Part shown: in pieces, positions 1-64,000 of the stretch | Layout of the letters: every line of letters begins with the position of its first letter | How positions within the stretch are numbered: the stretch's first letter is position 1 | NCBI GenBank assembly: GCA_946611195.1 | Contig: CAMODB010000001.1 | Coordinates: forward strand, 33,122 to 97,121 | Direction: 5' to 3' | DNA: 64,000 bases | Source: an uncultured Bacillota bacterium | Lineage (GTDB): Bacteria; Bacillota_I; Bacilli_A; ML615J-28; CAG-313 | The notes under the pieces: generated by a model | Database searches by the model: none | The model's input: the letters and a program-made list of their open reading frames with translations, nothing else | What the model was told of the DNA's origin: nothing | Program-made: the position numbers and the translations under genes

Positions 1-2846
1 ATTCTAATGAATCAAGTAAAGTATGGGAAGCTGTTAAAAATAATTACAAGCTTACCTATGTTCGTGAAAAATGGGCAAAAGAAGCTTATTGGAAACGTTA
101 TTTAGATAATCGTGAAGATGATTATCCATTCCCTCCAACTAATAAAGAAAGTTCAACTGATAGTATTGAAGCTTATTTCAAAGATAATTATAGTGGTAAA
201 ACTATTGGTTTCTTTGTTCCATTTACATCAGAAGCTAGCGCTTATGCTGCTATGGAAAAATATGGTGTAAATGTCAATAGTACTGTTTTAAGTACTTTTG
301 ATGGTTGGGTTAAAAACACTTATAATTACTATACTACTAAAGAACCAGCTAAAACTGATAAATTCAGTTTTGAAGAAGTATTAAATATCTTTATCAACAT
401 GTATAATGATAATTATGCTTATTTAAATGATGGTAATCCAGTTTTACCAAGTGATTGTTATGAAGAAGTTTTATTAAATAAACAAACTGCTTATAACGTT
501 GCGGAAGCAATTAAGAATGCTTTCTCTGAATCACATTATGGTATTTCTATTACTGTACCAACTACTGTTGAAGTAACAGGTCATGGTAATGCCGAAATTA
601 TTTGGACAGTATCTAATAGTACTTATGGTAAAGTAGAAAATAATGTTATCTCTGCTAATTTTGATGCCGTTGCTAGTGATGAAACTGAAATTAGTTTAAA
701 TCTATCTTTCAAAGTTCTCTTTGGTGATGAAGACAATGAAGAAAGTGTTACTAGCAGTCTTTCCATCGTTTTACAAGGTGAAAGAGATGAAAATGGTCAA
801 ATCAAAAATTCTGATACAGCAGTTACAAGTGTAAATGTTGCCTCAGTAGATCCATATTTCGGTCTTGTATTAAAAGATGAATATCTCGATGAAGATGCTG
901 AAACATTCCGTTTCATTTGGACTAAAGCTCAAGCTGAAGCTATTAATGCAACATTAGCTAATTATTTATCAGTTTCTTCAACTAATTTAGTTCTATCAGA
1001 AAACCCTGAAGAAATTTACAAAGCTTATACTGGTAAACCAGTAGCAATTGGTGATTATTATTATTTAATTATCAAATTAAAAGATGAAGCTCAACCTGAA
1101 TTATTTGCTAAAGACATCAATGGCGAAGTATCTGCTGATGCTAATGGTAAATATACAATTCTTGACCAAGCAACTTATGATGAAATCGTTGAAAAAAAGA
1201 AAGAAGCATTACTTACTGAAAATGCTGTAAATGAAATGATTCATACTAATCGTTATGAACATGGTTTAAAGATTTATGATGCTTATATCGAAGCTATTTA
1301 TGAATATCAATATAAGACATTCTATGAAACAACTTTATCATCAACAGATTATAATAAATATAAGACTACTAAGAAGAAACAAAAGACTTTACTTGCTGAA
1401 TTCAAAGTAGGTGATGATACTGTTAAATTCAATGTTCAAGATTTATTTGATCGTCTAGAAAAGAAATATGCCGCAACAGCCGTTGCAACATTCATTGAAA
1501 ACTATATCTTAGTTAATGATGAAAAATACAATAAAGTATATAATCCATATACTAATAAAGTATTAGATCAAGATGCTTATAAGAATTTATTAACAAGTGA
1601 ATTATCAACTTTAAAACAAAACTTCGAAGCTGATTACTTTACTTATTCATATCTATCTTATTATGGCTTTACTCCAAACTTCTCTCATAAATATGGTTGG
1701 CAAAAATTCATTAAAGATTACTTCAATGCTTATAGTGATCAAGAATTATTAGCTACTTCTTTCTATGGTGGATCTATTTATACTGATGCTTTACATGAAT
1801 ATACTTTAGATCAATATACTTTAGCTGATGTTAGAGCAAAGATGGAAGAAGCCTATAATAAATGGTTTGGTTTATCTGTAATTAATTTAATTGTTTCTAT
1901 TGATACAAATTATAATGCTGATTCATCTTCATCTTCTTCTGCTGATATTGCTATGGAAGAAAAAGATAATTGGACTGATGAACAAAAAGAATTAGCTAAA
2001 GAACTTGCAAGCTTAATGTTTGAAGTTGCTAAAGAAACAAATGGTGCTACTTTATCTGACCAAATGAATGCCTTAGTTACTTTATATAAAGATGCTCCAT
2101 ATTATTATGATGAAGCTGAATGGAATACAGCAAGATCTTCTAAGACATCTATTTACGATTACAATTACTTTGGTAAATATAAATTAGCTGGCTTAAATGT
2201 TAAATTTGAAACTGCAAATTCTTATGATTCATCTTCTTCAATCGTTGAAGAATTTAAAGATGCTTGTAGTGCTCTATGGGCAAAAGCTAATGATTTAAAT
2301 TTAGTTGGTACTACATTTGATCAACCATTATTCTGTGATGAACCATTCTTTACTGATTATGGTCTACATTATATTGCAGCACTTTCTGCAAATGAAAGAT
2401 TAGATTTACCAACTGATGATGAAGTTAAATTATATCGTGCTCATAAAGCTTTAGATGATGCAAAGAAAGCCGTAGAAACTGCGCAAACTAACATTGATAC
2501 TTATAGTAAGAATGGTTATAATACTTCTTCTTATCAAGCAACTAAAGCATTAAATGAAAAGAAAGTTGCAAGATATCAAGCAGAATGGGATGCATTACTT
2601 AAAGAATTAAATCTAAAGAGTGATTATACAATTCCAACTGATGTTCAAACTAAGATTGACAAGTGGTATACTAGTGCCCAAACTGATATTGAAGGTGGCA
2701 CATTAGTAACTAGATCATACATTGCTAAGATGCAATCAATTCTATCAAATATTAATTTTGATAGTAATGGTAAGACTAATAAGACTAATTTTGAAGAATT
2801 CTTAGGTCTATTAATCGAAGCATGTGATGATTCAGATGCTGAATAG
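1..2846 (+). CDS. 5'-truncated large secreted/surface protein (at least 947 aa visible); paralog of the next gene; contains a SurA_N/PrsA-N-like chaperone-type segment
   Basis: Frame 3 is open from nt 3 to the stop at 2844-2846, with no stop upstream of the listed ATG at 252, so the gene begins before the window. It shares motifs with the downstream ORF (KYGWQKFIKDYF vs SYGWENFMRDYLG; KVGDDTVKFNVQDLFDRL vs KVGDLTVTKENVYNRL). It has Ser-homopolymer linkers (SSSSSS) and a Tyr/Asp/Asn-rich composition. Confidence 0.55.
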   Translation, partial: SNESSKVWEAVKNNYKLTYVREKWAKEAYWKRYLDNREDDYPFPPTNKESSTDSIEAYFKDNYSGKTIGFFVPFTSEASAYAAMEKYGVNVNSTVLSTFDGWVKNTYNYYTTKEPAKTDKFSFEEVLNIFINMYNDNYAYLNDGNPVLPSDCYEEVLLNKQTAYNVAEAIKNAFSESHYGISITVPTTVEVTGHGNAEIIWTVSNSTYGKVENNVISANFDAVASDETEISLNLSFKVLFGDEDNEESVTSSLSIVLQGERDENGQIKNSDTAVTSVNVASVDPYFGLVLKDEYLDEDAETFRFIWTKAQAEAINATLANYLSVSSTNLVLSENPEEIYKAYTGKPVAIGDYYYLIIKLKDEAQPELFAKDINGEVSADANGKYTILDQATYDEIVEKKKEALLTENAVNEMIHTNRYEHGLKIYDAYIEAIYEYQYKTFYETTLSSTDYNKYKTTKKKQKTLLAEFKVGDDTVKFNVQDLFDRLEKKYAATAVATFIENYILVNDEKYNKVYNPYTNKVLDQDAYKNLLTSELSTLKQNFEADYFTYSYLSYYGFTPNFSHKYGWQKFIKDYFNAYSDQELLATSFYGGSIYTDALHEYTLDQYTLADVRAKMEEAYNKWFGLSVINLIVSIDTNYNADSSSSSSADIAMEEKDNWTDEQKELAKELASLMFEVAKETNGATLSDQMNALVTLYKDAPYYYDEAEWNTARSSKTSIYDYNYFGKYKLAGLNVKFETANSYDSSSSIVEEFKDACSALWAKANDLNLVGTTFDQPLFCDEPFFTDYGLHYIAALSANERLDLPTDDEVKLYRAHKALDDAKKAVETAQTNIDTYSKNGYNTSSYQATKALNEKKVARYQAEWDALLKELNLKSDYTIPTDVQTKIDKWYTSAQTDIEGGTLVTRSYIAKMQSILSNINFDSNGKTNKTNFEEFLGLLIEACDDSDAE

Positions 2847-2859
2847 GAGGAATAAGAAA

Positions 2860-5679
2860 ATGAAATTATTTAAAAGAATTTTACCTTTATTCTTATTAAT
2901 TCTTCTTTTTACAACTGTCGCAAGCTGTAAGAAGGATAATAAAACAAATTATTCTTATCCAAGTGAAGTTCCAACTTATACTAGTAAAGATACATTCCTT
3001 AAAGTAGGTGATTTAACAGTAACTAAAGAAAATGTTTATAATCGTCTTCTTAATAGTTATGGTGTTGAAACTCTTGAATTCTTACTTGATGATTATCTAT
3101 TAAAAGCTGAATTAACTAGTGAAGAACAAGCTGAATTCGAAAAATCTTTAAATAAACGTATCTATGGTGATAACTATAATGATATGAGTGATGAAGAAAA
3201 GGAAGAAGCTTTAGCAAAATTTGAAGAAAATTGTTTATCAACTGGTTTAAAAGTACTTGATTCTGAAAAGAATAATAAATTACATTATGAAAATTATTAT
3301 AAATTAGAATTCAAACGTGAATTAGCTACTGTTAAAGCTCTTAAGAAAGAAGCTGAAGATCAAAATGCGAAAGCTAAAGAAGATTCAAGTGTTGAAGCAA
3401 AATATGCTGAAAGTGATTATTTAACATTCTTTAATGGTAAGATTCACCCATTATATACAATGCAATTAGTTGTTTTCTCATCTTATGCAGAAGCTCTTGC
3501 TGCTCTTGAAAATGCTGGTGTTAATGATCTTAATGGTGAATGGAAAGATAGTAGTGATCATGTTTATACTAAAGATGAATTAGCAGCTATCTTTGATAAT
3601 CTTGCTACAGCTGCTTATGGTGAAGTAAAAGCTGATAAAGTTTATAAATATGCTGAACTTGCTAAATTATCCGCAACAGGTTCTACTGATACAACTATTG
3701 CTAACAAAGTAAGTAAACTTAATACAAGTGAACTTTCTACTAGTTATACTCATGCTCCTATTTCCTTTAGTGGAAAATGGTTCTTAGCTTTTGTTAAATC
3801 AACATCTGATGATTATTATTATGATAATGATGAAACTGTTAAATTTAATAAAGAAGTTATTAAAGAATATAACGCTGATGGAACTATCTCCAAACTTGAT
3901 GAAACTATTTATCCAACATTACTTGAATTATTAGTTAAAGAAGATATAAATGCTTCTAATACAGCTTATAAAAATAATACGGAAAAAGTTTTATTAAAAT
4001 TAAGACAAGATGCTGGTCTAGAAATCTTTAGTGAAGGTTTAGAAGTAGCATATAAAGCTAATTATGAAAATGTTTATTCATCACTTGGTATTACTGATTA
4101 TGATGCATTCAAAGCAACAACTAATACTTCTTCTACTGTTGTCGCAAAAATCAATGGTTTAGAAATTAATTTAGATGCTATGTATCAAGCTTTAACTGAT
4201 CGTTATGGTGTCTTATTATCACTATTATTTGTACAACAATATGCAGTTCTTGGAAGTGAATATAATAAAGTAATTAATTATTCAACTCTTGAAGTTCTTG
4301 ATCAAACTAAATATGCTGAATATGTAGCTACTGATTATACAGCTTATAAAGAAGCATTTGAAACTGGTAGTTATGAAGCTAATGGTTATCCTGCAAGCTA
4401 TGGTTGGGAAAACTTCATGCGTGATTATTTAGGTGTAACAAGTGAAAAAGAAATCGTTGTTGATTTCAGCAGTGACTTATATAATGATGTCTTAGATTTA
4501 TATACTAAAGCTCTTTATATGGCTGAATTAAGTGATGTAGAATTATATTTACCTGATGGTGGTGATGCATACTTCTTAAAATCAGCTAAATGGACTAAAG
4601 AATATAATGTTTTAGATAAAGCCTTAGTTAAAGAAGGTACTACTCCTACTTTAAGTCTTGCATATGAAGAAAAAGATATCGAAGGTGTAGCTAAGAAACA
4701 TGATACTGCTGGTAACGAAGTTGATTACAAAAAAGAAGAATATTATGGTCATTTCGTAATCACTTATACAAATCCAGAAGGTAATGAAGTTAAAGCTTTA
4801 ACTAATATTACAGTTGACCAAAGAGTAATGGAAACTTATGATGAAATCTATAATGCTTCCTTTACCGCAACTGTTTCTGGTTTCTATGCTTATTATGATG
4901 TCGATTTAGATGGTAAAGCTGATGATATCGAAGGTGAAGAAAATTTAGAAAAGAGAAATCTTGCTAAAGCCTTAACTGATGATATTTGGTATTATGCTTA
5001 TTCTTTATATCAAGATGATGTAGTAAATAAACAATATCCTCGTAAGACAGTTCTTGAATATATTCAAGCTGCTTTAAGAACATATTCTACTTCTACTGAT
5101 GCAATATGGACTAATTACAAAAAAGCTGGTTTAGTTCTTGCTACAGTATCAAGTGTATCTTACACAAGAACAACATCACAATCAGAAGAATTACTTGATG
5201 ATGTTAAAACTATGTGGGAAGAATTAAGAACTCTATCTTCTTCAGTAATGGGACAAACAATTGATCCAATTTATCGTTGGATTGAAAATGATGAAGTTAA
5301 GAATGTTAAAGCAATGGATATTGCAAATACTCATGAAGCTATTTTAAGTAATAATGCTTATTATCGTTTAGTAATTACTAAACCAACATCAATTACAGCT
5401 TATACTTATACTTCATCTACTCAAGAACAAAAACCTAATTATTATCTCTATACTCAATATCTATTATCTACAGATAAGAGAGAAACAACAATTTATTGTT
5501 CAAGTCAATTTACGAACTACTATAATCCTGCTATTTCTCAATTATCATCATCAGATATTGTTAATAAGAAAATAATGACTGATGCGAAAGAACTCCTTTC
5601 TAAAGTTGAATTCAGTTCAAATAATGATGCTAATAAAGATGTATTAACTAAATTAATTAATGCTTCTCTAGCAAAATAA
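2860..5679 (+). CDS. large lipoprotein (939 aa) with two SurA_N/PrsA-N-like segments; paralog of upstream gene
   Basis: AGGAGG at 2845-2850 sits 9 nt before ATG 2860. The N-terminus MKLFKRILPLFLLILLFTTVASCKK is a signal peptide with lipobox VASC. Two segments resemble the chaperone N-domain of PrsA/SurA (LKVGDLTVTKENVYNRLLNSYGVETLEFLLDDYLL and VVAKINGLEINLDAMYQALTDRYGVLLSLLFVQQY). The listed ORF start 2824 overlaps the upstream stop and is less likely. Confidence 0.6.
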   Translation: MKLFKRILPLFLLILLFTTVASCKKDNKTNYSYPSEVPTYTSKDTFLKVGDLTVTKENVYNRLLNSYGVETLEFLLDDYLLKAELTSEEQAEFEKSLNKRIYGDNYNDMSDEEKEEALAKFEENCLSTGLKVLDSEKNNKLHYENYYKLEFKRELATVKALKKEAEDQNAKAKEDSSVEAKYAESDYLTFFNGKIHPLYTMQLVVFSSYAEALAALENAGVNDLNGEWKDSSDHVYTKDELAAIFDNLATAAYGEVKADKVYKYAELAKLSATGSTDTTIANKVSKLNTSELSTSYTHAPISFSGKWFLAFVKSTSDDYYYDNDETVKFNKEVIKEYNADGTISKLDETIYPTLLELLVKEDINASNTAYKNNTEKVLLKLRQDAGLEIFSEGLEVAYKANYENVYSSLGITDYDAFKATTNTSSTVVAKINGLEINLDAMYQALTDRYGVLLSLLFVQQYAVLGSEYNKVINYSTLEVLDQTKYAEYVATDYTAYKEAFETGSYEANGYPASYGWENFMRDYLGVTSEKEIVVDFSSDLYNDVLDLYTKALYMAELSDVELYLPDGGDAYFLKSAKWTKEYNVLDKALVKEGTTPTLSLAYEEKDIEGVAKKHDTAGNEVDYKKEEYYGHFVITYTNPEGNEVKALTNITVDQRVMETYDEIYNASFTATVSGFYAYYDVDLDGKADDIEGEENLEKRNLAKALTDDIWYYAYSLYQDDVVNKQYPRKTVLEYIQAALRTYSTSTDAIWTNYKKAGLVLATVSSVSYTRTTSQSEELLDDVKTMWEELRTLSSSVMGQTIDPIYRWIENDEVKNVKAMDIANTHEAILSNNAYYRLVITKPTSITAYTYTSSTQEQKPNYYLYTQYLLSTDKRETTIYCSSQFTNYYNPAISQLSSSDIVNKKIMTDAKELLSKVEFSSNNDANKDVLTKLINASLAK

Positions 5680-5695
5680 ATTCAATAACAAAATA

Positions 5696-5732
5696 AGAGA
5701 TGAAAATTTATTTCCATCTCTTTCTTTTTTAT
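5696..5732 (+). terminator. rho-independent terminator after the lipoprotein pair
   Basis: Stem AGAGATG (5696-5702) pairs with CATCTCT (5715-5721) around a 12-nt loop, followed by TTTCTTTTTTATTTTT. Confidence 0.6.
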
Positions 5733-5917
5733 TTTTCATAAGTTATTTTATAATTTAGAAAAGCATCTAGGGCTTCATTAGTTCTTATATAATGACGATT
5801 ATTATTTAATATATCTTTAATATATTCTTCTTTATTTTCTTTTCTTTCATTCATATGAATGAATAAATCATCTTTAGACAATGCTTGATCTAATTTATTA
5901 TAATTTTTTTCTATCAT
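5729..5917 (-). CDS. hypothetical small protein (62 aa), doubtful
   Basis: ORF only. No recognizable SD upstream and no recognizable motif. It lies directly downstream of the flavodoxin gene on the same strand. Confidence 0.2.
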   Translation of the reverse strand: MIEKNYNKLDQALSKDDLFIHMNERKENKEEYIKDILNNNRHYIRTNEALDAFLNYKITYEK

Positions 5918-5956
5918 ACATTTAACAACGTCTTAAAGGTCATTAGGCACTCATTT

Positions 5957-6463
5957 TTAGTCATTTAGCCACTTTTCAAGTTCTTTATCACAATTATTAA
6001 CTGTCGAACCATTTATAGCTAAACCATCTTTAATAATTGCACCTACACAGATTCTTTTTAAGTCTTTAACAACTGTTCCTAGTCCACTACCTTCATGAGT
6101 TGTAAAAGGTTTAATAATCTTATTATTAAAATCTAATTGTTTAATTTGGGTAAATAAAGGTTGTGGATAAGTACCCCAATAAATAGGACCACCAATATAG
6201 ATAATATCATATTCAGATATTGAAGATAAACATTCTTTAATTGCAATTGCTTCTTTTAAGTGTAGTTCTTCTTTAGCTTCTTCAATACATTTCATATAAT
6301 TTTTTGCGTATGGGATTTTTCTTTCAACTTTAAATAAAGTTGCACCTCTTAATTTTTGGATTTTTTCCGCAACAATTTCGGTATTACCTTTATTAATATT
6401 TCTAATTGAACCACCAAAATAATTTTCATCGGCTCTTGAAAAATAAATAACTAATTCTTTCAT
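5957..6463 (-). CDS. flavodoxin-family protein
   Basis: MKELVIYFSRADENYFGG N-terminus and the GGPIYWG motif are typical of short/long-chain flavodoxin-fold proteins. A GGAGG RBS (RC of 6471-6475) sits 7 nt upstream of the ATG. Confidence 0.6.
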   Translation of the reverse strand: MKELVIYFSRADENYFGGSIRNINKGNTEIVAEKIQKLRGATLFKVERKIPYAKNYMKCIEEAKEELHLKEAIAIKECLSSISEYDIIYIGGPIYWGTYPQPLFTQIKQLDFNNKIIKPFTTHEGSGLGTVVKDLKRICVGAIIKDGLAINGSTVNNCDKELEKWLND

Positions 6464-6639
6464 TTTATTCCTCCATATAATTATGTAAATAATTGATTAT
6501 GATGTCTTTAGGATTAATTTTACCATTTGTAAAACACCAAAGATTTAAAGCGCCATAATAAAGACTGACAATTTCTTGTCCTTTATTATTTCCATATAAT
6601 GATACTAAATAATTGGTATCATAACTTAATTTACTTAAA

Positions 6640-6672
6640 ATAAATCCCCTATTATTTAATAGGGGATTTTAT
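6640..6672 (-). terminator. atp operon terminator (hairpin usable in both directions)
   Basis: ATCCCCT (6644-6650) and AGGGGAT (6661-6667) form a perfect 7-bp GC-containing stem with a 10-nt loop, with U-rich flanks on both strands. It lies immediately after the atpC stop (6674-6676). Confidence 0.65.
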
Positions 6673-6673
6673 A

Positions 6674-7078
6674 TTATAAACTTAAGCGGGATAAAGCTCT
6701 TTTTAAAGATAATTCGGCTCTTTTAAGATCAATATTGGGATCATGCGAATTAATTCTTTCTTCAGCTCTTTGTTTACTTCTTTCGGCTCTTTCCCTATCG
6801 ATTTCATCTTTAGTTTCAAAGCTTTCTGCTAAGACTATCACTTCTTCTTTGGTGACATTTAATATACCACCACCGATTGATAAATCAATACTTTCTATTT
6901 TTCCTTCAATATTTTTTTTATAATTGAGATGGGAAATTTCAATAATAGATGTTAGTGGTAGATGATTAGCTAAGATACCTAAAGCTCCTGCTGATGTAAT
7001 TACATTTAATATATATGCTTCATCAGTTATCTTTTTACCATCGGGAGTAACAATCGTTAATTTGAAATTGGTTGCCAT
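6674..7078 (-). CDS. atpC: F1 ATP synthase epsilon subunit
   Basis: MATNFKLTIVTPDGKK is an epsilon-type N-terminus. The gene is last in the atp operon, directly after atpD. Confidence 0.9.
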   Translation of the reverse strand: MATNFKLTIVTPDGKKITDEAYILNVITSAGALGILANHLPLTSIIEISHLNYKKNIEGKIESIDLSIGGGILNVTKEEVIVLAESFETKDEIDRERAERSKQRAEERINSHDPNIDLKRAELSLKRALSRLSL

Positions 7079-8497
<1,419 letters not shown>

Positions 8498-9343
8498 CTA
8501 GGAATTGCTAGCGCCAGCTACAACTTCCGTAATTTCTTGGGTTATAGCTCCTTGTCTAGCCTTATTATATTCGATTCGTAATTTTTCTAATAATTCTTCC
8601 GCATTATCGGTTGCGCTATCCATAGCATTACGACGAGCGGCTTGTTCACATACACTAGCTTCAATTAAACGTCCATAAAGGAAAGTATTTAAATATTTAG
8701 GAATAATTAAGGCTAATACTTCTTCTTTACTTGGTTCAAATAAAACTTCTTGTTTAATATCATTAGTTTCTTTTTGTCCACTTAAAGGTAATAATTGATA
8801 TTCTCTTGGGACAAAAGTTAAAGAATTAACATATTCAGTAGAAATTAAATAGACTTTATTATATTTTCCACTAGCATATTCATTTCTTAAATCATAAACT
8901 AAATTTTGCACTTTTTGATAATCTAATTTATCTAAAAGTGTAACATATTCATCATTTAATTCGACATCTTCACGGCTATATTTAACAAAACCTTTCGTCC
9001 CAACGACTAAGACTTTATCATTCTTTTTGATAAGCGAATTAAGAAATTTAAATAAATTGTAATTATATCCTCCACATAAACCTAAAGAGGATGTTACAAC
9101 AACATAAAGATTAGAAGTAGCCTCATTATATTCTTTTAATTCTAAGATATCGGTTGGTCCTTCTTTATCACTACAGGAAGAAATAATATTATTCATTACA
9201 TTTAAATAAGAAACAATATTTTCCATTCGATCTTTCCATTTTTTAAGTTTTACTGTTGCGACAAGCTCCATCGCTTTAGTTATCTTTCTCGTGGAAGAAA
9301 TAGATTTAATTCTTCTTTTAGTATTAGTGAGACCTTGACTCAT
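8498..9343 (-). CDS. atpG: F1 ATP synthase gamma subunit
   Basis: 281 aa between atpA and atpD. The C-terminal ARQGAITQEITEVVAGA is the conserved gamma C-terminus. Confidence 0.9.
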   Translation of the reverse strand: MSQGLTNTKRRIKSISSTRKITKAMELVATVKLKKWKDRMENIVSYLNVMNNIISSCSDKEGPTDILELKEYNEATSNLYVVVTSSLGLCGGYNYNLFKFLNSLIKKNDKVLVVGTKGFVKYSREDVELNDEYVTLLDKLDYQKVQNLVYDLRNEYASGKYNKVYLISTEYVNSLTFVPREYQLLPLSGQKETNDIKQEVLFEPSKEEVLALIIPKYLNTFLYGRLIEASVCEQAARRNAMDSATDNAEELLEKLRIEYNKARQGAITQEITEVVAGASNS

Positions 9344-9367
9344 AGGCTAGCCTCCTTTCTTTAATAT

Positions 9368-10876
9368 TTATTGACAATAAGCTTCTTTATATTTATAAAT
9401 AGCTTCTTTTAATTGTTCTTCATTTTCTTTACTTAATACTTTAGTTTCTTTAATTTCATCTAAAGTAGCTTGATAATCTTTTTTAAGACTAATCATTAAG
9501 CCGTCAAGGAATGGTTTAATATCTTCAATCTTTAAATCATCCATTACTCGACTTTGAGCAGTAAAGATTTCTATTGTTTGTTCAACAAAGGTTTTAGGTT
9601 GATATTGATTTTGTTTTAATACTTCCATTAAGACATTACCATGAATTAAGATCTTCTTGGTTGCGTCATCAAGATCACTACCAAATTGTGCAAAAGCTTG
9701 TAATTCATGATAATTTGCAAGTTCGATCTTTAAGGATTTTGCAACACTCTTTACACATTTATATTGAGCAGCACTACCAACTCTACTTACTGATAAACCA
9801 GAATCAATGGCTGGTCTTTGTCCTGAATTAAATAATTCAGTTTGTAAGAAGATTTGTCCATCAGTAATCGAAATTACATTAGTTGGAATATAAGCAGTAA
9901 TATCACCAGCCTGTGTTTCAATGATAGGTAAGGCAGTAATTGAACCACCACCATATTCTTTTGATAAACGACAAGCTCTCTCTAAAAGTCTTGAATGTAG
10001 ATAGAAAACATCACCAGGATAAGCTTCACGTCCAGGAGAACGTTTAAGTAGAAGTGATAAGGTACGATAAGCAACCGCATGTTTACTTAAATCATCATAG
10101 ATAATAAGCACATCTTTACCTTGTTCCATCCATTCTTCAGCCATTGTTACCCCCGCATAAGGAGCAATATATTGTAATGGTGCAAGTTCACTAGCTGTAG
10201 CTGATACGACTGTCGTATAGCTCATAGCATCATGTTCTTTTAATTTTTCCACTAATTGAACTACGGTAGAATTCTTTTGACCGATTGCTACATAAACGCA
10301 AAGAACACCTTTATCTTTTTGATTAATAATTGTGTCTATCGCAATCGCTGTTTTACCTGTTTGACGGTCACCAATGATTAATTCTCTTTGACCACGACCA
10401 ATTGGAATCATCGCATCTATAGCTTTAATACCAGTTTCTAGTGGTACATCAACGGATTTTCTAGTCATTACTCCAGGAGCTATTCTTTCAATTGGACGTG
10501 ACTTTGTTGTTTTAATTTCTCCTAAGCCATCAATTGGTTGACCTAAAGCATTAACAACACGACCAAGTAATGCATCACCAACGGGAACTTCTACTACTTT
10601 ATGGGTTCTTTGAACTAAATCGCCTTCTTCAATTAAAGTATCATTACCGAAAAGAATTGCACCAACGCTATCTTCATTTAAGTTCATCGCCATACCATAT
10701 ACGCCATGAGGGAATAATAATAATTCTGATAACATTACTTTATCCAAGCCATAAACAGACGCAATACCATCACCAACAGTAACAACACTACCGACGTCAT
10801 TAGATTCTACTTTATGGGCATAATTCTTAATTTGCTCTTTAATTAAACTAGCAATTTCATTTGATTTGATAGCCAT
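9368..10876 (-). CDS. atpA: F1 ATP synthase alpha subunit
   Basis: [18 protein letters not shown] Walker A; 502 aa. Confidence 0.97.
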
Positions 10877-10878
10877 TT

Positions 10879-11412
10879 TTAAGCACCACCCTTTACTAAA
10901 GATTCCTTTAATTTTTCTACTTTGTTCTTAATGGAACCATCAAAGATTTTATCTTCGACTATTACTTTTACTCCACCAATAAGTTTTTTATCAATTACAT
11001 TCTCTAGTTCTACTTTTGATTGTAATCTTTTTTCAATACCTGATTCAATTTTTTGAATTTCTTCTTCACTAAGTAATCTTGTTGAATAAACAATACCATC
11101 TTTGATTTGTAATCTTTCATTACAAATTTTAATAAATTCATTAAAGATTTTAATGATTTGGTTACTACGAGAATTTCTTACAATGACTTTAATAAAATTC
11201 TTTATATAATCATCATAAATAACTATTTTATCGATAATTTGTTCTTTCTCATTAAATTCAATAAATGCTGAATTGAGAATTTTAATTATTTCTTCATTTT
11301 CTAAGAAAGCTTTTCTTAATTCTTTTACATTTTGTCGATATTCAGCAATTGCACCTTTTTCGCTTGCTAGAGAAAGGAGAGCATTAGCATAACGATTAGC
11401 TAAAGAATCCAT
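10879..11412 (-). CDS. atpH: ATP synthase delta (OSCP) subunit
   Basis: 177 aa between atpF and atpA. The N-terminus [16 protein letters not shown] is the OSCP signature. Confidence 0.85.
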
Positions 11413-11981
11413 TATTTATTCTCCACTTTTTCTTCAATTAAATCATCAACAAAATCATCAAGAAGATGTTTATCATCAGTTTCTGTTACTTCTCTATTTA
11501 AAATATTTTTCGTTGCTTCCATCGCAATATCCACAACATCATCATGCATTTCTTTTAAAGCTTTATTCTTTTCAAGTTCAAGATCTTCTTGAGCTTGCAT
11601 TCTCTTCGCCGCAATATCTTGATTAGTTTCTTCTAGAATCGCACTGCGTTCTTTTTCGGCTTCAATTTTTGCATTTTGAATAATTTGGACTGCTTCTACT
11701 TGACTAGAACGTAAATTAGATTTGCTTTCTTCTAAATTACGGCTAGCTTCTTCATTCTTCTCTCCTGCTTCTTTTAAATTAGATTCAATGTATTCTTTTC
11801 TTTTTTGTAAGAATTTTGCAATTGGTTTATATGCAAATTTAATAACAATTAGAATCATGATTATAAAAGCAATTAATTGAACAAGAAAAGCCCAAAAATT
11901 AGGAATGACTTTACTGATGAAATCTTCCTGTTTAGGTTGTTGTAATTCATTTGTAAGTAAAATTATCGATAATATTTTCAT
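11412..11981 (-). CDS. atpF: Fo ATP synthase subunit b
   Basis: An N-terminal TM helix is followed by a long charged coiled coil. The likely start is the ATG at 11981 (MKILSII...), with GAGGAT lying 7 nt upstream on the minus strand. The listed ORF start 11996 is a TTG. Confidence 0.85.
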   Translation of the reverse strand: MKILSIILLTNELQQPKQEDFISKVIPNFWAFLVQLIAFIIMILIVIKFAYKPIAKFLQKRKEYIESNLKEAGEKNEEASRNLEESKSNLRSSQVEAVQIIQNAKIEAEKERSAILEETNQDIAAKRMQAQEDLELEKNKALKEMHDDVVDIAMEATKNILNREVTETDDKHLLDDFVDDLIEEKVENK

Positions 11982-12008
11982 AATTACCATCCTCAAAGAT
12001 AAATAAAA

Positions 12009-12263
12009 TTATAAGAACAAAATTAAAATAGCGATTAATAAACCATAAATACCAGTTGTTTCAGCTAAGGCAGCACCAAGAATCATATTAGTTCTAAGTT
12101 TACCAGCCATTTCTGGATTACGTGCCATACCTTCTAAAGCTTTACCAATTAGATAACCTTCACCAATACCAGAACCAGCACCAGTTAATACCGCAATACC
12201 AGCACCGATAGCAGCTGTACCTTCAATAGCTAAGAAAGTGATAAGTGCATGTAAAAAGCTCAT
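12009..12263 (-). CDS. atpE: Fo ATP synthase subunit c
   Basis: 84-aa two-helix proteolipid with a GAGIAVLTGAGSGIGEG glycine zipper and a conserved carboxylate helix 2 (ALAETTGIYGLL). Confidence 0.92.
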   Translation of the reverse strand: MSFLHALITFLAIEGTAAIGAGIAVLTGAGSGIGEGYLIGKALEGMARNPEMAGKLRTNMILGAALAETTGIYGLLIAILILFL

Positions 12264-12313
12264 ATGTCCTCCTTTCTAATTAATTAAATTAAATAATATC
12301 TTAAAATTTAAAA

Positions 12314-13057
12314 TTATGCTAATTCCGGATCCGGATCTTCTTGGGCAATCTGAATCATCGTCAGCATTATAAAGATCAATGTTTGAATAACTCCTGAAAA
12401 GACATCAAAATAAGCATGAAGAACAGGAGTAATTAATGGTGGTAAAATAATTGATGCAGCTCCACCAGGAATGAAAGAGCCAAAGATCATATTAGATAAA
12501 CCACCTAAAGCCCAATAAACAATCGCCATTAAAGTAAATCCTGATAACGCATTACCAAAAATACGTAAGGAAATACTAAGTAATGGTGCCCACATTGATA
12601 ATAAATTGATAGGTAACATTATTGGGGCTGGGTCAATATAACGTTTGAAATAGCGCCATTTATTTGCTCTAACTGCCGTCGCATGAATAAGTACAAAAGT
12701 ACATAGACCCATTGAAAAAGTATTACCAAGATTAGTCATCGGTCCTGGTAAACCCATTAAAGAAACAAAGAAACTAAGACCAATATAACTAGCTAGTCCT
12801 AAAACATAACCGCCAAAGCCTTTATATTTCTTTCCCATTAAATCATCAACCATACCATCAACTTTTTCGACAATTAAACACATTATCATCGCAAAGCCTT
12901 TTTCAGGTTTGGTTGGATCAAGATGTCTAAATACAAAATAAATAACAAAGGATAAAATAATGATTAATCCTATCACGAAATAGGACATAAGATTATCACC
13001 TGTAAAATACTTAAAATCGAATTTAAAGAAATTCTCAAAAGCACTACCGATTAACAT
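12314..13057 (-). CDS. atpB: Fo ATP synthase subunit a
   Basis: Polytopic membrane protein with the conserved SLSLRIFGNALSG (Arg-containing) motif. The exact start is uncertain. Confidence 0.9.
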   Translation of the reverse strand: MLIGSAFENFFKFDFKYFTGDNLMSYFVIGLIIILSFVIYFVFRHLDPTKPEKGFAMIMCLIVEKVDGMVDDLMGKKYKGFGGYVLGLASYIGLSFFVSLMGLPGPMTNLGNTFSMGLCTFVLIHATAVRANKWRYFKRYIDPAPIMLPINLLSMWAPLLSISLRIFGNALSGFTLMAIVYWALGGLSNMIFGSFIPGGAASIILPPLITPVLHAYFDVFSGVIQTLIFIMLTMIQIAQEDPDPELA

Positions 13058-13435
13058 TTAATTCTTAATGATCATCCAAGGTATTGCTACTACAAAATAA
13101 GGTATTGCGCCGATGATCACAAACAAATATCTTGTTTTTGTAATTACTTCACCCATAGTAAAGCGTACTAAAAGACAAGATAACACGAGGCCGACAATCA
13201 TACAACCATAACGTAGTAACATATACGTAACCATTACTCCTTTCCCACCTTCCGGAGTTATACTTTGATGTGTTTTAATTAATAATAAGAGATTAATAAA
13301 ACCAAAAACAGTACATATTAAAACACATAAAGGTAGAACCCATTCCTTAAAAAGTAAGGATAAAAAGCTTAATAAAACTAATCCTAAACAAATAAGTAAA
13401 TAAGTAAGGATTATTTTTTTCTTATTGAGTTCCAA
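13058..13435 (-). CDS. small membrane protein at head of atp operon (AtpI/AtpZ-like)
   Basis: 125 aa with 3-4 TM helices, immediately upstream of atpB. The call rests on position; I see no diagnostic motif. Confidence 0.5.
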   Translation of the reverse strand: MELNKKKIILTYLLICLGLVLLSFLSLLFKEWVLPLCVLICTVFGFINLLLLIKTHQSITPEGGKGVMVTYMLLRYGCMIVGLVLSCLLVRFTMGEVITKTRYLFVIIGAIPYFVVAIPWMIIKN

Positions 13436-13481
13436 ATTATACCTCCTTTAGATAAAATTATTTTTATTCCAACAATTATAT

Positions 13482-13489
13482 ATTATACA
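13482..13489 (-). promoter_or_regulatory. candidate extended -10 (TGnTATAAT) promoter of atp operon
   Basis: The minus strand reads GTGTATAAT (RC of 13482-13490) about 45 nt upstream of the atpI ATG. The -35 is weak (TTCCCG at 17 nt). Confidence 0.4.
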
Positions 13490-13493
13490 CCTT

Positions 13494-14432
13494 TTAATCA
13501 ATATCGGGAATATATAAGCATTTTCGATTTAAACTACTAATAGGAGCGGTTTGACCACCTTTTTTACCTTTAACAACTTCAGGCGTAATCGCCGCCATCT
13601 TTGAATCGGTTAAATCGATTAAATGAAGAGCATAAGCTTCCATCATACCTGGTTCTTTCGGACTACCAAATTCTAATTCACCATGGTGAGACGCAATTAA
13701 ATGTTCTAAAGCTTTTACTTCTTCACTATCACTGACATCTAATTCACTAGCTGCCACCGCAACCATTTGTAACCCTATTACAATATGACCTAGAAGATTA
13801 CCATCTTCAGTATAAGTAGGAGCTTTCGTTCCTGATAATTCTTTAGTTTTACCGATATCATGTAAAATTATACCTGCATATAATAAATTCTTATTCATAC
13901 CAGGATAAATATTAAGTAATGTATCGGCAAGTCTTAGCATTGAATAAGTATGATAAGCTAAACCATTAACAAAATTATGATGCATGCTGACAGCAGCTGG
14001 ATAAGTAAAATATTTATTTTTATTTTCTTTAATTAATTTACATACTAAATCATATAAGATTTTATTTTCGATTTTTTTAGTGTAATTAGCAATTCCTCTA
14101 ACTAAATCTTCTTCTGATAAAGGAGCGGTTTTAATGAATTCTTTAACATCTACTTCATCATCACTTATTTTACGAATGGCTTTAATTACATATTGTGGTT
14201 TACCATTAAATTCATTGATATGGCCTTCAAAATAATACACTTCTCCAGCTGTAACTTCATTATATTCTACTAAATTACAATTCCAAACACGACTATCGAC
14301 ACTTTGATCACCATCGCTTAAAGTTAGACTATAATAACTGGCATTACCTTGGGCAAATCTTTTTTGCATATTTTCCACTAAGGCATAGAATTTAACATCA
14401 TCATTAATATTAAAATCCTTAAATTTATTCAT
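13494..14432 (-). CDS. yhaM: 3'-5' exoribonuclease YhaM (OB-fold + HD domain)
   Basis: The N-terminal OB-fold region is followed by an HD domain (HxxH...ILHDIGK...HH), 312 aa. This architecture and length match YhaM/Cbf1. Confidence 0.8.
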   Translation of the reverse strand: MNKFKDFNINDDVKFYALVENMQKRFAQGNASYYSLTLSDGDQSVDSRVWNCNLVEYNEVTAGEVYYFEGHINEFNGKPQYVIKAIRKISDDEVDVKEFIKTAPLSEEDLVRGIANYTKKIENKILYDLVCKLIKENKNKYFTYPAAVSMHHNFVNGLAYHTYSMLRLADTLLNIYPGMNKNLLYAGIILHDIGKTKELSGTKAPTYTEDGNLLGHIVIGLQMVAVAASELDVSDSEEVKALEHLIASHHGELEFGSPKEPGMMEAYALHLIDLTDSKMAAITPEVVKGKKGGQTAPISSLNRKCLYIPDID

Positions 14433-15886
14433 TAAATTAATCTCCTTTCTTCTAAGATTTGATATTGACTAGTTTGTAATAAGAAATCATGAGCATGTTG
14501 TTCGGCTTCTTTTTTTAAATCATTTCTTTCCGCCGGACTAAGACTATATAATTCTTTTTCATCATTTAAATAAACTTTAATTAAGAAATCTAATTCTCGA
14601 TGATATTTTTCAAGTAGCTTTGTAACGGCATCTTCATCATCATCTCTAATCGGTTCTTTTTCTTCATAATTAAAGATTTCTTTCATTTCTTGATCAATTT
14701 TTAAAGCTTCTTCTCTTAAGACCTTCGGATAATTTTTAATTTCTTGATTAATAACTTTTTCTAAAAGTAAATTTTCCACAATGCGAATCTTAATATTTCT
14801 TTGACCATTAAATAATTTAATAAGTTCTAATTCCGAAATATTTAATTCTCTAATGGAATTAATAACCGCATTCTTTTTAAGTTTATGAATCAATTTAGCT
14901 TGACTCTTATAATCTTTTTTATAAGTAAGAGCTAATTTATCACAACTTAATAATTTATCAACCCCAATATTATAAACCATCATTGGTGTTACTTCACTAT
15001 GACTAATTAATTGGGTAATCGTAATTGTTTCCGTAATTTCTTCTAATTCTAATTTATTGATTAAATAGGCATCAGGAATTAAACCAATGATTAAATATAA
15101 TAAGCTATATCTTTCAATTTCATTTAATTTATCATAACTATTTAATAATTTAATAACAAAAGAATCAAAATCCGGAACAGCTTTAAATAGATGTTCTTTA
15201 TTAATTAATAATAAGGTTTCTTTCGCATATCTACCTTTTAAGATTTGTTTTAAATAAACAATGGAATCTTTTAATTCTATTTTATTTAAACCAGCTTGCA
15301 TCTTATACATTGCTTTTAAAGTCTTCTTTTCAATCATAAAACCATAATGTGCATGTAAGACTAGGGCTTCAAATATATTAGCTGGATTAATTTCAAAAAC
15401 AGATTTAGTTTTATCAATAGCTTTAATAATATGTTCATCGATACTTAAAATAGAATTAAAAATATCAATTATTTCATAATTAGGCGACAACGCCATTGCT
15501 TTAAGAGTAAAGATTTTTGATTGAAGCACTTGTATTAATTTTTTATTATAATGCTTATCTAAATTTTCATTTAAAGCAATTGGTAATTTAGGATCATCAA
15601 AGAAGATAAAAGAAAAACTACCTTCCGGATCATTATATATTACTTGTTCTTTCTTATTTTTAATAATCGAAGGAAAGATGGCAATTAATTCATTAAAATT
15701 AGCTTTTGTAACAATTTCAATTTCATCAATATCTTGACATAAATAAAAATTAGTAACCGCATTTGACACAATATAAGAATCATAACCACGATTAATTAAG
15801 ATTTTTAATATCTCAATACCACGTTTTAAATAATTTAAACCTTTAGCTTTACTGTCACTAAATTTCTTTAAATATACATTGTCCAT
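14432..15886 (-). CDS. divergent Pol-beta-superfamily nucleotidyltransferase, CCA-adding/poly(A)-polymerase head-like with a degenerate catalytic motif
   Basis: The N-terminal region aligns by eye with the CCA-enzyme head, but the catalytic motif is degenerate. Its stop TAA overlaps the yhaM ATG (TAATG), indicating translational coupling. The motif alignment is detailed in the findings. Confidence 0.5.
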   Translation of the reverse strand: MDNVYLKKFSDSKAKGLNYLKRGIEILKILINRGYDSYIVSNAVTNFYLCQDIDEIEIVTKANFNELIAIFPSIIKNKKEQVIYNDPEGSFSFIFFDDPKLPIALNENLDKHYNKKLIQVLQSKIFTLKAMALSPNYEIIDIFNSILSIDEHIIKAIDKTKSVFEINPANIFEALVLHAHYGFMIEKKTLKAMYKMQAGLNKIELKDSIVYLKQILKGRYAKETLLLINKEHLFKAVPDFDSFVIKLLNSYDKLNEIERYSLLYLIIGLIPDAYLINKLELEEITETITITQLISHSEVTPMMVYNIGVDKLLSCDKLALTYKKDYKSQAKLIHKLKKNAVINSIRELNISELELIKLFNGQRNIKIRIVENLLLEKVINQEIKNYPKVLREEALKIDQEMKEIFNYEEKEPIRDDDEDAVTKLLEKYHRELDFLIKVYLNDEKELYSLSPAERNDLKKEAEQHAHDFLLQTSQYQILEERRLI

Positions 15887-15953
15887 ATTTTTCCTCCCTT
15901 CTCTTTTTTATTATTTTGTAATAATTCAAAAAATATTAATGCTTTGTAATAAT

Positions 15954-15980
15954 TCAAAAAGCGTTACAGCTTTTTGAATT
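15954..15980 (-). terminator. probable ychF terminator
   Basis: TTCAAAAAGC and GCTTTTTGAA form a 10-bp inverted repeat around a 6-nt loop just downstream of the ychF stop. The U-tract lies partly inside the stem. Confidence 0.4.
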
Positions 15981-15985
15981 ATATA

Positions 15986-17083
15986 TTATATATTAAACCT
16001 AAATAACATTATATCGCCATCTTGAACGACATAATCTTTTCCTTCAAGTCTAACCTTACCTGCTTCTTTTACCTTTAATGGTGTTCCATATTCCATTAAA
16101 TCATCATAAGAATAAGTTTCTGCTTTGATAAATCCTTTTTCAAAATCAGTATGAATAATACCAGCACATTGAGGAGCTTTCATACCATTTTTAAAAGTCC
16201 AAGCCCGGCATTCTTTTTCCCCAGCTGTAAAGAAAGTACGTAAACCTAATAATTCATAACTTTCTCTAATAACTTTATCTAAGCCGCTTTCTTTAAGTCC
16301 CATTTCTTCTAAGAACATCATTCTTTCTTCATCATCAAGTTGAGATAATTCTTCTTCTATTTTTGCGGAAATAACGACTACTTTCGCATTATCGCCTTTA
16401 GCATATTCTTTTACTTTTTTAACATAATCATTATCTTGATTGATATCATCTTCTGATACATTACAAACATAAAGAACAGGTTTTAAAGTTAAGAATTGAT
16501 AATTCTTAATAAAGAATCTTTCTTCTTCACTTAAATCGACACTACGAGCTGGAAGACCTTTTTCAAAAGCTTCTTTTAATTTTTTTAAGATATCATATTC
16601 AAAACTAGCATCTTTATCTGTTTTAAGAATAGCTTTCTTTTCAATTTTGGGAATTCTATTTTCAACTACTTCTAAATCAGCTAAGACTAATTCTAAATTG
16701 ACAGTTTCAATATCCTCAATAGGATCGATATGACCAGATACATGAGTAATATTATCATCGTCGAAGCAACGTACGACATGACATATTGCGTCAACATTAC
16801 GAATATTACTTAAGAATTGGTTTCCTAAGCCTTCACCTTTGGAAGCTCCTTTAACTAGTCCCGCAATATCGGTAAAGGAAAATGATGTTTTAACAATACT
16901 TTTTGGATGAATAATATTACAAATATTATCTAATCTTTTATCATTTACTTCGACAACCCCCACATTAGGTTCAATTGTTGCGAAAGGGAAATTAGCCATG
17001 TAAGCTCCCGCTTTTGTTATCGCATTAAATAAAGTTGATTTACCAACATTAGGTAAGCCAACTATTCCTGCTGTTAAACTCAT
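15986..17083 (-). CDS. ychF: ribosome-binding ATPase YchF (Obg family)
   Basis: GIVGLPNVGKSTLFNAIT G1 motif, TGS domain at the C-terminus, 365 aa. Confidence 0.95.
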   Translation of the reverse strand: MSLTAGIVGLPNVGKSTLFNAITKAGAYMANFPFATIEPNVGVVEVNDKRLDNICNIIHPKSIVKTSFSFTDIAGLVKGASKGEGLGNQFLSNIRNVDAICHVVRCFDDDNITHVSGHIDPIEDIETVNLELVLADLEVVENRIPKIEKKAILKTDKDASFEYDILKKLKEAFEKGLPARSVDLSEEERFFIKNYQFLTLKPVLYVCNVSEDDINQDNDYVKKVKEYAKGDNAKVVVISAKIEEELSQLDDEERMMFLEEMGLKESGLDKVIRESYELLGLRTFFTAGEKECRAWTFKNGMKAPQCAGIIHTDFEKGFIKAETYSYDDLMEYGTPLKVKEAGKVRLEGKDYVVQDGDIMLFRFNI

Positions 17084-17097
17084 ATAAAAACTCCTAA

Positions 17098-17901
17098 TTA
17101 AACTAAATAAATTATAAATTGAATAGCTACAACCAATATTCTAAAGATAATAGATATTATTAAACTACGATTGGAATACATATAGAGACCTGAACATACC
17201 ATATTAAGAACAAGGGAAACAATGATGGTTTCAGGGGCCATCATCCACGCAAAATCTAGAACAGTACTAATTAAAGTAGTAATTAGCACAATCATTAAAT
17301 CCCCAAGCATTGTATGTTCATCTAAAACATCAATTAAAAGACGACGGAATAAGAATTCTTCTACTAAAATAACTAAAATAAGTGATAAGAGCACAAAAGA
17401 AACATTGGTGTTCTTGCCACTAAACCAACGAGCCGTACCAGAATGAAGATATGAAGTTATAAAATTTGGTAAGACTTTTGTAATTGAAGAAATCTTAGGT
17501 AAAAAGAATGTCATTACAAGGAAGATAACACTAATAGAAATTAAACCCAATAATTGTTTCCAATTACCATTCCAAAAAAAATCTTTTAAGGATTTATAAT
17601 TAACAATATATAAAACAGCTGTACAAATAATACTTGTTACTAGTAAAGAATTACTTTTATTAAAAACGGATTCTGTTGCGTCAGAAGTAAAAGTACCAAA
17701 GATAATTGTAAAAATACCTGAACCAATAAAGGCAATAATTAAGAATAAAATTAAGCCCATTTTTAGTCGATATACTGGTCCTCCTCCATAATCACCTGTC
17801 TGCATTGCTTTTTGAATTTCAATGCTGTGAGTACCACAATTCTTACAATATTCTTCTTGAGGTTCTAATACACGGTAACAATTTTTACATCTTATTTTCA
17901 T
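17098..17901 (-). CDS. CPBP/Abi-family (CAAX-protease-like) intramembrane protein with N-terminal zinc ribbon
   Basis: The N-terminus CKNCYRVLEPQEEYCKNCG is a CxxC...CxxC ribbon. There are multiple TM helices and the EEFLFRRLL motif (CPBP motif 1, EExxxR). Confidence 0.5.
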   Translation of the reverse strand: MKIRCKNCYRVLEPQEEYCKNCGTHSIEIQKAMQTGDYGGGPVYRLKMGLILFLIIAFIGSGIFTIIFGTFTSDATESVFNKSNSLLVTSIICTAVLYIVNYKSLKDFFWNGNWKQLLGLISISVIFLVMTFFLPKISSITKVLPNFITSYLHSGTARWFSGKNTNVSFVLLSLILVILVEEFLFRRLLIDVLDEHTMLGDLMIVLITTLISTVLDFAWMMAPETIIVSLVLNMVCSGLYMYSNRSLIISIIFRILVVAIQFIIYLV

Positions 17902-17951
17902 AATTTAACCTCTTTAGATATTATACCATATTTTTTTAAAAAAAGATATAA

Positions 17952-18731
17952 TTATAGATATTCTTTAAAAGCTTGTTTTATTAATGTAGTACTAATACCA
18001 AAGCCCATTCTTTCAATGTCTTTATTCTTATTTGTTACCATCCAATCATTAAGACCTATTAAAGAACCATCTAAATCAAAAATTCCCCCACCACTAGAAC
18101 CTACATTAATGGAAGCTGTATGTTGAAAATAATGATTTTCTACTTTAACTCCATTAATTTCTTCACTAAATGTGCGATCAGTATTACTGATATTACCGAC
18201 ACTAATTGTATTAAAATATTGTTTTGCGTCATACGGTGATGAAACACAAATAATATATGAACCATTATTTAATTCTTCACTTAAAGAACAAACATTAAAA
18301 TTGATATCGCTATTAAATTTAACTAAAGCTAAATCAATTGTATCATCACATTTAACAACTTCCGCCTTAAATTCTAGCCCTTCATAATAGATAATAATAT
18401 CATCACATAAGGTAGTTGTTTCATTATAAACAACATGTTTGTTAGTAACAACATAATAATCTTGTTTATCTTTTTTAATGATTACTCCACTACCACTACC
18501 AGTATTATTGATTAAACTACCACGATGTTTACAAAAAAGAGCTACACAACTAGTTTTAACTTTTTCACTAACTAAATTAATTAAATCATCAATCTTTTTA
18601 ATGTCTTTAATTTCTTGACTATCTTGATCATAATTAATTGTCTTATATTCAATATTTATATTATTTTTTTGAAAATTATTTAAAAACAAAATAAAAGTAA
18701 ATAAAACAATTATTAAGAGAAGTTTTTTCAT
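17952..18731 (-). CDS. secreted trypsin-like (S1 family) serine protease
   Basis: Signal peptide MKKLLLIIVLFTFILFL. Triad context: TNKHVV (His), DLALVKF (Asp), GSSGGGIFD (Ser, GxSGG). No PDZ domain. Confidence 0.7.
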   Translation of the reverse strand: MKKLLLIIVLFTFILFLNNFQKNNINIEYKTINYDQDSQEIKDIKKIDDLINLVSEKVKTSCVALFCKHRGSLINNTGSGSGVIIKKDKQDYYVVTNKHVVYNETTTLCDDIIIYYEGLEFKAEVVKCDDTIDLALVKFNSDINFNVCSLSEELNNGSYIICVSSPYDAKQYFNTISVGNISNTDRTFSEEINGVKVENHYFQHTASINVGSSGGGIFDLDGSLIGLNDWMVTNKNKDIERMGFGISTTLIKQAFKEYL

Positions 18732-19501
18732 ACTTTAAAAACCCGCCTAACATTATCAATAATATTCTTTTGAACTGTTGATACATCTATTTTTTTAATC
18801 TCGGCTATTTTTTCGACAATTAGAGGTAAATATTTAGGTCCATTTTCTTTTCCTCGATAAGGATGAGGAGTAAGATAAGGACTATCTGTTTCGGAAATTA
18901 AATATTGTAAATTCATTTTTTCAAATACTTCTACTGTTTTATGATTATTTTTAAAAGTTAAAGGACCATCAACACCAAAAATAAAATTCATTTTAACATA
19001 TTCTTTTGCAAGTTCATATGAACCAGTGTAGCAATGTAAGACTCCGCCAATACTCGCTGCATCATATTTTTTTAAAATATCAAAAGTTAATTGATCAGCA
19101 TCACGCGAATGGATAGATAAAGGTTTCTTAATTCTTTTAGCTATTTCAATTTGTCTAATAAAGGCTTCCGTTTGTTCTTCTTTAGTTGTATCTTGCCAAT
19201 GGAAATCAAAACCAATTTCGCCAATTGCTACAACACGATCATCAAGAGCATTTTTTTCTAACCATTGATATTCAAAATCGGAATAGCCACGAATATTACA
19301 AGGATGAAAGCCGATTACCGCATAAACATCTTCATATTGATGGGAAATCTTTAAAGCCAATTTACTACTTTCTAAATCCCAACCGACAACAAAAAACTTT
19401 TTAACATTATTTTCGCGTGCTTCTTTTAATACTTCATCTAATTTAGAATATAATGTTTGATCATTTAAATGGACATGTGTATCAATATAATAATTATCCA
19501 T
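18728..19501 (-). CDS. tatD: TatD-family metal-dependent DNase/hydrolase
   Basis: YIDTHVHLND N-terminus, conserved His/Glu/Asp pattern (GEIGFDFHW, HSRDA), 257 aa. Confidence 0.85.
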   Translation of the reverse strand: MDNYYIDTHVHLNDQTLYSKLDEVLKEARENNVKKFFVVGWDLESSKLALKISHQYEDVYAVIGFHPCNIRGYSDFEYQWLEKNALDDRVVAIGEIGFDFHWQDTTKEEQTEAFIRQIEIAKRIKKPLSIHSRDADQLTFDILKKYDAASIGGVLHCYTGSYELAKEYVKMNFIFGVDGPLTFKNNHKTVEVFEKMNLQYLISETDSPYLTPHPYRGKENGPKYLPLIVEKIAEIKKIDVSTVQKNIIDNVRRVFKV

Positions 19502-19590
19502 TTTCCACCTCTAAAAATATCTTTTTATTTATTAATATTATACTAAAAAGTCTGATTATTTTCAACCATCTTAATTCAATAATTAAAAAT

Positions 19591-19614
19591 AGAATGTCTT
19601 TTAAAAGACATTCT
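19591..19614. repeat. perfect palindromic hairpin A (AGAATGTCTTTT-AAAAGACATTCT), near-identical copy of the tuf terminator stem
   Basis: 24-nt perfect inverted repeat. It differs from hairpin B (19834-19858) only by a 1-nt loop difference. On the minus strand it is followed by ATTTTTAATT. Confidence 0.7.
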
Positions 19615-19699
19615 AAGATTCACAATAAGCTATATTAATTTTAATTTTAATATTCTTTATATCTTTCTTTCACTAATAAATTATTGATTAAATAATTAT

Positions 19700-19834
19700 G
19701 GAATAAAATCGGGGGGTGGATTTTTAAAAAAAGGAATAAAATCGGGGGGTAGTTTTTCGAAAAAAGGAATAAAATCGGGGGGTAGAATTTTGAAAAAAGG
19801 AATAAAATCGGGGGATGGACTTAAAACAAAAAAA
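19700..19834. repeat. 4 x 33-bp tandem direct repeats (GGAATAAAATCGGGGGGTrg-TTTTTnAAAAAAA)
   Basis: Units start at 19700, 19733, 19766 and 19799. They share a conserved GGAATAAAATCGGGGGG core with G6 tracts. Their 3' halves are variable A/T palindromes (TTTTTAAAAA, TTTTTCGAAAAA, TTTTGAAAA). Each unit contains a short AAAATC/GATTTT stem around the G-run. Confidence 0.85.
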
Positions 19835-19866
19835 GAATGTCTTTTGAAAAGACATTCTATTTTACT
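19834..19866 (-). terminator. tuf (str operon) rho-independent terminator, hairpin B
   Basis: On the minus strand AGAATGTCTTTTCAAAAGACATTCT is followed by TTTTTTTGTTTT, about 25 nt after the tuf stop. Confidence 0.85.
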
Positions 19867-19889
19867 CAAATTTTGTTTTTAGATAATTA

Positions 19890-21074
19890 TTAGTTATCTA
19901 ATTTAGTAACGTTACCAGCACCTACAGTACGGCCACCTTCACGAATAGAGAATCTTGTTCCTTCTTCTACAGCGATTGGGTGAATTAATTGTACTCTCAT
20001 TGTAGTATTGTCACCAGGCATAACCATTTCAGTACCAGCTGGAAGTGTAATAACACCAGTTACGTCAGTAGTACGGAAATAGAATTGAGGACGATAGTTA
20101 GAGAAGAATGCAGTATGACGTCCACCTTCTTCTTTTGTTAATACGTAAACTTGTGCATCAAATTCACTATGTGGAGTGATTGTCTTAGGTTTACATAAAA
20201 CTTGTCCACGAACAACGTCTTCACGGTTAAGACCACGAAGTAGAACACCGATGTTGTCACCAGCTTCAGCTTGATCAAGGATCTTTCTGAACATTTCTAC
20301 ACCAGTTACAACAGCTTTATTAGTATCTTTAATACCAACTAATTCAACTTCTTCACCAACTTTAATAGTACCTCTTTCTACTCTACCTGTAGCAACAGTA
20401 CCACGACCAGTAATTGTGAATACATCTTCTACTGGCATTAAGAATGGTTTATCAGTTTCACGAACTGGATCAGGAATATATTCATCAACTGTATCCATTA
20501 ATTTAATAATCTGCTTTTCAGCTTCAGGATCGCCTTCAAGAGCTTTAAGAGCAGAACCACGGATGATTGGAGTATTATCACCATCGAAATCATATTCGTT
20601 TAATAATTCACGAACTTCCATTTCAACTAATTCTAATAATTCTTCGTCATCAACCATATCGCATTTATTTAAGAATACAACGATTCTAGGAACACCAACT
20701 TGACGAGCAAGTAAGATATGTTCACGAGTTTGTGCCATAGGACCATCTGTAGCAGCGATAACTAGGATAGCACCATCCATTTGAGCAGCACCAGTAATCA
20801 TATTTTTAACATAGTCAGCATGTCCTGGACAGTCAACGTGTGCATAGTGTCTCTTAGCAGTTTCATATTCAACGTGTGCAGTATTGATAGTTATACCACG
20901 AGCTTTTTCTTCTGGAGCTCCGTCGATTTGGTCATAAGCCATTTTTTGAGCTAGACCTTGTTTTGCAAGTACAGTAGTAATTGCAGAAGTTAATGTAGTT
21001 TTACCATGGTCAACGTGGCCGATTGTACCAATGTTAACATGTGGTTTTGTACGTACAAATTTTTCCTTTGCCAT
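19890..21074 (-). CDS. tuf: elongation factor Tu
   Basis: [28 protein letters not shown]; 394 aa. Confidence 0.99.
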
Positions 21075-21165
21075 TTTAATTAATTTCCTTTCAAATTTTT
21101 ATTGACAATAATATTTTATAATAAAACACTAACTTTTTCAAGTAAAAAGTATTGTTGTTTTATAT

Positions 21166-23253
21166 CTATTTTGCGCGCGCTTTAATAATAGCGTCTGCAA
21201 CGTTACGAGGACATTCCTCATAATGGTCGAATTGCATAATGAATACAGCACGACCTTGTGTATTAGAACGTAAAGCTGTTGCGTAACCAAACATTTCTGC
21301 TAGTGGAACATAAGCTTTAACAAGTTGAGCTTTACCATGAGCTTCTTGACCATCAATTCTACCACGACGTGTAGAAATATCACCAATTACTGCACCTAAA
21401 TATTCATCTGGAGTTGTAATATCAACTACCATGATTGGTTCAAGTAATACTGGATTACATACTTTAGCACATTCTTTGAATGCTAAGCTACCAGCAATTT
21501 CAAAAGCTGTTGTTGATGAGTCAACATCATGATAAGAACCGAATACTAATCTTGCTTTAATATCAATAGTTGGATATCCAGCAAGGTTACCATTATCTAG
21601 AGCGTTCTTAATACCTTTATCAACGGATGGAATAAATTCACGAGGGATAACACCACCGACAATTTCATCCACGAATTCATAACCCTTACCTGGGTTAGGT
21701 TCAAAAATAACTACAGCGTCACCATATTGACCATGACCACCTGATTGACGTACGAACTTACCTTGAACTTTACCTTCAGATTTGATAGTTTCACGATAAG
21801 CAACTTGTGGACGACCAACGTTACATTCAACATTGAATTCACGTCTCATTCTATCAACGATGATATCAAGGTGTAATTCACCCATACCAGCGATAATAGT
21901 TTGACCACTTTCTTCATCAGTATAAGCTTTAAATGTTGGGTCTTCTTCAGCTAATTTTTGAAGAGCAACACCCATTTTATCTTGGTCACCCTTAGTCTTA
22001 GGTTCAATAGCAACTTGGATAACTGGTTCTGGGAATACCATTGATTCAAGATGTACAACATGATCTTCATCACATAGAGTATCACCAGTAGTAGTATTTT
22101 TTAAACCTACAGCAGCACAAATATCACCGGAGAAAATTTCTTTAATTTCGGAACGGTTATTGGCATGCATTAATAATAAACGACCAACTCTTTCTTTATA
22201 GTCCTTAGTAGCATTAAGTACATAAGAACCTGCATCTAGATGTCCACGGTAAACACGGATAAATGTTAATTTACCAACGAATGGGTCAGTCATTACTTTG
22301 AAAGCTAAAGCAGCGAATGGTTCGTCATCAACACTGTTAACAACGATTTGGTTACCATCTTCATCAGTACCTTTAATTTGAGCAACTTCTACTGGAGAAG
22401 GTAAGTAATCAATAACTGCATCAAGTGCTTTTTTAACACCTTTATTTTTAAAGGCAGTACCACAAAGTACAGGGAAGAATTTAACAGATAGAGTAGCTGT
22501 ACGAATAGCTTTTCTTAATTGGTCAACACTGATTTCTTCACCATCAAGATAAGCCATCATTAATTCTTCATCAAAATCAGCAACAGCTTCGATTAATTCA
22601 GCTCTCTTTTCTTCACATAAATCTCTTAAATCAGCAGGGATTTCAATTTCATGACCAGCTTCATCTTGATGATTTGGTTCATATTCGAAAGCTGTCATTG
22701 TAACTAAGTCAACGATACCTCTGAAATCATCTTCAGCACCAATTGGCCATTCAATAGCATGGGCATTAGCACCTAAACGATCATGTAAAGTCTTAACTGA
22801 ATAATCAAAGTCAGCACCAGTTTTATCCATTTTATTAACGAATACTAAACGAGGTACTAAATAATCTGTAGCTTGACGCCATACAGTTTCGGTTTGTGGT
22901 TCAACACCGGCTTGAGCATCTAGAACTGTAATAGCACCATCTAGTACTCTTAATGAACGTTGTACTTCAACAGTAAAGTCTACGTGTCCTGGAGTATCGA
23001 TAACGTTAATACGATGTCTAACATTATCGCGTGAATTCCAATAAACTGTTGTAGCAGCTGAAGTAATTGTGATACCTCTTTCTTGTTCTTGTTCCATCCA
23101 GTCCATTTGGCTAGCACCATCATGAGTTTCCCCAATCTTATGAATCTTACCGGAGTGGAATAATACTCTTTCTGTAAAAGTAGTTTTACCAGCATCGATA
23201 TGAGCCATGATACCGATATTTCTTGTATTTAATAAAGATACTTCACGAGCCAT
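21166..23253 (-). CDS. fusA: elongation factor G
   Basis: [14 protein letters not shown]; 695 aa; located between rpsG and tuf. Confidence 0.99.
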
Positions 23254-23265
23254 TTTATTCTCCTA

Positions 23266-23736
23266 TTACCATTGGTAGTGAGCAAATGCTTTGTTTGCTT
23301 CAGCCATACGATGTGTGTCTTCTCTCTTCTTTACAGCGCCACCCACACCATTAGCGGCATCCATAATTTCTTTTGCAAGTCTTTCTTCCATTGTCTTTTC
23401 ATTACGAAGACGTGCATAATTAGTTAACCATCTTAAACCAAGTGTTGATCTTCTTTCTTCTCTTACTTCAACTGGAACTTGGTAGTTAGCACCACCAACA
23501 CGACGGCTTCTAACTTCTAATTGTGGCATAATATTATTCATTGCTTCTTTATATACATCTAGTGGATCTTTACCAGTTGTTTTCGCAATACGTTCAAAAG
23601 CACCATAGATGATTTGTTGTGCAACATTCTTTTTACCATCCAACATAACACTATTAATAAGTCTTGTTACTAAAACTGAATTATAAATTGGATCAGGTAA
23701 TACTTGTCTTTTAGAGACATGTCCTTTACGAGGCAT
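23266..23736 (-). CDS. rpsG: 30S ribosomal protein S7
   Basis: 156 aa, MPRKG...; canonical str-operon position. Confidence 0.97.
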
Positions 23737-23798
23737 GTAGATTCCTCCTTTCTATAATTTCACTAATGAAATCTTACTACCTAGTAGATTATATTTTA

Positions 23799-24221
23799 TT
23801 ATTTTTTAGCGGCTTTTGGACGTTTAGCACCATATTTAGAACGTGCTTGTTTACGACCATCAACACCTGTTGTATCCATGGTTCCACGGATAATGTGATA
23901 ACGTACACCTGGTAAGTCCTTAACACGACCACCACGGATTAATACGACGCTGTGTTCTTGTAATTTATGGCCTTCACCTGGAATGTAAGCAGTAACTTCA
24001 ATACCATTACTTAATCTTACACGGGCCATCTTACGAATAGCAGAATTTGGTTTCTTTGGTGTCATTGTAGTAACACGGGTACAAACACCTTTCTTTTGTG
24101 GTGAATGAACTTCAGTTTCTTCTTTCTTTAAACTGTTAAAACCAATTCCTAGATGAGGTGATTTAGATTTCTTAACCTTATCTACACGGCTTTTACGTAC
24201 TAATTGGTTAATTGTAGGCAT
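23799..24221 (-). CDS. rpsL: 30S ribosomal protein S12
   Basis: [10 protein letters not shown]...PKKPNSALRK; 140 aa. Confidence 0.98.
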
Positions 24222-24344
24222 ATTATATCTCCTTTCATATAATTAACAAATTAATAATAATTTAGTGGTATAGTTTCCACAGAACCAAGCGGTTCAAATG
24301 GTCCCAAAAATTAGTTTTGGCATTGCCAAAACTTAACCTTGAGT

Positions 24345-24373
24345 ATTATATCAAAAAGTAAACAACTTTACAA
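24345..24373 (-). promoter_or_regulatory. sigma-A-type promoter of rpsL-rpsG-fusA-tuf (TTGTAA - 17 nt - TATAAT)
   Basis: On the minus strand the -35 TTGTAA is the RC of 24368-24373, the spacer is 17 nt, and the -10 TATAAT is the RC of 24345-24350. It lies about 125 nt upstream of the rpsL ATG. Confidence 0.7.
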
Positions 24374-24422
24374 ATATAATGCTTATTATTTTACGTTCTT
24401 TAGAATTAGAAAAATATTCTTA

Positions 24423-25925
24423 TCACAAATTATAAATAAGAGAAAATTTATTTTTCAAATATTCAACATAATATTTAGGATTAAATTTTTCTCCTGTAGC
24501 CTTAATTAAAATTTCTTCTGGAGTTTTAAGACCCCCATATTGATGAACTTTTTCTTTAAGCCATGCATTAACTTTCTTTAAATTTGGTTCATTAAAGACT
24601 TCTTTAACATCCATTTCATTTTTCATTTGGTGATATAATTGTGCTCCATAAGCACTACCTAACGCATAAGTAGGGAAATAACCAAAATCACCACCAGCCC
24701 AATGAACATCTTGTAAAATACCTAATGTATCATTGGGAATGTCAAGACCTAAATATTCTTTATAAAGTTTATTCCACATCTTTGGATAATCATTTACATC
24801 AAGATGCCCTTCAATCATCATCTTTTCCATTTCATACCTAACCATAATATGTAAGCTATAAGTTAATTCATCAGCTTCGGTTCTAATTAAAGAACATTCA
24901 ACAAAATTTATGTAATGATAGAAATCATCTAAAGTAACATCCTTTAATTGATCAAAAAATAATGATTGTAATTTTGGATAATGACGAGCCCAGAATTCTT
25001 TTGTTCTTGCGACAATATTTTCATAGAATCTCGATTGCGATTCATGCATTGCCATAGTTGTGCCACCTTGAAGGAAAGTGAAATTAAGTTTTTCCGCATT
25101 TCCTCTTTCATATGTGGCATGACCCAATTCATGGATAGCAGAAAAAATCGAAGATATTAATAAATTAGAATAATAATGATTAGTAACACGTACATCATGA
25201 GTTCCGAAGCCTGATGTAAAAGGATGTTCACTTTCTTTCATCAAACCATAATTTTTATCAAAACACATAACATCCATTAAATAATCACAAAATTCTTTTT
25301 GTTTATTTATATCAAATTCTTGATTAGCCCATTCTGGTTTTTTTATCTTTAAAGCATTAATCTTTTTAACTAAAGGAACAATTTCTTGTTTTAGTAAAGA
25401 AAAGAATTCATCATATTTTTCTTTAGTCATTCCTTCTTCAAATTCATTAAGTAAAACATCATAACCTTTAAGTTTATCAGTTTCTAAATATTTACTATAA
25501 CGAATATTAAAATCAACGATTTGTTTTAAAGTAGGCGCAAAGGAAGCATAATCATTATTTAATTTTGCTTCACTCCAAATTTGACTAGCTTTTGATAATA
25601 CCTTAGTATAAGCTATTAATTCCTCTTTTGGTACTTTAAGAGATTTAACTAAATCTTTATAAACTTTCTTGATTTCAATTTTTAAATCTTCATCTAATAA
25701 TTCTAGATTATTATATAGTTCAGTAACGGTATTAATATAACCTTTACTACGCGTAATTTTAAGTTCTAATTTAGTAAGTCTTGATTCAAGAACACTTCTA
25801 TCATCAAAGGATCCAGCTTTTGCTTCGGTATCAGAATCCCAGTTGATTAAATAAGAAGCAAAATTAAAAGCTAGAATATCAAGACGATAGTCCTTATATC
25901 TAGCTATTAGTTTTTCTAAATTCAT
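24423..25925 (-). CDS. M32 carboxypeptidase (Taq-type metallocarboxypeptidase)
   Basis: HELGHATYE (HExxH), HESQSRFYEN, IRTEADELTY, GILQDVHWAGGDFGYFPTYALG and EHPFTSGF are the M32 family signature blocks. 500 aa. Confidence 0.85.
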   Translation of the reverse strand: MNLEKLIARYKDYRLDILAFNFASYLINWDSDTEAKAGSFDDRSVLESRLTKLELKITRSKGYINTVTELYNNLELLDEDLKIEIKKVYKDLVKSLKVPKEELIAYTKVLSKASQIWSEAKLNNDYASFAPTLKQIVDFNIRYSKYLETDKLKGYDVLLNEFEEGMTKEKYDEFFSLLKQEIVPLVKKINALKIKKPEWANQEFDINKQKEFCDYLMDVMCFDKNYGLMKESEHPFTSGFGTHDVRVTNHYYSNLLISSIFSAIHELGHATYERGNAEKLNFTFLQGGTTMAMHESQSRFYENIVARTKEFWARHYPKLQSLFFDQLKDVTLDDFYHYINFVECSLIRTEADELTYSLHIMVRYEMEKMMIEGHLDVNDYPKMWNKLYKEYLGLDIPNDTLGILQDVHWAGGDFGYFPTYALGSAYGAQLYHQMKNEMDVKEVFNEPNLKKVNAWLKEKVHQYGGLKTPEEILIKATGEKFNPKYYVEYLKNKFSLIYNL

Positions 25926-25928
25926 TTA

Positions 25929-26189
25929 TTAATGTACAATTACATGAACTTTATTGTTCATGATTTCTTCTAAAGCGATACCGATAGCTTTATAATTTCT
26001 TGTGTATTGTAAATAAGTTTTACCAGTTCTTTTAATTTCTTTTGCTCTTTCCGCAACCGCAATAACTAGACTATATTTAGAATCTGCTTTATCACTTAAT
26101 TCATCAATTGCTGGATAACGCATACCTTCACGATCATTAGAACCAATTTTTAATTGACTATTGATCATTAACCCTTGTACTTTTGTCAT
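25929..26189 (-). CDS. rpoZ: RNA polymerase omega subunit
   Basis: YPAIDELSDKADSKYSLVIAVAERAKEI is the omega core. GGAGG lies 7 nt upstream of ATG 26189 on the minus strand. The gene sits directly downstream of gmk, the conserved gmk-rpoZ arrangement. Confidence 0.85.
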   Translation of the reverse strand: MTKVQGLMINSQLKIGSNDREGMRYPAIDELSDKADSKYSLVIAVAERAKEIKRTGKTYLQYTRNYKAIGIALEEIMNNKVHVIVH

Positions 26190-26191
26190 TT

Positions 26192-26809
26192 CTATTCCTC
26201 CATTAATTTTAAATATTGGTCAATTGTTCTTTCTGTTTTCGCATGTTCTGCTCTGATGATAGCCATAATACGATCAGCCGCATTATCAACCTCATCATTT
26301 ATGACGATATAATCATATTGATTAGCAAGTTTAATTTCTGTATGAGCTTTTTCAATTCTTTCTTTGATAGCATCGCTATGTTCTGTACCACGCGCAATAA
26401 GACGTTTTTCAAGCGCATCATAGGTTGGTGGCGCAATAAAAATAAAGACTGCATCTGGCATTTTCTTTTTAATTTGACTAGCTCCATTTACTTCGATTTC
26501 AAGGACTACTTCATGACCTTGATTAAGTTGTTCTAAAACTTTATCTTTTGGTGTTCCATAATAATTGCCGACAAATTGAGCATATTCTAGGAATTGATCA
26601 TTCTTAATTCTTTCTTCAAATTCTTCACGTGAAACGAAATAATAATCTTCGCCATCAACTTCACCACTACGTGGTTTACGTGTGGTCATCGAAATAGAAT
26701 ATACTAAATCATGGTCACTTCTTTGAAAAAGAGCTTTTCTTACAGTTCCTTTTCCTACACCAGATGGTCCGGATATTACAATTAATAAACCTTGCTTATC
26801 TAATTTCAT
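26192..26809 (-). CDS. gmk: guanylate kinase
   Basis: ISGPSGVGKGTV P-loop, 205 aa, upstream of rpoZ. Confidence 0.95.
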   Translation of the reverse strand: MKLDKQGLLIVISGPSGVGKGTVRKALFQRSDHDLVYSISMTTRKPRSGEVDGEDYYFVSREEFEERIKNDQFLEYAQFVGNYYGTPKDKVLEQLNQGHEVVLEIEVNGASQIKKKMPDAVFIFIAPPTYDALEKRLIARGTEHSDAIKERIEKAHTEIKLANQYDYIVINDEVDNAADRIMAIIRAEHAKTERTIDQYLKLMEE

Positions 26810-26890
26810 TCATTTTACCCCAGTTTTTCTTTATTATATCATATTTTAACAATTCAAATCAAGAAATAAAAATTATAAAAACGTTATCAT

Positions 26891-26919
26891 TTAACAATTC
26901 AATCTTTATTTGGTATAAT
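26891..26919 (+). promoter_or_regulatory. rqcH promoter (TTAACA - 17 nt - TGgTATAAT)
   Basis: -35 TTAACA at 26891-26896; extended -10 TGGTATAAT at 26911-26919; the RBS AAGGAGG lies 7 nt before ATG 26944. A 13-nt direct repeat TTTAACAATTCAA occurs at 26845-26857 and again at 26888-26900. Confidence 0.55.
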
Positions 26920-26943
26920 AAGTATGGTAAGGAGGTAATCATT

Positions 26944-28548
26944 ATGCCTTTAGATGGTTGTTTTATCCATTATTTAGTTGATGAATTAAGGGATGAATTA
27001 ATCAATAGTCGTATCAATAAAATCACTTGTCCAAACCCTAGTGATTTGATAATGCAGTTAAAAGTTAAAGTTAATAATCAATATAAAAATAAAGATCTTT
27101 TTATTTCTGCTCGGCTTGATGCGCCAATCATTTATTTAACTAATGAAAAATTTGTCAATCCAACCACCCCTACTAATTTTTGTATGGTCTTAAGAAAATA
27201 TTTAGAACATGGCTTAATTAAAGACATTAAACAAAAAGATAATGACCGCCTAATTATCATAAATATTTTGGCAAGAACCGAATTAGATGATGACCTAAAT
27301 CTTAATTTAATCATTGAACTTATGGGTAGAAACAGTAACATTATCCTTACAAAAGAGGATTTTATTATAATAGATGCTATGCGAAAACTTCCGCCTTCTA
27401 CTACTAATTCTCGTCTCATTTTACCTAAAGCTTTTTATGAATTTAAAGAGAGTGATAAGAAGAAAAATCCTTTTGTTGATTCTTTTATTTCCTTAAATGA
27501 ACTCCAAGGTTTATCAAAGACTTTAATTGAAGCGTTAAATAATAAAAGTGCTAAGGAAATAAGAAATTATCTAAATCAAAAAATTGATCCTGTGATTTAT
27601 CAAAAGGGAGAAAAACAAGATTTTTATGCTTATCCAATTGATTCTAATGACCACATAATTGAAAGATTTGATACCTTATCAAGTCTCTTATATACTTATT
27701 ATCATTTGACTAAAAAGAATGATAGCAGTCAAAAAATTGAATTAGAAAAAGTCTTAAAAAAAGAAATTAAGAAATTAAATACCAAAAAAAATAATCTTTG
27801 TTTAGATCTTGATAAAGCTAAAGATAATCTTAAATATAATGATTTAGGAATTTTATTACAAACCAATTTATATAAGGTTAAAAAAGGTGATTCTTTTATT
27901 ATTGTTAATGATTTTTATCATGATAATAAAGAAATTAAACTCCTTTTAAATCCTTTACTTGATCCTAAACAAAATCTTAATCATTATTTTACTTTAGCCA
28001 AAAAAGCGAAAAAAACTTTGGTTGAAGCTGATAAACAATTAAATCTTGTCAATGAAGATTTAGATTATTTTGAGGAATTATTATTTCAAATTGAACAATG
28101 CAGTAACGAAGAAATCGAAGAAATTAGATTAGAATTAACTAATAATGGCTTTCTTAAAAATAAAAATAAAGGTAAAGAAAGAAAAATCAAAATTAAAATT
28201 TCTTCTTTTGTAGTTGATGATTGTATAATTTATTATGGTAAAAATAATTTACAAAACAGTGAAGTAACCCATAAATTATCTAGTAGTAATGATTATTGGT
28301 TTCACGTTAAAGATATACCAGGTTCCCACGTTTTAGTTAAAGTACCTGCTAATGATAAAGATTATGTTTTAAGTGAAAAAGTAATAAGGTTTGCGGCTAA
28401 CATCGCAGCTAAATATTCGAAAGCCGCAAAATCTTCTTCTGTTCCTGTTGATTATACAAAAATTAGATATGTTAAAAAGATTCCCAAAGATAAAGGTAGT
28501 CATGTAACATATACTAATCAAAAAACTATTTATATTGACCCTGAATAA
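26944..28548 (+). CDS. rqcH: RqcH/FbpA (NFACT-family ribosome quality control protein; fibronectin-binding protein A homolog)
   Basis: MPLDGCFIHYLVDELRDEL is the NFACT-N start (compare B. subtilis YloA MSFDGMF...). There is a coiled-coil middle and a C-terminal NFACT-R region (DIPGSHVLVK). The listed ORF start 26764 overlaps gmk; the real start is 26944, which has a strong SD. Confidence 0.85.
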   Translation: MPLDGCFIHYLVDELRDELINSRINKITCPNPSDLIMQLKVKVNNQYKNKDLFISARLDAPIIYLTNEKFVNPTTPTNFCMVLRKYLEHGLIKDIKQKDNDRLIIINILARTELDDDLNLNLIIELMGRNSNIILTKEDFIIIDAMRKLPPSTTNSRLILPKAFYEFKESDKKKNPFVDSFISLNELQGLSKTLIEALNNKSAKEIRNYLNQKIDPVIYQKGEKQDFYAYPIDSNDHIIERFDTLSSLLYTYYHLTKKNDSSQKIELEKVLKKEIKKLNTKKNNLCLDLDKAKDNLKYNDLGILLQTNLYKVKKGDSFIIVNDFYHDNKEIKLLLNPLLDPKQNLNHYFTLAKKAKKTLVEADKQLNLVNEDLDYFEELLFQIEQCSNEEIEEIRLELTNNGFLKNKNKGKERKIKIKISSFVVDDCIIYYGKNNLQNSEVTHKLSSSNDYWFHVKDIPGSHVLVKVPANDKDYVLSEKVIRFAANIAAKYSKAAKSSSVPVDYTKIRYVKKIPKDKGSHVTYTNQKTIYIDPE

Positions 28549-28551
28549 AAA

Positions 28552-28577
28552 CATCCCGTTTTTTAATAAAACGGGAT
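28552..28577. terminator. bidirectional terminator between convergent rqcH and nth
   Basis: CATCCCGTTTT and AAAACGGGAT form a 10-11-bp stem around a TTAAT loop. U/A tracts on both sides supply U-runs for both orientations. Confidence 0.7.
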
Positions 28578-29201
28578 TTATTTATTATATGTACAATTTG
28601 TTTTAAAAGGACATTCTTCACATCGAGGTTTTTTTGCTGTACAAAAATAGCGGCCAAAGAAAATAAATAAATGATGCGTATGATGCCATAAAGATTCATC
28701 AATTTGCTTTTTTAAATCAGTTTCTACTTTTATTACATCATTATTAATATCTGTTAAACCTAATCTTTTACTAACTCTTTCTACATGCGTATCCACAGCT
28801 AAAGCGGGAATTTTAAATCCTTCGGAAAGAATAACATTAGCTGTTTTTCTCCCTATTCCTGGTAAAGTAATTAAAGTATTAAAATCATTAGGAACTATAT
28901 TTTGATATTTATCAACCATAATTTTTGCTAAATTAATAATATTATGAGCCTTGCTTTTAGCTAGGCCGATAGTTTTAATTAAATTTATTACATCATTTTC
29001 GGAAGAAGCAGCTAAAGATGAAAAATCAGGATATTTATTAAATAATTGCGGAGTCACTTTATTAACAGCTTTATCGGTAGTTTGCGCACTCAATATTACC
29101 GCAATACATAATTCATATAAATTATGGTAAATAAGTTCACAACCAGCATCAGGAAACATCTGATCTAAAGTATTATAAATACTAAGAATTTTATTTTCCA
29201 T
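28578..29201 (-). CDS. nth: endonuclease III
   Basis: HhH-GPD (LPGIGRKTANVIL) and C-x6-C-x2-C-x5-C iron-sulfur cluster loop (CTAKKPRCEECPFKTNC); 207 aa. Confidence 0.92.
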   Translation of the reverse strand: MENKILSIYNTLDQMFPDAGCELIYHNLYELCIAVILSAQTTDKAVNKVTPQLFNKYPDFSSLAASSENDVINLIKTIGLAKSKAHNIINLAKIMVDKYQNIVPNDFNTLITLPGIGRKTANVILSEGFKIPALAVDTHVERVSKRLGLTDINNDVIKVETDLKKQIDESLWHHTHHLFIFFGRYFCTAKKPRCEECPFKTNCTYNK

Positions 29202-29790
29202 AAATTGAATTAATTAGATTCTTTAATTCTTCATCTTCGACTTCTTCATTATCAACTTTTTTAACTGAATTAAGAATCGCATCCGTATATTTTAAATTAG
29301 TAACACCCTTATTCATTGTCTTAAGAATAGCACTTTTAATCGTATCTAAATCATATTTTTCATCTAACCATTGATTAATTAAAACTAAATCGTTAGCGTT
29401 TAGATTACGATTAAAGGAAGCTTCGACAAAAGAAACAATTTGACCAGTAACATATTTTCTATCTTCTGGATTAATATCATCTTGTGCTAAGACTTCACCT
29501 AATTTATCCATTGTATGATCTAAACTAAAATCTTTTTCATAGATTTCTAAATAACCTAATTTTTCTAATTCTACTAATTTATTAGCTAAATTATCTTCAT
29601 CAAGACTCATTTCTTTAGAAATATTGGTAATTGATAATTCTTTTCTTTCATCCATTAAATAATATAATTTACAAAGAATCATCGCTTCTATTTCATTAAG
29701 TCCTATTTCACGATAATGTTTAATTAATTCTTCAATAAAAGAAATAGTTTTCGCTTTAATTAGTTTTCCTATTTTATTCATTTTCATCAC
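29191..29790 (-). CDS. dnaD: DnaD-domain replication initiation/membrane attachment protein
   Basis: Winged-helix N-domain plus C-terminal DnaD-like domain (YVTGQIVSFVEASFNRNLNANDLVLINQWLDE). It overlaps nth by 11 nt, matching the dnaD-nth arrangement of Bacillus. Confidence 0.65.
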   Translation of the reverse strand: MMKMNKIGKLIKAKTISFIEELIKHYREIGLNEIEAMILCKLYYLMDERKELSITNISKEMSLDEDNLANKLVELEKLGYLEIYEKDFSLDHTMDKLGEVLAQDDINPEDRKYVTGQIVSFVEASFNRNLNANDLVLINQWLDEKYDLDTIKSAILKTMNKGVTNLKYTDAILNSVKKVDNEEVEDEELKNLINSIYGK

Positions 29791-29908
29791 ACTTTTTATA
29801 CCTTTTTTTATCTTTCTTATTTTAACATATAAAAATAATAAAAATAATTATAATGCTTGAAAAATAAAAAATAATTTTATATAATTCTATTTTGATGGAA
29901 GTGATAAT

Positions 29909-30478
29909 ATGACAACAATTTGTATAATAAGACATGGTCAAACAGACTATAATAAAAATCATTTAATTCAAGGTAGAATGAATAACCCTTTAAACGAAAT
30001 TGGAATTGAACAAGCCCATAATGTAGCCAATATTTTAAAAGAATATGATTCTAATTGGGATTATATTATATCATCACCTCTTTTAAGAGCTATCGATACC
30101 GCAAAAATTATCAAAGATACTCTTAATTTTAAAGATGATATTATTATCAATAATGATGTAATTGAAAGAGAATTTGGTCAAGCCGAAGGTAAAGATATAA
30201 CTAGCGAAATCTATGATAAAATAAAAAAAGATGAAATCATCGGCATGGAAAAGACTCTTTCTTTACAGCATCGTTGTTTTGCTGCCATAATGAAAATTGC
30301 AAATGATTACAAGAATAAAAAAATTCTAATCGTTTCTCATTCTCATTTTATTAAAGGTTTCTTTACCTTTATTGATAAAAATATTACTTTTACTACTACC
30401 CTACCTAATACTGGTTTGAATTATATAATATTAGAAAATAATAAAATAATAAAAACCGCCTTTAATAAGAAATATTAA
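29909..30478 (+). CDS. histidine phosphatase (phosphoglycerate-mutase-like) family protein
   Basis: IIRHGQTDYNK RHG catalytic motif; 189 aa. Confidence 0.8.
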   Translation: MTTICIIRHGQTDYNKNHLIQGRMNNPLNEIGIEQAHNVANILKEYDSNWDYIISSPLLRAIDTAKIIKDTLNFKDDIIINNDVIEREFGQAEGKDITSEIYDKIKKDEIIGMEKTLSLQHRCFAAIMKIANDYKNKKILIVSHSHFIKGFFTFIDKNITFTTTLPNTGLNYIILENNKIIKTAFNKKY

Positions 30479-30479
30479 A

Positions 30480-30518
30480 AAGGAGATGTAAGATATTAAT
30501 AAATATCTTATATCTCCT
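30480..30518. terminator. bidirectional terminator (long imperfect hairpin)
   Basis: AGGAGATGTAAGATAT and ATATCTTATATCTCCT form a stem of about 16 bp with one mismatch, lying between two convergent genes. Confidence 0.55.
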
Positions 30519-31229
30519 TTATTTATTTAATAAATAATAAATTAGATAAATGATTATAAGGTGTAAAGGATAGAAAATATAAAAGAAATATTTTAATTTT
30601 AATTTTCCTCTTTCACCATTATAAAATAATAAGAATATTAAAGCTAAGAATGAATATTCCGCATAAATTCTTGGTTCAATGATTAATCTAAACCCGAGTA
30701 GCGTTGTAAGAACAATAAGTAAAAAGAATTTTTCATCATATATTTTTTTAGCTACATAGATTACAAAAGGAATAATCATTCCAAAGAAACCATAATTATC
30801 TTTAAAATATGGTAAATATAAATTTAAGAAATATAAACCTATAATTAAAATAATTAAAACAACATATATTAAATAACTTAAATATTTTTTATCATCTTTT
30901 ATTTTTAAAGACAAATCAAATAATCTAATCAAGGCTAAGGATATTAAAAAGATTCCAAAGATTGAAAAGCTTAAGCTTTGCATAGCAATATAATAGCCAA
31001 TCTGAACGACTAAGGCAAAAATAAAGAGAATTAAAAAATGTTTTAATTTATTCTTAGTATAAAAGCATCCTTCGGCAAACATATAAGCAAAAATAGGAAA
31101 AGCAATACGACCAATAATACGGAAAATTGCTATTTTAGGGAATATTAAGACACCAACATGATCAAAGACCATGGCAATAGCCGCAATGATTTTTAAAACA
31201 TTGTTGGATAAAAAATTTAATCTTTTCAT
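30519..31229 (-). CDS. TraX-family integral membrane protein
   Basis: The N-terminus LKIIAAIAMVFDHVG resembles the TraX family. The protein is polytopic, 236 aa. Confidence 0.45.
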   Translation of the reverse strand: MKRLNFLSNNVLKIIAAIAMVFDHVGVLIFPKIAIFRIIGRIAFPIFAYMFAEGCFYTKNKLKHFLILFIFALVVQIGYYIAMQSLSFSIFGIFLISLALIRLFDLSLKIKDDKKYLSYLIYVVLIILIIGLYFLNLYLPYFKDNYGFFGMIIPFVIYVAKKIYDEKFFLLIVLTTLLGFRLIIEPRIYAEYSFLALIFLLFYNGERGKLKLKYFFYIFYPLHLIIIYLIYYLLNK

Positions 31230-31939
31230 TATTTTCGAACTAATTTTTCTAAAGCATTTTTAGCAGCTAATTGGCCAGCTTCTTTTTTACTACGACCAAC
31301 ACCTTCACCCAAGGTGATACCATCATGCTTCACCGCTATCGTAAAGATTTTTTCATTTGGTCGTCCTTCTTGATTAATAACAACATAATCTAAAGGATTA
31401 CCATGATCAGCTTGAATAATTTCTTGCAATTTAGTCTTATAATCAATAAATTGTTCATTATCAATATTTTTAATATGCGGGAAAACAATTTCGGCTAAAA
31501 TCTTTTTGACATCATCTAAGCCACTATTTAAATAAACAGCGCCTAAAAAACATTCAAATAAATCCGCAATAACAGCTTTCTTTTCTCGGCCCCCACTTTG
31601 TTCTTCTCCCCGACCTAAAAGTAATAATTCATCGAGACCTAATTCTTTTGAATAAGAAAAATTGGCATCTTCACAAACATAAGTAGCTCTAAGCTTAGTC
31701 ATCTTACCTTCAGGTAATTTAGGAAAAGTATGATAGATATATTCAGCAGTTGTAAAATTAAGAATGGCGTCACCTAAGAATTCAATTCTTTCATTGGATT
31801 CTACTTTATATTCATTCGCATAAGTAGAATGAGAAAAAGCTAAAAGAAAATATTTTAATTCCTTTAATTTAATATCAAATCTTTTAAGAACTACTAATAA
31901 TTTATTCTTATTGAAGGTATTCTTTTGATTATTTGCCAT
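31229..31939 (-). CDS. rnc: ribonuclease III
   Basis: ERLEFLGDAIL RNase III signature and C-terminal dsRBD (GRSKKEAGQLAAKNALEKL). Confidence 0.95.
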   Translation of the reverse strand: MANNQKNTFNKNKLLVVLKRFDIKLKELKYFLLAFSHSTYANEYKVESNERIEFLGDAILNFTTAEYIYHTFPKLPEGKMTKLRATYVCEDANFSYSKELGLDELLLLGRGEEQSGGREKKAVIADLFECFLGAVYLNSGLDDVKKILAEIVFPHIKNIDNEQFIDYKTKLQEIIQADHGNPLDYVVINQEGRPNEKIFTIAVKHDGITLGEGVGRSKKEAGQLAAKNALEKLVRK

Positions 31940-31948
31940 AATATCACC

Positions 31949-34000
31949 TTAATCTAATTCACTCATCTTCATTTCATAATTATGATGAACAACATCAAAG
32001 AGATGTTTAAATTCAATATTATCTGTTAATTCGTTAGTTTTCATGATTTGTTCAGAATCAAGTATTACTTCATTTAATAATTCATGATCTTTTAAAATAT
32101 TAGCATATTTAAAATTCATTGCCCCAGCTTGTTTTTCACCAAAGAATTCACCAGGACCACGGTGTAATAAATCATATTCAGCTAAAACAAATCCATCACT
32201 TGTATCTTCAACCATCTTTAGTCTTGATTGCGCATTATCATTTAAATTCTCTGGTATTAAGAAACAATAGGGAACAGAACCACTACGCATTACCCGACCT
32301 CTTAATTGATGAAGGGTTGCGACACCAAATCTTTCCGCACCAAGGATTAGAATCGTTGTTGCATTAGAAACATTAACCCCAACTTCGATAACGGAAGTAG
32401 CGACTAAGATATTAATCTTATTTTCTAAGAATTTTTCCATGATATCTTCTTTTTCTTCACTAGATAATTTTCCATGGATTAAACCAACTGTAGCTGTTCC
32501 TTTAAAATATCGAGCCATCTTTTCATATACTTCGGTTGCGTTAGCAGTATCAATCGCTTCACTTTCTTCAATTAAAGGAGTTACAACATAAATTTGATGA
32601 CCCACTTTTAATTCTTCTTTCATATGATTTAAAACATCTTTTTTATGTTCTTGATCAATTAATTTGGTGATTACTTGTTTACGAATTGAAGGTAAAGTCT
32701 TAATAACAGAAATATCGGTATCCCCATAAGCACTTATCGCAAGCGTTCTAGGAATAGGGGTAGCACTCATTTTTAAATAATTAACACTGAATCCTTTATT
32801 TTTAATTAAGACTCTTTGATGAACACCAAAACGATGTTCTTCATCAGTTACAACAAGGCCTAATTTTTCATATTCCACATCGCTTTGGAATAACGCATGT
32901 GTACCAATGATGACATTAATCTTACCATTTCTTAAATCATTAATGATTTCTTTTCTTTTAATTAAAGATGTTGAACCAGTAAGTAAACCAATATTAACAT
33001 TAGGAAAATTTTTATATGTTTCTTTTAAAGTTTCAAAATGTTGATTTGATAAGATTTCAGTTGGACACATTAAAGCGGCTTGATAACCACCACTAACAGT
33101 AGCTAAGATTGCTGTTTCCGCAACAATTGTTTTACCACTACCTACTTCTCCTTGTAAGAGTCTATTCATGGCGTAAGGAGCTTTTAAATCATGTAAGATA
33201 TCATCAATTGCTGTTTTTTGATCAGGTGTCAATTCATAAGGAAGATTTTTAATTAAAGAATTAACCATTGTTTCATCATAATTAATTTGCGGGCAATTAT
33301 GATCCATTTCCCGCATATGATGGAGATATTTCATCGATAATTGATATTCTAATAATTCTTCATATTTAATTCTTCTTAATGCTTGATTAATTTCTTCATA
33401 GTTATCCGCAAAATGTAATTTCTTTAATGTTTCATCCATAGAAATTAAATTATGTTCACTTAAATATTTAACAGGAAGGGTTTCTTCAATTAAATTATGA
33501 TATCTACGATATACTTTTTCCACAATCGTTAAATATTTTTCCGCAGCTATTTCTTTTATTTTATAAATAGGAACAATCGTTCTATTTATTTCATCACAAA
33601 TAATTAAATTGTTAACAGTAAAATTAAAGAAGTTTTGATAGAAATGACCTTGGACTCTAATAACCGAACCATAATTAATTCGACCCTTTAGATAGACCCG
33701 ATTAAATAATGTACATCTAATCTTTTTATCTTCAACATCCAGCATGAAAACCACAGTTGATAATTTTGATTTTAAATAATTAACTGTTACTTTACTAGAT
33801 ACCATACCTTCTAAAACAATATTTTGATCTAATTCAACACCATCGAGAGTATTAACATTATAATCTTCATATTTAGTAGGGAAATTATAAAGTATATCAT
33901 AAGCTGTTTCAATTCCTTGTTTTTTAAGAACAGTCCGATATCTAGATAAGATATATTCTTCATTAGCTAAATTAATATCTTGAAGTTTCATTTCCATCAC
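31949..34000 (-). CDS. recG: ATP-dependent DNA helicase RecG
   Basis: GEVGSGKT Walker A, DEEHRFG Walker B/DExH, N-terminal wedge domain, 683 aa; adjacent to fakA as in Bacillus. Confidence 0.93.
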   Translation of the reverse strand: MMEMKLQDINLANEEYILSRYRTVLKKQGIETAYDILYNFPTKYEDYNVNTLDGVELDQNIVLEGMVSSKVTVNYLKSKLSTVVFMLDVEDKKIRCTLFNRVYLKGRINYGSVIRVQGHFYQNFFNFTVNNLIICDEINRTIVPIYKIKEIAAEKYLTIVEKVYRRYHNLIEETLPVKYLSEHNLISMDETLKKLHFADNYEEINQALRRIKYEELLEYQLSMKYLHHMREMDHNCPQINYDETMVNSLIKNLPYELTPDQKTAIDDILHDLKAPYAMNRLLQGEVGSGKTIVAETAILATVSGGYQAALMCPTEILSNQHFETLKETYKNFPNVNIGLLTGSTSLIKRKEIINDLRNGKINVIIGTHALFQSDVEYEKLGLVVTDEEHRFGVHQRVLIKNKGFSVNYLKMSATPIPRTLAISAYGDTDISVIKTLPSIRKQVITKLIDQEHKKDVLNHMKEELKVGHQIYVVTPLIEESEAIDTANATEVYEKMARYFKGTATVGLIHGKLSSEEKEDIMEKFLENKINILVATSVIEVGVNVSNATTILILGAERFGVATLHQLRGRVMRSGSVPYCFLIPENLNDNAQSRLKMVEDTSDGFVLAEYDLLHRGPGEFFGEKQAGAMNFKYANILKDHELLNEVILDSEQIMKTNELTDNIEFKHLFDVVHHNYEMKMSELD

Positions 34001-34050
34001 CTCCTTTTTTTAAACAAAATAGAGCTAATTATAGCTCTATTTTCTTTTTT

Positions 34051-35742
34051 TTATTCAATGGAGAAAATATAACTATAAACGTCTTGTCCGCCATCGATAA
34101 TATCGATTTCGACATTCTTATAACGTTCATTGATATATGTTTTAACACTATCGACTTCTTCTTTAGTTACATCTTTACCAAAAATTACGGTAACAATTTC
34201 TTTTTCTTCGATATCACTATTTGTAAGTAAACCTTTAACAGCTTCTAATCTTGTTGGATTAGCATTAACGATTTTACCATTACATATACCAATATAATCA
34301 TCTTTCTTAATTGTTACATTTTCAAATTCCGTATCACGAATTGAATAAGTAATTAAACCAGTTGTTACATTACTGATTACATCTTTAATTTCGCTTAAAA
34401 TAGTATCAGGATCTTCACTACTTAGATCTAGCATTGTTAAAGCTGAATAGCCTTGAGCTAAAGTCTTAGTTGGAACAACAATGATTTTCGCATCCTTATA
34501 ATATTTACCAGCTTGTTCAGCTGTTAAAACAATATTTGAATTATTAGGGAATACTAAGATATATTCCGCATTGATTAAATCAAAGCCTTTAACAAAATCT
34601 TCAGCAGCTGGATTCATACTTTGTCCACCAGATACTACATAATCAGCACCCATTTCTTTAAAGGTATTAGTTAGACCATCACCTGTTGCGACAGCGACAA
34701 TACCGAATTTCTTTCTTTCTTCGCTTCGACGCATTTCTTGACATTGTGGGCAATTACAACTAGCTGGATCTACTTTACCAGCCCCAACTATTGCCCCTTC
34801 ATTATGGGATACTTGCATATTTTCAATCTTAATGGTGATATATTCACCATATTCACGACAATGAGATAAGACAAGGCCTGGATCCATTGTATGAACATGT
34901 ACTTTAACAATATCTTCATCTTGTAAAGCAACAATACTATTACCAATGGTTTCTAACCAATCAGAAATAATTTTAATATCAAAATTAGGAATATCTACTT
35001 TAGCATATTGTAATTGAAGAATAAATTCTGTACAATAACCATATTCTAATGTACTATGAGCATTAAAGCCACTAGCATTAACACTAGGAGCTTGTGATAC
35101 TAAGATATCTCCTTCTTTAATTTCTTCACCATTAAGATATTTTTGCATACCTTCAATAACACAAATAAAGCCTGCACCACCGGAATCAACTACTCCCGCA
35201 TCTTTTAAGACTGGTAATAATTCTGGAGTTCTTTCGAGACTAGCTTTGGCTTCGGTTAAGAAAATATCAAAATATTTTTCTAGGGAATCATTTTTTCTAA
35301 TTGTTTTGAAAGCTTTGCTACTAGCTTCTCTTGCGACAGTTAAAATGGTTCCTTCAACTGGTTTTAATACCGCATGATAAGCTTGTGTTACCCCACTCAT
35401 CATGGCTTTTGACCAATCCTTAACTGTTGCTTCTTTTATATCCTTTAAGCCCTTATAAATACCTCTAAATAATTGACTTAAAATAACGCCCGAATTTCCA
35501 CGCGCTCCCATTAACATACCACGTGAAACTTGACGAGACATTTCATAGACCGATTCTTCATTTAGATCTTTAATGGCATTAGCTCCCGCATCAATTGTCA
35601 TTCTCATATTGGTACCAGTATCACCATCAGGAACTGGGAAAACATTAAGAGAATCAATTGTTTTATAATTAGCACGAAGATTCTTAGCACCAAACGTAAC
35701 TAATTGTTTATAAAGCTCGCCATTGATTTTAAAAGTTGGCAT
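34051..35742 (-). CDS. fakA: fatty acid kinase subunit FakA (Dak2-domain protein YloV)
   Basis: DGDTGTNM Dak2 motif near the N-terminus, 563 aa, divergent from rpmB as in Bacillus. Confidence 0.85.
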   Translation of the reverse strand: MPTFKINGELYKQLVTFGAKNLRANYKTIDSLNVFPVPDGDTGTNMRMTIDAGANAIKDLNEESVYEMSRQVSRGMLMGARGNSGVILSQLFRGIYKGLKDIKEATVKDWSKAMMSGVTQAYHAVLKPVEGTILTVAREASSKAFKTIRKNDSLEKYFDIFLTEAKASLERTPELLPVLKDAGVVDSGGAGFICVIEGMQKYLNGEEIKEGDILVSQAPSVNASGFNAHSTLEYGYCTEFILQLQYAKVDIPNFDIKIISDWLETIGNSIVALQDEDIVKVHVHTMDPGLVLSHCREYGEYITIKIENMQVSHNEGAIVGAGKVDPASCNCPQCQEMRRSEERKKFGIVAVATGDGLTNTFKEMGADYVVSGGQSMNPAAEDFVKGFDLINAEYILVFPNNSNIVLTAEQAGKYYKDAKIIVVPTKTLAQGYSALTMLDLSSEDPDTILSEIKDVISNVTTGLITYSIRDTEFENVTIKKDDYIGICNGKIVNANPTRLEAVKGLLTNSDIEEKEIVTVIFGKDVTKEEVDSVKTYINERYKNVEIDIIDGGQDVYSYIFSIE

Positions 35743-35866
35743 TTCATTTTTCCTTTCTTACGTGTATAAAACACGATTATTGTTATTATACAATATATTT
35801 ACTAAAAAATCAAGCAATATAATTCAAGCCAGAGTTTGTCATAATGAAAATAAACTATCTTTTTAA

Positions 35867-35895
35867 TTGACTAATCATTCGTTTTTTGTTATAAT
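35867..35895 (+). promoter_or_regulatory. rpmB promoter (TTGACT - 17 nt - TATAAT)
   Basis: -35 at 35867-35872, -10 at 35890-35895; the RBS AAGGAGG lies 8 nt before ATG 35946. Confidence 0.7.
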
Positions 35896-35945
35896 ATACG
35901 AGGTTAAATATCAAAATAGAAATATTAATAAGGAGGTACAACTCT

Positions 35946-36149
35946 ATGGCTCGTAAATGTTATGTAACAGGTACAGGTACAGTTACCGGTAATAACCGTT
36001 CCCATTCTTTACAAGCAACTCGTCGTACTTGGAAACCTAATTTACAAAAAGTTAGAATTAAAGATGATAAAGGTCGTGTAGTAAGAGTATATGTTTCAAC
36101 ACGTGCTTTACGTACGATGGCTAAGAATGGTTCAATTGAACGTGCTTAA
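35946..36149 (+). CDS. rpmB: 50S ribosomal protein L28
   Basis: [36 protein letters not shown] matches the bL28 consensus. Confidence 0.95.
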
Positions 36150-36156
36150 TTAAAAA

Positions 36157-36184
36157 AAGAAAGGATGCATTTATTTGCATCCTT
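36157..36184. terminator. bidirectional terminator rpmB/thiN
   Basis: AAAGGATGCA-TTTATT-TGCATCCTTT stem-loop with A/T runs on both sides. Confidence 0.7.
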
Positions 36185-36782
36185 TTTTGTTTTCTTCCAC
36201 GATGATTATTTTACCATCAATCTTAATTGTTGTATCAATTATCGAATAATTACTCGATGTATAATTAGAATTTAAAGTTAAAATTGTATTATTTAAATTA
36301 TATTTAGCACCTGTAATATTTATTTTTACATCATCTAAAGGAATAAGAGAGAATCTCTTATCTTTTTTTATTTTAATTTCCTTTTGACCTAAATATGTTA
36401 TTTCATTATCACTGATAATTTTTATATTTAAATCATCATATTGATATAATAATTTGAAAGTTATTAATTCATGGTCTATTCTTCCATAGACAGCATTATA
36501 AACTCTTATTTCATCCTTGACTTTTTTATCTCTTAAATATTTAAAAGCTAATTCTAAATCTATTTCATCTTTTTCCCTTGGATATTTAATAAGTTGTTTG
36601 ATATATTTAGTTAAAGAATTAAGATTATCAATATGATCAAAGTCTCCTACCGCAAGATCAATATTTAGACCTCTCTTAATAATTTCTTGACAGCCACTTT
36701 CTAAACCAATATAATAATCATTTTCTTTTATTTCATATTGGTCAAAATTATGATATGGACTACCAGCTACAATAATGATCAT
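36171..36782 (-). CDS. thiN: thiamine pyrophosphokinase
   Basis: GDFDHI (GDFDS-type) motif; 203 aa; rpe-thiN order as in Bacillus. Confidence 0.8.
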   Translation of the reverse strand: MIIIVAGSPYHNFDQYEIKENDYYIGLESGCQEIIKRGLNIDLAVGDFDHIDNLNSLTKYIKQLIKYPREKDEIDLELAFKYLRDKKVKDEIRVYNAVYGRIDHELITFKLLYQYDDLNIKIISDNEITYLGQKEIKIKKDKRFSLIPLDDVKINITGAKYNLNNTILTLNSNYTSSNYSIIDTTIKIDGKIIIVEENKKGCK

Positions 36783-37417
36783 AAATTTTTAACCTTATCC
36801 GCAATCATCTTTACATCATTATTAATTAAGAAACTACCCATGACAACCACATCCGTACCTCTTCTTTTAAGAAGCGGACTATTAGATAAATTAACACCAC
36901 CATCTACTTCGATTAAATAATTTAAATTATTTTGTTGACGAATCTTATTTAATTCTTCAATCTTATCAATGCTTCTTTCAATGAAGGTTTGACCACCAAA
37001 GCCAGGTTCGACACTCATTACTAAGACTGAATCGATATCTTTTAAATATGGTTTTATGACATCTATTTTTGTATATGGTTTAATGGATATACCGATTTTA
37101 CAACCTTTTTCTTTTAGTCTTTTAATTGTATCAGCTACATCATTAACAGCTTCATAATGGAAGATAATTAAATTAGCTCCTAAATCAATAAATTTATAAG
37201 CCATTTCTAGAGGTTTAAACATCATGAGATGTACTTCAAAAAAGAAAGGGAATTTTCTTACCTTTTCCATTATTTCAATATCTTTAGTAGTATTGGAGAC
37301 AAACTTACCATCCATAATGTCGAGATGTAATATTTTAATCCCCGCATCTAAAAATTCTTGTAATTTGTCATCATATTCATCTTCTTTTAGATTTAAAATT
37401 GAGGGAGCTATAATCAT
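36779..37417 (-). CDS. rpe: ribulose-phosphate 3-epimerase
   Basis: MIIAPSILNL...HLDIMDGKFV; 212 aa. Confidence 0.93.
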   Translation of the reverse strand: MIIAPSILNLKEDEYDDKLQEFLDAGIKILHLDIMDGKFVSNTTKDIEIMEKVRKFPFFFEVHLMMFKPLEMAYKFIDLGANLIIFHYEAVNDVADTIKRLKEKGCKIGISIKPYTKIDVIKPYLKDIDSVLVMSVEPGFGGQTFIERSIDKIEELNKIRQQNNLNYLIEVDGGVNLSNSPLLKRRGTDVVVMGSFLINNDVKMIADKVKNL

Positions 37418-38291
37418 TTTTCTTTTCCTTTCTTAAGTCGGTTATGAAATTAACATAATTATCATAGCGGCTTTTTAATATTATTCCTTTTTCGACTGCT
37501 TCTTTGACTTTACAATTTGGTTCATTAAGATGCATGCAGCCATCATATTTACATTTATTTTTTAATTTAAAAAATTCAATAAAATTATCAGCGATACTAA
37601 CTTCATCCATTTCCTTAAAATCAATGGTTCCAAAGCCTGGTGTATCCGCAATATAACCATTCTTTATTTTAATAAGTCTGACTACTCTTGTGGTATGTTT
37701 ACCACGACCCAATGAAGTGCTTATTTCTTTTGTTTCTAAAAATAAGGTTGGATCAAGCACATTTAATAGACTACTTTTACCAACTCCACTTTGACCAGTA
37801 AAGACACTTATTTTTTCATTTATTTCTTCATCTAAATAATCTAAGATATTATCTTTAGCTGATGTGATATAACATTGATAACCGATTTCTTTATAATAAT
37901 CAATAATCTTAATTAAAGATGGTTTTTCTTTTTCCTCTACTAAATCCCATTTATTAAAGACAATTAAGGGTTTAATATTATTATATTCTAAATTTACTAA
38001 GAATTTATCTAATAAATTTAAATTTAAAGCGGGTTCTTTAACAGAGAAAATAATAAATGCTTGATCAATATTACAAATGGAAGGTCTAATTAAATCATTC
38101 TTTCTTTTTTCAATATCTTCAATCACAACATTATCATCTTGTATTAAAGAATAAGTAACTAAATCACCAACCTTAGGAAGAATATTTTGTTTTAATTTTC
38201 CTCTTATGGAACCTATATATTCTTGGTTGGTCTTAATATCAATTAAGAAATAGCGACCACTAATTATACTTAAAACACGAGCTTTAGCCAT
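37377..38291 (-). CDS. rsgA: ribosome small-subunit-dependent GTPase A
   Basis: Circularly permuted GTPase (GQSGVGKSSLLN) with a C-terminal Cys zinc finger (CKYDGCMHLNEPNC). The 3' end overlaps the rpe start by 41 nt. Confidence 0.9.
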   Translation of the reverse strand: MAKARVLSIISGRYFLIDIKTNQEYIGSIRGKLKQNILPKVGDLVTYSLIQDDNVVIEDIEKRKNDLIRPSICNIDQAFIIFSVKEPALNLNLLDKFLVNLEYNNIKPLIVFNKWDLVEEKEKPSLIKIIDYYKEIGYQCYITSAKDNILDYLDEEINEKISVFTGQSGVGKSSLLNVLDPTLFLETKEISTSLGRGKHTTRVVRLIKIKNGYIADTPGFGTIDFKEMDEVSIADNFIEFFKLKNKCKYDGCMHLNEPNCKVKEAVEKGIILKSRYDNYVNFITDLRKEKKNDYSSLNFKSKRR

Positions 38292-39321
38292 TATTTATTT
38301 TCCTTATCCGTAGTTGACCACAAGCAGCATTAATATCATCTCCATGTTTCATTCTTAGAGTCGTATTAATACCATTTTTATTTAAAATACTAAAGAATTC
38401 TTCAGCTTGTTGATGACTGACTGTTTTATAAGGATTTCCTTCTACTTCATTATAAGGGATTAAATTAACATAGGCGTTTAAACCTTTGATTAATTTAACT
38501 AATTCTATAGCATTCTCTTTACTTGCATTAACTTTATCAATTAAGATATATTCAAAAGTAATCCGGCGATTGGTTTTTTCATAATAATATTTTAAGGCTT
38601 CTATTACTTCTTCAATTGGGTAAGTTTTATTAATTTTCATTATTTGATTTCTTATTTCATTATTTGGCGCATGTAAGCTTAAAGCGAGATTTACTTGTAA
38701 ATCAATCCCCGCAAATTCTCTTATTTTATTTGGTAGTCCACAAGTAGATACTGTAATATGGCGAGCACCGATTTCTAAGCCTTTAGGATAATTTAAAATA
38801 TGTAAAAATTTAATTAAATTATCAAAATTATCTAAAGGTTCACCAATACCCATTACTACAATATTGGATAATTTTTCCTTTATTTCATCTAAATAAATAC
38901 TTACTTGTAAAACTTGAAGAACCATTTCCGCAACATCTAATTTTCTAACCATGCCAAGTTTCGTAGAAGCACAAAAAGAACAGCCCATATTACAACCAAC
39001 TTCGGTTGTTACACAAATACTATTACCATAATTATGTTTCATCAAAACCGTTTCAATTAAATTACCATCTTTTAATTTAAACAAGAATTTTTTAGTTCCA
39101 TCTATAGATGTATAAACTTCTTCAACATCCAAAAAATCTAAATTAAAATTAGTTTCTAAATCAATGATTACTTCTTTTTTAAGATTAGTCATATCTTTAA
39201 AGCTTCTTACTTTTTTTCGATATAACCATTCCATAATTTGAACAGCCCTAAAACTCTTTTCTTTTTTATTAAGAAAATAAGAAGCTAATTCATCAAAAGT
39301 GTAATTATAAATACTTTCCAT
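38284..39321 (-). CDS. rlmN: 23S rRNA/tRNA m2A methyltransferase RlmN (radical SAM)
   Basis: CNMGCSFCAS radical-SAM motif; 345 aa; downstream of rsmB as in Bacillus. Confidence 0.9.
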   Translation of the reverse strand: MESIYNYTFDELASYFLNKKEKSFRAVQIMEWLYRKKVRSFKDMTNLKKEVIIDLETNFNLDFLDVEEVYTSIDGTKKFLFKLKDGNLIETVLMKHNYGNSICVTTEVGCNMGCSFCASTKLGMVRKLDVAEMVLQVLQVSIYLDEIKEKLSNIVVMGIGEPLDNFDNLIKFLHILNYPKGLEIGARHITVSTCGLPNKIREFAGIDLQVNLALSLHAPNNEIRNQIMKINKTYPIEEVIEALKYYYEKTNRRITFEYILIDKVNASKENAIELVKLIKGLNAYVNLIPYNEVEGNPYKTVSHQQAEEFFSILNKNGINTTLRMKHGDDINAACGQLRIRKINNG

Positions 39322-39324
39322 ATC

Positions 39325-40566
39325 TTAACCTACTCTTTTTAAATCACAGATATAAAAGCCATCATGTTTACTTGATGGTAAAACCTTTATTTCTTTTATT
39401 TTTTTATAATTTGGGTTTTGTTTTAAGAATTCTTCTATGGTTTCTTCATTTTCTTTTTTATTGATTGTACATGTTGAATATTGAAGAATACCACCTATTT
39501 TAAGGCTATTTTTGGCTGAATTTAAGATTTTCTTTTGTAAGGTGTTAATTTCATCAAGATCTTTTAATTCAAGTCGATATTTTAAATCTGGTTTATGATT
39601 AATTGTTCCAAGACCCGAACAAGGAACATCACAGATAATATAATCATATATTTTAGGATTAGGAGATGTTGCGTCAAAAAGATAAGCAGTAGTATTTGTA
39701 ACACCACATTTAATTAAATTATCTTTTATTTTCTTAATCTTGTTTTCATAAATATCACAACAATCAATGTGACCTTGATTATTTATTAAACTAGCTAGAT
39801 ATAAACTTTTAGAGCCTGGAGCACCACAACAATCTAAAATTTGAACATCTTTTAAATCATTTTTAGGGATTAATTCAAATAATGTTTCACTAACCATCAT
39901 ACTAGCTTCATCTTGACTCAATATTAAACCATTTTGAAAAAAAGAGGTAGCTATTAAACTATGTTTAGTATAAAAACCATGTTTAATTTTTTCATATTCG
40001 ATTTGTTCATTATCTAATAATTGATAAAAGGTGTCATCATTTATTTTTATATTATTAATACGATAACAATTAAGACCTTCATAATTTAAATAAAAATCTT
40101 TAATATGGTCTTGGTATTGATCATATAATAAATCAATTAAAGGATGGGGAATTGATAAAAGAATACTATAATAATCTTTAATATTCTTATTATCTATTTT
40201 TCTTAAATTCCTTCTATCTAAATTTCTTAATATCGCATTACATAATTTAGAACCATTATAATCGGTTTTTTTAATTGTTTCGACTAATTCATTAATAATA
40301 TAATAATCTTTTAAATTTAGATAAATTAGAGAATACGCCCCAATTCGTAAAATATTTTTTAGATATGGCTTAATCCGTACTCCTTTAGTATAGGGAGCCA
40401 TTACATAATCTAAATATAATTTCTTTTCTACTACCCCATATAAAATTTTAGTATATAAATTCTTATTTAAATCATTATCTTTTTTTATTCTATTATCGAG
40501 AACTATGGATAGATAGGCCTTATTATTAAAGATATCAATTAAATCATTCGCTAATTCTTGCCACAT
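39325..40566 (-). CDS. rsmB: 16S rRNA m5C967 methyltransferase RsmB/Sun
   Basis: N-terminal NusB-like domain; SAM-binding DCCGAPGSKS; catalytic DVPCSGLG. Confidence 0.88.
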   Translation of the reverse strand: MWQELANDLIDIFNNKAYLSIVLDNRIKKDNDLNKNLYTKILYGVVEKKLYLDYVMAPYTKGVRIKPYLKNILRIGAYSLIYLNLKDYYIINELVETIKKTDYNGSKLCNAILRNLDRRNLRKIDNKNIKDYYSILLSIPHPLIDLLYDQYQDHIKDFYLNYEGLNCYRINNIKINDDTFYQLLDNEQIEYEKIKHGFYTKHSLIATSFFQNGLILSQDEASMMVSETLFELIPKNDLKDVQILDCCGAPGSKSLYLASLINNQGHIDCCDIYENKIKKIKDNLIKCGVTNTTAYLFDATSPNPKIYDYIICDVPCSGLGTINHKPDLKYRLELKDLDEINTLQKKILNSAKNSLKIGGILQYSTCTINKKENEETIEEFLKQNPNYKKIKEIKVLPSSKHDGFYICDLKRVG

Positions 40567-41084
40567 AAATGATATCCTTTTCTTAAATCATAATTAATTT
40601 TATAAATTAAAACTATTCTAAATTCTTCTTTTGTTAATTTCTTTTTTAATTGATTAATAATTAAATCATAATTATCATTGGTATCTAATTGAATATAATT
40701 TAATAATATTTTATCTAATTCTGTTTTTGCATCATATTTAGAAATAAGCATTAATTTTTGATAATATTCTTTTAATTCTTCATAATTTAAATTAGCTAAG
40801 AAGACTAAGGAACTAACATTAAACGAAATATTATAAACTTCTTTACTTTCAAGATATAAATCTTTTAAAGTAATAAAATCATTATCTATTAAATTATATA
40901 ATTCTTTTTTGGGCTCTTTTTGATATAAGTTAATATTATGTTTAAGTTTATCTGTTAACATAGTTAATAAACTAAAACAAGAACTATTTTGATTTAAAGA
41001 ATCATAATGATTTAAAATTGAATAAATCAAATAATCTTTTTGTTTTTTATTTAGATATGTACTTACTTCTTCTGTTAGTTCCAT
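40551..41084 (-). CDS. hypothetical protein (177 aa), first gene of rsmB-rlmN-rsgA-rpe-thiN run
   Basis: ORF only. No recognizable motif and no TM helix or signal peptide. It overlaps the rsmB start by 16 nt. Confidence 0.4.
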   Translation of the reverse strand: MELTEEVSTYLNKKQKDYLIYSILNHYDSLNQNSSCFSLLTMLTDKLKHNINLYQKEPKKELYNLIDNDFITLKDLYLESKEVYNISFNVSSLVFLANLNYEELKEYYQKLMLISKYDAKTELDKILLNYIQLDTNDNYDLIINQLKKKLTKEEFRIVLIYKINYDLRKGYHLCGKN

Positions 41085-41163
41085 AATATATTTCTACCTC
41101 AATTACTATTATACACTAAACTAAAGTTTTTTTCCTAAAGAAAGAAATATTAACCTAAAAAAA

Positions 41164-41192
41164 TTGATTATTAAGAATAATTATGGTAAAAT
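41164..41192 (+). promoter_or_regulatory. lgt promoter (TTGATT - 17 nt - TGgTAAAAT)
   Basis: -35 at 41164-41169; extended -10 at 41184-41192; the RBS AAAGGAGG lies 6 nt before ATG 41219. Confidence 0.6.
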
Positions 41193-41218
41193 AGAAAGAG
41201 TAAAAAAAGGAGGATCTT

Positions 41219-42652
41219 ATGCATCCAGTGCTATTTCAAATCGGTGATTTTGAAGTCTCTTCATGGAGTGTTTGTGTAATCATCGGTGTTTTATTATTAA
41301 TTATCTTCTATTTAAGAGATATTAGAAGATTAGGAGTATCAGAAGCTGTTATCGACCGCATAATTATTGTCGGAGCTATTGCGGGGATATTTGTATATAT
41401 CGGTTGTAGCTTATTTGATACTTTATGGCATGCAATTGACATTGCGAATGAAACCGGAAAATTTTCTTTCTTCGATGAACAAGGACATTTAGTTGGTGGT
41501 GTAACTTTTGAAGGGGGAATCATTTTAGGTTTCCTTGTCTGGTTCTTAATCTTCCCGCTAGGAATGAAAAAAGATAAACATCATTCCCTTTATTATATGG
41601 ATAAATTAGTTGCCTATATTTTCCTTGGTCATTCCATTGGTCGTATTGGTTGTTTCTTAGCAGGCTGTTGTTATGGTAAAAGTACAACTTCTATTCTTGG
41701 ATTAATGTATCCAACTGATTATGGAACGATGAGAGTTTATCCTACACAACTTATCGAATCAGGCTTTTTATTAATCTTCTTCTTTATCTTTAGATTCTTA
41801 GTAAAGAGAAATCAAACAGAAAAATATCTAATAACTTATGGTCTTTTCCGTTTCTTCTTAGAATATTTAAGAGGAGATAACCGTGGTATGGTCTTTGGAG
41901 GGATCATTTCTCCATCACAATTTATGAGCCTAATCTTTATTTTAGGTGGTATTCTCTGTATCATCTTTAGAAGAATTGTTTATCATAAAGAGGGGAATGA
42001 TTTTGATAAATTAAAACAACAAAATCCTACTCTTTTAACTGATCCAGACTTTTTACAACAAATTGATCAAATGACAACTAAATATATCTATGATCATAAA
42101 ATCAAATTTCAAGGTTTTAAAGAAAGAAAATCCAAAGAAGAAATTGAAAAAGAATATTTACAAATTGATGAAGTCTTTAATGTCGATGATTTAAATATTA
42201 CAGCCCCAATTATTAAATATTATTTAACCATTGAAAAAGAAACTAAAAAAGATCAATTCAAAAATTATTTCTTCATTGGAGAAATGATTACTATCATCTT
42301 ATTAATTCTTAATACTGTTTATACAACTACTGAAGGAATAAGCGAAAATAAAATTATCAAAGAAAGTTCTACTCTTGTAGAAAATTATTTAAAGGAAACT
42401 TTACCTGATAATCTAGAATTATCTAGTTATTCCTTCCTTTATGTAAAAGATAGTACAACAGAAGAAAGAAATAATCATCTCTATTACCGCTATAACATTT
42501 ATGATAAAGATAATTCTACAAGTGACACTAAATATATCGAATTAAATTATAAAACTAAAGAAATAATTAATATTGATTATAATACTTATCATGATGTATA
42601 TTATACTTTATCTGATAAAGATTCTCATATTTTATGGCGTTATGTAAAATAA
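41219..42652 (+). CDS. lgt: prolipoprotein diacylglyceryl transferase with a C-terminal extension of about 220 aa
   Basis: The Lgt core (about 260 aa) carries the conserved YPTQLIES and GRIGCFLAGCCYG blocks. It is followed by a low-complexity hydrophilic extension with one additional TM segment. Confidence 0.75.
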   Translation: MHPVLFQIGDFEVSSWSVCVIIGVLLLIIFYLRDIRRLGVSEAVIDRIIIVGAIAGIFVYIGCSLFDTLWHAIDIANETGKFSFFDEQGHLVGGVTFEGGIILGFLVWFLIFPLGMKKDKHHSLYYMDKLVAYIFLGHSIGRIGCFLAGCCYGKSTTSILGLMYPTDYGTMRVYPTQLIESGFLLIFFFIFRFLVKRNQTEKYLITYGLFRFFLEYLRGDNRGMVFGGIISPSQFMSLIFILGGILCIIFRRIVYHKEGNDFDKLKQQNPTLLTDPDFLQQIDQMTTKYIYDHKIKFQGFKERKSKEEIEKEYLQIDEVFNVDDLNITAPIIKYYLTIEKETKKDQFKNYFFIGEMITIILLILNTVYTTTEGISENKIIKESSTLVENYLKETLPDNLELSSYSFLYVKDSTTEERNNHLYYRYNIYDKDNSTSDTKYIELNYKTKEIINIDYNTYHDVYYTLSDKDSHILWRYVK

Positions 42653-42659
42653 AAATCAA

Positions 42660-42696
42660 AACTCTTAAAAGTTAATTCTTTTAAGAGTTTTTTTAT
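42660..42696 (+). terminator. lgt terminator
   Basis: AACTCTTAAAAG and CTTTTAAGAGTT form a 12-bp stem, followed by TTTTTT. Confidence 0.8.
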
Positions 42697-42724
42697 GAAA
42701 ATGTTTTTATTTTTTAAATCAGTC

Positions 42725-42752
42725 TTGACTTTTCTTTAAAATATGTTATAAT
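42725..42752 (+). promoter_or_regulatory. promoter (TTGACT - 16 nt - TGtTATAAT) for the small ORF at 42863
   Basis: -35 at 42725-42730; extended -10 TGTTATAAT at 42744-42752. Confidence 0.6.
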
Positions 42753-42862
42753 ATTATTCCTTAACGCCTCCTCGTTAAGGAAGATTAGACTTTTGTACTT
42801 TTTCAATTTTTTTAATAAAAAGTATTCTTATATAAATATATTTTTAGAAAGGGGTGTATTAT

Positions 42863-43093
42863 ATGAAATATTATACATTAGTAACCATTGCCGATGGAAA
42901 AACAACTAAATTTAATAAAAAATTTAATACCCGTAATTCAGCTATTAATTATGCCTATAACTATTTAGAAAAGAATTATATTAATGATTCTATCGATGAT
43001 AAAGATGAATTTAATATCAATGATGATAAACATAATATTGAATACGTATTAAATTATGATACTAGATTTAGAATAAATCGTGTTGTTGCGTAA
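42863..43093 (+). CDS. hypothetical small protein (76 aa)
   Basis: RBS AAAGGGGTG lies 6 nt before ATG 42863. The gene has its own promoter and terminator. The sequence is Asn/Tyr/Asp-rich with no recognizable domain. The ORF track begins at GTG 42854. Confidence 0.5.
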   Translation: MKYYTLVTIADGKTTKFNKKFNTRNSAINYAYNYLEKNYINDSIDDKDEFNINDDKHNIEYVLNYDTRFRINRVVA

Positions 43094-43106
43094 AGAAGAA
43101 GAAAAA

Positions 43107-43140
43107 TTAAGGTAGAAACACCTTAATTTTTTTATTTATT
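43107..43140 (+). terminator. terminator of small ORF
   Basis: AATTAAGGT-AGAAAC-ACCTTAATT hairpin followed by TTTTTATTTATT. Confidence 0.7.
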
Positions 43141-43181
43141 AATAATAAAAAAAGATGATGAAATATATATTTTTATTCTTA

Positions 43182-43826
43182 TTATTGTTCGTCTACTACT
43201 ACTTTTTCTTCTACTACTGGAGTTTCAGGTTCCATAATTTGTTTTAAGAAAGTATATTTACTTGCAGCATGATATGGAGTTACAAATAAGATTCCTAAAA
43301 GACCAAGAGTTAAAACGTCAAGTAAATACCAACCAATGAATGATAAATCGAAGACAAATGAATCCCATTTATGACCTTTCATTAATTGTTTACTCTTATT
43401 AAATGCTTCACTTCCACTTAAGGATGGATCAGCTTCTAATAAATAGAATGTAAGTTCATAACGGTAATAAGCAATAATACCAGGAATAATAAATAATAAA
43501 CTCCATAAGAAAATAAATACTGATACTAATAAATTAGCAATGATTGCGTCACCAAATCTATTAACTACATCAAATGATTTATTAAAATTTACTTCTTGTT
43601 TTTCAACAAAATTTCTTGTTGTTCTTACTTGAGCAATTATTAAAAGACCGCCTAGTAATAAAGCACCAATAAATGTTCCTGTTAATAAACTTACAATTAT
43701 AGCTATAACAAATAGAATACCAGTAAAACTCCAACGATCGGGAGAAGTTTTCATTAGATCTCTAATTTGTAATTTTATTTCTTTTCTTTCCATTTCATTT
43801 TTCCTTTTTGAATGTCTAGTAGACAA
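43182..43826 (-). CDS. integral membrane protein, DUF975-like
   Basis: Two TM hairpins flank a charged loop. The C-terminal pattern KGHKWDSFVFDLSFIGWYLLDVLTLGLLGILFVTPY resembles the DUF975 family. Confidence 0.4.
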   Translation of the reverse strand: MSTRHSKRKNEMERKEIKLQIRDLMKTSPDRWSFTGILFVIAIIVSLLTGTFIGALLLGGLLIIAQVRTTRNFVEKQEVNFNKSFDVVNRFGDAIIANLLVSVFIFLWSLLFIIPGIIAYYRYELTFYLLEADPSLSGSEAFNKSKQLMKGHKWDSFVFDLSFIGWYLLDVLTLGLLGILFVTPYHAASKYTFLKQIMEPETPVVEEKVVVDEQ

Positions 43827-43836
43827 CTTTATTTAA

Positions 43837-45150
<1,314 letters not shown>

Positions 45151-45154
45151 TTAA

Positions 45155-46336
45155 TTATTTACCTATAGTATTATACAACTTTTTAAGTGTTTTGTCACTT
45201 AAATAGCACGGAACCGGATAAAAAAACTTAACTTCATTTTTACAATGTTTAATCATTTCATCAATATTATCGCTAGTAAATTTAATATCAAGATTAGATT
45301 TAATATTTAAATCACTATTTAATTGTTCAATCATATTAATAAAGTGATTAGTGGCTTCCTCATTAGAAGCATCCATTTCGATATAACCTAATTCTTTAGT
45401 TAATTTACCAATCTTTCTATAAATACTTTTACCATATTCTTTTAATACTCTCGGTAAAAGAATAGCATTTAGATAACCATGTGAATAATGATGATAAGCT
45501 GCTATGCTATGACTTATCGCATGAACATATCCGACATATGCTTTGGTGATAGCAAGTCCTGCTTTATATGATGCAAGCATCATTTGTTCTTTATAAATTA
45601 AATCATTAGTAGTAGCTGCTTCATATAAATTATCAAAGATTAATTGAATAGCTTCTTTAGCTTCCTTTTTTGTCTTTTTCGTATTACTTTTACCGATATA
45701 AGCTTCAACTGCATGTGTTAACGCATCAAGACCAGTGGTTGAAGTAAAAAAGGGACTAACACTCTCTAAAGTTAAAGGATCAAGTAAAGCATATTCAGGG
45801 ATTAATTTAGGATCGTTGACCGCATATTTTAAATTATTTTCTTTATCACTAATTACGGCTGCTACTGTACATTCTGATCCTGTTCCTGCTGTTGTAGGAA
45901 TCAAAATAAAATCTAAAGGCTTCTTTTTTATTTTTAACATTCCTTTCATTTTACTGATGGGTTTCTTATTTGTTAAAGATGCACTAACGATTTTAGTAGC
46001 ATCCATAGTTGATCCACCACCAATACCAATGATTAAATCAATTTTATTTTCTTTGGCTTCATCTACTATCTTATTGATTGTCGTAATATCGGGATCAGAA
46101 GGAACTGTTGTATTAACAAAGACAGTAAGTTTTTGTTCTAAATATTCTTTTAAGTTTTTATAATATGCGGTATCTTTCATATGATTACCGGATAATAATA
46201 AAATTCTTTGTTTATTCTTTTTTATTATTACCTCTAATAATTCTTCTTTATTTTTAAGTTTAATTGGTTCTCTAAATTTAAAAAAGAGAACAAAGATAAA
46301 CATAATTTTTTGAAATATACGATATATTAATTTCAT
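45155..46336 (-). CDS. iron-containing (group III) alcohol dehydrogenase family protein with N-terminal hydrophobic extension
   Basis: GGGSTMDATK and His-rich metal site (HAISHSIAAYHHYSHG). The first 20 or so residues, MKLIYRIFQKIMFIFVLFF, are hydrophobic, which is unusual for this family. Confidence 0.75.
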   Translation of the reverse strand: MKLIYRIFQKIMFIFVLFFKFREPIKLKNKEELLEVIIKKNKQRILLLSGNHMKDTAYYKNLKEYLEQKLTVFVNTTVPSDPDITTINKIVDEAKENKIDLIIGIGGGSTMDATKIVSASLTNKKPISKMKGMLKIKKKPLDFILIPTTAGTGSECTVAAVISDKENNLKYAVNDPKLIPEYALLDPLTLESVSPFFTSTTGLDALTHAVEAYIGKSNTKKTKKEAKEAIQLIFDNLYEAATTNDLIYKEQMMLASYKAGLAITKAYVGYVHAISHSIAAYHHYSHGYLNAILLPRVLKEYGKSIYRKIGKLTKELGYIEMDASNEEATNHFINMIEQLNSDLNIKSNLDIKFTSDNIDEMIKHCKNEVKFFYPVPCYLSDKTLKKLYNTIGK

Positions 46337-46337
46337 T

Positions 46338-47999
46338 TTAATGTAATCCTTTTTGTAGAGTTAATTCCATAACATCACGAATATATAAATTAGTTTTTTC
46401 ATATTCGACATCTTTCAAATAATATTGAGCATAATCGGCTTTAAAAACATAATCAATTAAACCAAATTTATAATATTCATTGTCATTAAAATTATTAATA
46501 TTAAAACCATTATTAAAATATAAATAATCACTTTGTTGACTACAATAATTCTTTAAGACACTACCTTTAATATTTAAAACATATATTTCATTGTCAAAAG
46601 GAAAAGCATCATAGATTTGTCCTCTAGTAATTTCACCAACATTGATTTGGGTTCTAACTCCTCCTGTATTTACGGCGGCTAAATCAACATGCAAATTTTC
46701 CACCATACAGTCACCCGCAAAATGACCTAAGGTTGATCGATATAAAGTATTTGGTGTATAACCAATTACAACATCAGAATCTAAAAATAGTTGATTATAA
46801 TTATTAAAAATGTTTACTATTTCTTCATCTTCAACAAGATTATTTACATAATCATGATGAATAGAGGATGATAAATAATTATCAATACTATAATTATATT
46901 GAATATAACCGACGCTTTGATTCTTCGTATTGCTTTGAATAATTGGTAATTTTGTTCCATCAATATTATAAAGATATTCTTCAATATATTGATGGGTATG
47001 AGCACAAATTAAGCCATCTATTTTTGATTCAATTGGTAAGGTCGCAATTTTATTATTAAAGTCATCATCATAATCATGAGTTGATACAAGGACTAAATCA
47101 CAATGTTCAACATTTCTTAATTTTTTAGCATATTCTTTAATTAAAGGAACAGCATCAATAAATTCATAATTTTCCACTTTGTCTTTCGCAATACTGCTTT
47201 CTCCTTTTTCTAAAATGGAACCAATAATACCAACTTTAAAATTATTAACTGTAGTTATATAATATGGTTTTAACCATTCAACATGTTCTTTGGTATCACT
47301 ATAAATAATATTGCAGCCTAAGAAATCAAAATTAGCTTCGCCATTTTCCATATTACCATCTTTATATTGTTTGATTTTATCAAAGCCCCAATCAAATTCA
47401 TGATTACCAATGACAAAACAATCAAAAGATAATTCATTAAGAATATCAATAAAGATTTTACCATATGTTTTATTGGAAACATAACTTCCTTGGAAAATAT
47501 CACCATTAGCAATTTTTATAATATCTTCTTGTTTTTCTAAATTCTTAATGTAGGTAGCAACTTTAGCCATTGAAACATCGTTAGCTGTATCTTTTAAAGC
47601 CCCGTGGGTATCATTGATACTAAAAACTTTTAAAGATTTTTCTTGAGAAAAGATTTTTTCTAAAGAGACGATATTACTTTTTTGACTATAAATATAATGT
47701 TTATTTTCATATTTAGAAGCTATTACATAGACATCTCCACTTTGTGTAGAATCAAAATCATAATAATCATTGATACTTTTACCAACTAATTCTGAATTAA
47801 GATAAATTAAATATTCTTCTGCCCCATTTACTTTTTTCCAAACTAAATGACGATTAGAAAGACTTATTTCAACTTTATCTATATTAGTTTCAATACCTAC
47901 TTGTTCATCATCTATTTTATTATTATCACTATTTACTTCACAAGAAAATAGAAAAATAATTAAAATAGAAATAATAAATAAATTCAAGAATTTTTTCAT
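46338..47999 (-). CDS. 5'-nucleotidase/metallophosphoesterase-family lipoprotein (UshA-like)
   Basis: Lipoprotein signal MKKFLNLFIISILIIFLFSC. Calcineurin-like motifs (GDIFQG, GNHEFDWG). C-terminal 5'-nucleotidase substrate domain. 553 aa. Confidence 0.8.
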   Translation of the reverse strand: MKKFLNLFIISILIIFLFSCEVNSDNNKIDDEQVGIETNIDKVEISLSNRHLVWKKVNGAEEYLIYLNSELVGKSINDYYDFDSTQSGDVYVIASKYENKHYIYSQKSNIVSLEKIFSQEKSLKVFSINDTHGALKDTANDVSMAKVATYIKNLEKQEDIIKIANGDIFQGSYVSNKTYGKIFIDILNELSFDCFVIGNHEFDWGFDKIKQYKDGNMENGEANFDFLGCNIIYSDTKEHVEWLKPYYITTVNNFKVGIIGSILEKGESSIAKDKVENYEFIDAVPLIKEYAKKLRNVEHCDLVLVSTHDYDDDFNNKIATLPIESKIDGLICAHTHQYIEEYLYNIDGTKLPIIQSNTKNQSVGYIQYNYSIDNYLSSSIHHDYVNNLVEDEEIVNIFNNYNQLFLDSDVVIGYTPNTLYRSTLGHFAGDCMVENLHVDLAAVNTGGVRTQINVGEITRGQIYDAFPFDNEIYVLNIKGSVLKNYCSQQSDYLYFNNGFNINNFNDNEYYKFGLIDYVFKADYAQYYLKDVEYEKTNLYIRDVMELTLQKGLH

Positions 48000-48021
48000 A
48001 ATTAATTCCTTTTTAAAAAAA

Positions 48022-48052
48022 GATTATAATTATAGTTTATATAATTATAATC
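48022..48052. repeat. perfect 13-bp A/T-only inverted repeat (GATTATAATTATA-gttta-TATAATTATAATC)
   Basis: The repeat lies between the S-component stop (48060) and the 5'-nucleotidase start (47999). On the minus strand it is followed by CTTTTTT. It could be a weak terminator or an operator. Confidence 0.6.
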
Positions 48053-48059
48053 ACTTTTC

Positions 48060-48746
48060 TTAATTTGCTCTTCTAACTAAACCTTTAGAACGATCACGAT
48101 TTACGCGAATAACATATTTTCTTTGAACATGTGCATCACGATTAAATAAAGTTCTTTTTACTTGATTTGTAGCCATAGCATTGTTCCTTTCTTTTTCTCG
48201 TTTTATTTTTTTATGTTTTTTGAAACCTAAATTAAATTGTAATAATGGATTTAAAACTATTGGTATTAAAATGCAATAGATTATAGAAGTAATAATTGAT
48301 AAGACTATTCTTGATAAGAAACTACCAAAGACATAAAAATATGTATAATATTCATATAATTTAGAATCAACATAAAGACCAATAGTATTAAGGATGGTAA
48401 CAATCAATGATGATATAATTATACTGAACATAAGTAGCGTAATATTATCAATAGCTTTCTTCTTTTTCATGATTAAGCCGACTATTAAACCTCGCATTGC
48501 GGGTGGAAGAATCCATAATATAGTTGTCGGTGTTATTCCATAACCATCTAATAATTGACCAATAAAAGCCCCAATTAAACCTACAAAAAAAGCTTCACTA
48601 GGTCCATAAAGGAGGGCACATAAAATAAGTGGTAAACCACTTAAGCCAATTTTATAAGGACCAGTGGTAATTGTAAAACGCGATAATACAACATAAAGAG
48701 CCATCATTACCGCCATACCAACAACAGTTCTTATTTGTTTTTTCAA
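48060..48746 (-). CDS. ECF-transporter substrate-specific (S) component-like membrane protein with a highly basic C-terminal tail of about 50 aa
   Basis: Five to six TM helices of ECF-S type (MKKQIRTVVGMAVMMALYVVLSRF...). The C-terminus is KKHKKIKREKERNNAMATNQVKRTLFNRDAHVQRKYVIRVNRDRSKGLVRRAN. An in-frame ATG is preceded by AAAGGAA (internal RBS). The gene overlaps the ung stop by 4 nt. Confidence 0.55.
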   Translation of the reverse strand: MKKQIRTVVGMAVMMALYVVLSRFTITTGPYKIGLSGLPLILCALLYGPSEAFFVGLIGAFIGQLLDGYGITPTTILWILPPAMRGLIVGLIMKKKKAIDNITLLMFSIIISSLIVTILNTIGLYVDSKLYEYYTYFYVFGSFLSRIVLSIITSIIYCILIPIVLNPLLQFNLGFKKHKKIKREKERNNAMATNQVKRTLFNRDAHVQRKYVIRVNRDRSKGLVRRAN

Positions 48747-49390
48747 TTTTCAATCCTCCAAAATGTTTCTTTTTCACCTAAGTATTCAATACTTTTCTTA
48801 AAGACACCACTGCCGAAAAAACCTTTATACGCCCCTAGTGGTGAAGGATGCGAAGTTTCAAGGACCAAATGATTAGGATTATTTAAATATTTACTAATTT
48901 GTCTTGCGGATGAACCAAAAAGTAAAAAAACTATTTTTTGGTCCCTTTTATTTAATTCTTCAATAATCCTTCTAGTAAAGATTTCCCAGCCTTTATTTTG
49001 ATGAGATAAAGCTTTACCTTCTTCAACTGTTAATATGAGATTTAAAAGGAGTACTCCTTTTTTAGCTAGATTAGTTAAATTGCCAGTCTTCGGTATTTCC
49101 AGACCTAATTCATTTTTAATTTCTTTGTAGATATTCATTAAGCTCTTTGGTATTTTAACACCATCATTAACAGAAAAAGATAAACCCATAGCAAGACCTG
49201 GTGTAAAATAAGGATCTTGACCAATTAAGACAACTTTAACTTGCTCAATCGGTGTTAAATCAAAAGCTTTATATATATCTTCATATTTAGGATAGATCGT
49301 TTTATTATGATATTCTTCTTTTAAAAAAGATTCTAATTCTTTAAAATAATCTTTCTTTTTTTCCTCTTCAATAATATCTTTAAAATTCAT
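48743..49390 (-). CDS. ung: uracil-DNA glycosylase (family 1)
   Basis: VVLIGQDPYFTPGLAMGLSFSV (GQDPY) and HPSPLGAYKGF (HPSPLS-type) motifs; 215 aa. Confidence 0.93.
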   Translation of the reverse strand: MNFKDIIEEEKKKDYFKELESFLKEEYHNKTIYPKYEDIYKAFDLTPIEQVKVVLIGQDPYFTPGLAMGLSFSVNDGVKIPKSLMNIYKEIKNELGLEIPKTGNLTNLAKKGVLLLNLILTVEEGKALSHQNKGWEIFTRRIIEELNKRDQKIVFLLFGSSARQISKYLNNPNHLVLETSHPSPLGAYKGFFGSGVFKKSIEYLGEKETFWRIEN

Positions 49391-49559
49391 TTTTCTATTC
49401 CCATTTAAGTTACTATCTACATCTCTATTATAACATAAATAAAATTATAAATAGATGTTTTTGCAAAAGGGGAACTCTATTTATTATTGAATGATATTTC
49501 TTATTAAATATTAACAAAATTAATTAAAAAAATTATATAATATTTTTGGAGGCTAGAAT

Positions 49560-50747
49560 ATGCATACTTTAATCATTGGTCAATCAGGTGGACCAACTTC
49601 TGTTATTAATGCGAGTCTTTTTGGTTCAATCCTTGAAGCAAGAAAACAAAAAGACATTGAAAGAATTTATGGTTTAAAAAATGGTTTAGATGGTTTAATT
49701 AATGAACAATTCATTGATTTAACTAATCTTGATTTAACTTCTTTAGCTACTACTCCCGGAGCTATTTTAGGTAGTGTTCGTTTTAAAATTGATGCGTATC
49801 CCAAAGATAAAGATATTTATGAAAAGATAAAACAAGTCTTTTTAAAATATGATATTAAATATTTTATCTATATTGGTGGTAATGATTCAATGGATACCGC
49901 CAAAAAAATCAATGATTATTTTAAATTTATTGATTTTACAGCATATGTTATTGGCGTACCAAAAACGGTTGATAATGATTTACAAAATACTTATTTTACA
50001 CCAGGATATCCCTCTAGTTGTAAATTCATCGCTACTACTATTTCGGAAATATATCTTGATACAAGAGTCTATATTGAAGGAAGAGTAACAATTATTGAAC
50101 TTATGGGCAGGGATGCTGGATGGCTTACTGCTGCTAGTAAAATACCTAGTTTAAATGAAGAAAATGTTGATTTAATTTATTTACCAGAAATACCTTTTGA
50201 TATGAATCAATTTTTAATTGATGTTAAAAGAATCTATGCAAAACAAAGAAAAGTCTTGGTTTGTATATCAGAAGGTATTAAAGATGAAAATGGTGAATAT
50301 ATCTTAAAGAAGCGAATCTTTAATACAAAAGATGATTTTGGTCATCTACAATTAGGCGGAACGGCTTTAATCTTAGCCGAAATGGTAAAGAATAAACTTA
50401 ATTTACCAGTTAGAGCAATTGAACTTAATTTACCACAAAGATGTAGTGGACATCTTTTAGCAAAAGTAGATGTTGATTATGCGATTAAATGTGGTAAGAA
50501 AGCAGTCCAATTATTAATTAAAAAACAAAGCGGCTACATGGTATGCATTGAAAAACAAAATGATAAATTGAAATTAGGAAAAGTAAAATTAGAAAAAGTT
50601 GCAACTTTTGTTAAACCTTTCCCTAAAGAATGGATCATTAATAATAATGATATAAGCCAAGAATATTTAAATTATATTTTACCTTTAATCGATAAAGAAG
50701 TTAAGGTTGAATATCAAAATGGTATTCCTAAACATTTTAAAATATAA
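49560..50747 (+). CDS. 6-phosphofructokinase, probably pyrophosphate-dependent type
   Basis: PFK fold (IIGQSGGPTSVINAS, GGNDSMDTA, MGRDAGWL). It is 395 aa, longer than Firmicute ATP-PFKs, and has Asp at the position following GGx (GGNDS), as in PPi-PFKs. Confidence 0.75.
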   Translation: MHTLIIGQSGGPTSVINASLFGSILEARKQKDIERIYGLKNGLDGLINEQFIDLTNLDLTSLATTPGAILGSVRFKIDAYPKDKDIYEKIKQVFLKYDIKYFIYIGGNDSMDTAKKINDYFKFIDFTAYVIGVPKTVDNDLQNTYFTPGYPSSCKFIATTISEIYLDTRVYIEGRVTIIELMGRDAGWLTAASKIPSLNEENVDLIYLPEIPFDMNQFLIDVKRIYAKQRKVLVCISEGIKDENGEYILKKRIFNTKDDFGHLQLGGTALILAEMVKNKLNLPVRAIELNLPQRCSGHLLAKVDVDYAIKCGKKAVQLLIKKQSGYMVCIEKQNDKLKLGKVKLEKVATFVKPFPKEWIINNNDISQEYLNYILPLIDKEVKVEYQNGIPKHFKI

Positions 50748-50776
50748 ATGAGGAACTAAAAAGTTCCTCATTTTTT
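50748..50776. terminator. bidirectional terminator pfk/pdxK
   Basis: AATGAGGAAC-TAAAAA-GTTCCTCATT followed by TTTTTATTT. Confidence 0.8.
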
Positions 50777-51610
50777 ATTTGGATATTTATAATTAGTAAG
50801 TAGTTTTAAGCATGGTTCAAAACAAACACCATACCAATGACTATCAGCAACATCTAAAGTATTTTTAATTGCTTTAGTGACAAATTTAACTGCGAGGATT
50901 CCCGCTTCTAAGAAAGATAATCCATTAATTAAACCACCAAAAAGGGTTGAAGAATAGATATCTCCGGTTCCATGAAACATTCGCGGAATTCTTTTTTCAA
51001 AATGATACGAAATATTATTTCCATCCGATACCGCAATACCTAAATGTTTTTTATCGAAATGAACACCGGTTAATAGAACATTTTTAGCACCTAATTTATG
51101 AAGACGATATATTAAATATTCAATATATTTTTCATCATAATCTTCTTTATATTCGACGCCTAGCATAAAGCAGGCTTCCGTAATATTCGGAGCTATATAA
51201 TCACTGATACTACAAAGGCTAGCCATTTCTAACGCAAATTTTTCATCAAAAGCCGGATATAATTTACCATTATCGCCCATTGCGGGATCACAAAGGAAAA
51301 TAAAATTATCTTGTTTTTTAAAATCTTTAACGATTTGTTTAACGATTTCAATTTGTTTGATATCTGCTAAATAGCCAGTATAAATACCATCAAAACTAAA
51401 TTTTTCTTTTTTCCAATGTTCTTTGATAGGTTCCATTTGATCCGATAAATCTTTACAAGTATAACCTTCAAAGAATGCCGTATGGGTTGATAAAACCGCT
51501 GTCGGCATAATACAAGTTTCAATTCCCATACTAGATAGAATAGGAAGGGCTACTGTTAAAGAGCATTGACCAACACATGATATATCTTGAATCGTAAGTA
51601 TTTTTTTCAT
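50768..51610 (-). CDS. pdxK: pyridoxal/pyridoxamine kinase (ribokinase superfamily)
   Basis: MKKILTIQDISCVGQCSLTVALPILSSMGIET start typical of PdxK/PdxY; 280 aa. Confidence 0.75.
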   Translation of the reverse strand: MKKILTIQDISCVGQCSLTVALPILSSMGIETCIMPTAVLSTHTAFFEGYTCKDLSDQMEPIKEHWKKEKFSFDGIYTGYLADIKQIEIVKQIVKDFKKQDNFIFLCDPAMGDNGKLYPAFDEKFALEMASLCSISDYIAPNITEACFMLGVEYKEDYDEKYIEYLIYRLHKLGAKNVLLTGVHFDKKHLGIAVSDGNNISYHFEKRIPRMFHGTGDIYSSTLFGGLINGLSFLEAGILAVKFVTKAIKNTLDVADSHWYGVCFEPCLKLLTNYKYPNKK

Positions 51611-51619
51611 ATAAACACC

Positions 51620-54600
51620 TTAATTAAATTTAGCTTGATAAATTGCATCTAAATAATGATCACTGGTATCTTCCGTATAAGCCCAACACATTAAGCCTAC
51701 ACCATTCATACTCTTCGCATATTTATATTTTTCTTTAACCGCAAGAGTTGAATCATAAGTAATAAAGATTTTCGTTGTAGGATTATATAAATAACTTGCG
51801 ACAAAATTACCTTTACTATCGCGTTCATTATATTCAATATAACCACCACGTTTAACTATTTCTTCAATAGCATTACCATATAGTGTACCAGATGCAAAAC
51901 TACCATCGATACCACTAACTTGGGTTAAGGATGCACTTGCTCCTAAAGCTGGATAATTAGGGTTATTAGCCGTGCCAGTTACATTATATGCTTTACCATA
52001 ACCTGCACAACCAATTATTAATTTATTTCTATCAAAGCCAAGGGCAGTAATATTATTAATACCATAAACCCCACCAAAGCCATAACCACCATCATTAGCT
52101 GATGAATAAAGGGCGGAAACATGAGTAGCTTTCGACGAATTATTTAAATCATAACTCATAATATTAATATAATCTAGATATTTATTTAATGTAGGGAAAT
52201 CCCAACGACTAGTTGACAAACCCCAACTAGATGATGGTATTGCAGCAGTTAATAAATAACTACTTCCTCCTTCATCTTGCCTATTATCCATTTCTTCTCT
52301 TAAGCCTTTGACTAACGCATTAACTTGACTAGCTACTACTGGATAAGAACTAGATACATATTCCCAGTCTAAATCAACACCATCAAAATTATATTGTTCT
52401 ACCATATTCATAATATTATTAATAAAAGTCTTAAGTAAATTTTCATCTTTCGTAATATCATAGAAATATTTACTAGTATCACTACCAACCCCATTAATAA
52501 CCATTACTTGGCGAACATCATGTTCTTTAAGAAGTTTAGTTTCTTCTAAATAAGATGGACTGGAAAGAGTTAAACTACCATTAGCGGTTGGTACCGCAAA
52601 ACTATAATTCAATATTTCTAATACTTCTTTTGTCGTTTCGGAAAACATTGTACCATCTTTTAAATAACGTTGGTTATATTTTTTATAGGCGTATGCTGCG
52701 CCAACTGCAAAATAAGTAGAAATAGGTGTATCCGTAAATGGTGCATATTTAACTGGATTAATTATTATATTCTTTTGTTTTGTTACAGTGCTACCATTTT
52801 TATATTTAATTTTACAAGAGATTGTAACATTTTGTTTTTTATGTGTTTGATATATTTTTGAAGTTTTACCTTCATTACCATTTATTTGATATAGATTTGG
52901 ATTAGAACTATTCCATTCATAACTTGCATCATCATCTTCTAAAATAAGCATATCTAAGGTATCACTTTCAACAACATCGGATACGCAATTAAGAATTGTA
53001 TCAGCCGTGATATCGGAATGATTAACTAACCATTTTGCGTATAGGATAGTTTCATCACTTACTTCTTTTACTTCATTAAGATATAAGCTTTCTTTATACC
53101 AACCCATAAAATCATAACCAGCTTTAATTGGTATTGGTAAAGTATTAACTCCTTTATATTTGATTACTGCAAAATCAGCATTTTCATCATATCGTTTAAC
53201 ATTTACTTTAATATCAACATTAGCTTGATTACCATTTGGTAATTGTTTATTAAAATAAATATTATCGCCTAATTTAATACTATTTAAATTAGCCATTCCA
53301 TTACTATTTTGTTCAGAAACTAATAAATAATATTCACTAGTTCTTTTTTCTTCTGTTAAGGCTGTTCCATTATTTACAAAACCATCGACAGTATAAGTTT
53401 TCGTTACATTATTATAACTTAAACCAACTTTATAAGCATAAAGGAAAGAATCAGAGCTACCCATTAAAGAAGTCTTATAAAGGAAGATTTCATTTTCATA
53501 ATAAGTAAAGAAGCCTGTTGAATAATAATTAATAGTAAAACTTGTAACATCTTGTTCAATGACACTACTTGCTCCTTCTAAGGAACCACCATTTAAATAG
53601 AAACGAACATTATATTCATGATTATTTATTAATTCAACCATCTTGTTTTCTAAACTAACTAAGACATCAAGTTTAGTAACATAAGCTTTTACTTCATCTT
53701 TTGAATTATCATAATGACTACGAACAAGTATTAATTGTTCATTATCTTTAACATCTAATTTATCAAGAGTCGGTAAATTATTTATTTCATTATCAATGCC
53801 TTCCGCAAGCTCTATATATTCTTGAATCGTTTTAAGTTCTTTAATTCTATTTTCTAAAGAAATTAATTTATCAAGATTTGTAACATAACTTCTTACATTA
53901 ACATTTAACGCATTATAACGAAGGCGGGCTTGGGCTACTTTATTACGATCATCATAAACTAAATCTTCAACATTAGGTAAGGCGTCAATATAATCGATAA
54001 CGGGCTTTGCTTTAAGTTTATTTTCTTCCGTCTTTATTTCTTCTAGCATATCAAGTAAATCTTGATAATTTTCAATATATTTAGGATAGCCATAATTATC
54101 AATTTGTTGTTTTAAATCATTGATTTTATCTTTATTATCATAATAAGAAACTGAACTATCTTTTAATTCTTTAATTAAAGGAACAAATTCTAAACCTTTT
54201 TTAAATATTTCCACTTCATTTAATAATTCTTTTAATTTTGGATAATTAGTTATTTTTTCTTGCCTTGTGATATCTAATTTTTGATATTCATTATCTAGTG
54301 CTAAGATATTATCAATATCGCTTTCTTTTAATTCATTAACATCTGGTAATAAATCAATCTTTTTAATTAAATCATCAATCATTTTGATAATCTTATATTC
54401 GTATTCCGCATTAGTTAATTTATTATAATTACTAATCTTTTTTTGATTATCATTACTTAATTCATCATATCTATTTCTTAAATCGGTGATATTATCACCA
54501 TCAGCTAAAGTAATCGGATTTGGTAATTTATCAATATCATTTATTAGATTATTAATTATTGTTTTAATATTTTCTTCTTGAACTAAATCTAAATAAGCTT

Positions 54601-54856
54601 GGTACAATCTATTAAAACGATCGATATTAGTTATTTTAGTTTTATTATTATCATCTAAGTTATCATAATCACTCTTTATTTTAAGTAGCATCTCTTTATC
54701 AGCTATCGTTATTGGTTCATTTAAGGAATCAATATTCCTAACGATTTGTTCAATTACTTCTTTCTTTTCTTCCCCATCATTTTCTTTATCATTATTACAA
54801 CTAGCAATGGAAAAACTAAATACTAGAAGTAAAAGAATTATAAAGATTTTTTTCAT
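51620..54856 (-). CDS. 1078-aa modular lipoprotein: N-terminal helical repeats, Listeria-Bacteroides (Flg_new) repeat, C-terminal GH18 glycoside hydrolase domain
   Basis: Lipoprotein signal MKKIFIILLLLVFSFSIASC. At least five helical repeats of about 60-65 aa (consensus IxxIDxLPxxxxLxxxDxxxIxxLRxxYDxLxxxxQxKITNYxKL). The Flg_new motif is KAGYDFMGWYKE...LYAKW. The GH18 catalytic motif is FDGVDLDWEY (DxxDxDxE). Confidence 0.8.
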   Translation of the reverse strand: MKKIFIILLLLVFSFSIASCNNDKENDGEEKKEVIEQIVRNIDSLNEPITIADKEMLLKIKSDYDNLDDNNKTKITNIDRFNRLYQAYLDLVQEENIKTIINNLINDIDKLPNPITLADGDNITDLRNRYDELSNDNQKKISNYNKLTNAEYEYKIIKMIDDLIKKIDLLPDVNELKESDIDNILALDNEYQKLDITRQEKITNYPKLKELLNEVEIFKKGLEFVPLIKELKDSSVSYYDNKDKINDLKQQIDNYGYPKYIENYQDLLDMLEEIKTEENKLKAKPVIDYIDALPNVEDLVYDDRNKVAQARLRYNALNVNVRSYVTNLDKLISLENRIKELKTIQEYIELAEGIDNEINNLPTLDKLDVKDNEQLILVRSHYDNSKDEVKAYVTKLDVLVSLENKMVELINNHEYNVRFYLNGGSLEGASSVIEQDVTSFTINYYSTGFFTYYENEIFLYKTSLMGSSDSFLYAYKVGLSYNNVTKTYTVDGFVNNGTALTEEKRTSEYYLLVSEQNSNGMANLNSIKLGDNIYFNKQLPNGNQANVDIKVNVKRYDENADFAVIKYKGVNTLPIPIKAGYDFMGWYKESLYLNEVKEVSDETILYAKWLVNHSDITADTILNCVSDVVESDTLDMLILEDDDASYEWNSSNPNLYQINGNEGKTSKIYQTHKKQNVTISCKIKYKNGSTVTKQKNIIINPVKYAPFTDTPISTYFAVGAAYAYKKYNQRYLKDGTMFSETTKEVLEILNYSFAVPTANGSLTLSSPSYLEETKLLKEHDVRQVMVINGVGSDTSKYFYDITKDENLLKTFINNIMNMVEQYNFDGVDLDWEYVSSSYPVVASQVNALVKGLREEMDNRQDEGGSSYLLTAAIPSSSWGLSTSRWDFPTLNKYLDYINIMSYDLNNSSKATHVSALYSSANDGGYGFGGVYGINNITALGFDRNKLIIGCAGYGKAYNVTGTANNPNYPALGASASLTQVSGIDGSFASGTLYGNAIEEIVKRGGYIEYNERDSKGNFVASYLYNPTTKIFITYDSTLAVKEKYKYAKSMNGVGLMCWAYTEDTSDHYLDAIYQAKFN

Positions 54857-56139
54857 GAAACTTTCTCCTTTCTTTTTTTAATAATTAAATTAAGAATAAT
54901 TATTAATAAGACTATTAATATAACAATTAACGCAACTAAAAAGATATTTTGATTAGGTATAAATGATTGCGTTCCATCATCATTGGTGATTTGTTCGGCA
55001 TTAGATAAAACTAAGCTACCAATAAAAGGCCCGATTACCCCTGGAAGAAGTACTTGGAAAATTATTCTTAAACCTTGGAAAGAACCGGTTTTATCTTTTG
55101 GTGTATGGTCTCTAATTCTGGCGCCAAAATTAGACATTCCTGATAAATATCCCATCATCATTAAGAGGGAACCAATAAAGACGAAAACGGTATTTGTAAA
55201 AAGCGTTAAAATTAAAAAGCCTAATACTAAAATAGTTAAGGAAATAAGAATTGAAAAGGCAAAACCTTTTTTATCATATACTTTACCATAAAAGAAAGTA
55301 AAGATGGCAGCTAAGATTATTGCGGGGGCCATAATAAGTACATAATTATCGAGTTTTAAACTTACTTGATAATAGATGATTAGATATGGCATATAAATTT
55401 GAATAGCGATATTAAATAACATAAATAATAATAAATCTAAATATAATTGTTTATTTTCTTTAATAACGCTTAATTTAAAACCATAAAAGATATTTTTAAA
55501 ATAATTTTGGTTATTTGTTTTATCAATTACTGGATCTTTAATAATAAAGATACCAATAATACTAGTTATAATAACTAAAGCCCCAATAATGATATAGATT
55601 ATTTGCCATGATGATTCTTTATCAAGATTAAAGCCCATAAAACCACCAAAGACACAGAGAATTGCGAGTAGTGGCATCATGGAATTAATACCTTCTGCTT
55701 GACCACGATTACCAATTTCTGTTGAATCAGTAAGCCAAGCATTAAAAGAAGCATCATTAGCTGTGGAACCAAAGAAAGTCATTACACAATCCATTATAAT
55801 AACAAGGCTGATGCCTACGGCCATTACGGATGAAGATACAAAGATTTTTGAAATAAAACCTTTATTGATTAACGCAAAGGATAAAATACTGATTCCCCAA
55901 AAGAGATAACCAAATACCATAAAGACTTTTCTTTTACCAATTTTATCGGCTAAAGCACCCATAAAAATAGTTGTAAGGGCAGCCACAATGGCTGATAAAG
56001 CTACCATTAACGAAATATCAAAAGTTGATGCGTTAAAGATTTTATAGATAAAAACATTAAAATACATGTTTTCAACTACCCATGCTATCTGCCCAACCAG
56101 GCTAAATATAACTAAAGTTAACCAAAATTTCTTTTGCAT
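54853..56139 (-). CDS. MFS-type transporter (12 TM)
   Basis: 428 aa with 12 predicted TM segments. Its 3' end overlaps the GH18 gene start by 4 nt (ATGA), and it begins 6 nt after the helicase stop. Confidence 0.6.
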   Translation of the reverse strand: MQKKFWLTLVIFSLVGQIAWVVENMYFNVFIYKIFNASTFDISLMVALSAIVAALTTIFMGALADKIGKRKVFMVFGYLFWGISILSFALINKGFISKIFVSSSVMAVGISLVIIMDCVMTFFGSTANDASFNAWLTDSTEIGNRGQAEGINSMMPLLAILCVFGGFMGFNLDKESSWQIIYIIIGALVIITSIIGIFIIKDPVIDKTNNQNYFKNIFYGFKLSVIKENKQLYLDLLLFMLFNIAIQIYMPYLIIYYQVSLKLDNYVLIMAPAIILAAIFTFFYGKVYDKKGFAFSILISLTILVLGFLILTLFTNTVFVFIGSLLMMMGYLSGMSNFGARIRDHTPKDKTGSFQGLRIIFQVLLPGVIGPFIGSLVLSNAEQITNDDGTQSFIPNQNIFLVALIVILIVLLIIILNLIIKKRKEKVS

Positions 56140-56145
56140 AATTTC

Positions 56146-59100
56146 CTACTTAATACTTAGATAATCATCATTATCATTGATTTGATTTTTTTCTTTCATG
56201 TATTCTACAACTTCATTAAGACGGGTTTCAATATTTGATCCAACCCTTTGATAACCGAGTTGTTTAGCAATCGCAAGATATAAATTTTCTTTAGAAATTG
56301 AAACATTATTCTTAATTAAGATGTACATGCCACTAGCGATTTCCGCATTACTGATTAAAGAAATATCACGTTCTTCTTTTTCTTTTCGAGGAATACGCAT
56401 TTTAATTTCTTTATCTTTATCTGTAATATAATAATCTTCAACTTTAAAAATACGATCGGGATTTTTTCTTAAATAGATTCGTAGTAACTTCTTATATTCT
56501 TCATCAGCTACTCTTCTTCTAAATAATTCTAAACATTTTTTCGCAATTAAATCGAAAGTGATTGGTCCTTCTTTATCAATTAAATTGAATAATTCATTCA
56601 TGACAAGTCCATTTGGATCAACCTTATAAGGGACATATTTATCAAAAACAATTTCTTGTAAATCTTCAAAATCGGTAAATAAATTATGAACTTCTTTCTT
56701 ATCAACATTGATAAATTCATCTTTATCGATTTCTTGATTTGTATCTTTAAGACCTTTACCACTCGCTATTTTCGCAATAAATTGTAATAATTTCTTCTTT
56801 TCAATCTCTTTATTTTTAAACCAATCGATACTCCAAATTCTATAATATGACCAACCATAATTCTTTAAGACTTGTTCTCTTAAACGATTTCTTTCACTAG
56901 TAGTTTTACTATTATAATAATTAGGTCCATCTAATTCGATAGCGAGAAGATATTCATCTTTATCTTTAACTGCTAAATCAATCTTAAAATTAGATCTACC
57001 AATATTAGTATCAACGGTATATCCTTTTTCAACAAGAACATTCTTAATGTCAGCAATTAAATAATCATATTCTTTTTCAACACTTGTTTCTTTATTGTCA
57101 ATTACATAATCATTTTCTAAATAAGCTAAATAATTGCGGAGTGATTTTGCGCCATGCATAACTTCACTAGAAATCATCGAACTCTTCATCGATGTAACAA
57201 TAATATTTTGACATTTAGCTCTTGTTACCGCAACATTTAATCTTCTTTCGCCACCTTCTTTATTAAGAGGTCCGAAATTATTTAAGAAACGACCATTAGT
57301 ATCTCTACCATAGGCAAGAGAGAAAATAATTACATCGCGTTCATCACCTTGTACAGTTTCTAAGTTTTTAATAAAGAAATTAGCTTTATCAAGTAATTCA
57401 TTCTTCTTATTAAGATTTAATTTATTAATCTTTTCTTCAATTAAATCAGCTTGACTAATCGAAAAAGCAACAACTCCAAGTGTCCGATCTGGATATTTTT
57501 TAATTGTTTCAAAGACTAATTCGACAACTTTATCAGCTTCAATTTCATTGATTCTTCTCTTACGATCAAAGATACCATTTTCCATATAAATTAGTTTATT
57601 ACCAAAACCTTCTTTATGAGGATTATTTTCTGGGAAAGTGATTAATCGATTATTATAGAATTCTTTATTGGAAAATTCAATTAAGCTTTCAGCTCGACTA
57701 CGATAATGCCAATTTAAATAGCATGAATTAAAACTGGCATTTGCAATATCAAGAATTGATTCAAATCCACCTGTTAAATCGGTACCATCTTCATCATATT
57801 CATCATCTTCATAAGTAGATATAAAGAAATCTGTTGGTGGCATTTGTTTACTATCTCCAACAATGATAACTTGTTTTGATCGGTAAATAGAACCAATCGC
57901 ATCTTCAGGGAAAACTTGCGAAGCTTCATCAAAGATAACTAAATCAAAATTAGAATTATCACTTGTAAGATAAGTACTAACACTTAATGGTGACATCAAG
58001 AAACATGGTTTAATTTCTTGAATTACTTTGAAATCATCTCTTAATAAAAGACGTAAAGGTTTAATCTTCGTCTTCTTTGACATTTCCTTAATGATGTCAC
58101 TCAATTGACTACCACGAACTGCGGTTTGCGTTTGCGGTAGATTGTTTGATAGATAAGATGTTACTAACGCAATAGACGCATTAATTTTTAAAGTATCATC
58201 TTTCTTAAATTCTTTTACTTCTTCATCTAAATTAATACGACTGACATCTTTTAAAACTTTATTATTATTTAAAACATGAGTTGTCCATTGTAAATAGAAT
58301 AAATAAGCAAAATTAAGGGTAAAATCAACTTTATCAATATTATAATTAATACCTCTATTTATATAATCTACTAAATCATAAACAATTAATTCATCATATA
58401 ATTTATTAAAATTAACATAGTTTTCTACTAAATCAAAATCCGCAATACATTTTTCTAGGCGATCAAATAGACTTCCTAATTCCATATGTGCAATATCAAA
58501 TTGTTTTTCATCAAAGACTTTAATTAAATAATCTTTAGAATCTCTTTCTTTTTTCGTATCATTATAGAAATTAATAAATTCGATACAGCGATTACGAATT
58601 TCCGTTAAATTATCATTATTTTTTGACGCAAGATATTGATAATTAGTTGGGAATGCTTCATATAAATTACTAAGTTCTGTTTCTAATTTCTTATAATTGA
58701 AATTAGCTTTTAATTCTATTTCTATTTCTTCGGCAATTTTTTGTTTTAATTTATCTAATTCAATTTGTAAATTTTGTTTCTTTTTACCATCATTAAGTAG
58801 ATTTACTAAAGAAGCATAATCAATTTTTTGTTTAGGATTCTTTTGATAAGACATCAATTGTTTCTTTCTTAAACGATAATTCTTTTTTAAGAAACGAAGT
58901 TTAGTAGCATAATGTTCACTAAATTCTTTTGTTAACGCATTGAAATCATTCTCATAAATCTCCAGACGATAAACATCACCAATTCTCTTATAAGCCTCAT
59001 CATAAGCTTCTTTCGCATTATTATAATTTCTAATTAAACTAATGATATCTTTTAAATGTTCTTTATTAAACAGATTCTTAGAGATAACACTTAAATTAAC

Positions 59101-60717
59101 AAAGGCTTTAATAAAATTAAGATAGCGTTCAATTTTTGTAAAATCTAAGATCTTTAATTTTAAATCTTCATTTAATAATTCAATATAGATATTTAATTTA
59201 TCAATATAAGTATAAAGCGTCTTAATATTATCTAATAAATTAGTTTTTTCTTCATATGATAAAGATTTTAGTTTTAAACCATACCAGGTATTAAGACGAT
59301 AATCATAACCAATACTATCTTGATAAGAAACAAATTTTTCGATTGCTTTAAAAGCTCTAGTGAAATAATTTTGATCTTTACTTGTAATATTACGAATCAC
59401 ATAATTAATTCTATTATGATCTTCATATTGTTTGATTTTATTGATTAATTCATAGACTGTATAATTAATTGGTTGAATTTTCTTATTTAAATTATCGGCA
59501 TACGCATCAAGATAATCTTTATGAATTTTAATTTCTTCAAGTACTTTATAGGCTTTTTGATTAACACTTTCTTTAGGAGCTTCTAAAACTTCTTTTAATT
59601 CATTTAAAACAGCTTTCTTATTTGATTTATTAGAATGTAGTTCTAAACAATATTTAGCTAAGCCTACTTTACTTAAATTATTATATACGACTTTTAAAGC
59701 CGCTAATTTTTCGGATACGAAAAGAATCTTTTTACCTAATAATAAGTTTTCCGCAATAATATTGGTAATTGTTTGCGATTTACCAGTTCCCGGAGGACCT
59801 TGAATAACTAAATTTTCACCACTAGTACTTTTTAAGATAGCTTCCATTTGACTGCTATCGGCATCAACTACATTATGGATTTTAAGTTCTGTTTCGTTAT
59901 TGATAACGATATTATTAACATCATTTTCATCAACAACTCGACCTAAGAGTTTTTTAACTAAAGGACTATTTTGAACTTCTTCTTCATGTTTCATTAAATC
60001 TTCATACATATTAATTTTAAGGAAGGAGAAAGTTCCTAGACAAGCTGAATAATCAACACTAAATTTAGATTTACTTAAAGCTAATTCTACTCTTTTAAAA
60101 TAAGCCATAACGCTTTCTTCTAAAATTGTAAAATCAGTAGATGATGTGTCTTTAAAGATTGGTAAATCAAAATTATATTCATTCTTTAATTTATAAATTA
60201 GGGTTGGATTAGTTTCTGCATCATCATCAAGTTCTTCAAGGCTATATTTATTTTTAATTAAATCTATTTTTACAGGAATTAATAAAAGAGGAGATTTTAA
60301 TTCTTCATTCTTCTTTTTATCTTTCCAATTTAAAAAGCCTAACGCAACATATAAAACATTAATACCTTGATCATCATAGATTTTTTTTGTTACTTTACGG
60401 ATATTATTTAATAAGTTATTTACCGTATAACGTTCATTATAAATCAAAATTTGATTTTTCTTTAAATCATCTTGGTAATAATCAAAAACTTCTTTTTTTG
60501 TTAAAACATCTTTTTTTAGTTCATTACGTAAATCATTTAAAGATTTATCAATATCCATTATTTGTAAAACTTGTTTATCACTTAATTTATGATAAACATC
60601 TTCACAACTAGGTAAAATGATTTCTCCCGAACGCATAGTATAAGAAAAATTAATTAATTTATTTCTCTTACCGGTATCTAATAATTTAGTGCATAATGCT
60701 TTATAAGACTTGTCCAT
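56146..60717 (-). CDS. DUF4011 / SF1B (Upf1-like, AAA_11+AAA_12) helicase fused to C-terminal PD-(D/E)xK (DUF559/MTES_1575-like) nuclease and DUF3320-like tail
   Basis: Walker A LVIQGPPGTGKSQTI; DEASQ; GDSKQMPPTDFF; YRSRAESLIEFSNKEFY; VQGDERDVIIFS; RRLNVAVTRAK. The C-terminus has FKIDLAVKDKDEYLLAIELDGPNYY...WSYYRIWSIDWF (REase fold). The N-terminal 260 aa or so match the DUF4011 pattern. 1523 aa. Confidence 0.8.
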   Translation of the reverse strand: MDKSYKALCTKLLDTGKRNKLINFSYTMRSGEIILPSCEDVYHKLSDKQVLQIMDIDKSLNDLRNELKKDVLTKKEVFDYYQDDLKKNQILIYNERYTVNNLLNNIRKVTKKIYDDQGINVLYVALGFLNWKDKKKNEELKSPLLLIPVKIDLIKNKYSLEELDDDAETNPTLIYKLKNEYNFDLPIFKDTSSTDFTILEESVMAYFKRVELALSKSKFSVDYSACLGTFSFLKINMYEDLMKHEEEVQNSPLVKKLLGRVVDENDVNNIVINNETELKIHNVVDADSSQMEAILKSTSGENLVIQGPPGTGKSQTITNIIAENLLLGKKILFVSEKLAALKVVYNNLSKVGLAKYCLELHSNKSNKKAVLNELKEVLEAPKESVNQKAYKVLEEIKIHKDYLDAYADNLNKKIQPINYTVYELINKIKQYEDHNRINYVIRNITSKDQNYFTRAFKAIEKFVSYQDSIGYDYRLNTWYGLKLKSLSYEEKTNLLDNIKTLYTYIDKLNIYIELLNEDLKLKILDFTKIERYLNFIKAFVNLSVISKNLFNKEHLKDIISLIRNYNNAKEAYDEAYKRIGDVYRLEIYENDFNALTKEFSEHYATKLRFLKKNYRLRKKQLMSYQKNPKQKIDYASLVNLLNDGKKKQNLQIELDKLKQKIAEEIEIELKANFNYKKLETELSNLYEAFPTNYQYLASKNNDNLTEIRNRCIEFINFYNDTKKERDSKDYLIKVFDEKQFDIAHMELGSLFDRLEKCIADFDLVENYVNFNKLYDELIVYDLVDYINRGINYNIDKVDFTLNFAYLFYLQWTTHVLNNNKVLKDVSRINLDEEVKEFKKDDTLKINASIALVTSYLSNNLPQTQTAVRGSQLSDIIKEMSKKTKIKPLRLLLRDDFKVIQEIKPCFLMSPLSVSTYLTSDNSNFDLVIFDEASQVFPEDAIGSIYRSKQVIIVGDSKQMPPTDFFISTYEDDEYDEDGTDLTGGFESILDIANASFNSCYLNWHYRSRAESLIEFSNKEFYNNRLITFPENNPHKEGFGNKLIYMENGIFDRKRRINEIEADKVVELVFETIKKYPDRTLGVVAFSISQADLIEEKINKLNLNKKNELLDKANFFIKNLETVQGDERDVIIFSLAYGRDTNGRFLNNFGPLNKEGGERRLNVAVTRAKCQNIIVTSMKSSMISSEVMHGAKSLRNYLAYLENDYVIDNKETSVEKEYDYLIADIKNVLVEKGYTVDTNIGRSNFKIDLAVKDKDEYLLAIELDGPNYYNSKTTSERNRLREQVLKNYGWSYYRIWSIDWFKNKEIEKKKLLQFIAKIASGKGLKDTNQEIDKDEFINVDKKEVHNLFTDFEDLQEIVFDKYVPYKVDPNGLVMNELFNLIDKEGPITFDLIAKKCLELFRRRVADEEYKKLLRIYLRKNPDRIFKVEDYYITDKDKEIKMRIPRKEKEERDISLISNAEIASGMYILIKNNVSISKENLYLAIAKQLGYQRVGSNIETRLNEVVEYMKEKNQINDNDDYLSIK

Positions 60718-60740
60718 AATTTATAAATCCTCTTTTTCTT

Positions 60741-60749
60741 ATTATATCA
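60741..60749 (-). promoter_or_regulatory. helicase gene promoter, extended -10 (TGaTATAAT)
   Basis: The minus strand reads ATGATATAATAAGAAAAAGAGGATTTATAA-ATG. The -10 TATAAT is the RC of 60741-60746, with TG at -14/-15. The RBS AAGAGGA lies 8 nt before ATG 60717. Confidence 0.6.
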
Positions 60750-60805
60750 TTTTTAAGGAGTTACTAATAAAAAAAAGCATTAAAGGAAAGCAAATAAAAA
60801 AAGTA

Positions 60806-60830
60806 ATATATTTTTTATATATTACTCTTA
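60806..60830 (-). terminator. rho-independent terminator separating merR from the helicase gene
   Basis: On the minus strand AGTAATATAT-aaaaa-ATATATTACT (10-bp stem) is followed by TTTTTTTATTT. Confidence 0.6.
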
Positions 60831-60975
60831 ATTTGTTAAATAGATTACTTGCCTGTAAAAAATATATTTGTAAGTAAGGGAGTTTTAAATAGACAAGTAA
60901 TCCACTAGACATTAGGTTTCCCTATTGTCTACTGAATTATTAAGAAAAGAAATGATTCTTCGTTTTTTTTAATTT

Positions 60976-61287
60976 TTATAATAAATCAATCTTTTTAATT
61001 GTTTGATTTATTATGTCTACTTTCTTAATTAAATCAGATTTAATTTTCGAAAGTATTTGTTCTTTTTCATCTTTATTAGTTTCTTTTTTAAAGATGATTT
61101 TTAAATCTTCAATGGTAACATCTGATGAACGAAGGAAAATAATTAATTCTAATCTTTCAATATCTTCTTCATTGAAGGTTCTTATACCATTGATACGGTT
61201 AATAGGGCCAATAAGCCCTTCTTTTTCGTAATAACGAAGGGTTGATTCATTAACCCCGTATTTGTTTGCGACTCCCTTAATTTTCAC
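60976..61287 (-). CDS. MerR-family transcriptional regulator (103 aa, minimal MerR)
   Basis: N-terminal HTH KIKGVANKYGVNESTLRYYEKEGLIGP followed by a short coiled-coil. Confidence 0.8.
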   Translation of the reverse strand: MKIKGVANKYGVNESTLRYYEKEGLIGPINRINGIRTFNEEDIERLELIIFLRSSDVTIEDLKIIFKKETNKDEKEQILSKIKSDLIKKVDIINQTIKKIDLL

Positions 61288-61306
61288 TCAATTACCTCTT
61301 TTTTAT

Positions 61307-61335
61307 ATTATATCTTAAAGTTAACTTTAAGTCAA
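61307..61335 (-). promoter_or_regulatory. merR promoter (TTGACT - 17 nt - TATAAT) with embedded perfect 18-bp palindrome CTTAAAGTTAACTTTAAG
   Basis: On the minus strand -35 is the RC of 61330-61335 and -10 the RC of 61307-61312. The palindrome at 61314-61331 spans from inside the -35 into the spacer. Confidence 0.7.
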
Positions 61336-61346
61336 GAATTTTACTA

Positions 61347-62006
61347 TTAATAAATATCTGACCAATTAGGATCTTTTATTTTAATTCTAGCACTTAAATT
61401 ATCGCTAGATACTTCTAAAGATTCTTTAGCCATTTCATCATTAATAATAACTTTAGCTAAGGAAAAAAGTTTATAACCATTCTTTACTTCAAAGTCAACA
61501 TAAATATAGTTATAATCTTTAGAATTACTTGCTTTCACACTAAAGCGCTCATCATTTGTTGCGGCAAAAGGTGTTTTAGTATCCAAAGATATAACCATTT
61601 CTGTTATGTAATTATCTCTATCTAAGATTTTTTTACTAAAATCATTAATTTCTTTTACATAATCGATTAAATTGATTTTAACTACTTTATCATAACTCGT
61701 AGTTGTATCTAAATAATAATTACGTAAATAAAATTCATTTTGGGTAATTTTATCTAAAGATAATTCATAAAAAGTTTTTTCTTGATCTAATTTTAAATCA
61801 AAGTCATCAAGGTTTAATTCACTTGATGTAAAAGAAATAATGACTCCCTTACTTACACTACTATTTTTAAAAACAGGATAAATTTCAATTACTTCTTTTT
61901 CCGAATTAATTTTAACATCAAAATTAATATTCTTGTCATCAACTGTTTTGCAACTAAATGTAAGACAAACGAATACTAATAAAAAGATAAAACTAATTTT
62001 TTTCAT
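61347..62006 (-). CDS. hypothetical lipoprotein (219 aa)
   Basis: MKKISFIFLLVFVCLTFSC signal with lipobox LTFSC. No recognizable domain. Confidence 0.6.
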   Translation of the reverse strand: MKKISFIFLLVFVCLTFSCKTVDDKNINFDVKINSEKEVIEIYPVFKNSSVSKGVIISFTSSELNLDDFDLKLDQEKTFYELSLDKITQNEFYLRNYYLDTTTSYDKVVKINLIDYVKEINDFSKKILDRDNYITEMVISLDTKTPFAATNDERFSVKASNSKDYNYIYVDFEVKNGYKLFSLAKVIINDEMAKESLEVSSDNLSARIKIKDPNWSDIY

Positions 62007-62076
62007 TTCTTTCCTCTTTTCTTTTTGATGAAAATATAGTATAATAAACTTATCAAAGATAAAGGATTTTTATACT

Positions 62077-62778
62077 ATGTTTATCATAAGACTAGCTGAT
62101 TTAAATATTAAGATTAATTCATCTAACCCTTACTTAATTCATCTATGTAAAGATTATATCATAGATTCCACAAATTTTCAAATAGAGATATCTATAACGC
62201 AAGCTGATTTAGATTTTGAGAAGCAATACACAACCGAAATAGATAATTATAACTATTTAGAAAGTGTTGCAACCTTAAGAAAAATCACTGATGAAATAGC
62301 TAATTTTGATGGTTTCTTATTCCATTCCTGTATTCTTAAAGTTGATGATTATGCCTATGGTTTTTCAGCACCATCTGGGACTGGTAAAACTACCCATTCA
62401 AGATTATGGAAACAATATCTAAAAAATAAATGTGTCTATATCAATGGTGATAAACCTTTGATTAGAATCATTAATAATATACCTATTGCGTATGGAACGC
62501 CTTGGAATGGTAAAGAAGGTTATGGAACTAATACGAAAGCCCCTTTAAAAGCTTTAGCTTTTATTGTTCGTGACACGACTAATTATCTAATTGAATTACC
62601 AAAATCGGCTATCGCAAAACCAATTCTTAAACAAATTGTTTTACCAACTGATTTAAATAAATTAGATAAAGTAATTAAAAATGTTAATAAAATGTTAGAT
62701 TATACATCTTTTTATGAACTCCATTGTAATATGGATATTGAAGCCGCCAAAATAGCTTATGAGAAAATGCAAGAATAA
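62077..62778 (+). CDS. P-loop protein resembling the HPr kinase/phosphorylase C-terminal (kinase) domain
   Basis: GFSAPSGTGKTTHS P-loop in a context like HprK-C (GxSGxGKS/T followed by a Trp/Gly-rich block GTPWNGKEGYG); 233 aa; no HprK N-domain. Confidence 0.4.
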   Translation: MFIIRLADLNIKINSSNPYLIHLCKDYIIDSTNFQIEISITQADLDFEKQYTTEIDNYNYLESVATLRKITDEIANFDGFLFHSCILKVDDYAYGFSAPSGTGKTTHSRLWKQYLKNKCVYINGDKPLIRIINNIPIAYGTPWNGKEGYGTNTKAPLKALAFIVRDTTNYLIELPKSAIAKPILKQIVLPTDLNKLDKVIKNVNKMLDYTSFYELHCNMDIEAAKIAYEKMQE

Positions 62779-62819
62779 ATAAAAAAATAATAAATAAAAC
62801 ATGGATATTTTGAAATGAT

Positions 62820-62866
62820 AAAATGTCAGTAGACATAAAAAAAGTCTACTGACATTTTATTTTTCT
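62820..62866 (+). terminator. terminator after the HprK-like gene
   Basis: AAAATGTCAGTAGAC-ataaaaaaa-GTCTACTGACATTTT (15-bp stem) followed by ATTTTTCTTATTTTT. Confidence 0.8.
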
Positions 62867-62892
62867 TATTTTTAAAAAATATAATTGTTTAA

Positions 62893-62921
62893 TTGTTTTT
62901 TTAAAATAAATGTGGTATAAT
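62893..62921 (+). promoter_or_regulatory. promoter of AAA+ ATPase gene (TTGTTT - 17 nt - TGgTATAAT)
   Basis: -35 at 62893-62898; extended -10 TGGTATAAT at 62913-62921. Confidence 0.6.
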
Positions 62922-62934
62922 AAAATCGTAAAAA

Positions 62935-62972
62935 CCGAAATGCCATTTCGGAAAATCCGAAATGCAATTTCG
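62935..62972 (+). promoter_or_regulatory. two tandem palindromes in the leader: CCGAAATG-c-CATTTCGG and CGAAAT-gca-ATTTCG (candidate operator or alternative RNA hairpins)
   Basis: The first is at 62935-62951 and the second at 62957-62972. The arms alternate A-A'-A-A', so the pairings 1:2, 2:3 and 3:4 are mutually exclusive. They sit between the predicted +1 and the RBS AAAGGAG. Confidence 0.55.
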
Positions 62973-62987
62973 AAAAAGGAGTAAATT

Positions 62988-64000
62988 ATGATAAAAAGAC
63001 ATATTGAAAAAGTAATTACTGAAGCAATAAAGCATTTTCCTGTAATTCTTGTTACAGGACCAAGACAAATTGGAAAATCAACATTATTATATAATTCATT
63101 CTTATCTAAAGGATTTTCATATGTCTCTCTTGATGATCAATTAGAATTGTTAACTGCTAAGTCTGATCCAAGAAGTTTCTTAGAAATTCATCAGAGTCCA
63201 ATTATTATTGATGAGGCTCAAAAAGCGCCAGAATTATTACTTGAAATTGAAAGAATTGTAAACAAATCACGATTAGAAAAAGGAAATAAAGAAAGTAATG
63301 GCCTTTATATTTTATCAGGATCACAAAGAAAGGTATTATTGGATGAAGCAAAGGAATCTTTGTCAGGTAGAGTTGGAATTATTGATATGAATAATTTGTC
63401 TATAAACGAAATTATGGAATCTGATGAAGGACCATTTACTTTGGATTTAAGTAATTTAAATAAAAGAGCAAATAGATTTTATATCAATGAAAGTGAAGCG
63501 TTTCAATATATAGTTCGAGGCTTTTTCCCAGTATTATATGATGATACTAAAATGAACACACAATTATTTTATTCATCATATATAACAACATATATTGAAA
63601 AGGACATTAAAGAATTGATAAATATTAGTGATGAAATAAAATTCATAAAGTTTTTGCGAATACTTGCATCTAATATTGGTCAAGAATTGATATATGAAAA
63701 CTATTCAAATCAAGTTGGCGTTTCCGCAAATACAATTAAATCATGGATTGCAACTTTAGAAAAAACGGCAGTAATTTATTTAGTTGAACCTTATAATGAT
63801 GAATCAATAGTTAAAAGAGTAGTTAAAAGACCTAAAATGTATTTTTTTGATACTGGACTTGCTGCATATCTATGTGGAATTGATAGTGCTGAAACATTAA
63901 ACAATAGTTTTTTAAAAGGACGTTTTTTTGAAGCTTTTATTTTTAATGAAATTAAAAAAGCATATATGAATGCAGGAATAGATCAAAAATTATATTATTA
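62988..64000 (+). CDS. AAA+ ATPase of the AAA_14/DUF4143 family (3'-truncated by window end)
   Basis: RBS AAAAAGGAG lies 8 nt before ATG 62988. ILVTGPRQIGKSTLL Walker A near the N-terminus is typical of this family. The reading frame is open to the end of the window. Confidence 0.75.
   Translation, partial: MIKRHIEKVITEAIKHFPVILVTGPRQIGKSTLLYNSFLSKGFSYVSLDDQLELLTAKSDPRSFLEIHQSPIIIDEAQKAPELLLEIERIVNKSRLEKGNKESNGLYILSGSQRKVLLDEAKESLSGRVGIIDMNNLSINEIMESDEGPFTLDLSNLNKRANRFYINESEAFQYIVRGFFPVLYDDTKMNTQLFYSSYITTYIEKDIKELINISDEIKFIKFLRILASNIGQELIYENYSNQVGVSANTIKSWIATLEKTAVIYLVEPYNDESIVKRVVKRPKMYFFDTGLAAYLCGIDSAETLNNSFLKGRFFEAFIFNEIKKAYMNAGIDQKLYY

Follow-up and report, generated by a model that had tools for sequence, protein, structure and literature searches.

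A degenerate homolog of the CCA-adding enzyme, encoded with YhaM in uncultured gut and rumen Bacilli, is probably retained as a non-catalytic partner

Introduction

The CCA-adding enzyme normally makes the CCA end of tRNAs. To our knowledge, nearly all organisms have such an enzyme, and work on it has dealt solely with its catalysis. In a 64,000-nucleotide stretch of DNA from an uncultured Bacillota bacterium (hereafter the window), a gene resembling cca overlaps the start of a gene for a YhaM-like 3'-5' exoribonuclease, and two of its catalytic motifs appear degenerate. This locus raises the question of whether the encoded protein is a highly divergent but true CCA-adding enzyme or an inactive nucleotidyltransferase scaffold, the two alternatives left by the original prediction, and, if it is inactive, what it is kept for. 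We compared the protein and its close relatives (the D1 family) with the canonical long-form CCA-adding enzymes of sister lineages (group L), a partly degenerate long form (group D2) and short enzymes (group S).

Results

Organization of the locus

The features of the locus are collected in Table 1. The gene positions and the TAATG overlap were exactly as originally claimed when the open reading frames and the sequence were read; the TAA stop (14434-14432) and the yhaM ATG (14432-14430) have one A in common. The segment first compared with CCA-adding enzymes, ILINRGYDSYIVSNAVTNFYLCQDIDEIEIVTKANFNELIAIF, corresponds to residues 29-71 of the 484-aa D1 protein. The spacer that separates this gene from the upstream ychF is 99 nt long as compared with only about 15-40 nt in relatives. 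Besides the Shine-Dalgarno sequence GGGAGG, it contains TTTTTGAATTATTACAAA twice and a hairpin of 14 bp at 15949-15982. Orthologs of ychF matched Pfam MMR_HSR1/YchF-GTPase_C. Every D1 and L locus has ychF directly upstream of the nucleotidyltransferase gene, with 72-88% identity to the window copy.

Table 1. Features of the ychF-D1-yhaM locus (positions are those of the window).
Feature	Position	Strand	Basis or remark
ychF, 365-aa ORF	15986..17083	-	Ribosome-associated GTPase/ATPase; conserved upstream neighbour
ychF-nucleotidyltransferase spacer, 99 nt	15887..15985	-	Sequence read
D1 protein, degenerate long-form CCA-adding-enzyme homolog, 484 aa	14432..15886	-	ORF, profiles, alignments, AlphaFold
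Residues 41-46, SNAVTN replacing motif A GGxVRD	15749..15766	-	Three alignments
Residues 55-57, E-I-E replacing metal-binding DxD	15716..15724	-	Alignment
Residues 123-125, S-K-I replacing motif B RRD	15512..15520	-	Alignments
Residues 166-170, I-N-P-A-N replacing motif D EDxxR (nucleotide templating)	15377..15391	-	Alignments
Body and tail domains, residues 241-395	14702..15166	-	Identity profile; Pfam tRNA_NucTran2_2 match at residues 281-393
Acidic C-terminal extension, residues 396-484	14435..14701	-	Short linker and tail domain (about 65 aa, predicted helical)
yhaM Shine-Dalgarno AAAGGAGA	14441..14448	-	Within final nucleotidyltransferase codons (E-R-R)
TAATG stop/start overlap	14430..14434	-	Sequence read
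yhaM, 312 aa, OB-fold and HD-domain 3'-5' exonuclease	13494..14432	-	Profiles and PDB 9h3f match

Full-length homology to class II CCA-adding enzymes

The proposed homology to CCA-adding enzymes was borne out over the full length of the protein. The window D1 protein matched NCBIfam PRK13299 (E=1.1e-30, 107 bits, model positions 7-388 of 396), and the D1 family profile matched the Geobacillus stearothermophilus CCA enzyme (PDB 1MIV) with E=1.2e-29. Two checks put forward with the original prediction, a HMMER search for PolyA_pol, PolyA_pol_RNAbd and tRNA_NucTran2 and an AlphaFold model, also came out in its favor. All three Pfam domains were present in the correct order, each under its cut-off (PolyA_pol 15 bits against 23, PolyA_pol_RNAbd 18.7 against 22, tRNA_NucTran2_2 22.3 against 27), and the model (pLDDT 85.9) was matched to 1MIV by Foldseek with E=2.4e-16 over 401 columns. 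The model thus predicts that the window protein keeps all four domains (head, neck, body and tail) of the fold that class II CCA-adding enzymes have, in common with 1MIV and PRK13299 over about 395 residues. Unlike these enzymes, however, D1 is without the catalytic and nucleotide-selecting motifs, scores far under the curated cut-offs (107 bits against 290 for PRK13299), carries an added acidic C-terminal extension of 90 aa, and is conserved in its body and tail rather than in its head. On the PRK13299 scale, D1 members reached 98-130 bits, whereas L enzymes scored 240-275 bits and a single short enzyme 342.

The extension accounts for an excess of about 90 aa over CCA enzymes that had been noted at the outset (484 aa as compared with 370-410 aa for short CCA enzymes). 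It is predicted in the AlphaFold model to form helices at residues 418-440, 451-470 and 473-480, and a search of PDB and Pfam with the extension profile returned no meaningful match. Alignment of the D1 and L profiles (hhalign, 100% probability, 484 columns) indicated that it is homologous to the tail of the active long-form enzymes. Net charge of the extension is about -8 in the window protein (pI 4.7), within a range of -8 to -13, and the extension is common to active and inactive forms; being acidic, it is unlikely to bind RNA itself. Mean identity of the extension is 0.59 within D1, whereas L tails are 25% identical to one another.

Loss of the catalytic motifs

Three independent alignments agreed that GGAVRD is replaced by SNAVTN (S41-N42-A43-V44-T45-N46) and DxD by ExE (E55-I56-E57), as originally read. 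The losses go further than this, because the third carboxylate is S92 (E in active enzymes), RRD is S123-K124-I125, and EDxxR is I166-N167-P-A-N170. All five motifs (GGxVRD, DxD, third carboxylate, RRD and EDxxR) are lost across the D1 family (22-23 members). The motif A aspartate column is acidic in 14% of D1 members (L 100%, S 95%), and the two DxD columns in 23% and 64% as compared with 100% of both L and S. At the third carboxylate (E in the FEVTTFR strand), 5% of D1 members have an acidic residue (L 94%, S 100%), as do 5% in the D column of RRD (L and S 100%), and the E, D and R of EDxxR are kept in 18%, 23% and 5% of D1, respectively, but in 100% of L and S. In nine columns, 100% of L members and no fewer than 95% of S members have D or E; in D1, none of the nine reaches 90%. 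Some memory of the catalytic site persists in D1, of whose members 64% have E as the second acidic residue of DxD, 64% retain the R of GGxVRD, and 73% have K or R at one R of RRD.

With all carboxylates and the nucleotide-binding and templating residues gone, D1 is almost certainly unable to add CCA, as far as can be judged from its sequence. We considered whether D1 could still be a divergent active CCA enzyme, the organisms' sole cca, that uses Glu55/Glu57 and other substitutes. This reading is favored by the E-x-E at the DxD site of the window protein, by the retained fold, by a genomic slot that is that of the lineage's active cca, and by searches for a second gene: a six-frame motif search (GG.VRD...DxD, RRDF[TS]) of the 64-kb window found none, family scans of roughly 32 window ORFs (30 of them outside the present finding) returned housekeeping genes only and no second cca, and no other cca was found in 16 kb of flanking scaffold on both sides. 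However, the E-x-E is not common to relatives, which have T, S, H, L or Q at the first position and E, Q, T, K or V at the second, and the replacement residues at the active site vary among them, so that they do not amount to an alternative active site common to a lineage. Together with the loss of the glycine pair, the third carboxylate, RRD and EDxxR, the absence of any catalytic acidic column conserved in at least 90% of members, the low PRK13299 scores and a head that is no longer the most conserved domain, this makes an active enzyme extremely improbable. Of the two alternatives with which we began, the inactive scaffold is therefore supported, and the highly divergent true cca is not: five motifs rather than two are lost, the replacements are variable, and an active-site variant common to all relatives, one of the cases named as refuting the original prediction, was not seen.

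ARAGORN and Rfam detected no tRNA gene in the window. None turned up either in 16 kb of scaffold flanking it on both sides, which brings the sequence covered to about 80 kb of the organism, or in any D1, L or D2 locus.

Descent from an active long-form enzyme

The canonical long-form enzymes that sister lineages of uncultured Bacilli encode (group L, e.g., P0182, P0207 and P0212) have no assigned name in the cases checked, score under the NCBI equivalog cut-off and have invariant GG.VRD, DID, RRD and DP.R..R motifs. Their genes occupy an identical slot, tuf-tatD-htrA-PBP-membrane protein-ychF-X-yhaM. Like D1, these enzymes have ychF upstream, yhaM downstream with its Shine-Dalgarno sequence in the last codons of the upstream gene, and a homologous acidic extension ending ...Y.IL.ERG[IL]I. 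They differ from D1 in having kept the catalytic motifs, in a longer and more variable linker (475-566 aa proteins) and in tails that are less alike. The extension and the yhaM coupling to which the original prediction drew attention are thus both real, but neither is peculiar to the degenerate protein. Since a canonical long-form cca sits in the same ychF-cca-yhaM slot of sister lineages, the coupling and the extension are ancestral and the catalytic decay alone is new. D1 is the positional ortholog of the active L cca, and not an extra paralog that was recruited to yhaM.

Phylogenetic analysis was consistent with this relationship. D1 was monophyletic in 100 of 100 neighbor-joining bootstraps and fell inside a long-form clade that split from the short enzymes in 95 of 100. 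Only neighbor-joining was used for this tree, in which D1 grouped with L in 59 of 100 replicates and the branching order among D1, L and D2 is weakly supported. The partly degenerate D2 form has kept its yhaM neighbor, but no ychF precedes it at the D2 locus; yhaM is the sole neighbor conserved across D1, L and D2. The metagenome scan with the D2 alignment was too general, with a single true D2 member (L022) among the 80 loci listed. A 310-aa metallo-beta-lactamase-fold protein near yhaM in relatives (L001) was considered as a candidate RNase Z, which would have hinted indirectly at tRNA genes that lack CCA, but it is not RNase Z by NCBIfam.

Purifying selection on a catalytically degenerate protein

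The D1 family is found in eight GTDB species, all represented by gut or rumen MAGs, over which the length of the ORF is steady at 480-491 aa. The contig prefixes of these eight genomes are ONHH01, CAZIQF01, CAKONV01, JAGBDV01 (GCA_017937305.1), SVBG01, JAFQFT01, JAZOLP01 and JAZSIL01. Divergence of the nucleotidyltransferase gene is accelerated relative to that of ychF and yhaM: between the window and L loci, identity is 72-79% for ychF and 47-63% for yhaM but just 26-28% for the nucleotidyltransferase, and within D1 the corresponding values are 81-88%, 63-68% and 42-64%. The dN/dS of D1 is nevertheless 0.16-0.19 at dS 0.87-1.0, indicative of purifying selection; that of yhaM is 0.08-0.11.

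The pattern of conservation is reversed with respect to that of active enzymes, such that the body, tail and extension of D1 are the most strongly conserved and the head no longer ranks first. Mean pairwise identity of body and tail is 0.48 and 0.53 in D1, as compared with 0.28 and 0.30 in L and 0.17 and 0.28 in S. Conserved body and tail residues specific to D1 include K246, K335, K338, R346, R363, K366, K377 and R391. In active CCA enzymes, the body and tail are the tRNA-binding domains.

These data bear on a reading in which the D1 protein is a functionless relic, its ORF held open only so that yhaM can be translated through the overlap and the embedded Shine-Dalgarno sequence. Such a relic could explain why the overlap is conserved, why the yhaM Shine-Dalgarno sequence lies in the last five codons and why the gene evolves faster than both of its neighbors. 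Selection for an open frame alone, however, predicts dN/dS near 1 and a freely varying length, rather than the values seen here, and it does not predict identities of 0.48-0.59 in the body, tail and extension or the many invariant residues far from the yhaM junction (e.g., VTPMMVYNIG and ERSIxVKII.NLLLEKVIN). We therefore consider a relic very improbable. Judged on sequence grounds, D1 instead has the marks of a pseudoenzyme, in that its catalytic residues are lost with no conserved substitute site in an intact ORF under purifying selection.

An intact YhaM that is translationally coupled to D1

The identification of the downstream gene as yhaM was upheld. Its product is a full-length counterpart of the YhaM/Cbf1 3'-5' exonucleases (PDB 9h3f, 9o7t), matching the solved YhaM structure 9h3f with E=1.1e-63 over residues 9-310, and its residues for metal binding (H, HD, H and D) line up with those of 9h3f and are conserved (HHNF..AYH, ILHDIGK, LLGH, SHHG). 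The HD domain scored 40.9 bits (Pfam cut-off 22) and the OB domain (tRNA_anti-codon) 23.5 bits (cut-off 27), and the match to NCBIfam PRK13480 (E=1.2e-82, 277.5 bits) was under the equivalog cut-off of 460. From these matches, the window YhaM is a divergent, full-length and apparently intact and active exonuclease.

Wherever the contig of a D1, L or D2 locus continues, yhaM is the next gene downstream; this arrangement was absent from all 79 ordinary CCA loci. Chance does not explain the TAATG overlap, because the same 1-nt overlap recurs in 11 of 13 related junctions (including those of the L loci L007 and L009); at the L locus L011 the genes directly abut without overlap, and at the D2 locus L022 they overlap by 11 nt. 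In the D1 and L loci that were read, a Shine-Dalgarno sequence (GAAAGAGG or AAAGGGG) lies within the codons for ER[GR][LI]I. We had considered the C-terminal ER[GR]LI as a docking peptide, but downgraded this candidate since its codons carry the yhaM Shine-Dalgarno sequence, which accounts for part of the conservation independently of protein function. The overlap and the embedded Shine-Dalgarno sequence would be expected to link production of D1 to that of YhaM. What suggests that the two proteins may act jointly in 3'-end surveillance is this conserved operon coupling, which is also seen with the active enzyme and is therefore no sign by itself of a new joint function.

Discussion

Together, these observations lead us to favor, with moderate confidence, the interpretation that D1 is a pseudoenzyme that descended in place from the long-form cca of its clade and persists in a role alongside YhaM that needs no catalysis and probably involves tRNA binding. 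Its conservation and its co-translation with YhaM, despite the catalytic loss, make it probable that D1 has been retained as an RNA-binding partner devoid of catalysis. The ancestral long-form CCA enzyme would have sat between ychF and yhaM in a clade of uncultured gut and rumen Bacilli. Catalysis would then have been lost in place, with the fold and the acidic extension retained and selection shifting to the body, tail and extension, and with D1 and YhaM being made from one mRNA through the TAATG overlap. D1 may still bind tRNA or tRNA-like 3' ends without modifying them, and may work with YhaM either by presenting 3' trailers for trimming or by protecting the mature end against excessive trimming. 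The active enzyme of the sister lineages may constitute, with YhaM, a trim-and-rebuild module, of which the D1 lineage would have kept the binding and trimming half. Keeping this half only would require either that CCA is encoded in the tRNA genes or that the genome has a further CCA-adding enzyme elsewhere.

A more specific form of this proposal is that D1 is a non-catalytic specificity subunit of YhaM, which docks the tRNA elbow and acceptor stem as a ruler or shield, and so makes a precise device for tRNA 3' maturation or quality control out of a nuclease that otherwise trims 3' ends in general. The bacteria concerned would have abandoned CCA addition because CCA is encoded in all of their tRNA genes. 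We offer this form tentatively, as a possible but somewhat doubtful one; if it were true, the clade-wide cca-yhaM coupling would point to tRNA 3' ends as the native substrate of YhaM. YhaM is a hexameric trimmer of low processivity and, in B. subtilis, can partly substitute for lost tRNA and rRNA processing enzymes (PMC11347170).

The roles reported for YhaM also include mRNA trimming (PMC11347170) and single-stranded DNA processing during DNA uptake (PMC12107432), and these would accommodate a different reading, in which D1 is a neofunctionalized scaffold unconnected with YhaM or tRNA 3' ends, for example a sensor or chaperone of another RNA, or an adaptor that engages a ribosomal component or YchF through its acidic tail. 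An extension that is acidic and matches nothing known would suit such an adaptor, as would the conservation of ychF as a neighbor in D1 and L. Yet it is only yhaM that neighbors D1, L and D2 alike, ychF being absent upstream in D2, and the most constrained regions of D1 are those that bind tRNA in CCA enzymes. On balance, we think a scaffold of this kind unlikely.

The favored reading, a YhaM-associated pseudoenzyme, would set D1 apart from reduced or extended members of its family that have been described. Split CC-adding and A-adding tRNA nucleotidyltransferases belong to the same class II family and have reduced activity spectra (PMC7014341), but these are active and differ only in the nucleotides that they add, whereas the catalytic core of D1 appears to be lost altogether. 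According to PMC12013499, nematode mitochondrial CCA enzymes are lengthened at the C terminus, as is D1, but they are active and require the extension for interaction with armless tRNAs; the extension of D1 and L is acidic and occurs in active and inactive forms. In a full-text search of the literature, 'tRNA nucleotidyltransferase' and 'pseudoenzyme' did not occur together in any paper, and we found none that places yhaM in an operon with cca or a CCA-like protein; four papers in which both of these terms occur deal with different topics, and the YhaM papers PMC11347170 and PMC12107432 make no mention of a nucleotidyltransferase.

The active long form, the degenerate D1 and the partly degenerate D2 make up a natural series with one partner gene, against which a non-catalytic role of the CCA-enzyme scaffold can be tested. 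The tight and conserved coupling of cca and yhaM likewise provides a concrete, testable hypothesis for the physiology of YhaM, for which several differing roles have been reported. If the D1 genomes are truly without CCA addition, these would be gut bacteria of free-living size (contigs with the active long form extend to about 1.3 Mb, those with P0182 to 1.29 Mb) that depend wholly on genome-encoded CCA, which would place a constraint on how their tRNA 3' ends are repaired.

The 484-aa protein is a CCA-enzyme homolog with a degenerate active site

The nucleotidyltransferase-like (NTase-like) gene encodes a real CCA-enzyme homolog. Its product matched the NCBIfam CCA tRNA nucleotidyltransferase model PRK13299 (E=1.1e-30, model positions 7-388 of 396) at 107 bits, under the cut-off of 290, and contained the three Pfam CCA domains in the correct order, each under its cut-off. 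A profile of the protein with 16 relatives matched the Geobacillus stearothermophilus CCA-adding enzyme 1MIV (E=1.2e-29). An AlphaFold model built on the alignment with these relatives (mean pLDDT 85.9) superposed on 1MIV over 401 columns (E=2.4e-16), and the next structural matches were other class II CCA, A-adding and poly(A) enzymes. All four CCA-enzyme domains are therefore present, and the original prediction of CCA-enzyme homology, motif loss and a TAATG junction to yhaM was borne out.

Features of the window and related loci
Feature	Coordinates	Strand	Description
ychF	15986-17083	-	ORF
ychF-NTase spacer	15887-15985		two copies of TTTTTGAATTATTACAAA
Hairpin in spacer	15949-15982		14 bp, AT-rich
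NTase-like gene	14432-15886	-	ORF, 484 aa
yhaM	13494-14432	-	ORF, 312 aa
ATP synthase operon	6674-13435		atpI-like, B, E, F, H, A, G, D, C; between yhaM and two large genes
Two large genes	1-5679; L102:6715-12820		1090 aa, then 939 aa
3' part of 1090-aa gene	252-2846		gene crosses left end of window
939-aa gene	true start 2860		preceded by AGGAGG
1523-aa protein	56146-60717		DUF4011, AAA_11/AAA_12 (Upf1-like helicase), MTES_1575 nuclease-like domains
233-aa P-loop protein	62077-62778		no Pfam match
Genes past right end	L012:10912-14150		AAA_14/DUF4143 protein, S24-like peptidase, PqqD, NTP_transf_5
D2 locus	L022:2380-5008		yhaM-coupled

A protein search returned 17 proteins, all 484-486 aa long: an identical copy of the window protein and 16 others at 43-63% identity to it. 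Further relatives, and a gradient of related groups, came from scanning 1.84 billion representatives. We aligned 154 sequences, read off five motifs (GGxVRD, DxD, the E of FEVTTFR, RRD and EDxxR) and recognized four groups: D1, the window family; L, long-form canonical CCA enzymes of sister uncultured Bacilli; D2, other long forms; and S, ordinary short CCA enzymes.

Groups of CCA-enzyme-like proteins
Group	Length (aa)	Five motifs	PRK13299 bits	Net charge of extension
D1 (22-23 sequences)	480-491 (one 450)	all degenerate	98-130	-8
L	421-566	all intact	240-275	-13
D2	mostly ~470-660	partly or wholly degenerate	254-278	-12
S	363-412	all intact in nearly all	342 (one enzyme)	

The replacement residues in D1 vary by member, with the DxD positions reading, for example, E-x-E, T-x-E, S-x-T, H-x-Q or E-x-K. 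At nine reference columns, acidic in 100% of L and at least 95% of S, the acidic share in D1 was 14, 23 and 64% (window residues 46, 55 and 57), 5, 0 and 5% (92, 120 and 125) and 73, 18 and 23% (141, 166 and 167); the RRD and EDxxR arginines are mostly lost too. Polymerases of the Pol beta superfamily are non-functional without these carboxylates. As judged from the alignment, the D1 active site is gone rather than altered. Between the two readings proposed originally, loss of all five motifs with variable replacements thus favours an inactive NTase scaffold and not a divergent true cca.

A motif search of the window found no canonical CCA-enzyme motif. No tRNA or other Rfam-recognised RNA gene was detected in ~80 kb of this organism (the window and the fetched loci L012 and L102), nor a tRNA gene in any D1, L or D2 locus scanned. 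Where D1 and D2 proteins carry NCBI names, they are hypothetical proteins of 'Bacilli bacterium' MAGs. The L-type proteins P0182, P0207, P0212 and P0025 fall under the NCBI equivalog cut-off despite canonical catalytic motifs, so that cut-off-based annotation would not name them CCA enzymes, and genomes of the long-form clade may seem to have no cca.

D1 is maintained under a reversed pattern of constraint

Eight GTDB species carry D1. All are MAGs, recovered from rumen, goat, deer, chicken and human gut, and D1 length is constant across members. From pairs with unsaturated dS (0.87-1.0), dN/dS was 0.16-0.19 for the D1 NTase, 0.04-0.06 for ychF and 0.08-0.11 for yhaM. D1 is thus a maintained gene despite motif loss. 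The head is the best-conserved region of active enzymes (mean pairwise identity 0.52 in L and 0.47 in S) and the body and tail the least conserved (0.28 and 0.30 in L, 0.17 and 0.28 in S), whereas in D1 this pattern is reversed, with 0.42 in the head, 0.48 in the body, 0.53 in the tail and 0.59 in the C-terminal extension. Near-invariant Lys/Arg residues occur in the D1 body and tail (K246, K335, K338, R346, R363, K366, K377 and R391), at positions where L and S mostly lack a basic residue.

L and D1 proteins have in common a C-terminal extension with the terminus ...Y.IL.ERG[IL]I; aligning their profiles gave 100% probability across 484 columns, including the tail. The extension is acidic in every long form and predicted to be helical in the structure model; it had no match in the PDB or Pfam. 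It differs from the C-terminal extension of nematode CCA enzymes, which is needed to interact with armless tRNAs (PMC12013499); a role in protein binding, or in nucleic acid mimicry or occlusion, seems more plausible. The neck domain (window residues 151-240) has a mean net charge of +11.6 in L, +13.2 in D2, +5.5 in D1 and +2.4 in short CCA enzymes; the acidic extension could pair with the basic neck surface of long forms.

The NTase gene is coupled to yhaM

At the TAATG junction, the last A of the NTase stop codon TAA is the first A of the yhaM ATG, and AAAGGAGA lies 8 nt 5' of this ATG, within the final NTase codons, in a window of ~28% GC. TAATG was found in 11 of the 13 NTase-yhaM junctions read; the genes abut without overlap at locus L011 and overlap by 11 nt at L022. 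In all D1, L and D2 loci where the contig continues, yhaM lies directly 3' of the NTase gene; it was near none of the 79 ordinary CCA loci retrieved from metagenomes, many of which are probably not Firmicutes. The codons of the conserved terminal E-R-G/R (GAA AGA GGN, or AGG AGA) double as the yhaM Shine-Dalgarno sequence, and C-terminal conservation is therefore partly a nucleotide-level constraint; to that extent, we discounted it as evidence for a docking peptide. YhaM itself appears intact, aligning with the solved structure 9h3f over residues 9-310 (E=1.1e-63) with His and HD residues kept. The ychF-NTase spacer had no Rfam match; in relatives it spans only ~15-40 nt.

Coupling probably preceded the loss of catalysis

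Three L proteins on long contigs share the context of the window gene. Two of these loci read tuf, tatD, HtrA-like protease, PBP, membrane protein, ychF, CCA gene and yhaM, and here too the junction is a 1-nt overlap; in the third, PBP, ychF, CCA gene and yhaM are shared. The extension and yhaM coupling noted originally are therefore both real, but ancestral and common to active L enzymes rather than specific to the degenerate protein. Identity between the window and L loci was 72-79% for ychF, 47-63% for yhaM and just 26-28% for the NTase; within D1 it was 81-88%, 63-68% and 42-64%, respectively. In a neighbor-joining tree D1 was monophyletic (100/100 bootstraps) and long forms split from short forms in 95/100 replicates, with no resolved order among D1, L and D2. 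In the simplest history, the clade's single cca would have gained the acidic extension and become coupled to yhaM; later, on the D1 stem, catalysis would have been lost, with rapid protein evolution followed by settling under new constraints.

D2 (L022 and P0045-P0155) is a second, larger group from other uncultured Bacilli. Its members contain a region resembling a coiled coil and finish in an acidic ...EEN/EED. Motif preservation in D2 forms a gradient: at one extreme the motifs are almost intact, with GGVVRS, RRD and EDPIR retained and the first Asp of DxD missing, and at the other they are fully degenerate. L022, the single D2 locus examined, is likewise coupled to yhaM. Long forms may have undergone catalytic decay more than once.

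Other genes in and around the window

The window matches a 185-kb scaffold of ENA metagenome assembly ERZ28612947 (SHIW14-1_SAMN02144231-S008_METAG-scaffold_83). The ATP synthase operon follows yhaM; in its place, four other D1 genomes (L001, L015, L017 and L018) carry a gene for a metallo-beta-lactamase-fold protein, joined in some by two TMEM164-like genes. The 1090- and 939-aa genes, neither with a Pfam match, recur as a pair in all D1 relatives (40-52% identity), a few kb past the 3' end of yhaM and on the other strand. The 1523-aa protein, encoded beside a MerR-family gene, may be a helicase-nuclease for defence or repair, and the genes from the P-loop protein onward resemble a peptide-modification (RiPP-type) cluster.

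Discussion

Together, these comparisons indicate that D1 retains the CCA-enzyme scaffold but no catalytic centre, is selected mainly in the half that binds tRNA in active CCA enzymes and in the tail, and is probably co-produced with an intact YhaM. In a full-text literature search no paper paired 'tRNA nucleotidyltransferase' with 'pseudoenzyme', and papers naming both YhaM and CCA-adding enzyme all concern other subjects. YhaM, a hexameric trimmer of low processivity, takes 1-3 nt off RNA 3' ends and, in B. subtilis, can partly replace lost tRNA and rRNA processing enzymes (PMC11347170), and CCA enzymes also mark defective tRNAs for decay (PMC12320835). It is therefore plausible that D1 both binds the 3' regions of tRNA and has a modulating effect on YhaM. 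The active enzyme and YhaM of L lineages would trim and rebuild; in D1 lineages, rebuilding would be gone, with binding and trimming kept.

What the first reader, a model, noticed from the sequence alone, without database searches (positions are those of the whole stretch)
19591..19866. Four 33-bp G6-tract tandem repeats bracketed by two nearly identical 24-25-nt palindromic hairpins downstream of tuf
Hairpin B (19834-19858) is the classic tuf terminator. Hairpin A (19591-19614) is the same 12-bp stem differing by one loop nucleotide, which is unlikely by chance. Between them lie 85 bp of AT-rich sequence and four head-to-tail 33-bp units (19700-19834). Each unit has an invariant GGAATAAAATCGGGGGG half and a variable A/T-palindromic half (TTTTTAAAAA, TTTTTCGAAAAA, TTTTGAAAA). 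On the minus strand, the transcribed direction, each unit reads T-run, AAAATC, CACCCCCC, GATTTT, giving an array of weak hairpins with C-rich loops. This is not a CRISPR array, since there are no unique spacers. It could be a small structured RNA, a protein-binding array (C-rich loops for a KH/PCBP-like or CsrA-unrelated binder; A/T palindromes resembling half CodY-like boxes), a phase-variable G-tract element, or a lineage-specific intergenic repeat family.
Basis: seen in the sequence. Interest (0 to 1): 0.6.

Follow-up and report, generated by a model that had tools for sequence, protein, structure and literature searches.

The report
Orphan repeat array downstream of tuf
The four 33-bp repeats after the tuf gene are real and belong to a repeat family that, in other rumen and gut bacteria, sits directly in front of the promoter of an abundant candidate phage-defence ATPase gene; here the array stands alone, without that promoter or gene.

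Summary
Four head-to-tail 33-bp units lie at 19700-19831. They sit between two near-identical 12-bp-stem hairpins, A at 19591-19614 and B at 19834-19858, in the tuf-tatD spacer of an uncultured low-GC rumen Firmicute.

The RNA reading (weak hairpins with C-rich loops, or an sRNA) is not supported. Most units do not fold, the region as a whole folds no better than shuffles, and Rfam has no match.

The unit is not a local slippage product. Its core, CCGATTTTATTCC plus a T-run (tuf-strand orientation), recurs as 33-bp tandem arrays in unrelated metagenome contigs. In 7 of 7 loci encoding one subfamily of AAA_14-DUF4143 ATPase (PADLOC candidate PDC-S01), the motif lies upstream of the gene. In 6 of the 7 the last core ends 6-8 nt before a near-consensus sigma-70 -35 box.

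Two sister species keep tuf-tatD adjacent but have a short spacer, a different terminator and no repeats.

The window copy therefore looks like an orphan. It has array, 85 AT-rich bp and a second terminator copy, but no promoter, no ATPase gene and no detectable remnant of one.

My best reading is a DNA-level, helically phased protein-binding array, left here as a relic or decoy. The binding protein is inferred, not shown.

The parts
19890..21074 (-). tuf (EF-Tu), the upstream gene; last gene of rpsL-rpsG-fusA-tuf
   Evidence: NCBIfam TIGR00485, 755.8 bits
19823..19858 (-). Hairpin B (19834-19858) plus T-run TTTTTTTGTTTT: intrinsic terminator of tuf. The T-run also serves as the T-run of the first repeat unit.
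   Evidence: Terminator scan; fold -12.4 kcal/mol, z -4.4; the T-run/TTAAGT segment resembles the one after the tuf terminator of sister species L099
19799..19831 (-). Repeat unit 4 on the + strand, first unit in the tuf direction; core GGAATAAAATCGGGGGA with a decayed variable half
19766..19798 (-). Repeat unit 3; core GGAATAAAATCGGGGGG
19733..19765 (-). Repeat unit 2; core GGAATAAAATCGGGGGG
19700..19732 (-). Repeat unit 1 on the + strand, last unit in the tuf direction. In ATPase loci this unit would be followed 6-8 nt later by the -35 box; here it is followed by ATAATTATTTAATC.
   Evidence: comparison with L138, L141, L145 and L149
19615..19699 (-). 85-bp AT-rich spacer. It has no consensus promoter at the canonical position, no detectable remnant of an ATPase gene, and no homolog outside this species.
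   Evidence: Promoter scan finds only 9/12 matches; local alignment to ATPase loci scores at or just above shuffle level, with no convincing match; blastn-short hits only the strain variants
19585..19614 (-). Hairpin A (19591-19614) plus ATTTTT: second copy of the terminator, ahead of the tatD promoter
19537..19565 (-). tatD promoter TTGAAA-17-TATAAT (11/12). Its -10 region is homologous to that of the sister species that lack the array.
18728..19501 (-). tatD (YchF/TatD family DNase), the downstream gene
   Evidence: NCBIfam TIGR00010, 281.8 bits against a cut-off of 206

Best explanation
The array is an orphan copy of a 33-bp direct-repeat element. The element's normal place is immediately upstream of the sigma-70-type promoter of AAA_14-DUF4143 (PADLOC PDC-S01) ATPase-nuclease genes in rumen and gut Firmicutes.

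Each unit carries an invariant core, CCGATTTTATTCC followed by T5-6, on the strand that runs in the tuf direction. Units recur every 33 bp, about three helical turns, so all cores face the same side of the DNA. In the canonical loci the last core ends 6-8 nt before the -35 hexamer, which puts it at about -54 to -43.

I read the units as DNA-level binding sites for a protein, that is, an operator or upstream-activating array. The most parsimonious candidate is the ATPase itself, because no other regulator gene travels with the cassette.

In this window the array has no promoter and no ATPase gene behind it. It is followed by 85 AT-rich bp and a duplicate of the tuf terminator. It is therefore most likely a relic of a cassette, or of a cassette's 5' end, that entered the tuf-tatD spacer in this species only. 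At most it now acts as a decoy site. Hairpin A works as a second terminator that shields the tatD promoter.

Shown: the anatomy, family membership by sequence, the link to ATPase promoters, absence from sister species, and strain polymorphism.
Inferred: protein binding, the identity of the binding protein, and the insertion-then-loss history.
For: 1. The same core in 33-bp tandem arrays occurs in unrelated contigs: L138 (3 units), L139 (3), L120 (3-5) and L141 (5).
2. In L138, L120 and L141 the array is followed at once by TTGACA-17-TATTAT, TAGTTT or TATAAT, and then by an AAA_14+DUF4143 gene.
They are L142 (Floccifex), L143, L145 and L149 (Lentihominibacter). All carry the motif upstream. That makes 7 of 7 loci, with a core-to-(-35) distance of 6-8 nt in 6 of the 7.
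4. Of about 130 loci pulled by the DNA pattern, only the three with true arrays plus a promoter encode the ATPase.
5. The genes upstream of the arrays differ: fliC, a PEP-utilising enzyme, Hpt, PDDEXK_2. This makes the array, promoter and ATPase cassette-like.
6. Sister species with 76% identical TatD keep tuf-tatD adjacent but have 76-bp and about 155-bp spacers, other terminators and no repeats.
7. The window holds no ATPase homolog and no strong promoter after the last unit.
8. Distant PDC-S01 homologs (30-37% identity) on Glaesserella and Parabacteroides plasmids have different direct repeats at the same 33- or 66-bp spacing. The background is 0 of 487 window tiles.
9. RNA explanations fail.
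Against: - No binding experiment exists, and no DNA-binding domain of the ATPase was shown. The AlphaFold model was poor (pLDDT 63), Foldseek gave nothing significant, and there is no PDB relative.
- No remnant of an ATPase gene or of its promoter is detectable in the 85-bp spacer, so the 'relic' history is only inferred.
- The near-identity of hairpins A and B is not explained by any feature of the other ATPase loci. None of them shows a terminator duplicated on both sides.
- One array (L139) lies in the opposite orientation to the nearest downstream operon.
- One ATPase locus (L142) has a unit in the 5' UTR rather than next to the -35.
- Two of the four distant homologs do not show 33/66-bp spacing.
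- Among strains the cores show 0 changes in 78 nt. With a 3.2% background in the rest of the spacer this is not significant, so selection on the orphan copy itself is not shown.
Confidence: 0.55

Rival explanations
1. Recognition or recombination site of a mobile PDC-S01 cassette. On this reading the phased repeats are where the ATPase-nuclease, or a host recombinase, binds to move or home the gene. Array-only loci such as this one would be footprints or landing pads, and the duplicated terminator would be a by-product of insertion.
For: The array-promoter-ATPase unit sits behind different genes in different genomes. The ATPase carries a PD-(D/E)XK nuclease-type domain (DUF4143 is listed in PMC3424549). 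Array-only loci exist: the window, L139 and L124. The insert in the window is bounded by about 30-bp direct copies of hairpin plus T-run.
Against: No copy of the motif lies downstream of any ATPase gene, so there are no paired ends. No other locus shows a duplicated flanking terminator. The fixed 6-8 nt distance to the -35 box fits transcription control better. No recombinase travels with the unit.
Confidence: 0.15
2. Protein-independent promoter architecture. The units would be UP-element-like or curved DNA, or crippled duplicates of the core promoter (TTGNNA-N17-TATTCC), that recruit RNA polymerase. The orphan copy would be inert.
For: The 33-bp period roughly equals the -35 to -10 span. Within units the -35 slot holds TTGCGA, TTACGA, TTGAAA or TTCGAA, and the -10 slot holds TATTCC. 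Phased T-tracts lie next to the -35 box.
Against: The best-conserved bases are the G/C-containing CCGA...TTCC, not the A/T tracts. The -35-like slot is the variable part. TATTCC lacks the essential T at position 6 of the -10 hexamer. Distant subfamilies keep the spacing but change the sequence, which suggests a specific reader rather than RNA polymerase alone.
Confidence: 0.12
3. Small or structured RNA. This could be a tuf 3'-UTR extension or read-through RNA ending at hairpin A, with C-rich motifs that pair to Shine-Dalgarno regions. Alternatively it could be a plus-strand RNA with G-rich or GGA motifs ending at the bidirectional hairpin B.
For: Terminator-like hairpins lie on both sides, and hairpin B also scores as a plus-strand terminator. 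There are four C6 tracts. Weak promoter-like matches (9/12) lie inside the spacer.
Against: Folding z-scores are -1.2 and -1.4. Unit hairpins fold at 0 to -2.3 kcal/mol. Rfam gives no match at gathering score or at E up to 10. There is no room for a promoter between hairpin B and the first unit. In seven other loci the same units lie upstream of the promoter, in DNA that is not transcribed from that promoter. The C-run is replaced by ATATCC or CCTCC in L141, L145 and L149.
Confidence: 0.08
4. Local slippage product, or a phase-variable G-tract element, with no relatives and no function.
For: Copy number differs among strains, 3 units in L005 against 4. The variable halves are hypervariable, 21-29% against 3-4% in the rest of the spacer.
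Against: The 20-nt core is identical in unrelated contigs with different GC content and different neighbours. G-tract differences among strains are substitutions that keep the 33-bp register, not indels. The tract lies in neither a promoter spacer nor an ORF.
Confidence: 0.03

Closest known systems
Tandem direct-repeat operator/centromere arrays next to promoters (plasmid iterons; parC of R1 and pSK41; omega-binding heptad arrays of pSM19035). These are recalled from general knowledge and were not tested here.
   Same: Head-to-tail short direct repeats in helical phase, placed against or over a promoter, and most simply read by a protein encoded next to them. Copy number varies between loci.
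   Different: The period is 33 bp, with a 13-20 nt conserved core and a free spacer. The locus is chromosomal. The partner gene is an AAA_14-DUF4143 ATPase, not a Rep, ParR or omega protein. Binding has not been shown. The window copy has no partner gene at all.
PDC-S01, the PADLOC single-gene phage-defence candidate (AAA_14 + DUF4143, COG1373)
   Same: The repeat family is found upstream of genes matching PDC-S01 (E 2e-152). PDC-S01 is reported as the most frequent single defence-candidate locus in rumen genomes (PMC13356809), and the window also comes from rumen-type samples.
   Different: The window contains only the non-coding array. No PDC-S01 gene lies within 64 kb. No paper I could search for this gene family (by DUF4143, COG1373 or PDC-S01) mentions an upstream repeat element.
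Dispersed intergenic repeat families (REP/BIME, ERIC, BOX, RUP, STAR) and MITEs
   Same: Short, non-coding, intergenic, close to terminators, and variable among strains.
   Different: The units are direct tandem repeats, not palindromic modules. There is a single locus in 64 kb. No exact tandem-core match was found in IMG/VR viral contigs, and blastn found nothing in the phage or plasmid collections. The family is tied to one gene family rather than scattered.
C-rich-motif regulatory sRNAs of Firmicutes (RsaE/RoxS, LhrC) and CsrB/RsmZ-type sponge RNAs
   Same: Repeated C-rich motifs on the minus strand, or GGA motifs on the plus strand, lying between terminators.
   Different: No stable structure, no Rfam match, no promoter, and the motifs are not conserved in family members.
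CRISPR array
   Same: Alternation of a conserved part and a variable part.
   Different: The whole unit is 33 bp. The 'spacers' are 12-16 nt and are variants of one another. The family's consistent neighbour is the ATPase gene. cas genes were not searched for.

Membership tests
33-bp upstream repeat array of PDC-S01 (AAA_14-DUF4143) genes, a provisional family defined here | Core CCGATTTTATTCC followed by a T-run | tested here: met
   All four window units carry CCCCGATTTTATTCC, and three are followed by T6-7. The core is identical to that in L138, L139, L120, L141, L145 and L149.
33-bp upstream repeat array of PDC-S01 (AAA_14-DUF4143) genes, a provisional family defined here | Head-to-tail units with a 33-bp period | tested here: met
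   Period 33 in the window. Best direct-repeat spacing is 33 and 66 in L138, L145, L120 and L143.
33-bp upstream repeat array of PDC-S01 (AAA_14-DUF4143) genes, a provisional family defined here | Array starts at the T-run of the upstream gene's terminator, co-oriented with that gene | tested here: met
   Window: tuf, hairpin B, array. The same layout is seen in L138 and L141, and by eye in L145.
33-bp upstream repeat array of PDC-S01 (AAA_14-DUF4143) genes, a provisional family defined here | Near-consensus sigma-70 promoter whose -35 box starts 6-8 nt after the last core | tested here: not met
   After the last core the window reads ATAATTATTTAATC. The scan finds only 9/12 matches, further away. 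ATPase loci score 10-12 of 12 at the canonical place.
33-bp upstream repeat array of PDC-S01 (AAA_14-DUF4143) genes, a provisional family defined here | AAA_14-DUF4143 gene downstream | tested here: not met
   tblastn of the L120 ATPase against the window gives no hit better than E 0.67. The 85-bp spacer shows no remnant. The window copy is therefore an orphan member by sequence, not a complete unit.
Structured RNA or sRNA (any Rfam family; RsaE/RoxS-like C-rich sRNAs) | Match to a covariance model | tested here: not met
   0 matches at gathering score in the window. The best hit in 19480-19900 is E 2.4, on the terminator hairpin only. Nothing is credible in L138 or L120.
Structured RNA or sRNA (any Rfam family; RsaE/RoxS-like C-rich sRNAs) | Structure more stable than shuffled sequence, with motifs displayed in hairpin loops | tested here: not met
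   z is -1.19 on the minus strand and -1.39 on the plus strand. Unit folds are 0, 0, -0.9 and -2.3 kcal/mol.
Structured RNA or sRNA (any Rfam family; RsaE/RoxS-like C-rich sRNAs) | Evidence of transcription as a discrete RNA | not testable with these tools
   No expression data are available. This needs RNA-seq or Term-seq.
CRISPR array | Repeats of about 23-50 bp separated by unique spacers of similar length | tested here: not met
   The whole unit is 33 bp. The variable parts are 12-16 nt and are variants of one another.
Phase-variable homopolymer (contingency) tract | Tract length changes by insertion or deletion among strains | tested here: not met
   In five strain contigs the C/G runs differ by substitution (TCCCCC, CTCCCC, CCCCCC) and the register stays at 33 bp.
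Plasmid iterons or parC-type centromere arrays | Tandem direct repeats in helical phase | tested here: met
   The 33-bp period is about 3 helical turns.
Plasmid iterons or parC-type centromere arrays | Adjacent rep or par gene, on a plasmid or phage replicon | tested here: not met
   The neighbours are tuf and tatD. There is no match in the plasmid or phage collections or in viral contigs.
Dispersed intergenic repeats or MITEs | Many copies per genome | tested here: not met
   One locus in 64 kb for the unit and for the hairpin arm. The rest of the genome could not be read.
Intrinsic (Rho-independent) terminator, hairpins A and B | Stable stem-loop followed by a T-run on the transcribed strand | tested here: met
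   Both are called on the minus strand. Each folds at -12.4 kcal/mol with z below -4. Termination activity itself cannot be tested here.

The most novel reading that the evidence does not exclude
PDC-S01 ATPase-nucleases are sequence-specific readers of their own phased 33-bp repeats, with each subfamily having its own repeat sequence. The arrays would be more than operators. They could mark 'self' or home DNA for the system, or serve as the docking platform on which the AAA+ protein assembles. Orphan arrays, such as this one behind tuf, would then be kept as decoys or landing pads that tune or redirect an abundant rumen defence gene.
Probability: 0.2. Interest if true: 0.7.

Novelty: new variant of a known kind. 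Interest (0 to 1): 0.45.

Why it matters
Taken alone, the window feature is probably an inert or weakly active leftover. Its value is as a lead.

It exposes a conserved, helically phased cis-element in front of one subfamily of PDC-S01 genes. These are the AAA_14-DUF4143 single-gene defence candidates reported as the most frequent such locus in rumen genomes (PMC13356809), and their function and regulation are unknown.

A defined 13-nt core with a fixed position relative to the promoter gives a direct experimental handle: gel shift, footprinting, and reporter fusions with 0-5 units. It also gives a simple sequence tag for finding complete and decayed cassettes in metagenomes.

There is a practical point for annotation as well. 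Gene finders call spurious ORFs across these arrays, and assemblies break in them.

Tried and rejected
- Rfam at gathering score on the whole window, and at E up to 10 on the region and on L138 and L120. Only noise on the terminator hairpins, plus a sub-threshold Collinsella-1 hit (22.6 bits against 35).
- Scan of GTDB representative genomes with YCCCCGATTTTATTCCWT. 90 loci, all single matches in unrelated and mostly coding contexts, which is roughly the number expected by chance. No arrays.
- Viral contigs with a two-core pattern: 0 matches. blastn against the plasmid and phage collections: no match.
- Protein search with an artificial concatenation of the array's five open frames, meant to catch spurious ORFs. 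Only one weak hit, P0121, but it led to L141.
- Search for an ATPase remnant in the 85-bp spacer: no convincing match (4 of 5 loci at shuffle level, L120 slightly above). Search for homologs of the 85 bp: only the strain variants.
- Search for a duplicated terminator flanking the ATPase in L120: none.
- Comparison of L124 with L143, in the hope of a clean deletion. Homology simply stops inside the promoter spacer. This could be a rearrangement or a chimeric assembly.
- AlphaFold model of the ATPase, to look for a DNA-binding domain: pLDDT 63, with residues 235-325 unresolved. Foldseek against the PDB: nothing below E 0.001. No sequence relative in the PDB.
- Sigma-H and sigma-D promoter readings of the unit, checked by eye against consensus sequences recalled from memory. 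The spacing is off, and the required bases are absent in most units.
- Coding reading. The open frames would give PDFIPFF or GIKSGG repeats. Rejected because the core is identical at the DNA level across taxa, there is no consistent start codon or ribosome-binding site, and the open strand differs between gene callers.
- Test for selection on the cores among strains: 0 of 78 changes against 3.2% background, not significant.

Full report
**Setting.** All genes around the finding run on the minus strand: rpsL, rpsG, fusA, tuf (19890-21074), then the 388-bp spacer, then tatD (18728-19501), a trypsin-like protease gene, a CPBP-family gene and ychF. GC content is about 28%. The exact TatD and EF-Tu proteins occur only on metagenome contigs, including a 185-kb scaffold from ENA ERZ28612947. 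The sample labels (SHIW14, STEW19) look like rumen studies; that is my reading of the names. The nearest named TatD relative, at 65% identity, is from an Erysipelotrichaceae MAG. The host is therefore an uncultured low-GC Firmicute, and I cannot place it more precisely.

**Observation.**
- TRF gives period 33, 3.5 copies and score 195 at 19700-19814, the strongest repeat in the window.
- The 17-nt core occurs four times in register and nowhere else in 64 kb, against 0.1 expected. A profile search agrees.
- Hairpins A (19591-19614) and B (19834-19858) have the same 12-bp stem and differ by one loop base. Each folds at -12.4 kcal/mol with z below -4.
- Both hairpins are followed by T-runs on the minus strand. 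B is the tuf terminator. A is a second copy just ahead of the tatD promoter, TTGAAA-17-TATAAT.

**Population and sister species.** Seven contigs from different samples carry the identical EF-Tu protein.
- The contigs that reach the spacer all have the array. L003 and L004 have four units and L005 has three. L006, L007 and L008 end inside the array, so their unit number cannot be counted. The apparently longer spacer of L004 is a scaffolding gap with a duplicated flank.
- Among strains the hairpins, the cores and the T-runs are invariant. The variable halves differ at 21-29% of positions, against 3-4% in the rest of the spacer. This looks like shuffling of unit variants by unequal exchange.
- C-run differences are substitutions, never indels.
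- Two contigs whose TatD is 76% identical keep tuf next to tatD, and their tatD -10 region (TTTTTAGTATAAT in L099) is visibly homologous to that of the window. Their spacers are only 76 and about 155 bp, with different terminator stems and no repeats.
- The roughly 243-bp block of array, 85 AT-rich bp and a terminator copy is therefore specific to this species.

**RNA readings fail.**
- Rfam has no match.
- The minus-strand stretch between the two hairpins folds with z -1.2, and the plus-strand stretch with z -1.4.
- Taken singly, two units do not fold at all, one reaches -0.9 and one -2.3 kcal/mol.
- There is no room for a promoter between hairpin B and the first unit.

**The unit is not private to this locus.**
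- A scan of one genome per species (GTDB) gave only single chance matches.
- The metagenome scan found true 33-bp tandem arrays with the same core in other contexts: L138 (3 units), L139 (3 units), L120 and L124.
- A search with the array's conceptual translations picked up a spurious ORF, P0121, which led to L141 with five units.
- In L138, L120 and L141 the order is: upstream gene, terminator hairpin, array, near-consensus sigma-70 promoter, then a gene beginning MLKRKAY...GARQVGKTY. The promoters score 11/12 in L138 and 12/12 in L141.
- That gene product is AAA_14 + DUF4143 and matches the PADLOC candidate PDC-S01 at E 2e-152.
- DUF4143/COG1373 is listed among PD-(D/E)XK nuclease families (PMC3424549). 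PDC-S01 is reported as the most frequent single defence-candidate locus in rumen genomes (PMC13356809).

**Test of the link to the ATPase gene.** I searched for homologs of the L120 ATPase. I then picked four on long contigs without knowing their upstream sequence: Floccifex, Lentihominibacter and two unnamed. All four carry the motif.
- L145 has three 33-bp units, then TTGACG-17-TATATT.
- L149 has two units, then TTGACG-17-TATAAT.
- L143 has three units, two of them decayed, then TTGACT.
- L142 has one unit upstream and one exactly 66 bp later in the leader.

Together with the first three loci this makes 7 of 7. In 6 of the 7 the last core ends 6-8 nt before the -35 hexamer. Conversely, of about 130 loci fetched by the DNA patterns, only the three with an array plus a promoter encode the ATPase. 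The genes upstream of the arrays differ: flagellin, a PEP-utilising enzyme, an Hpt protein and a PDDEXK_2 protein. The array, promoter and ATPase therefore behave as a cassette.

**What the family most likely is.**
- The conserved part is 13-20 nt: (C)CCGATTTTATTCC plus T5-6. The rest of the unit is free.
- The period is three helical turns, and the position relative to the promoter is fixed at about -54 to -43.
- This is the anatomy of a phased array of protein-binding sites, either an operator or an upstream activating array. It is not the anatomy of an RNA or of a coding repeat.
- No separate regulator gene travels with the cassette, which has spread among several Firmicute families. The ATPase itself is therefore the simplest candidate reader. 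This step is inference.
- Some support comes from distant PDC-S01 homologs (30-37% identity) on plasmids. Glaesserella has three TTTCCTTTGAAAAAGTG-type repeats at 33 bp. Parabacteroides has two AAGTGCGGAWAAATGTAT repeats at 66 bp. None of 487 background tiles of the AT-rich window shows such a repeat at those spacings.
- Vescimonas uses about 42 bp, and Ruminococcus albus is unclear, so the rule is not universal.
- Attempts to find a DNA-binding domain failed technically.

**What the window copy is.**
- By sequence, period, orientation and position it belongs to the family: it starts right at the terminator T-run and is co-directional with the upstream gene.
- It lacks the two functional partners. 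After the last core comes ATAATTATTTAATC, not a -35 box. No ATPase homolog lies within 64 kb.
- The 85-bp spacer shows no remnant of such a gene and has no relatives outside the species.
- Other array-only loci exist. In L139 the array runs into a terminator. L124 is 98.6% identical to L143 upstream, but diverges from inside the promoter spacer.
- The most economical history is that a cassette, or its 5' part, entered the tuf-tatD spacer in this lineage, the terminator was duplicated in that rearrangement, and the gene was lost or never came along.
- I cannot show the intermediate steps, and the origin of the hairpin duplication remains unexplained.
- Functionally, hairpin A should act as a back-up terminator ahead of the tatD promoter. 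The array may be inert, or it may titrate the binding protein if the genome has a PDC-S01 gene elsewhere.

**Rivals.**
- A mobility or recombination-site role for the array is not excluded (0.15). It lacks paired ends and a recombinase.
- A protein-independent promoter-architecture role (0.12) fits the 33-bp span. It does not fit the pattern of conservation.
- An RNA role (0.08) and a slippage or phase-variation origin (0.03) are contradicted by the tests above.

**Verdict.** The array is an orphan member of a previously unannotated 33-bp repeat family (unannotated as far as Rfam and the searchable literature show). That family marks the promoters of PDC-S01 ATPase genes. Interest is moderate: the local copy is probably a relic, but it points to a testable cis-element of a very abundant, uncharacterised defence candidate.

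Noticed in passing
L156 558-657; L155 578-661; L154 about 450-640; L153 about 590-660: Distant PDC-S01 homologs on plasmids (30-37% identity) have their own direct repeats upstream. Glaesserella has 3 repeats at 33 bp and Parabacteroides has 2 at 66 bp. Vescimonas has GTGTCYACTTTT three times at about 42 bp, plus inverted copies. R. albus is unclear. Repeat sequence seems to change with the protein subfamily.
   Followed up: partly
L142 2270-2481: The Floccifex ATPase locus carries two repeat types. GTCTACTTYT repeats end in ...TCTACTTTTCTTGAC, as in the Vescimonas plasmid locus. The CGATTTTATTCC motif is also present, with one copy in the 5' leader exactly 66 bp after the first.
   Followed up: no
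window 19890-21074; L145 1280-2272; L141 1260-1535: Several arrays sit directly behind the terminators of genes that are typically very highly expressed: tuf, flagellin, and a PEP-utilising enzyme (PPDK/PpsA type). This could be chance, selection for read-through, or a targeting preference.
   Followed up: no
L143 2290-2362 and L124 (reverse strand) about 3056-3066: A compound microsatellite (ACTACAATG..., ACAAAG x5) lies just upstream of the array in L143 and is shortened in the 98.6%-identical L124. L124 then diverges from L143 inside the promoter spacer and has no ATPase in the remaining 416 bp.
   Followed up: partly
L004 4501-4600: A run of N with the flank (cttattgtgaatcttagaatg...) repeated on both sides. 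This is a scaffolding artefact that makes the tuf-tatD spacer look 155 bp longer.
   Followed up: yes
window 19696-19869 (-), 19724-19855 (-); L007 3414-3566; L141 955-1320: Gene finders and ORF lists produce 43-121-aa ORFs across the arrays, giving repeats such as PDFIPFF or KGIKSGG/KGIKSDI. They are almost certainly spurious. Contigs L006-L008 also end inside the array.
   Followed up: partly
window 19502-19542 compared with L099 270-290 and L100 165-182: The tatD -10 region is conserved among the three species. The window species has about 36 extra bases with a GAGGTGG ribosome-binding site, whereas in L099 and L100 the ATG follows the TATAAT within 6-7 nt, which may mean a leaderless tatD mRNA.
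   Followed up: no
window 62926-62977; 15915-15973; 61627-61680: Other short tandem repeats with TRF scores of 54-83: 22 bp x 2.4 (TCGGAAAAACCGAAATGCAATT), 28 bp x 2.1 just downstream of ychF, and 22 bp x 2. None is related to the 33-bp unit.
   Followed up: no

Follow-up and report, generated by a model that had tools for sequence, protein, structure and literature searches.

The locus and its gene order

The features of the locus are listed in Table 1; the window is the whole stretch of DNA that was analysed, with a length of 64,000 nt. At the centre of the locus is an intact open reading frame, beginning with ATG, ending with TAG and encoding 1523 amino acids. The upper boundary of 60975 in the initial annotation corresponds to this frame together with the 258-nt spacer upstream. 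The protein is an intact helicase–nuclease, and its family has already been catalogued among the candidate anti-phage proteins. Its gene is chromosomal, stably inherited and the first of an operon; it is neither solitary nor recently acquired.

Table 1. Genes, protein segments and signals of the helicase–nuclease locus, in order of transcription
Feature	Position in window	Strand	Remarks
MerR-family (NmlR-like) regulator	60976..61287	minus	directly upstream; in 3/4 orthologous loci
Imperfect dyad, MerR–helicase spacer	60898..60939		19-nt arms, 84% complementary, 4-nt gap
Conserved box ACTCCCTTACTTAC	60870..60883	minus	common to the three loci having MerR
Intrinsic-terminator-like hairpin and U-run	60792..60829 (hairpin 60799-60829)	minus	13-bp A/T-rich stem
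Extended -10 element TGATATAAT	60741..60749	minus	TGnTATAAT in 4/4 orthologs
Ribosome-binding site AAAGAGGA	60728..60735	minus	equivalent AGAGG in orthologs
Helicase–nuclease CDS, 1523 aa	56146..60717	minus	DUF4011, split SF1B helicase, Vsr-type nuclease, winged-helix tail; PADLOC PDC-S37 type
DUF4011 module and linker, residues 1-285	59863..60717	minus
Helicase domain 1A, N-terminal part, residues 286-385	59563..59862	minus	invariant in 60 homologs; PDB matches
Walker A GPPGTGKSQTITN, residues 307-319; motif Ia FVSEK, 333-337	within 59563..59862	minus
Insert of ~520 aa in helicase core, residues 386-905	58003..59562	minus	conserved positions scattered
Helicase motifs II–VI region, residues 906-1180	57178..58002	minus
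Motif II DEASQ, 930-934; III GDSKQMPP, 954-961; IV WHYRS, 1003-1007	within 57178..58002	minus
Motif V QGDERD, 1123-1128; VI GGERRLNVAVTRA, 1155-1167	within 57178..58002	minus
Vsr/DUF559-type endonuclease (MTES_1575), residues 1223-1314	56776..57051	minus	D1247, E1261-x-D1263-G1264, Y1267
Disordered linker, then winged-helix domains, residues 1315-1523	56149..56775	minus	predicted structure
MFS transporter	54853..56139	minus	probably co-transcribed
GH18 lipoprotein	51620..54856	minus	probable third gene of the operon

Domain organization of the protein

All the motifs quoted in the initial annotation are present in the translation, where they read GPPGTGKS, DEASQ, GDSKQMPP, WHYRSRAESLI, GGERRLNVAVTRAK, FKIDLAV, LAIELDGPNYY and WSYYRIWSIDWF. 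The joining of a DUF4011 module, an SF1B helicase and a Vsr-type nuclease in one chain is borne out by a Pfam scan, with significant matches to DUF4011 (residues 11-177; 2e-30), AAA_11/AAA_19 (about 288-384 and 919-962), AAA_12 (996-1177; 4e-18) and the MTES_1575 restriction endonuclease (1223-1314; 1e-26), the last above the gathering score and with a Vsr-like fold.

Starting at the N-terminus, the DUF4011 module with its linker gives a confident alpha/beta model, for which there is no structural neighbour among solved PDB structures. The chain then enters the N-terminal part of helicase domain 1A, where the PDB matches are Sen1, IGHMBP2 and Upf1. The core is interrupted here by the large insert, for which Pfam and PDB searches gave no match, and resumes with the region containing motifs II to VI. 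All seven SF1 motifs (I, Ia, II, III, IV, V and VI) are invariant across 60 homologs and all are found in the window protein, in agreement with the earlier description of an intact helicase core.

The endonuclease domain keeps the acidic residues D1247, E1261 and D1263. The near-invariant residues R1274, D1275 and D1277 are replaced by S, E and N respectively; the asparagine at 1277 is unique to the window protein among 60 sequences, and is found also in two of the orthologs. The tail that follows had been called DUF3320-like. Scanned alone it matches DUF3320 (PF11784) with 16.9 bits (E 0.0065), short of the gathering cutoff of 25 bits, but it does model as winged helices; according to a review of HEPN domains DUF3320 overlaps a wHTH (PMC3710099). 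The protein as a whole is a long-branch, divergent member of PDC-S37; depending on the domain, it retains 76-95% of the positions that are conserved in the family.

Transcription of the gene

Both signals proposed earlier for the upstream side are upheld. The hairpin with its U-run folds at -10 kcal/mol (z -5.1) and stops transcription from MerR or the spacer before it reaches the helicase promoter. A terminator recurs ahead of all four orthologs, with equivalent hairpins located in L003, L087 and L093. The gene has its own promoter, whose extended -10 element, read at 60749-60741, is conserved ahead of 4/4 orthologs, and the ribosome-binding site likewise recurs upstream of all four. The dyad in the spacer is a candidate MerR operator, and L087 has a perfect 8-bp dyad at the homologous place. 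The MerR gene is absent at L093; being found in only three of the four orthologous loci, it is not an obligatory partner.

At the 3′ end the description of a solitary gene forming its own transcription unit does not hold. The start codon of the MFS gene lies 6 nt past the helicase stop, the GH18 start overlaps the MFS stop by 4 nt, and the helicase–MFS junction contains no terminator-like site and no significant structure. Since the helicase gene continues straight into MFS and GH18 it is not an isolated unit, and the three genes are probably co-transcribed. The helicase–MFS junction is tight in all four orthologs; in L093 the order helicase–MFS–GH18 is kept, with the helicase and MFS reading frames overlapping by 8 nt.

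Conservation within the lineage

The lineage sample comprises the four relatives found, one genome of which has a frameshift. The helicase gene is located in the same slot in all four, with an identity of 53-58% that falls inside the range of the neighbouring genes (mostly 47-79%), among which the MerR regulator and a 219-aa lipoprotein diverge further than the others. Its GC content is 25.9%, and in codon usage it lies at a distance of 0.022, a minimum for the window that it shares with the GH18 gene. No tRNA genes, meaningful or flanking repeats or mobile-element marks were found at the locus. The shared slot, neighbour-like divergence and host-like composition therefore indicate a gene that is old and vertically inherited in the lineage. 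The marks of a defence island or mobile cargo (variable presence, atypical composition, and flanking repeats, tRNA genes or integrases) are not seen.

The gene had been placed at the junction with an accessory-looking island. Most of that upstream island is conserved in the relatives, and the description applies only to an AAA_14/DUF4143 gene (PDC-S01), the sole variable neighbour. Syntenic conservation, which the initial annotation had named as speaking against its own proposal, was found in all four relatives; this weakens the picture of a recently acquired island gene and keeps a housekeeping role alive. Elsewhere the helicase family has a patchy distribution that extends across domains and includes conjugative plasmids, and the helicase is missing where the same MFS gene occurs in organisms further removed. 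The DUF4011 module occurs in at least 4,796 clusters at 50% identity.

Proposed function and alternatives

The reading we prefer, with a probability of about 0.6, is that the protein is a lineage-fixed, single-protein anti-phage or anti-plasmid helicase–nuclease of the Hhe/ProA/PDC-S37 superfamily. The winged helices and/or the DUF4011 module would engage nucleic acid, the SF1B motor would translocate 5′-to-3′ at the expense of ATP in the manner of Upf1-like helicases, and the Vsr-like domain would nick or cut DNA upon meeting an abnormal substrate. By homology with Hhe the substrate would consist of intermediates from the replication or DNA metabolism of phages or plasmids, which would make stand-alone protection against phages or plasmids the likeliest role. 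In this lineage the gene is a long-resident chromosomal one; on the preferred reading it is expressed constitutively, and the adjacent MerR regulator may also influence its expression. The earlier suspicion of defence fits the best database matches, which are PDC-S37 over the full length in PADLOC, together with Hhe and the NCBIfam ProA. Counting against it are the replacement of D1277 by N, the probable co-transcription with sugar-uptake genes, the core-like behaviour of the gene (synteny, divergence, composition, no tRNA genes or repeats), the core status of a DUF4011 gene in all Pseudomonas aeruginosa isolates, the candidate-only status of PDC-S37, and scores under the NCBIfam equivalog cutoffs of both Hhe and ProA.

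A housekeeping role in DNA maintenance is a serious rival, though a tentative one. The protein would then be a core DNA-repair or replication-conflict enzyme, possibly stress-induced via the NmlR-like MerR regulator, and by a DNA2-like logic would unwind and then cut flaps, forks or R-loops. Much of the lineage evidence is of the kind expected for such an enzyme: synteny in 4/4 relatives with divergence like that of the flanking genes, host-like codon usage and GC without mobile-element marks, no partner genes, an operon shared with metabolic genes, purifying selection on all motifs, and a conserved dyad downstream of merR. In addition, the core markers common to every P. aeruginosa isolate include a DUF4011 gene and a MerR gene, and 'Prometheus', whose tie to the helicase–nuclease family is putative, is reported to be vertically inherited in Lokiarchaea. 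However, the sample is four genomes, one of them frameshifted, and L093 is without MerR; fixation and vertical inheritance are possible for defence genes too; the wider distribution of the family (patchy, plasmid-borne, cross-domain, and lacking where more distant organisms have that MFS gene) argues the other way; and proteins of closely similar architecture have been either validated or named as anti-phage. It is unlikely, in our estimate, that this low-GC, gut/rumen-type Firmicute lineage has turned an Hhe-type defence helicase–nuclease into a domesticated core gene, co-transcribed with metabolic genes. Such a protein would serve host genome maintenance or stress response and not phage defence, under MerR/NmlR-type control via the conserved dyad, with DUF4011 as a previously unseen nucleic-acid- or damage-sensing fold.

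It seems quite improbable that the Upf1/Sen1/Mov10-like core acts on RNA, a mode of action proposed for helicases of the Mokosh MkoA type, and that the nuclease is a secondary effector. The nearest solved cores (Sen1, IGHMBP2 and Upf1) are RNA or RNA/DNA helicases, and MkoA and MkoC are secondary PADLOC matches, but DNA2, a DNA enzyme, is also matched, the effector has a DNA-cleaving Vsr/DUF559/homing-endonuclease fold, and the winged-helix domains after it are typical of DNA binders; substrate choice itself cannot be revealed by sequence. It is hardly credible that the helicase, the MFS transporter and the GH18 lipoprotein act together as one functional unit. The close spacing of the genes, its conservation in the orthologs and the three-gene order of L093 suggest such a unit, but no helicase gene lies close to the MFS homolog in 80 loci (54-64% identity) or in two others (67%), and the reading is disfavoured. 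Inspection of the neighbours at both 67% loci showed the MFS gene paired with a GH2 glycosidase. PDC-S37 homologs elsewhere adjoin unrelated genes, and no biochemical logic joins a DNA helicase–nuclease to chitin-type sugar uptake.

Taken alone, the gene is an expected result of annotation and not a surprise. The DUF4011 family is very large and includes Hhe as a validated member; with 1523 aa and intact motifs, the window protein offers a minimal version that lends itself to biochemical and structural study. That its gene resides stably in the chromosome is relevant to the question of whether widespread 'defence candidates' like PDC-S37 are truly immune proteins, or housekeeping helicase–nucleases that are sometimes recruited to defence.

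Comparison with known systems

By its sequence the protein is of a known kind, a divergent, compact and apparently lineage-fixed addition to the PDC-S37 family, related to Hhe and ProA. PADLOC matches it end to end with the PDC-S37 HMM (PDLC05009; 1170.5 bits, E=0), residues 9-1520 aligning with positions 14-1544 of the 1550 in the profile, and length and domain order are the same. Homologs at 36-42% identity score 1365-1437 bits. In keeping with a single-gene system there is no conserved partner, MerR being absent in L093 and MFS and GH18 unrelated to the family elsewhere; the HelD-like neighbour found beside some PDC-S37 homologs is absent here. PDC-S37 is one of 145 candidates and was predicted by 'guilt-by-embedding' (Payne et al., bioRxiv 10.1101/2024.01.29.577857); belonging to it is therefore no firm guide to function.

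The Upf1-like SF1B helicases (Upf1, Sen1, IGHMBP2 and DNA2) share the seven SF1 motifs and provide the best PDB sequence matches, and DNA2 likewise combines an SF1B motor with a nuclease. However, these matches are confined to short core segments (profile E 1e-14 at best), and the Upf1-like helicases have no counterpart to the 520-aa insert, the DUF4011 module or the Vsr-type nuclease, which contrasts with a RecB-type one. The nuclease is related to the Vsr/DUF559/I-Bth0305I fold; from a reading of the motifs, the position of the DUF559 His appears to be an invariant Tyr in the family of the window protein. Here the domain is appended to a 1523-aa motor protein and does not stand alone as a repair or homing enzyme.

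The ProA profile (NCBIfam NF058533, 'anti-phage protein ProA') aligns with nearly the whole protein (residues 9-1491), but its 1068.4 bits do not reach the equivalog cutoff (1500). Residue 9 is paired with position 364 of the 1903 in the profile, where the alignment starts, and the ~360-aa N-terminal extension of ProA (1-363) is therefore absent here. ProA may be linked to the DefenseFinder system 'Prometheus', which is a guess on our part.

Hhe has the same domain order of DUF4011, SF1B 1A, insert, SF1B core and MTES_1575 nuclease. The two proteins are 29-35% identical in two colinear BLASTP blocks, and the ExDG nuclease motif aligns. Hhe is ~390 aa longer (1911 aa), with an insertion in its DUF4011 module (30-308) and a longer helicase insert; its tail after the nuclease is ~130 aa as against ~210 aa here, and winged helices were modelled for the window protein alone. 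The NCBIfam Hhe model (NF042953) gives 733.6 bits over residues 556-1342 only, where the equivalog cutoff is 2000; the match to the PADLOC Hhe model (PDLC02194) is limited to residues 707-1304. About 35% of the window protein is unaligned to Klebsiella Hhe, and colinearity over the full length (about 1800-1900 aa in Hhe) is not seen. The Klebsiella Hhe examined is on a conjugative plasmid, whereas the window gene is chromosomal and lineage-fixed. Hhe reportedly protects against lambda, T3, T7 and PhiV-1, and loses this defence upon point mutation of the nuclease (bioRxiv 10.1101/2022.06.16.496414). Because it shares this domain order, the architecture is not functionally uncharacterized, as had been supposed, but is that of a protein with reported activity against phages.

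Domain architecture and conserved motifs

The helicase gene is an ATG-to-TAG ORF on the reverse strand. The initial annotation extended the feature to 60975, which corresponds to the ORF together with the 258-nt spacer that reaches the merR stop codon. Given its length in DNA of 26–28% GC and the Pfam E-values of its domains, the ORF cannot, on sequence grounds, be a chance feature. All the peptide motifs previously quoted are found in the translation. The sole claimed domain that fails is a DUF3320 tail, for which there is no Pfam match in the whole protein at E ≤ 0.01; when the tail is scanned alone it scores 16.9 bits (E 0.0065), under the Pfam cutoff of 25. An insert of ~520 residues, with no match in Pfam or the PDB, divides the helicase core in two. 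Sequence and profile searches of the PDB give matches only to the Upf1-like SF1B cores of Sen1, IGHMBP2, Upf1/Nam7, DNA2 and ZNFX1, with no solved structure from the helicase-nuclease family, and the DUF4011 model finds no match in a BFVD fold search.

Table. Features of the helicase gene, its surroundings and its relatives (window positions, unless residues or another locus are given)
Feature	Location	Detail
Helicase ORF	56146..60717 (-)	1523 aa
DUF4011	residues 11-177	Pfam, E 2e-30
AAA_19/AAA_11, N-terminal part	residues ~288-384	Pfam
Insert	residues 386-905
AAA_11, C-terminal part	residues 919-962	Pfam
AAA_12	residues 996-1177	Pfam, E 4e-18
MTES_1575 REase	residues 1223-1314	Pfam, E 1e-26
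Walker A	G307-T318	invariant, 60 homologs
Motif Ia	F333-K337	invariant, 60 homologs
DEASQ	930-934	invariant, 60 homologs
GDSKQMPP	954-961	invariant, 60 homologs
WHYRS	1003-1007	invariant, 60 homologs
QGDERD	1123-1128	invariant, 60 homologs
GGERRLNVAxTRA	1155-1167	invariant, 60 homologs
Nuclease residues	E1261, D1263, G1264, Y1267, R1276, R1278, R1280, R1293, W1295	invariant, 60 homologs
Dyad arms	60898-60916 / 60921-60939	19-nt arms, 4-nt gap
Conserved box	60870-60883	ACTCCCTTACTTAC
Terminator-like hairpin	60792-60829	13 bp + U-run; -10 kcal/mol, z -5.1
Extended -10 element	60749-60741	TGATATAAT
RBS	60735-60728
GH18 lipoprotein	51620-54856 (-)	1078 aa; direct repeats at 54347/54524
Upstream cluster	L001:4492-6354 and window 62077-62778 (+)
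AAA_14/DUF4143 ATPase	62988-64000 (+), cut by window end; L001:6492-7730	PDC-S01, 325 bits
Helicase frameshift	L087:1371-1930	1 nt, DUF4011 region
~1027-aa SF1 protein	L006:12762-15848; L088:11753-14836; L089:11768-14851
2151-aa DUF4011 protein locus	L096, NZ_CP069422.1, 6944-20363	Aristaeella lactis rumen plasmid
hhe locus	L097, 1-11868	Klebsiella quasipneumoniae pKP18-31-3

The motifs were aligned across 60 homologs of 35–54% identity. Beyond the invariant positions, nuclease D1247 is kept in 58 of the 60, and position 1268, a His in the consensus, varies within the family. The helix that follows the active-site strand reads T-T-R-D-R-D-R in the family and T-T-S-E-R-N-R in the window protein, which differs there at three near-invariant nuclease positions. 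N1277 is unique to it among the 60 sequences, yet is present in two orthologs. Decay of the nuclease in this lineage was considered and rejected: the domain keeps 87% of its family-conserved positions, comparable to the other domains (76–95%), and we therefore read the substitutions as the probable product of a long branch.

Transcriptional context

The gene has its own promoter. The upstream terminator and extended -10 promoter of the initial annotation are real; the hairpin, TGnTATAAT and AGAGG all recur upstream of the helicase in the four orthologous loci (hairpins of -11.1, -12.7 and -11.1 kcal/mol in the orthologs), and make up a good phylogenetic footprint. MerR is not an obligatory partner, since merR is present at the relatives' loci L003 and L087 and missing at a third, L093. 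The MerR–helicase spacer also contains an imperfect dyad (84% complementary) and a conserved box. These are common to the three merR-bearing loci and missing from L093, itself without merR. A MerR operator is one possible reading of the region, a short regulated transcript ending at the terminator another. An Rfam scan of the 50–64 kb section of the window found nothing significant, the best hit, Spy491738, scoring 29.5 bits where the gathering score is 91.

The start codon of the MFS gene lies 6 nt past the helicase stop, and the GH18 gene overlaps MFS by 4 nt. The helicase–MFS gap is 5–8 nt in the orthologs, and at L093 the called ORFs overlap by 8 nt. A terminator scan finds no terminator-like site at this junction, and its structure is not significant (z -0.56). 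The gene is thus most likely the first cistron of a helicase–MFS–GH18 transcript, reading through into MFS, rather than an insulated unit; the proposal that it forms its own transcription unit breaks down at the 3′ end. The GH18 lipoprotein has a long N-terminal region of repeated helical segments, with a Listeria-Bacteroides repeat preceding the chitinase-like domain, and diverges faster than its neighbours (47% identity at L093).

Inheritance in the lineage

The window comes from a 185-kb metagenome scaffold. Only two clusters among 5.8 billion proteins exceed 50% identity to the helicase; the third ortholog was located via its MFS neighbour. Contigs of representative genomes searched with the protein gave only one distant Arthrobacter locus (27% identity), so these genomes are without a close relative. 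The orthologs at L003, L087 and L093 are 54, 58 and 55% identical to the window protein. That of L087 has residues 1-50 in one frame and 87-1523 in another; on this single contig the frameshift is either a pseudogene or an assembly error.

Where the contig reaches, all four loci, with that of the window counted in, share the order (NTP_transf_5, PqqD, ~145 aa, reverse ~233 aa, lipoprotein, [MerR]), helicase, MFS, (GH18, PdxK). Identity to the window is 53–58% for the helicase against 47–79% for most flanking proteins, with the MerR regulator (36–42%) and the 219-aa lipoprotein (29–35%) diverging faster. The gene is thus a vertically inherited ortholog whose divergence has kept pace with that of the genes around it. 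Its composition is host-like (GC 25.9%, GC3 15.1%, codon-usage distance 0.022, joint lowest in the window), and a search for mobile-element borders nearby found no tRNA genes and no meaningful direct or bracketing repeats. With this composition and a slot shared by all four loci, it is not evidently part of the accessory-looking island at whose edge it had been placed.

The supposed 'kinase-like island' is a small cluster that encodes an NTP_transf_5 nucleotidyltransferase, a PqqD-like protein, a ~145-aa protein and, in divergent orientation, a 233-aa P-loop protein that in relatives is faintly similar to ScmC. The cluster is kept in L003 and L093 and is not accessory in the lineage; its make-up recalls a peptide-modification (RiPP-type) cassette. 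One neighbour alone is variable, the AAA_14/DUF4143 ATPase gene, a full-length match to PADLOC PDC-S01 that is absent from the corresponding place in L003 and L093. This makes it a variable gene and a candidate for defence, located 2.3 kb from the conserved PDC-S37 gene.

The family at large

The family-level picture is the reverse of this fixed inheritance. Relatives occur on 493 plasmid records (Klebsiella, Ralstonia, rhizobia, haloarchaea and others), 214 of them conjugative, and the neighbourhoods of ~40%-identity homologs are unrelated; relatives are rare in phage records and IMG/VR contigs. The DUF4011 module forms 4,796 clusters at 50% identity (E ≤ 0.001) and is almost always N-terminal, in proteins of ~1500–1600, 1820–1865 or >2100 aa.

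In three independent loci of other clades a conserved ~1027-aa SF1 protein begins ~10 nt past a PDC-S37-type gene. It bears a distant resemblance to HelD/HelR (E 1e-21 to 1e-14, far under cutoffs); the three copies have 62–71% mutual identity, none matches PADLOC, and a WYL gene is near in two of the three loci. Together the two genes may form a two-gene variant that has gone unrecognised; the window has no such partner. Downstream of the DUF4011 gene on the Aristaeella lactis plasmid, and on the same strand, come genes for a Ser/Thr kinase, a hypothetical protein, an FHA protein, a 4Fe-4S protein, an AAA ATPase and a Ser/Thr protein phosphatase, a putative much larger system built around the same helicase-nuclease.

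Defence or housekeeping

We read the protein, with a probability of about 0.6, as a helicase-nuclease, of the Hhe/ProA/PDC-S37 superfamily, that works on its own to protect against phages or plasmids and whose gene has become fixed in the chromosome in this lineage. The motor would move 5′-to-3′ on DNA, the winged helices and/or the DUF4011 module would engage nucleic acid, and the Vsr-like domain would cleave on meeting foreign replication intermediates. The feature is real, and most of its initial description holds, but the gene is not solitary, nor is it evidently island-borne.

The main rival, a serious one though less probable, is a housekeeping DNA-maintenance enzyme. The initial annotation had held that syntenic conservation across the lineage would speak against its reading, and such conservation is found at four of four loci; the host-like composition points the same way. 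There is also a precedent, in that every Pseudomonas aeruginosa isolate has a core DUF4011 gene adjoining a core MerR gene (bioRxiv 10.1101/2022.11.11.516204). The defensive reading, which we prefer, draws on the family assignment described below. A purely RNA-directed role for the protein is unlikely, as is a functional link to the MFS and GH18 genes with which it is tightly spaced. The helicase is near none of 80 MFS homologs at 54–64% identity on metagenome contigs, nor at two loci of 67%, where the MFS gene is paired with one for a GH2 glycosidase; the coupling is of position only and is lineage-specific. None of the 80 loci is syntenic, and they provide no 'empty-site' genome. Interest remains in whether PDC-S37-type genes serve defence or housekeeping, in the structural orphan that is the DUF4011 module, and in the possible two-gene variant of other clades with a HelD-like partner.

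Comparison with known systems

The protein matches the PADLOC phage defence candidate PDC-S37 from end to end (1170 bits, residues 9-1520 against profile positions 14-1544 of 1550); its homologs score 1365–1437 bits. PDC-S37 belongs to a set of 145 candidates whose prediction was based on genes found embedded within known defence systems (bioRxiv 10.1101/2024.01.29.577857). Against NCBIfam 'anti-phage protein ProA' it scores 1068 bits, under the cutoff of 1500, and because the alignment begins at profile position 364 it is without the N-terminal extension of ProA. Against NCBIfam Hhe it scores 734 bits versus a cutoff of 2000. The Klebsiella hhe product (1911 aa, PGAP-annotated, on an IncFII conjugative plasmid) has the same domain order, and can be aligned over two colinear blocks, with 29% identity at residues 82-516 and 35% at 747-1304, which bring the ExDG nuclease motifs into register. 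Hhe is reported to act against lambda, T3, T7 and PhiV-1, and activity is lost with the nuclease point mutation E1731A (bioRxiv 10.1101/2022.06.16.496414); several T7 DNA-metabolism genes behave as its triggers (PMC11482910).

The architecture is thus already catalogued and a paralogous branch validated, the gene's own branch being a candidate only; the gene adds a new and divergent member to a known kind and does not introduce an architecture of its own. In Klebsiella quasipneumoniae, hhe lies on the conjugative IncFII plasmid between two DUF262 genes, which directly precede it, and IS66 elements. Such a context is typical of mobile defence, whereas the window gene occupies a fixed chromosomal position.
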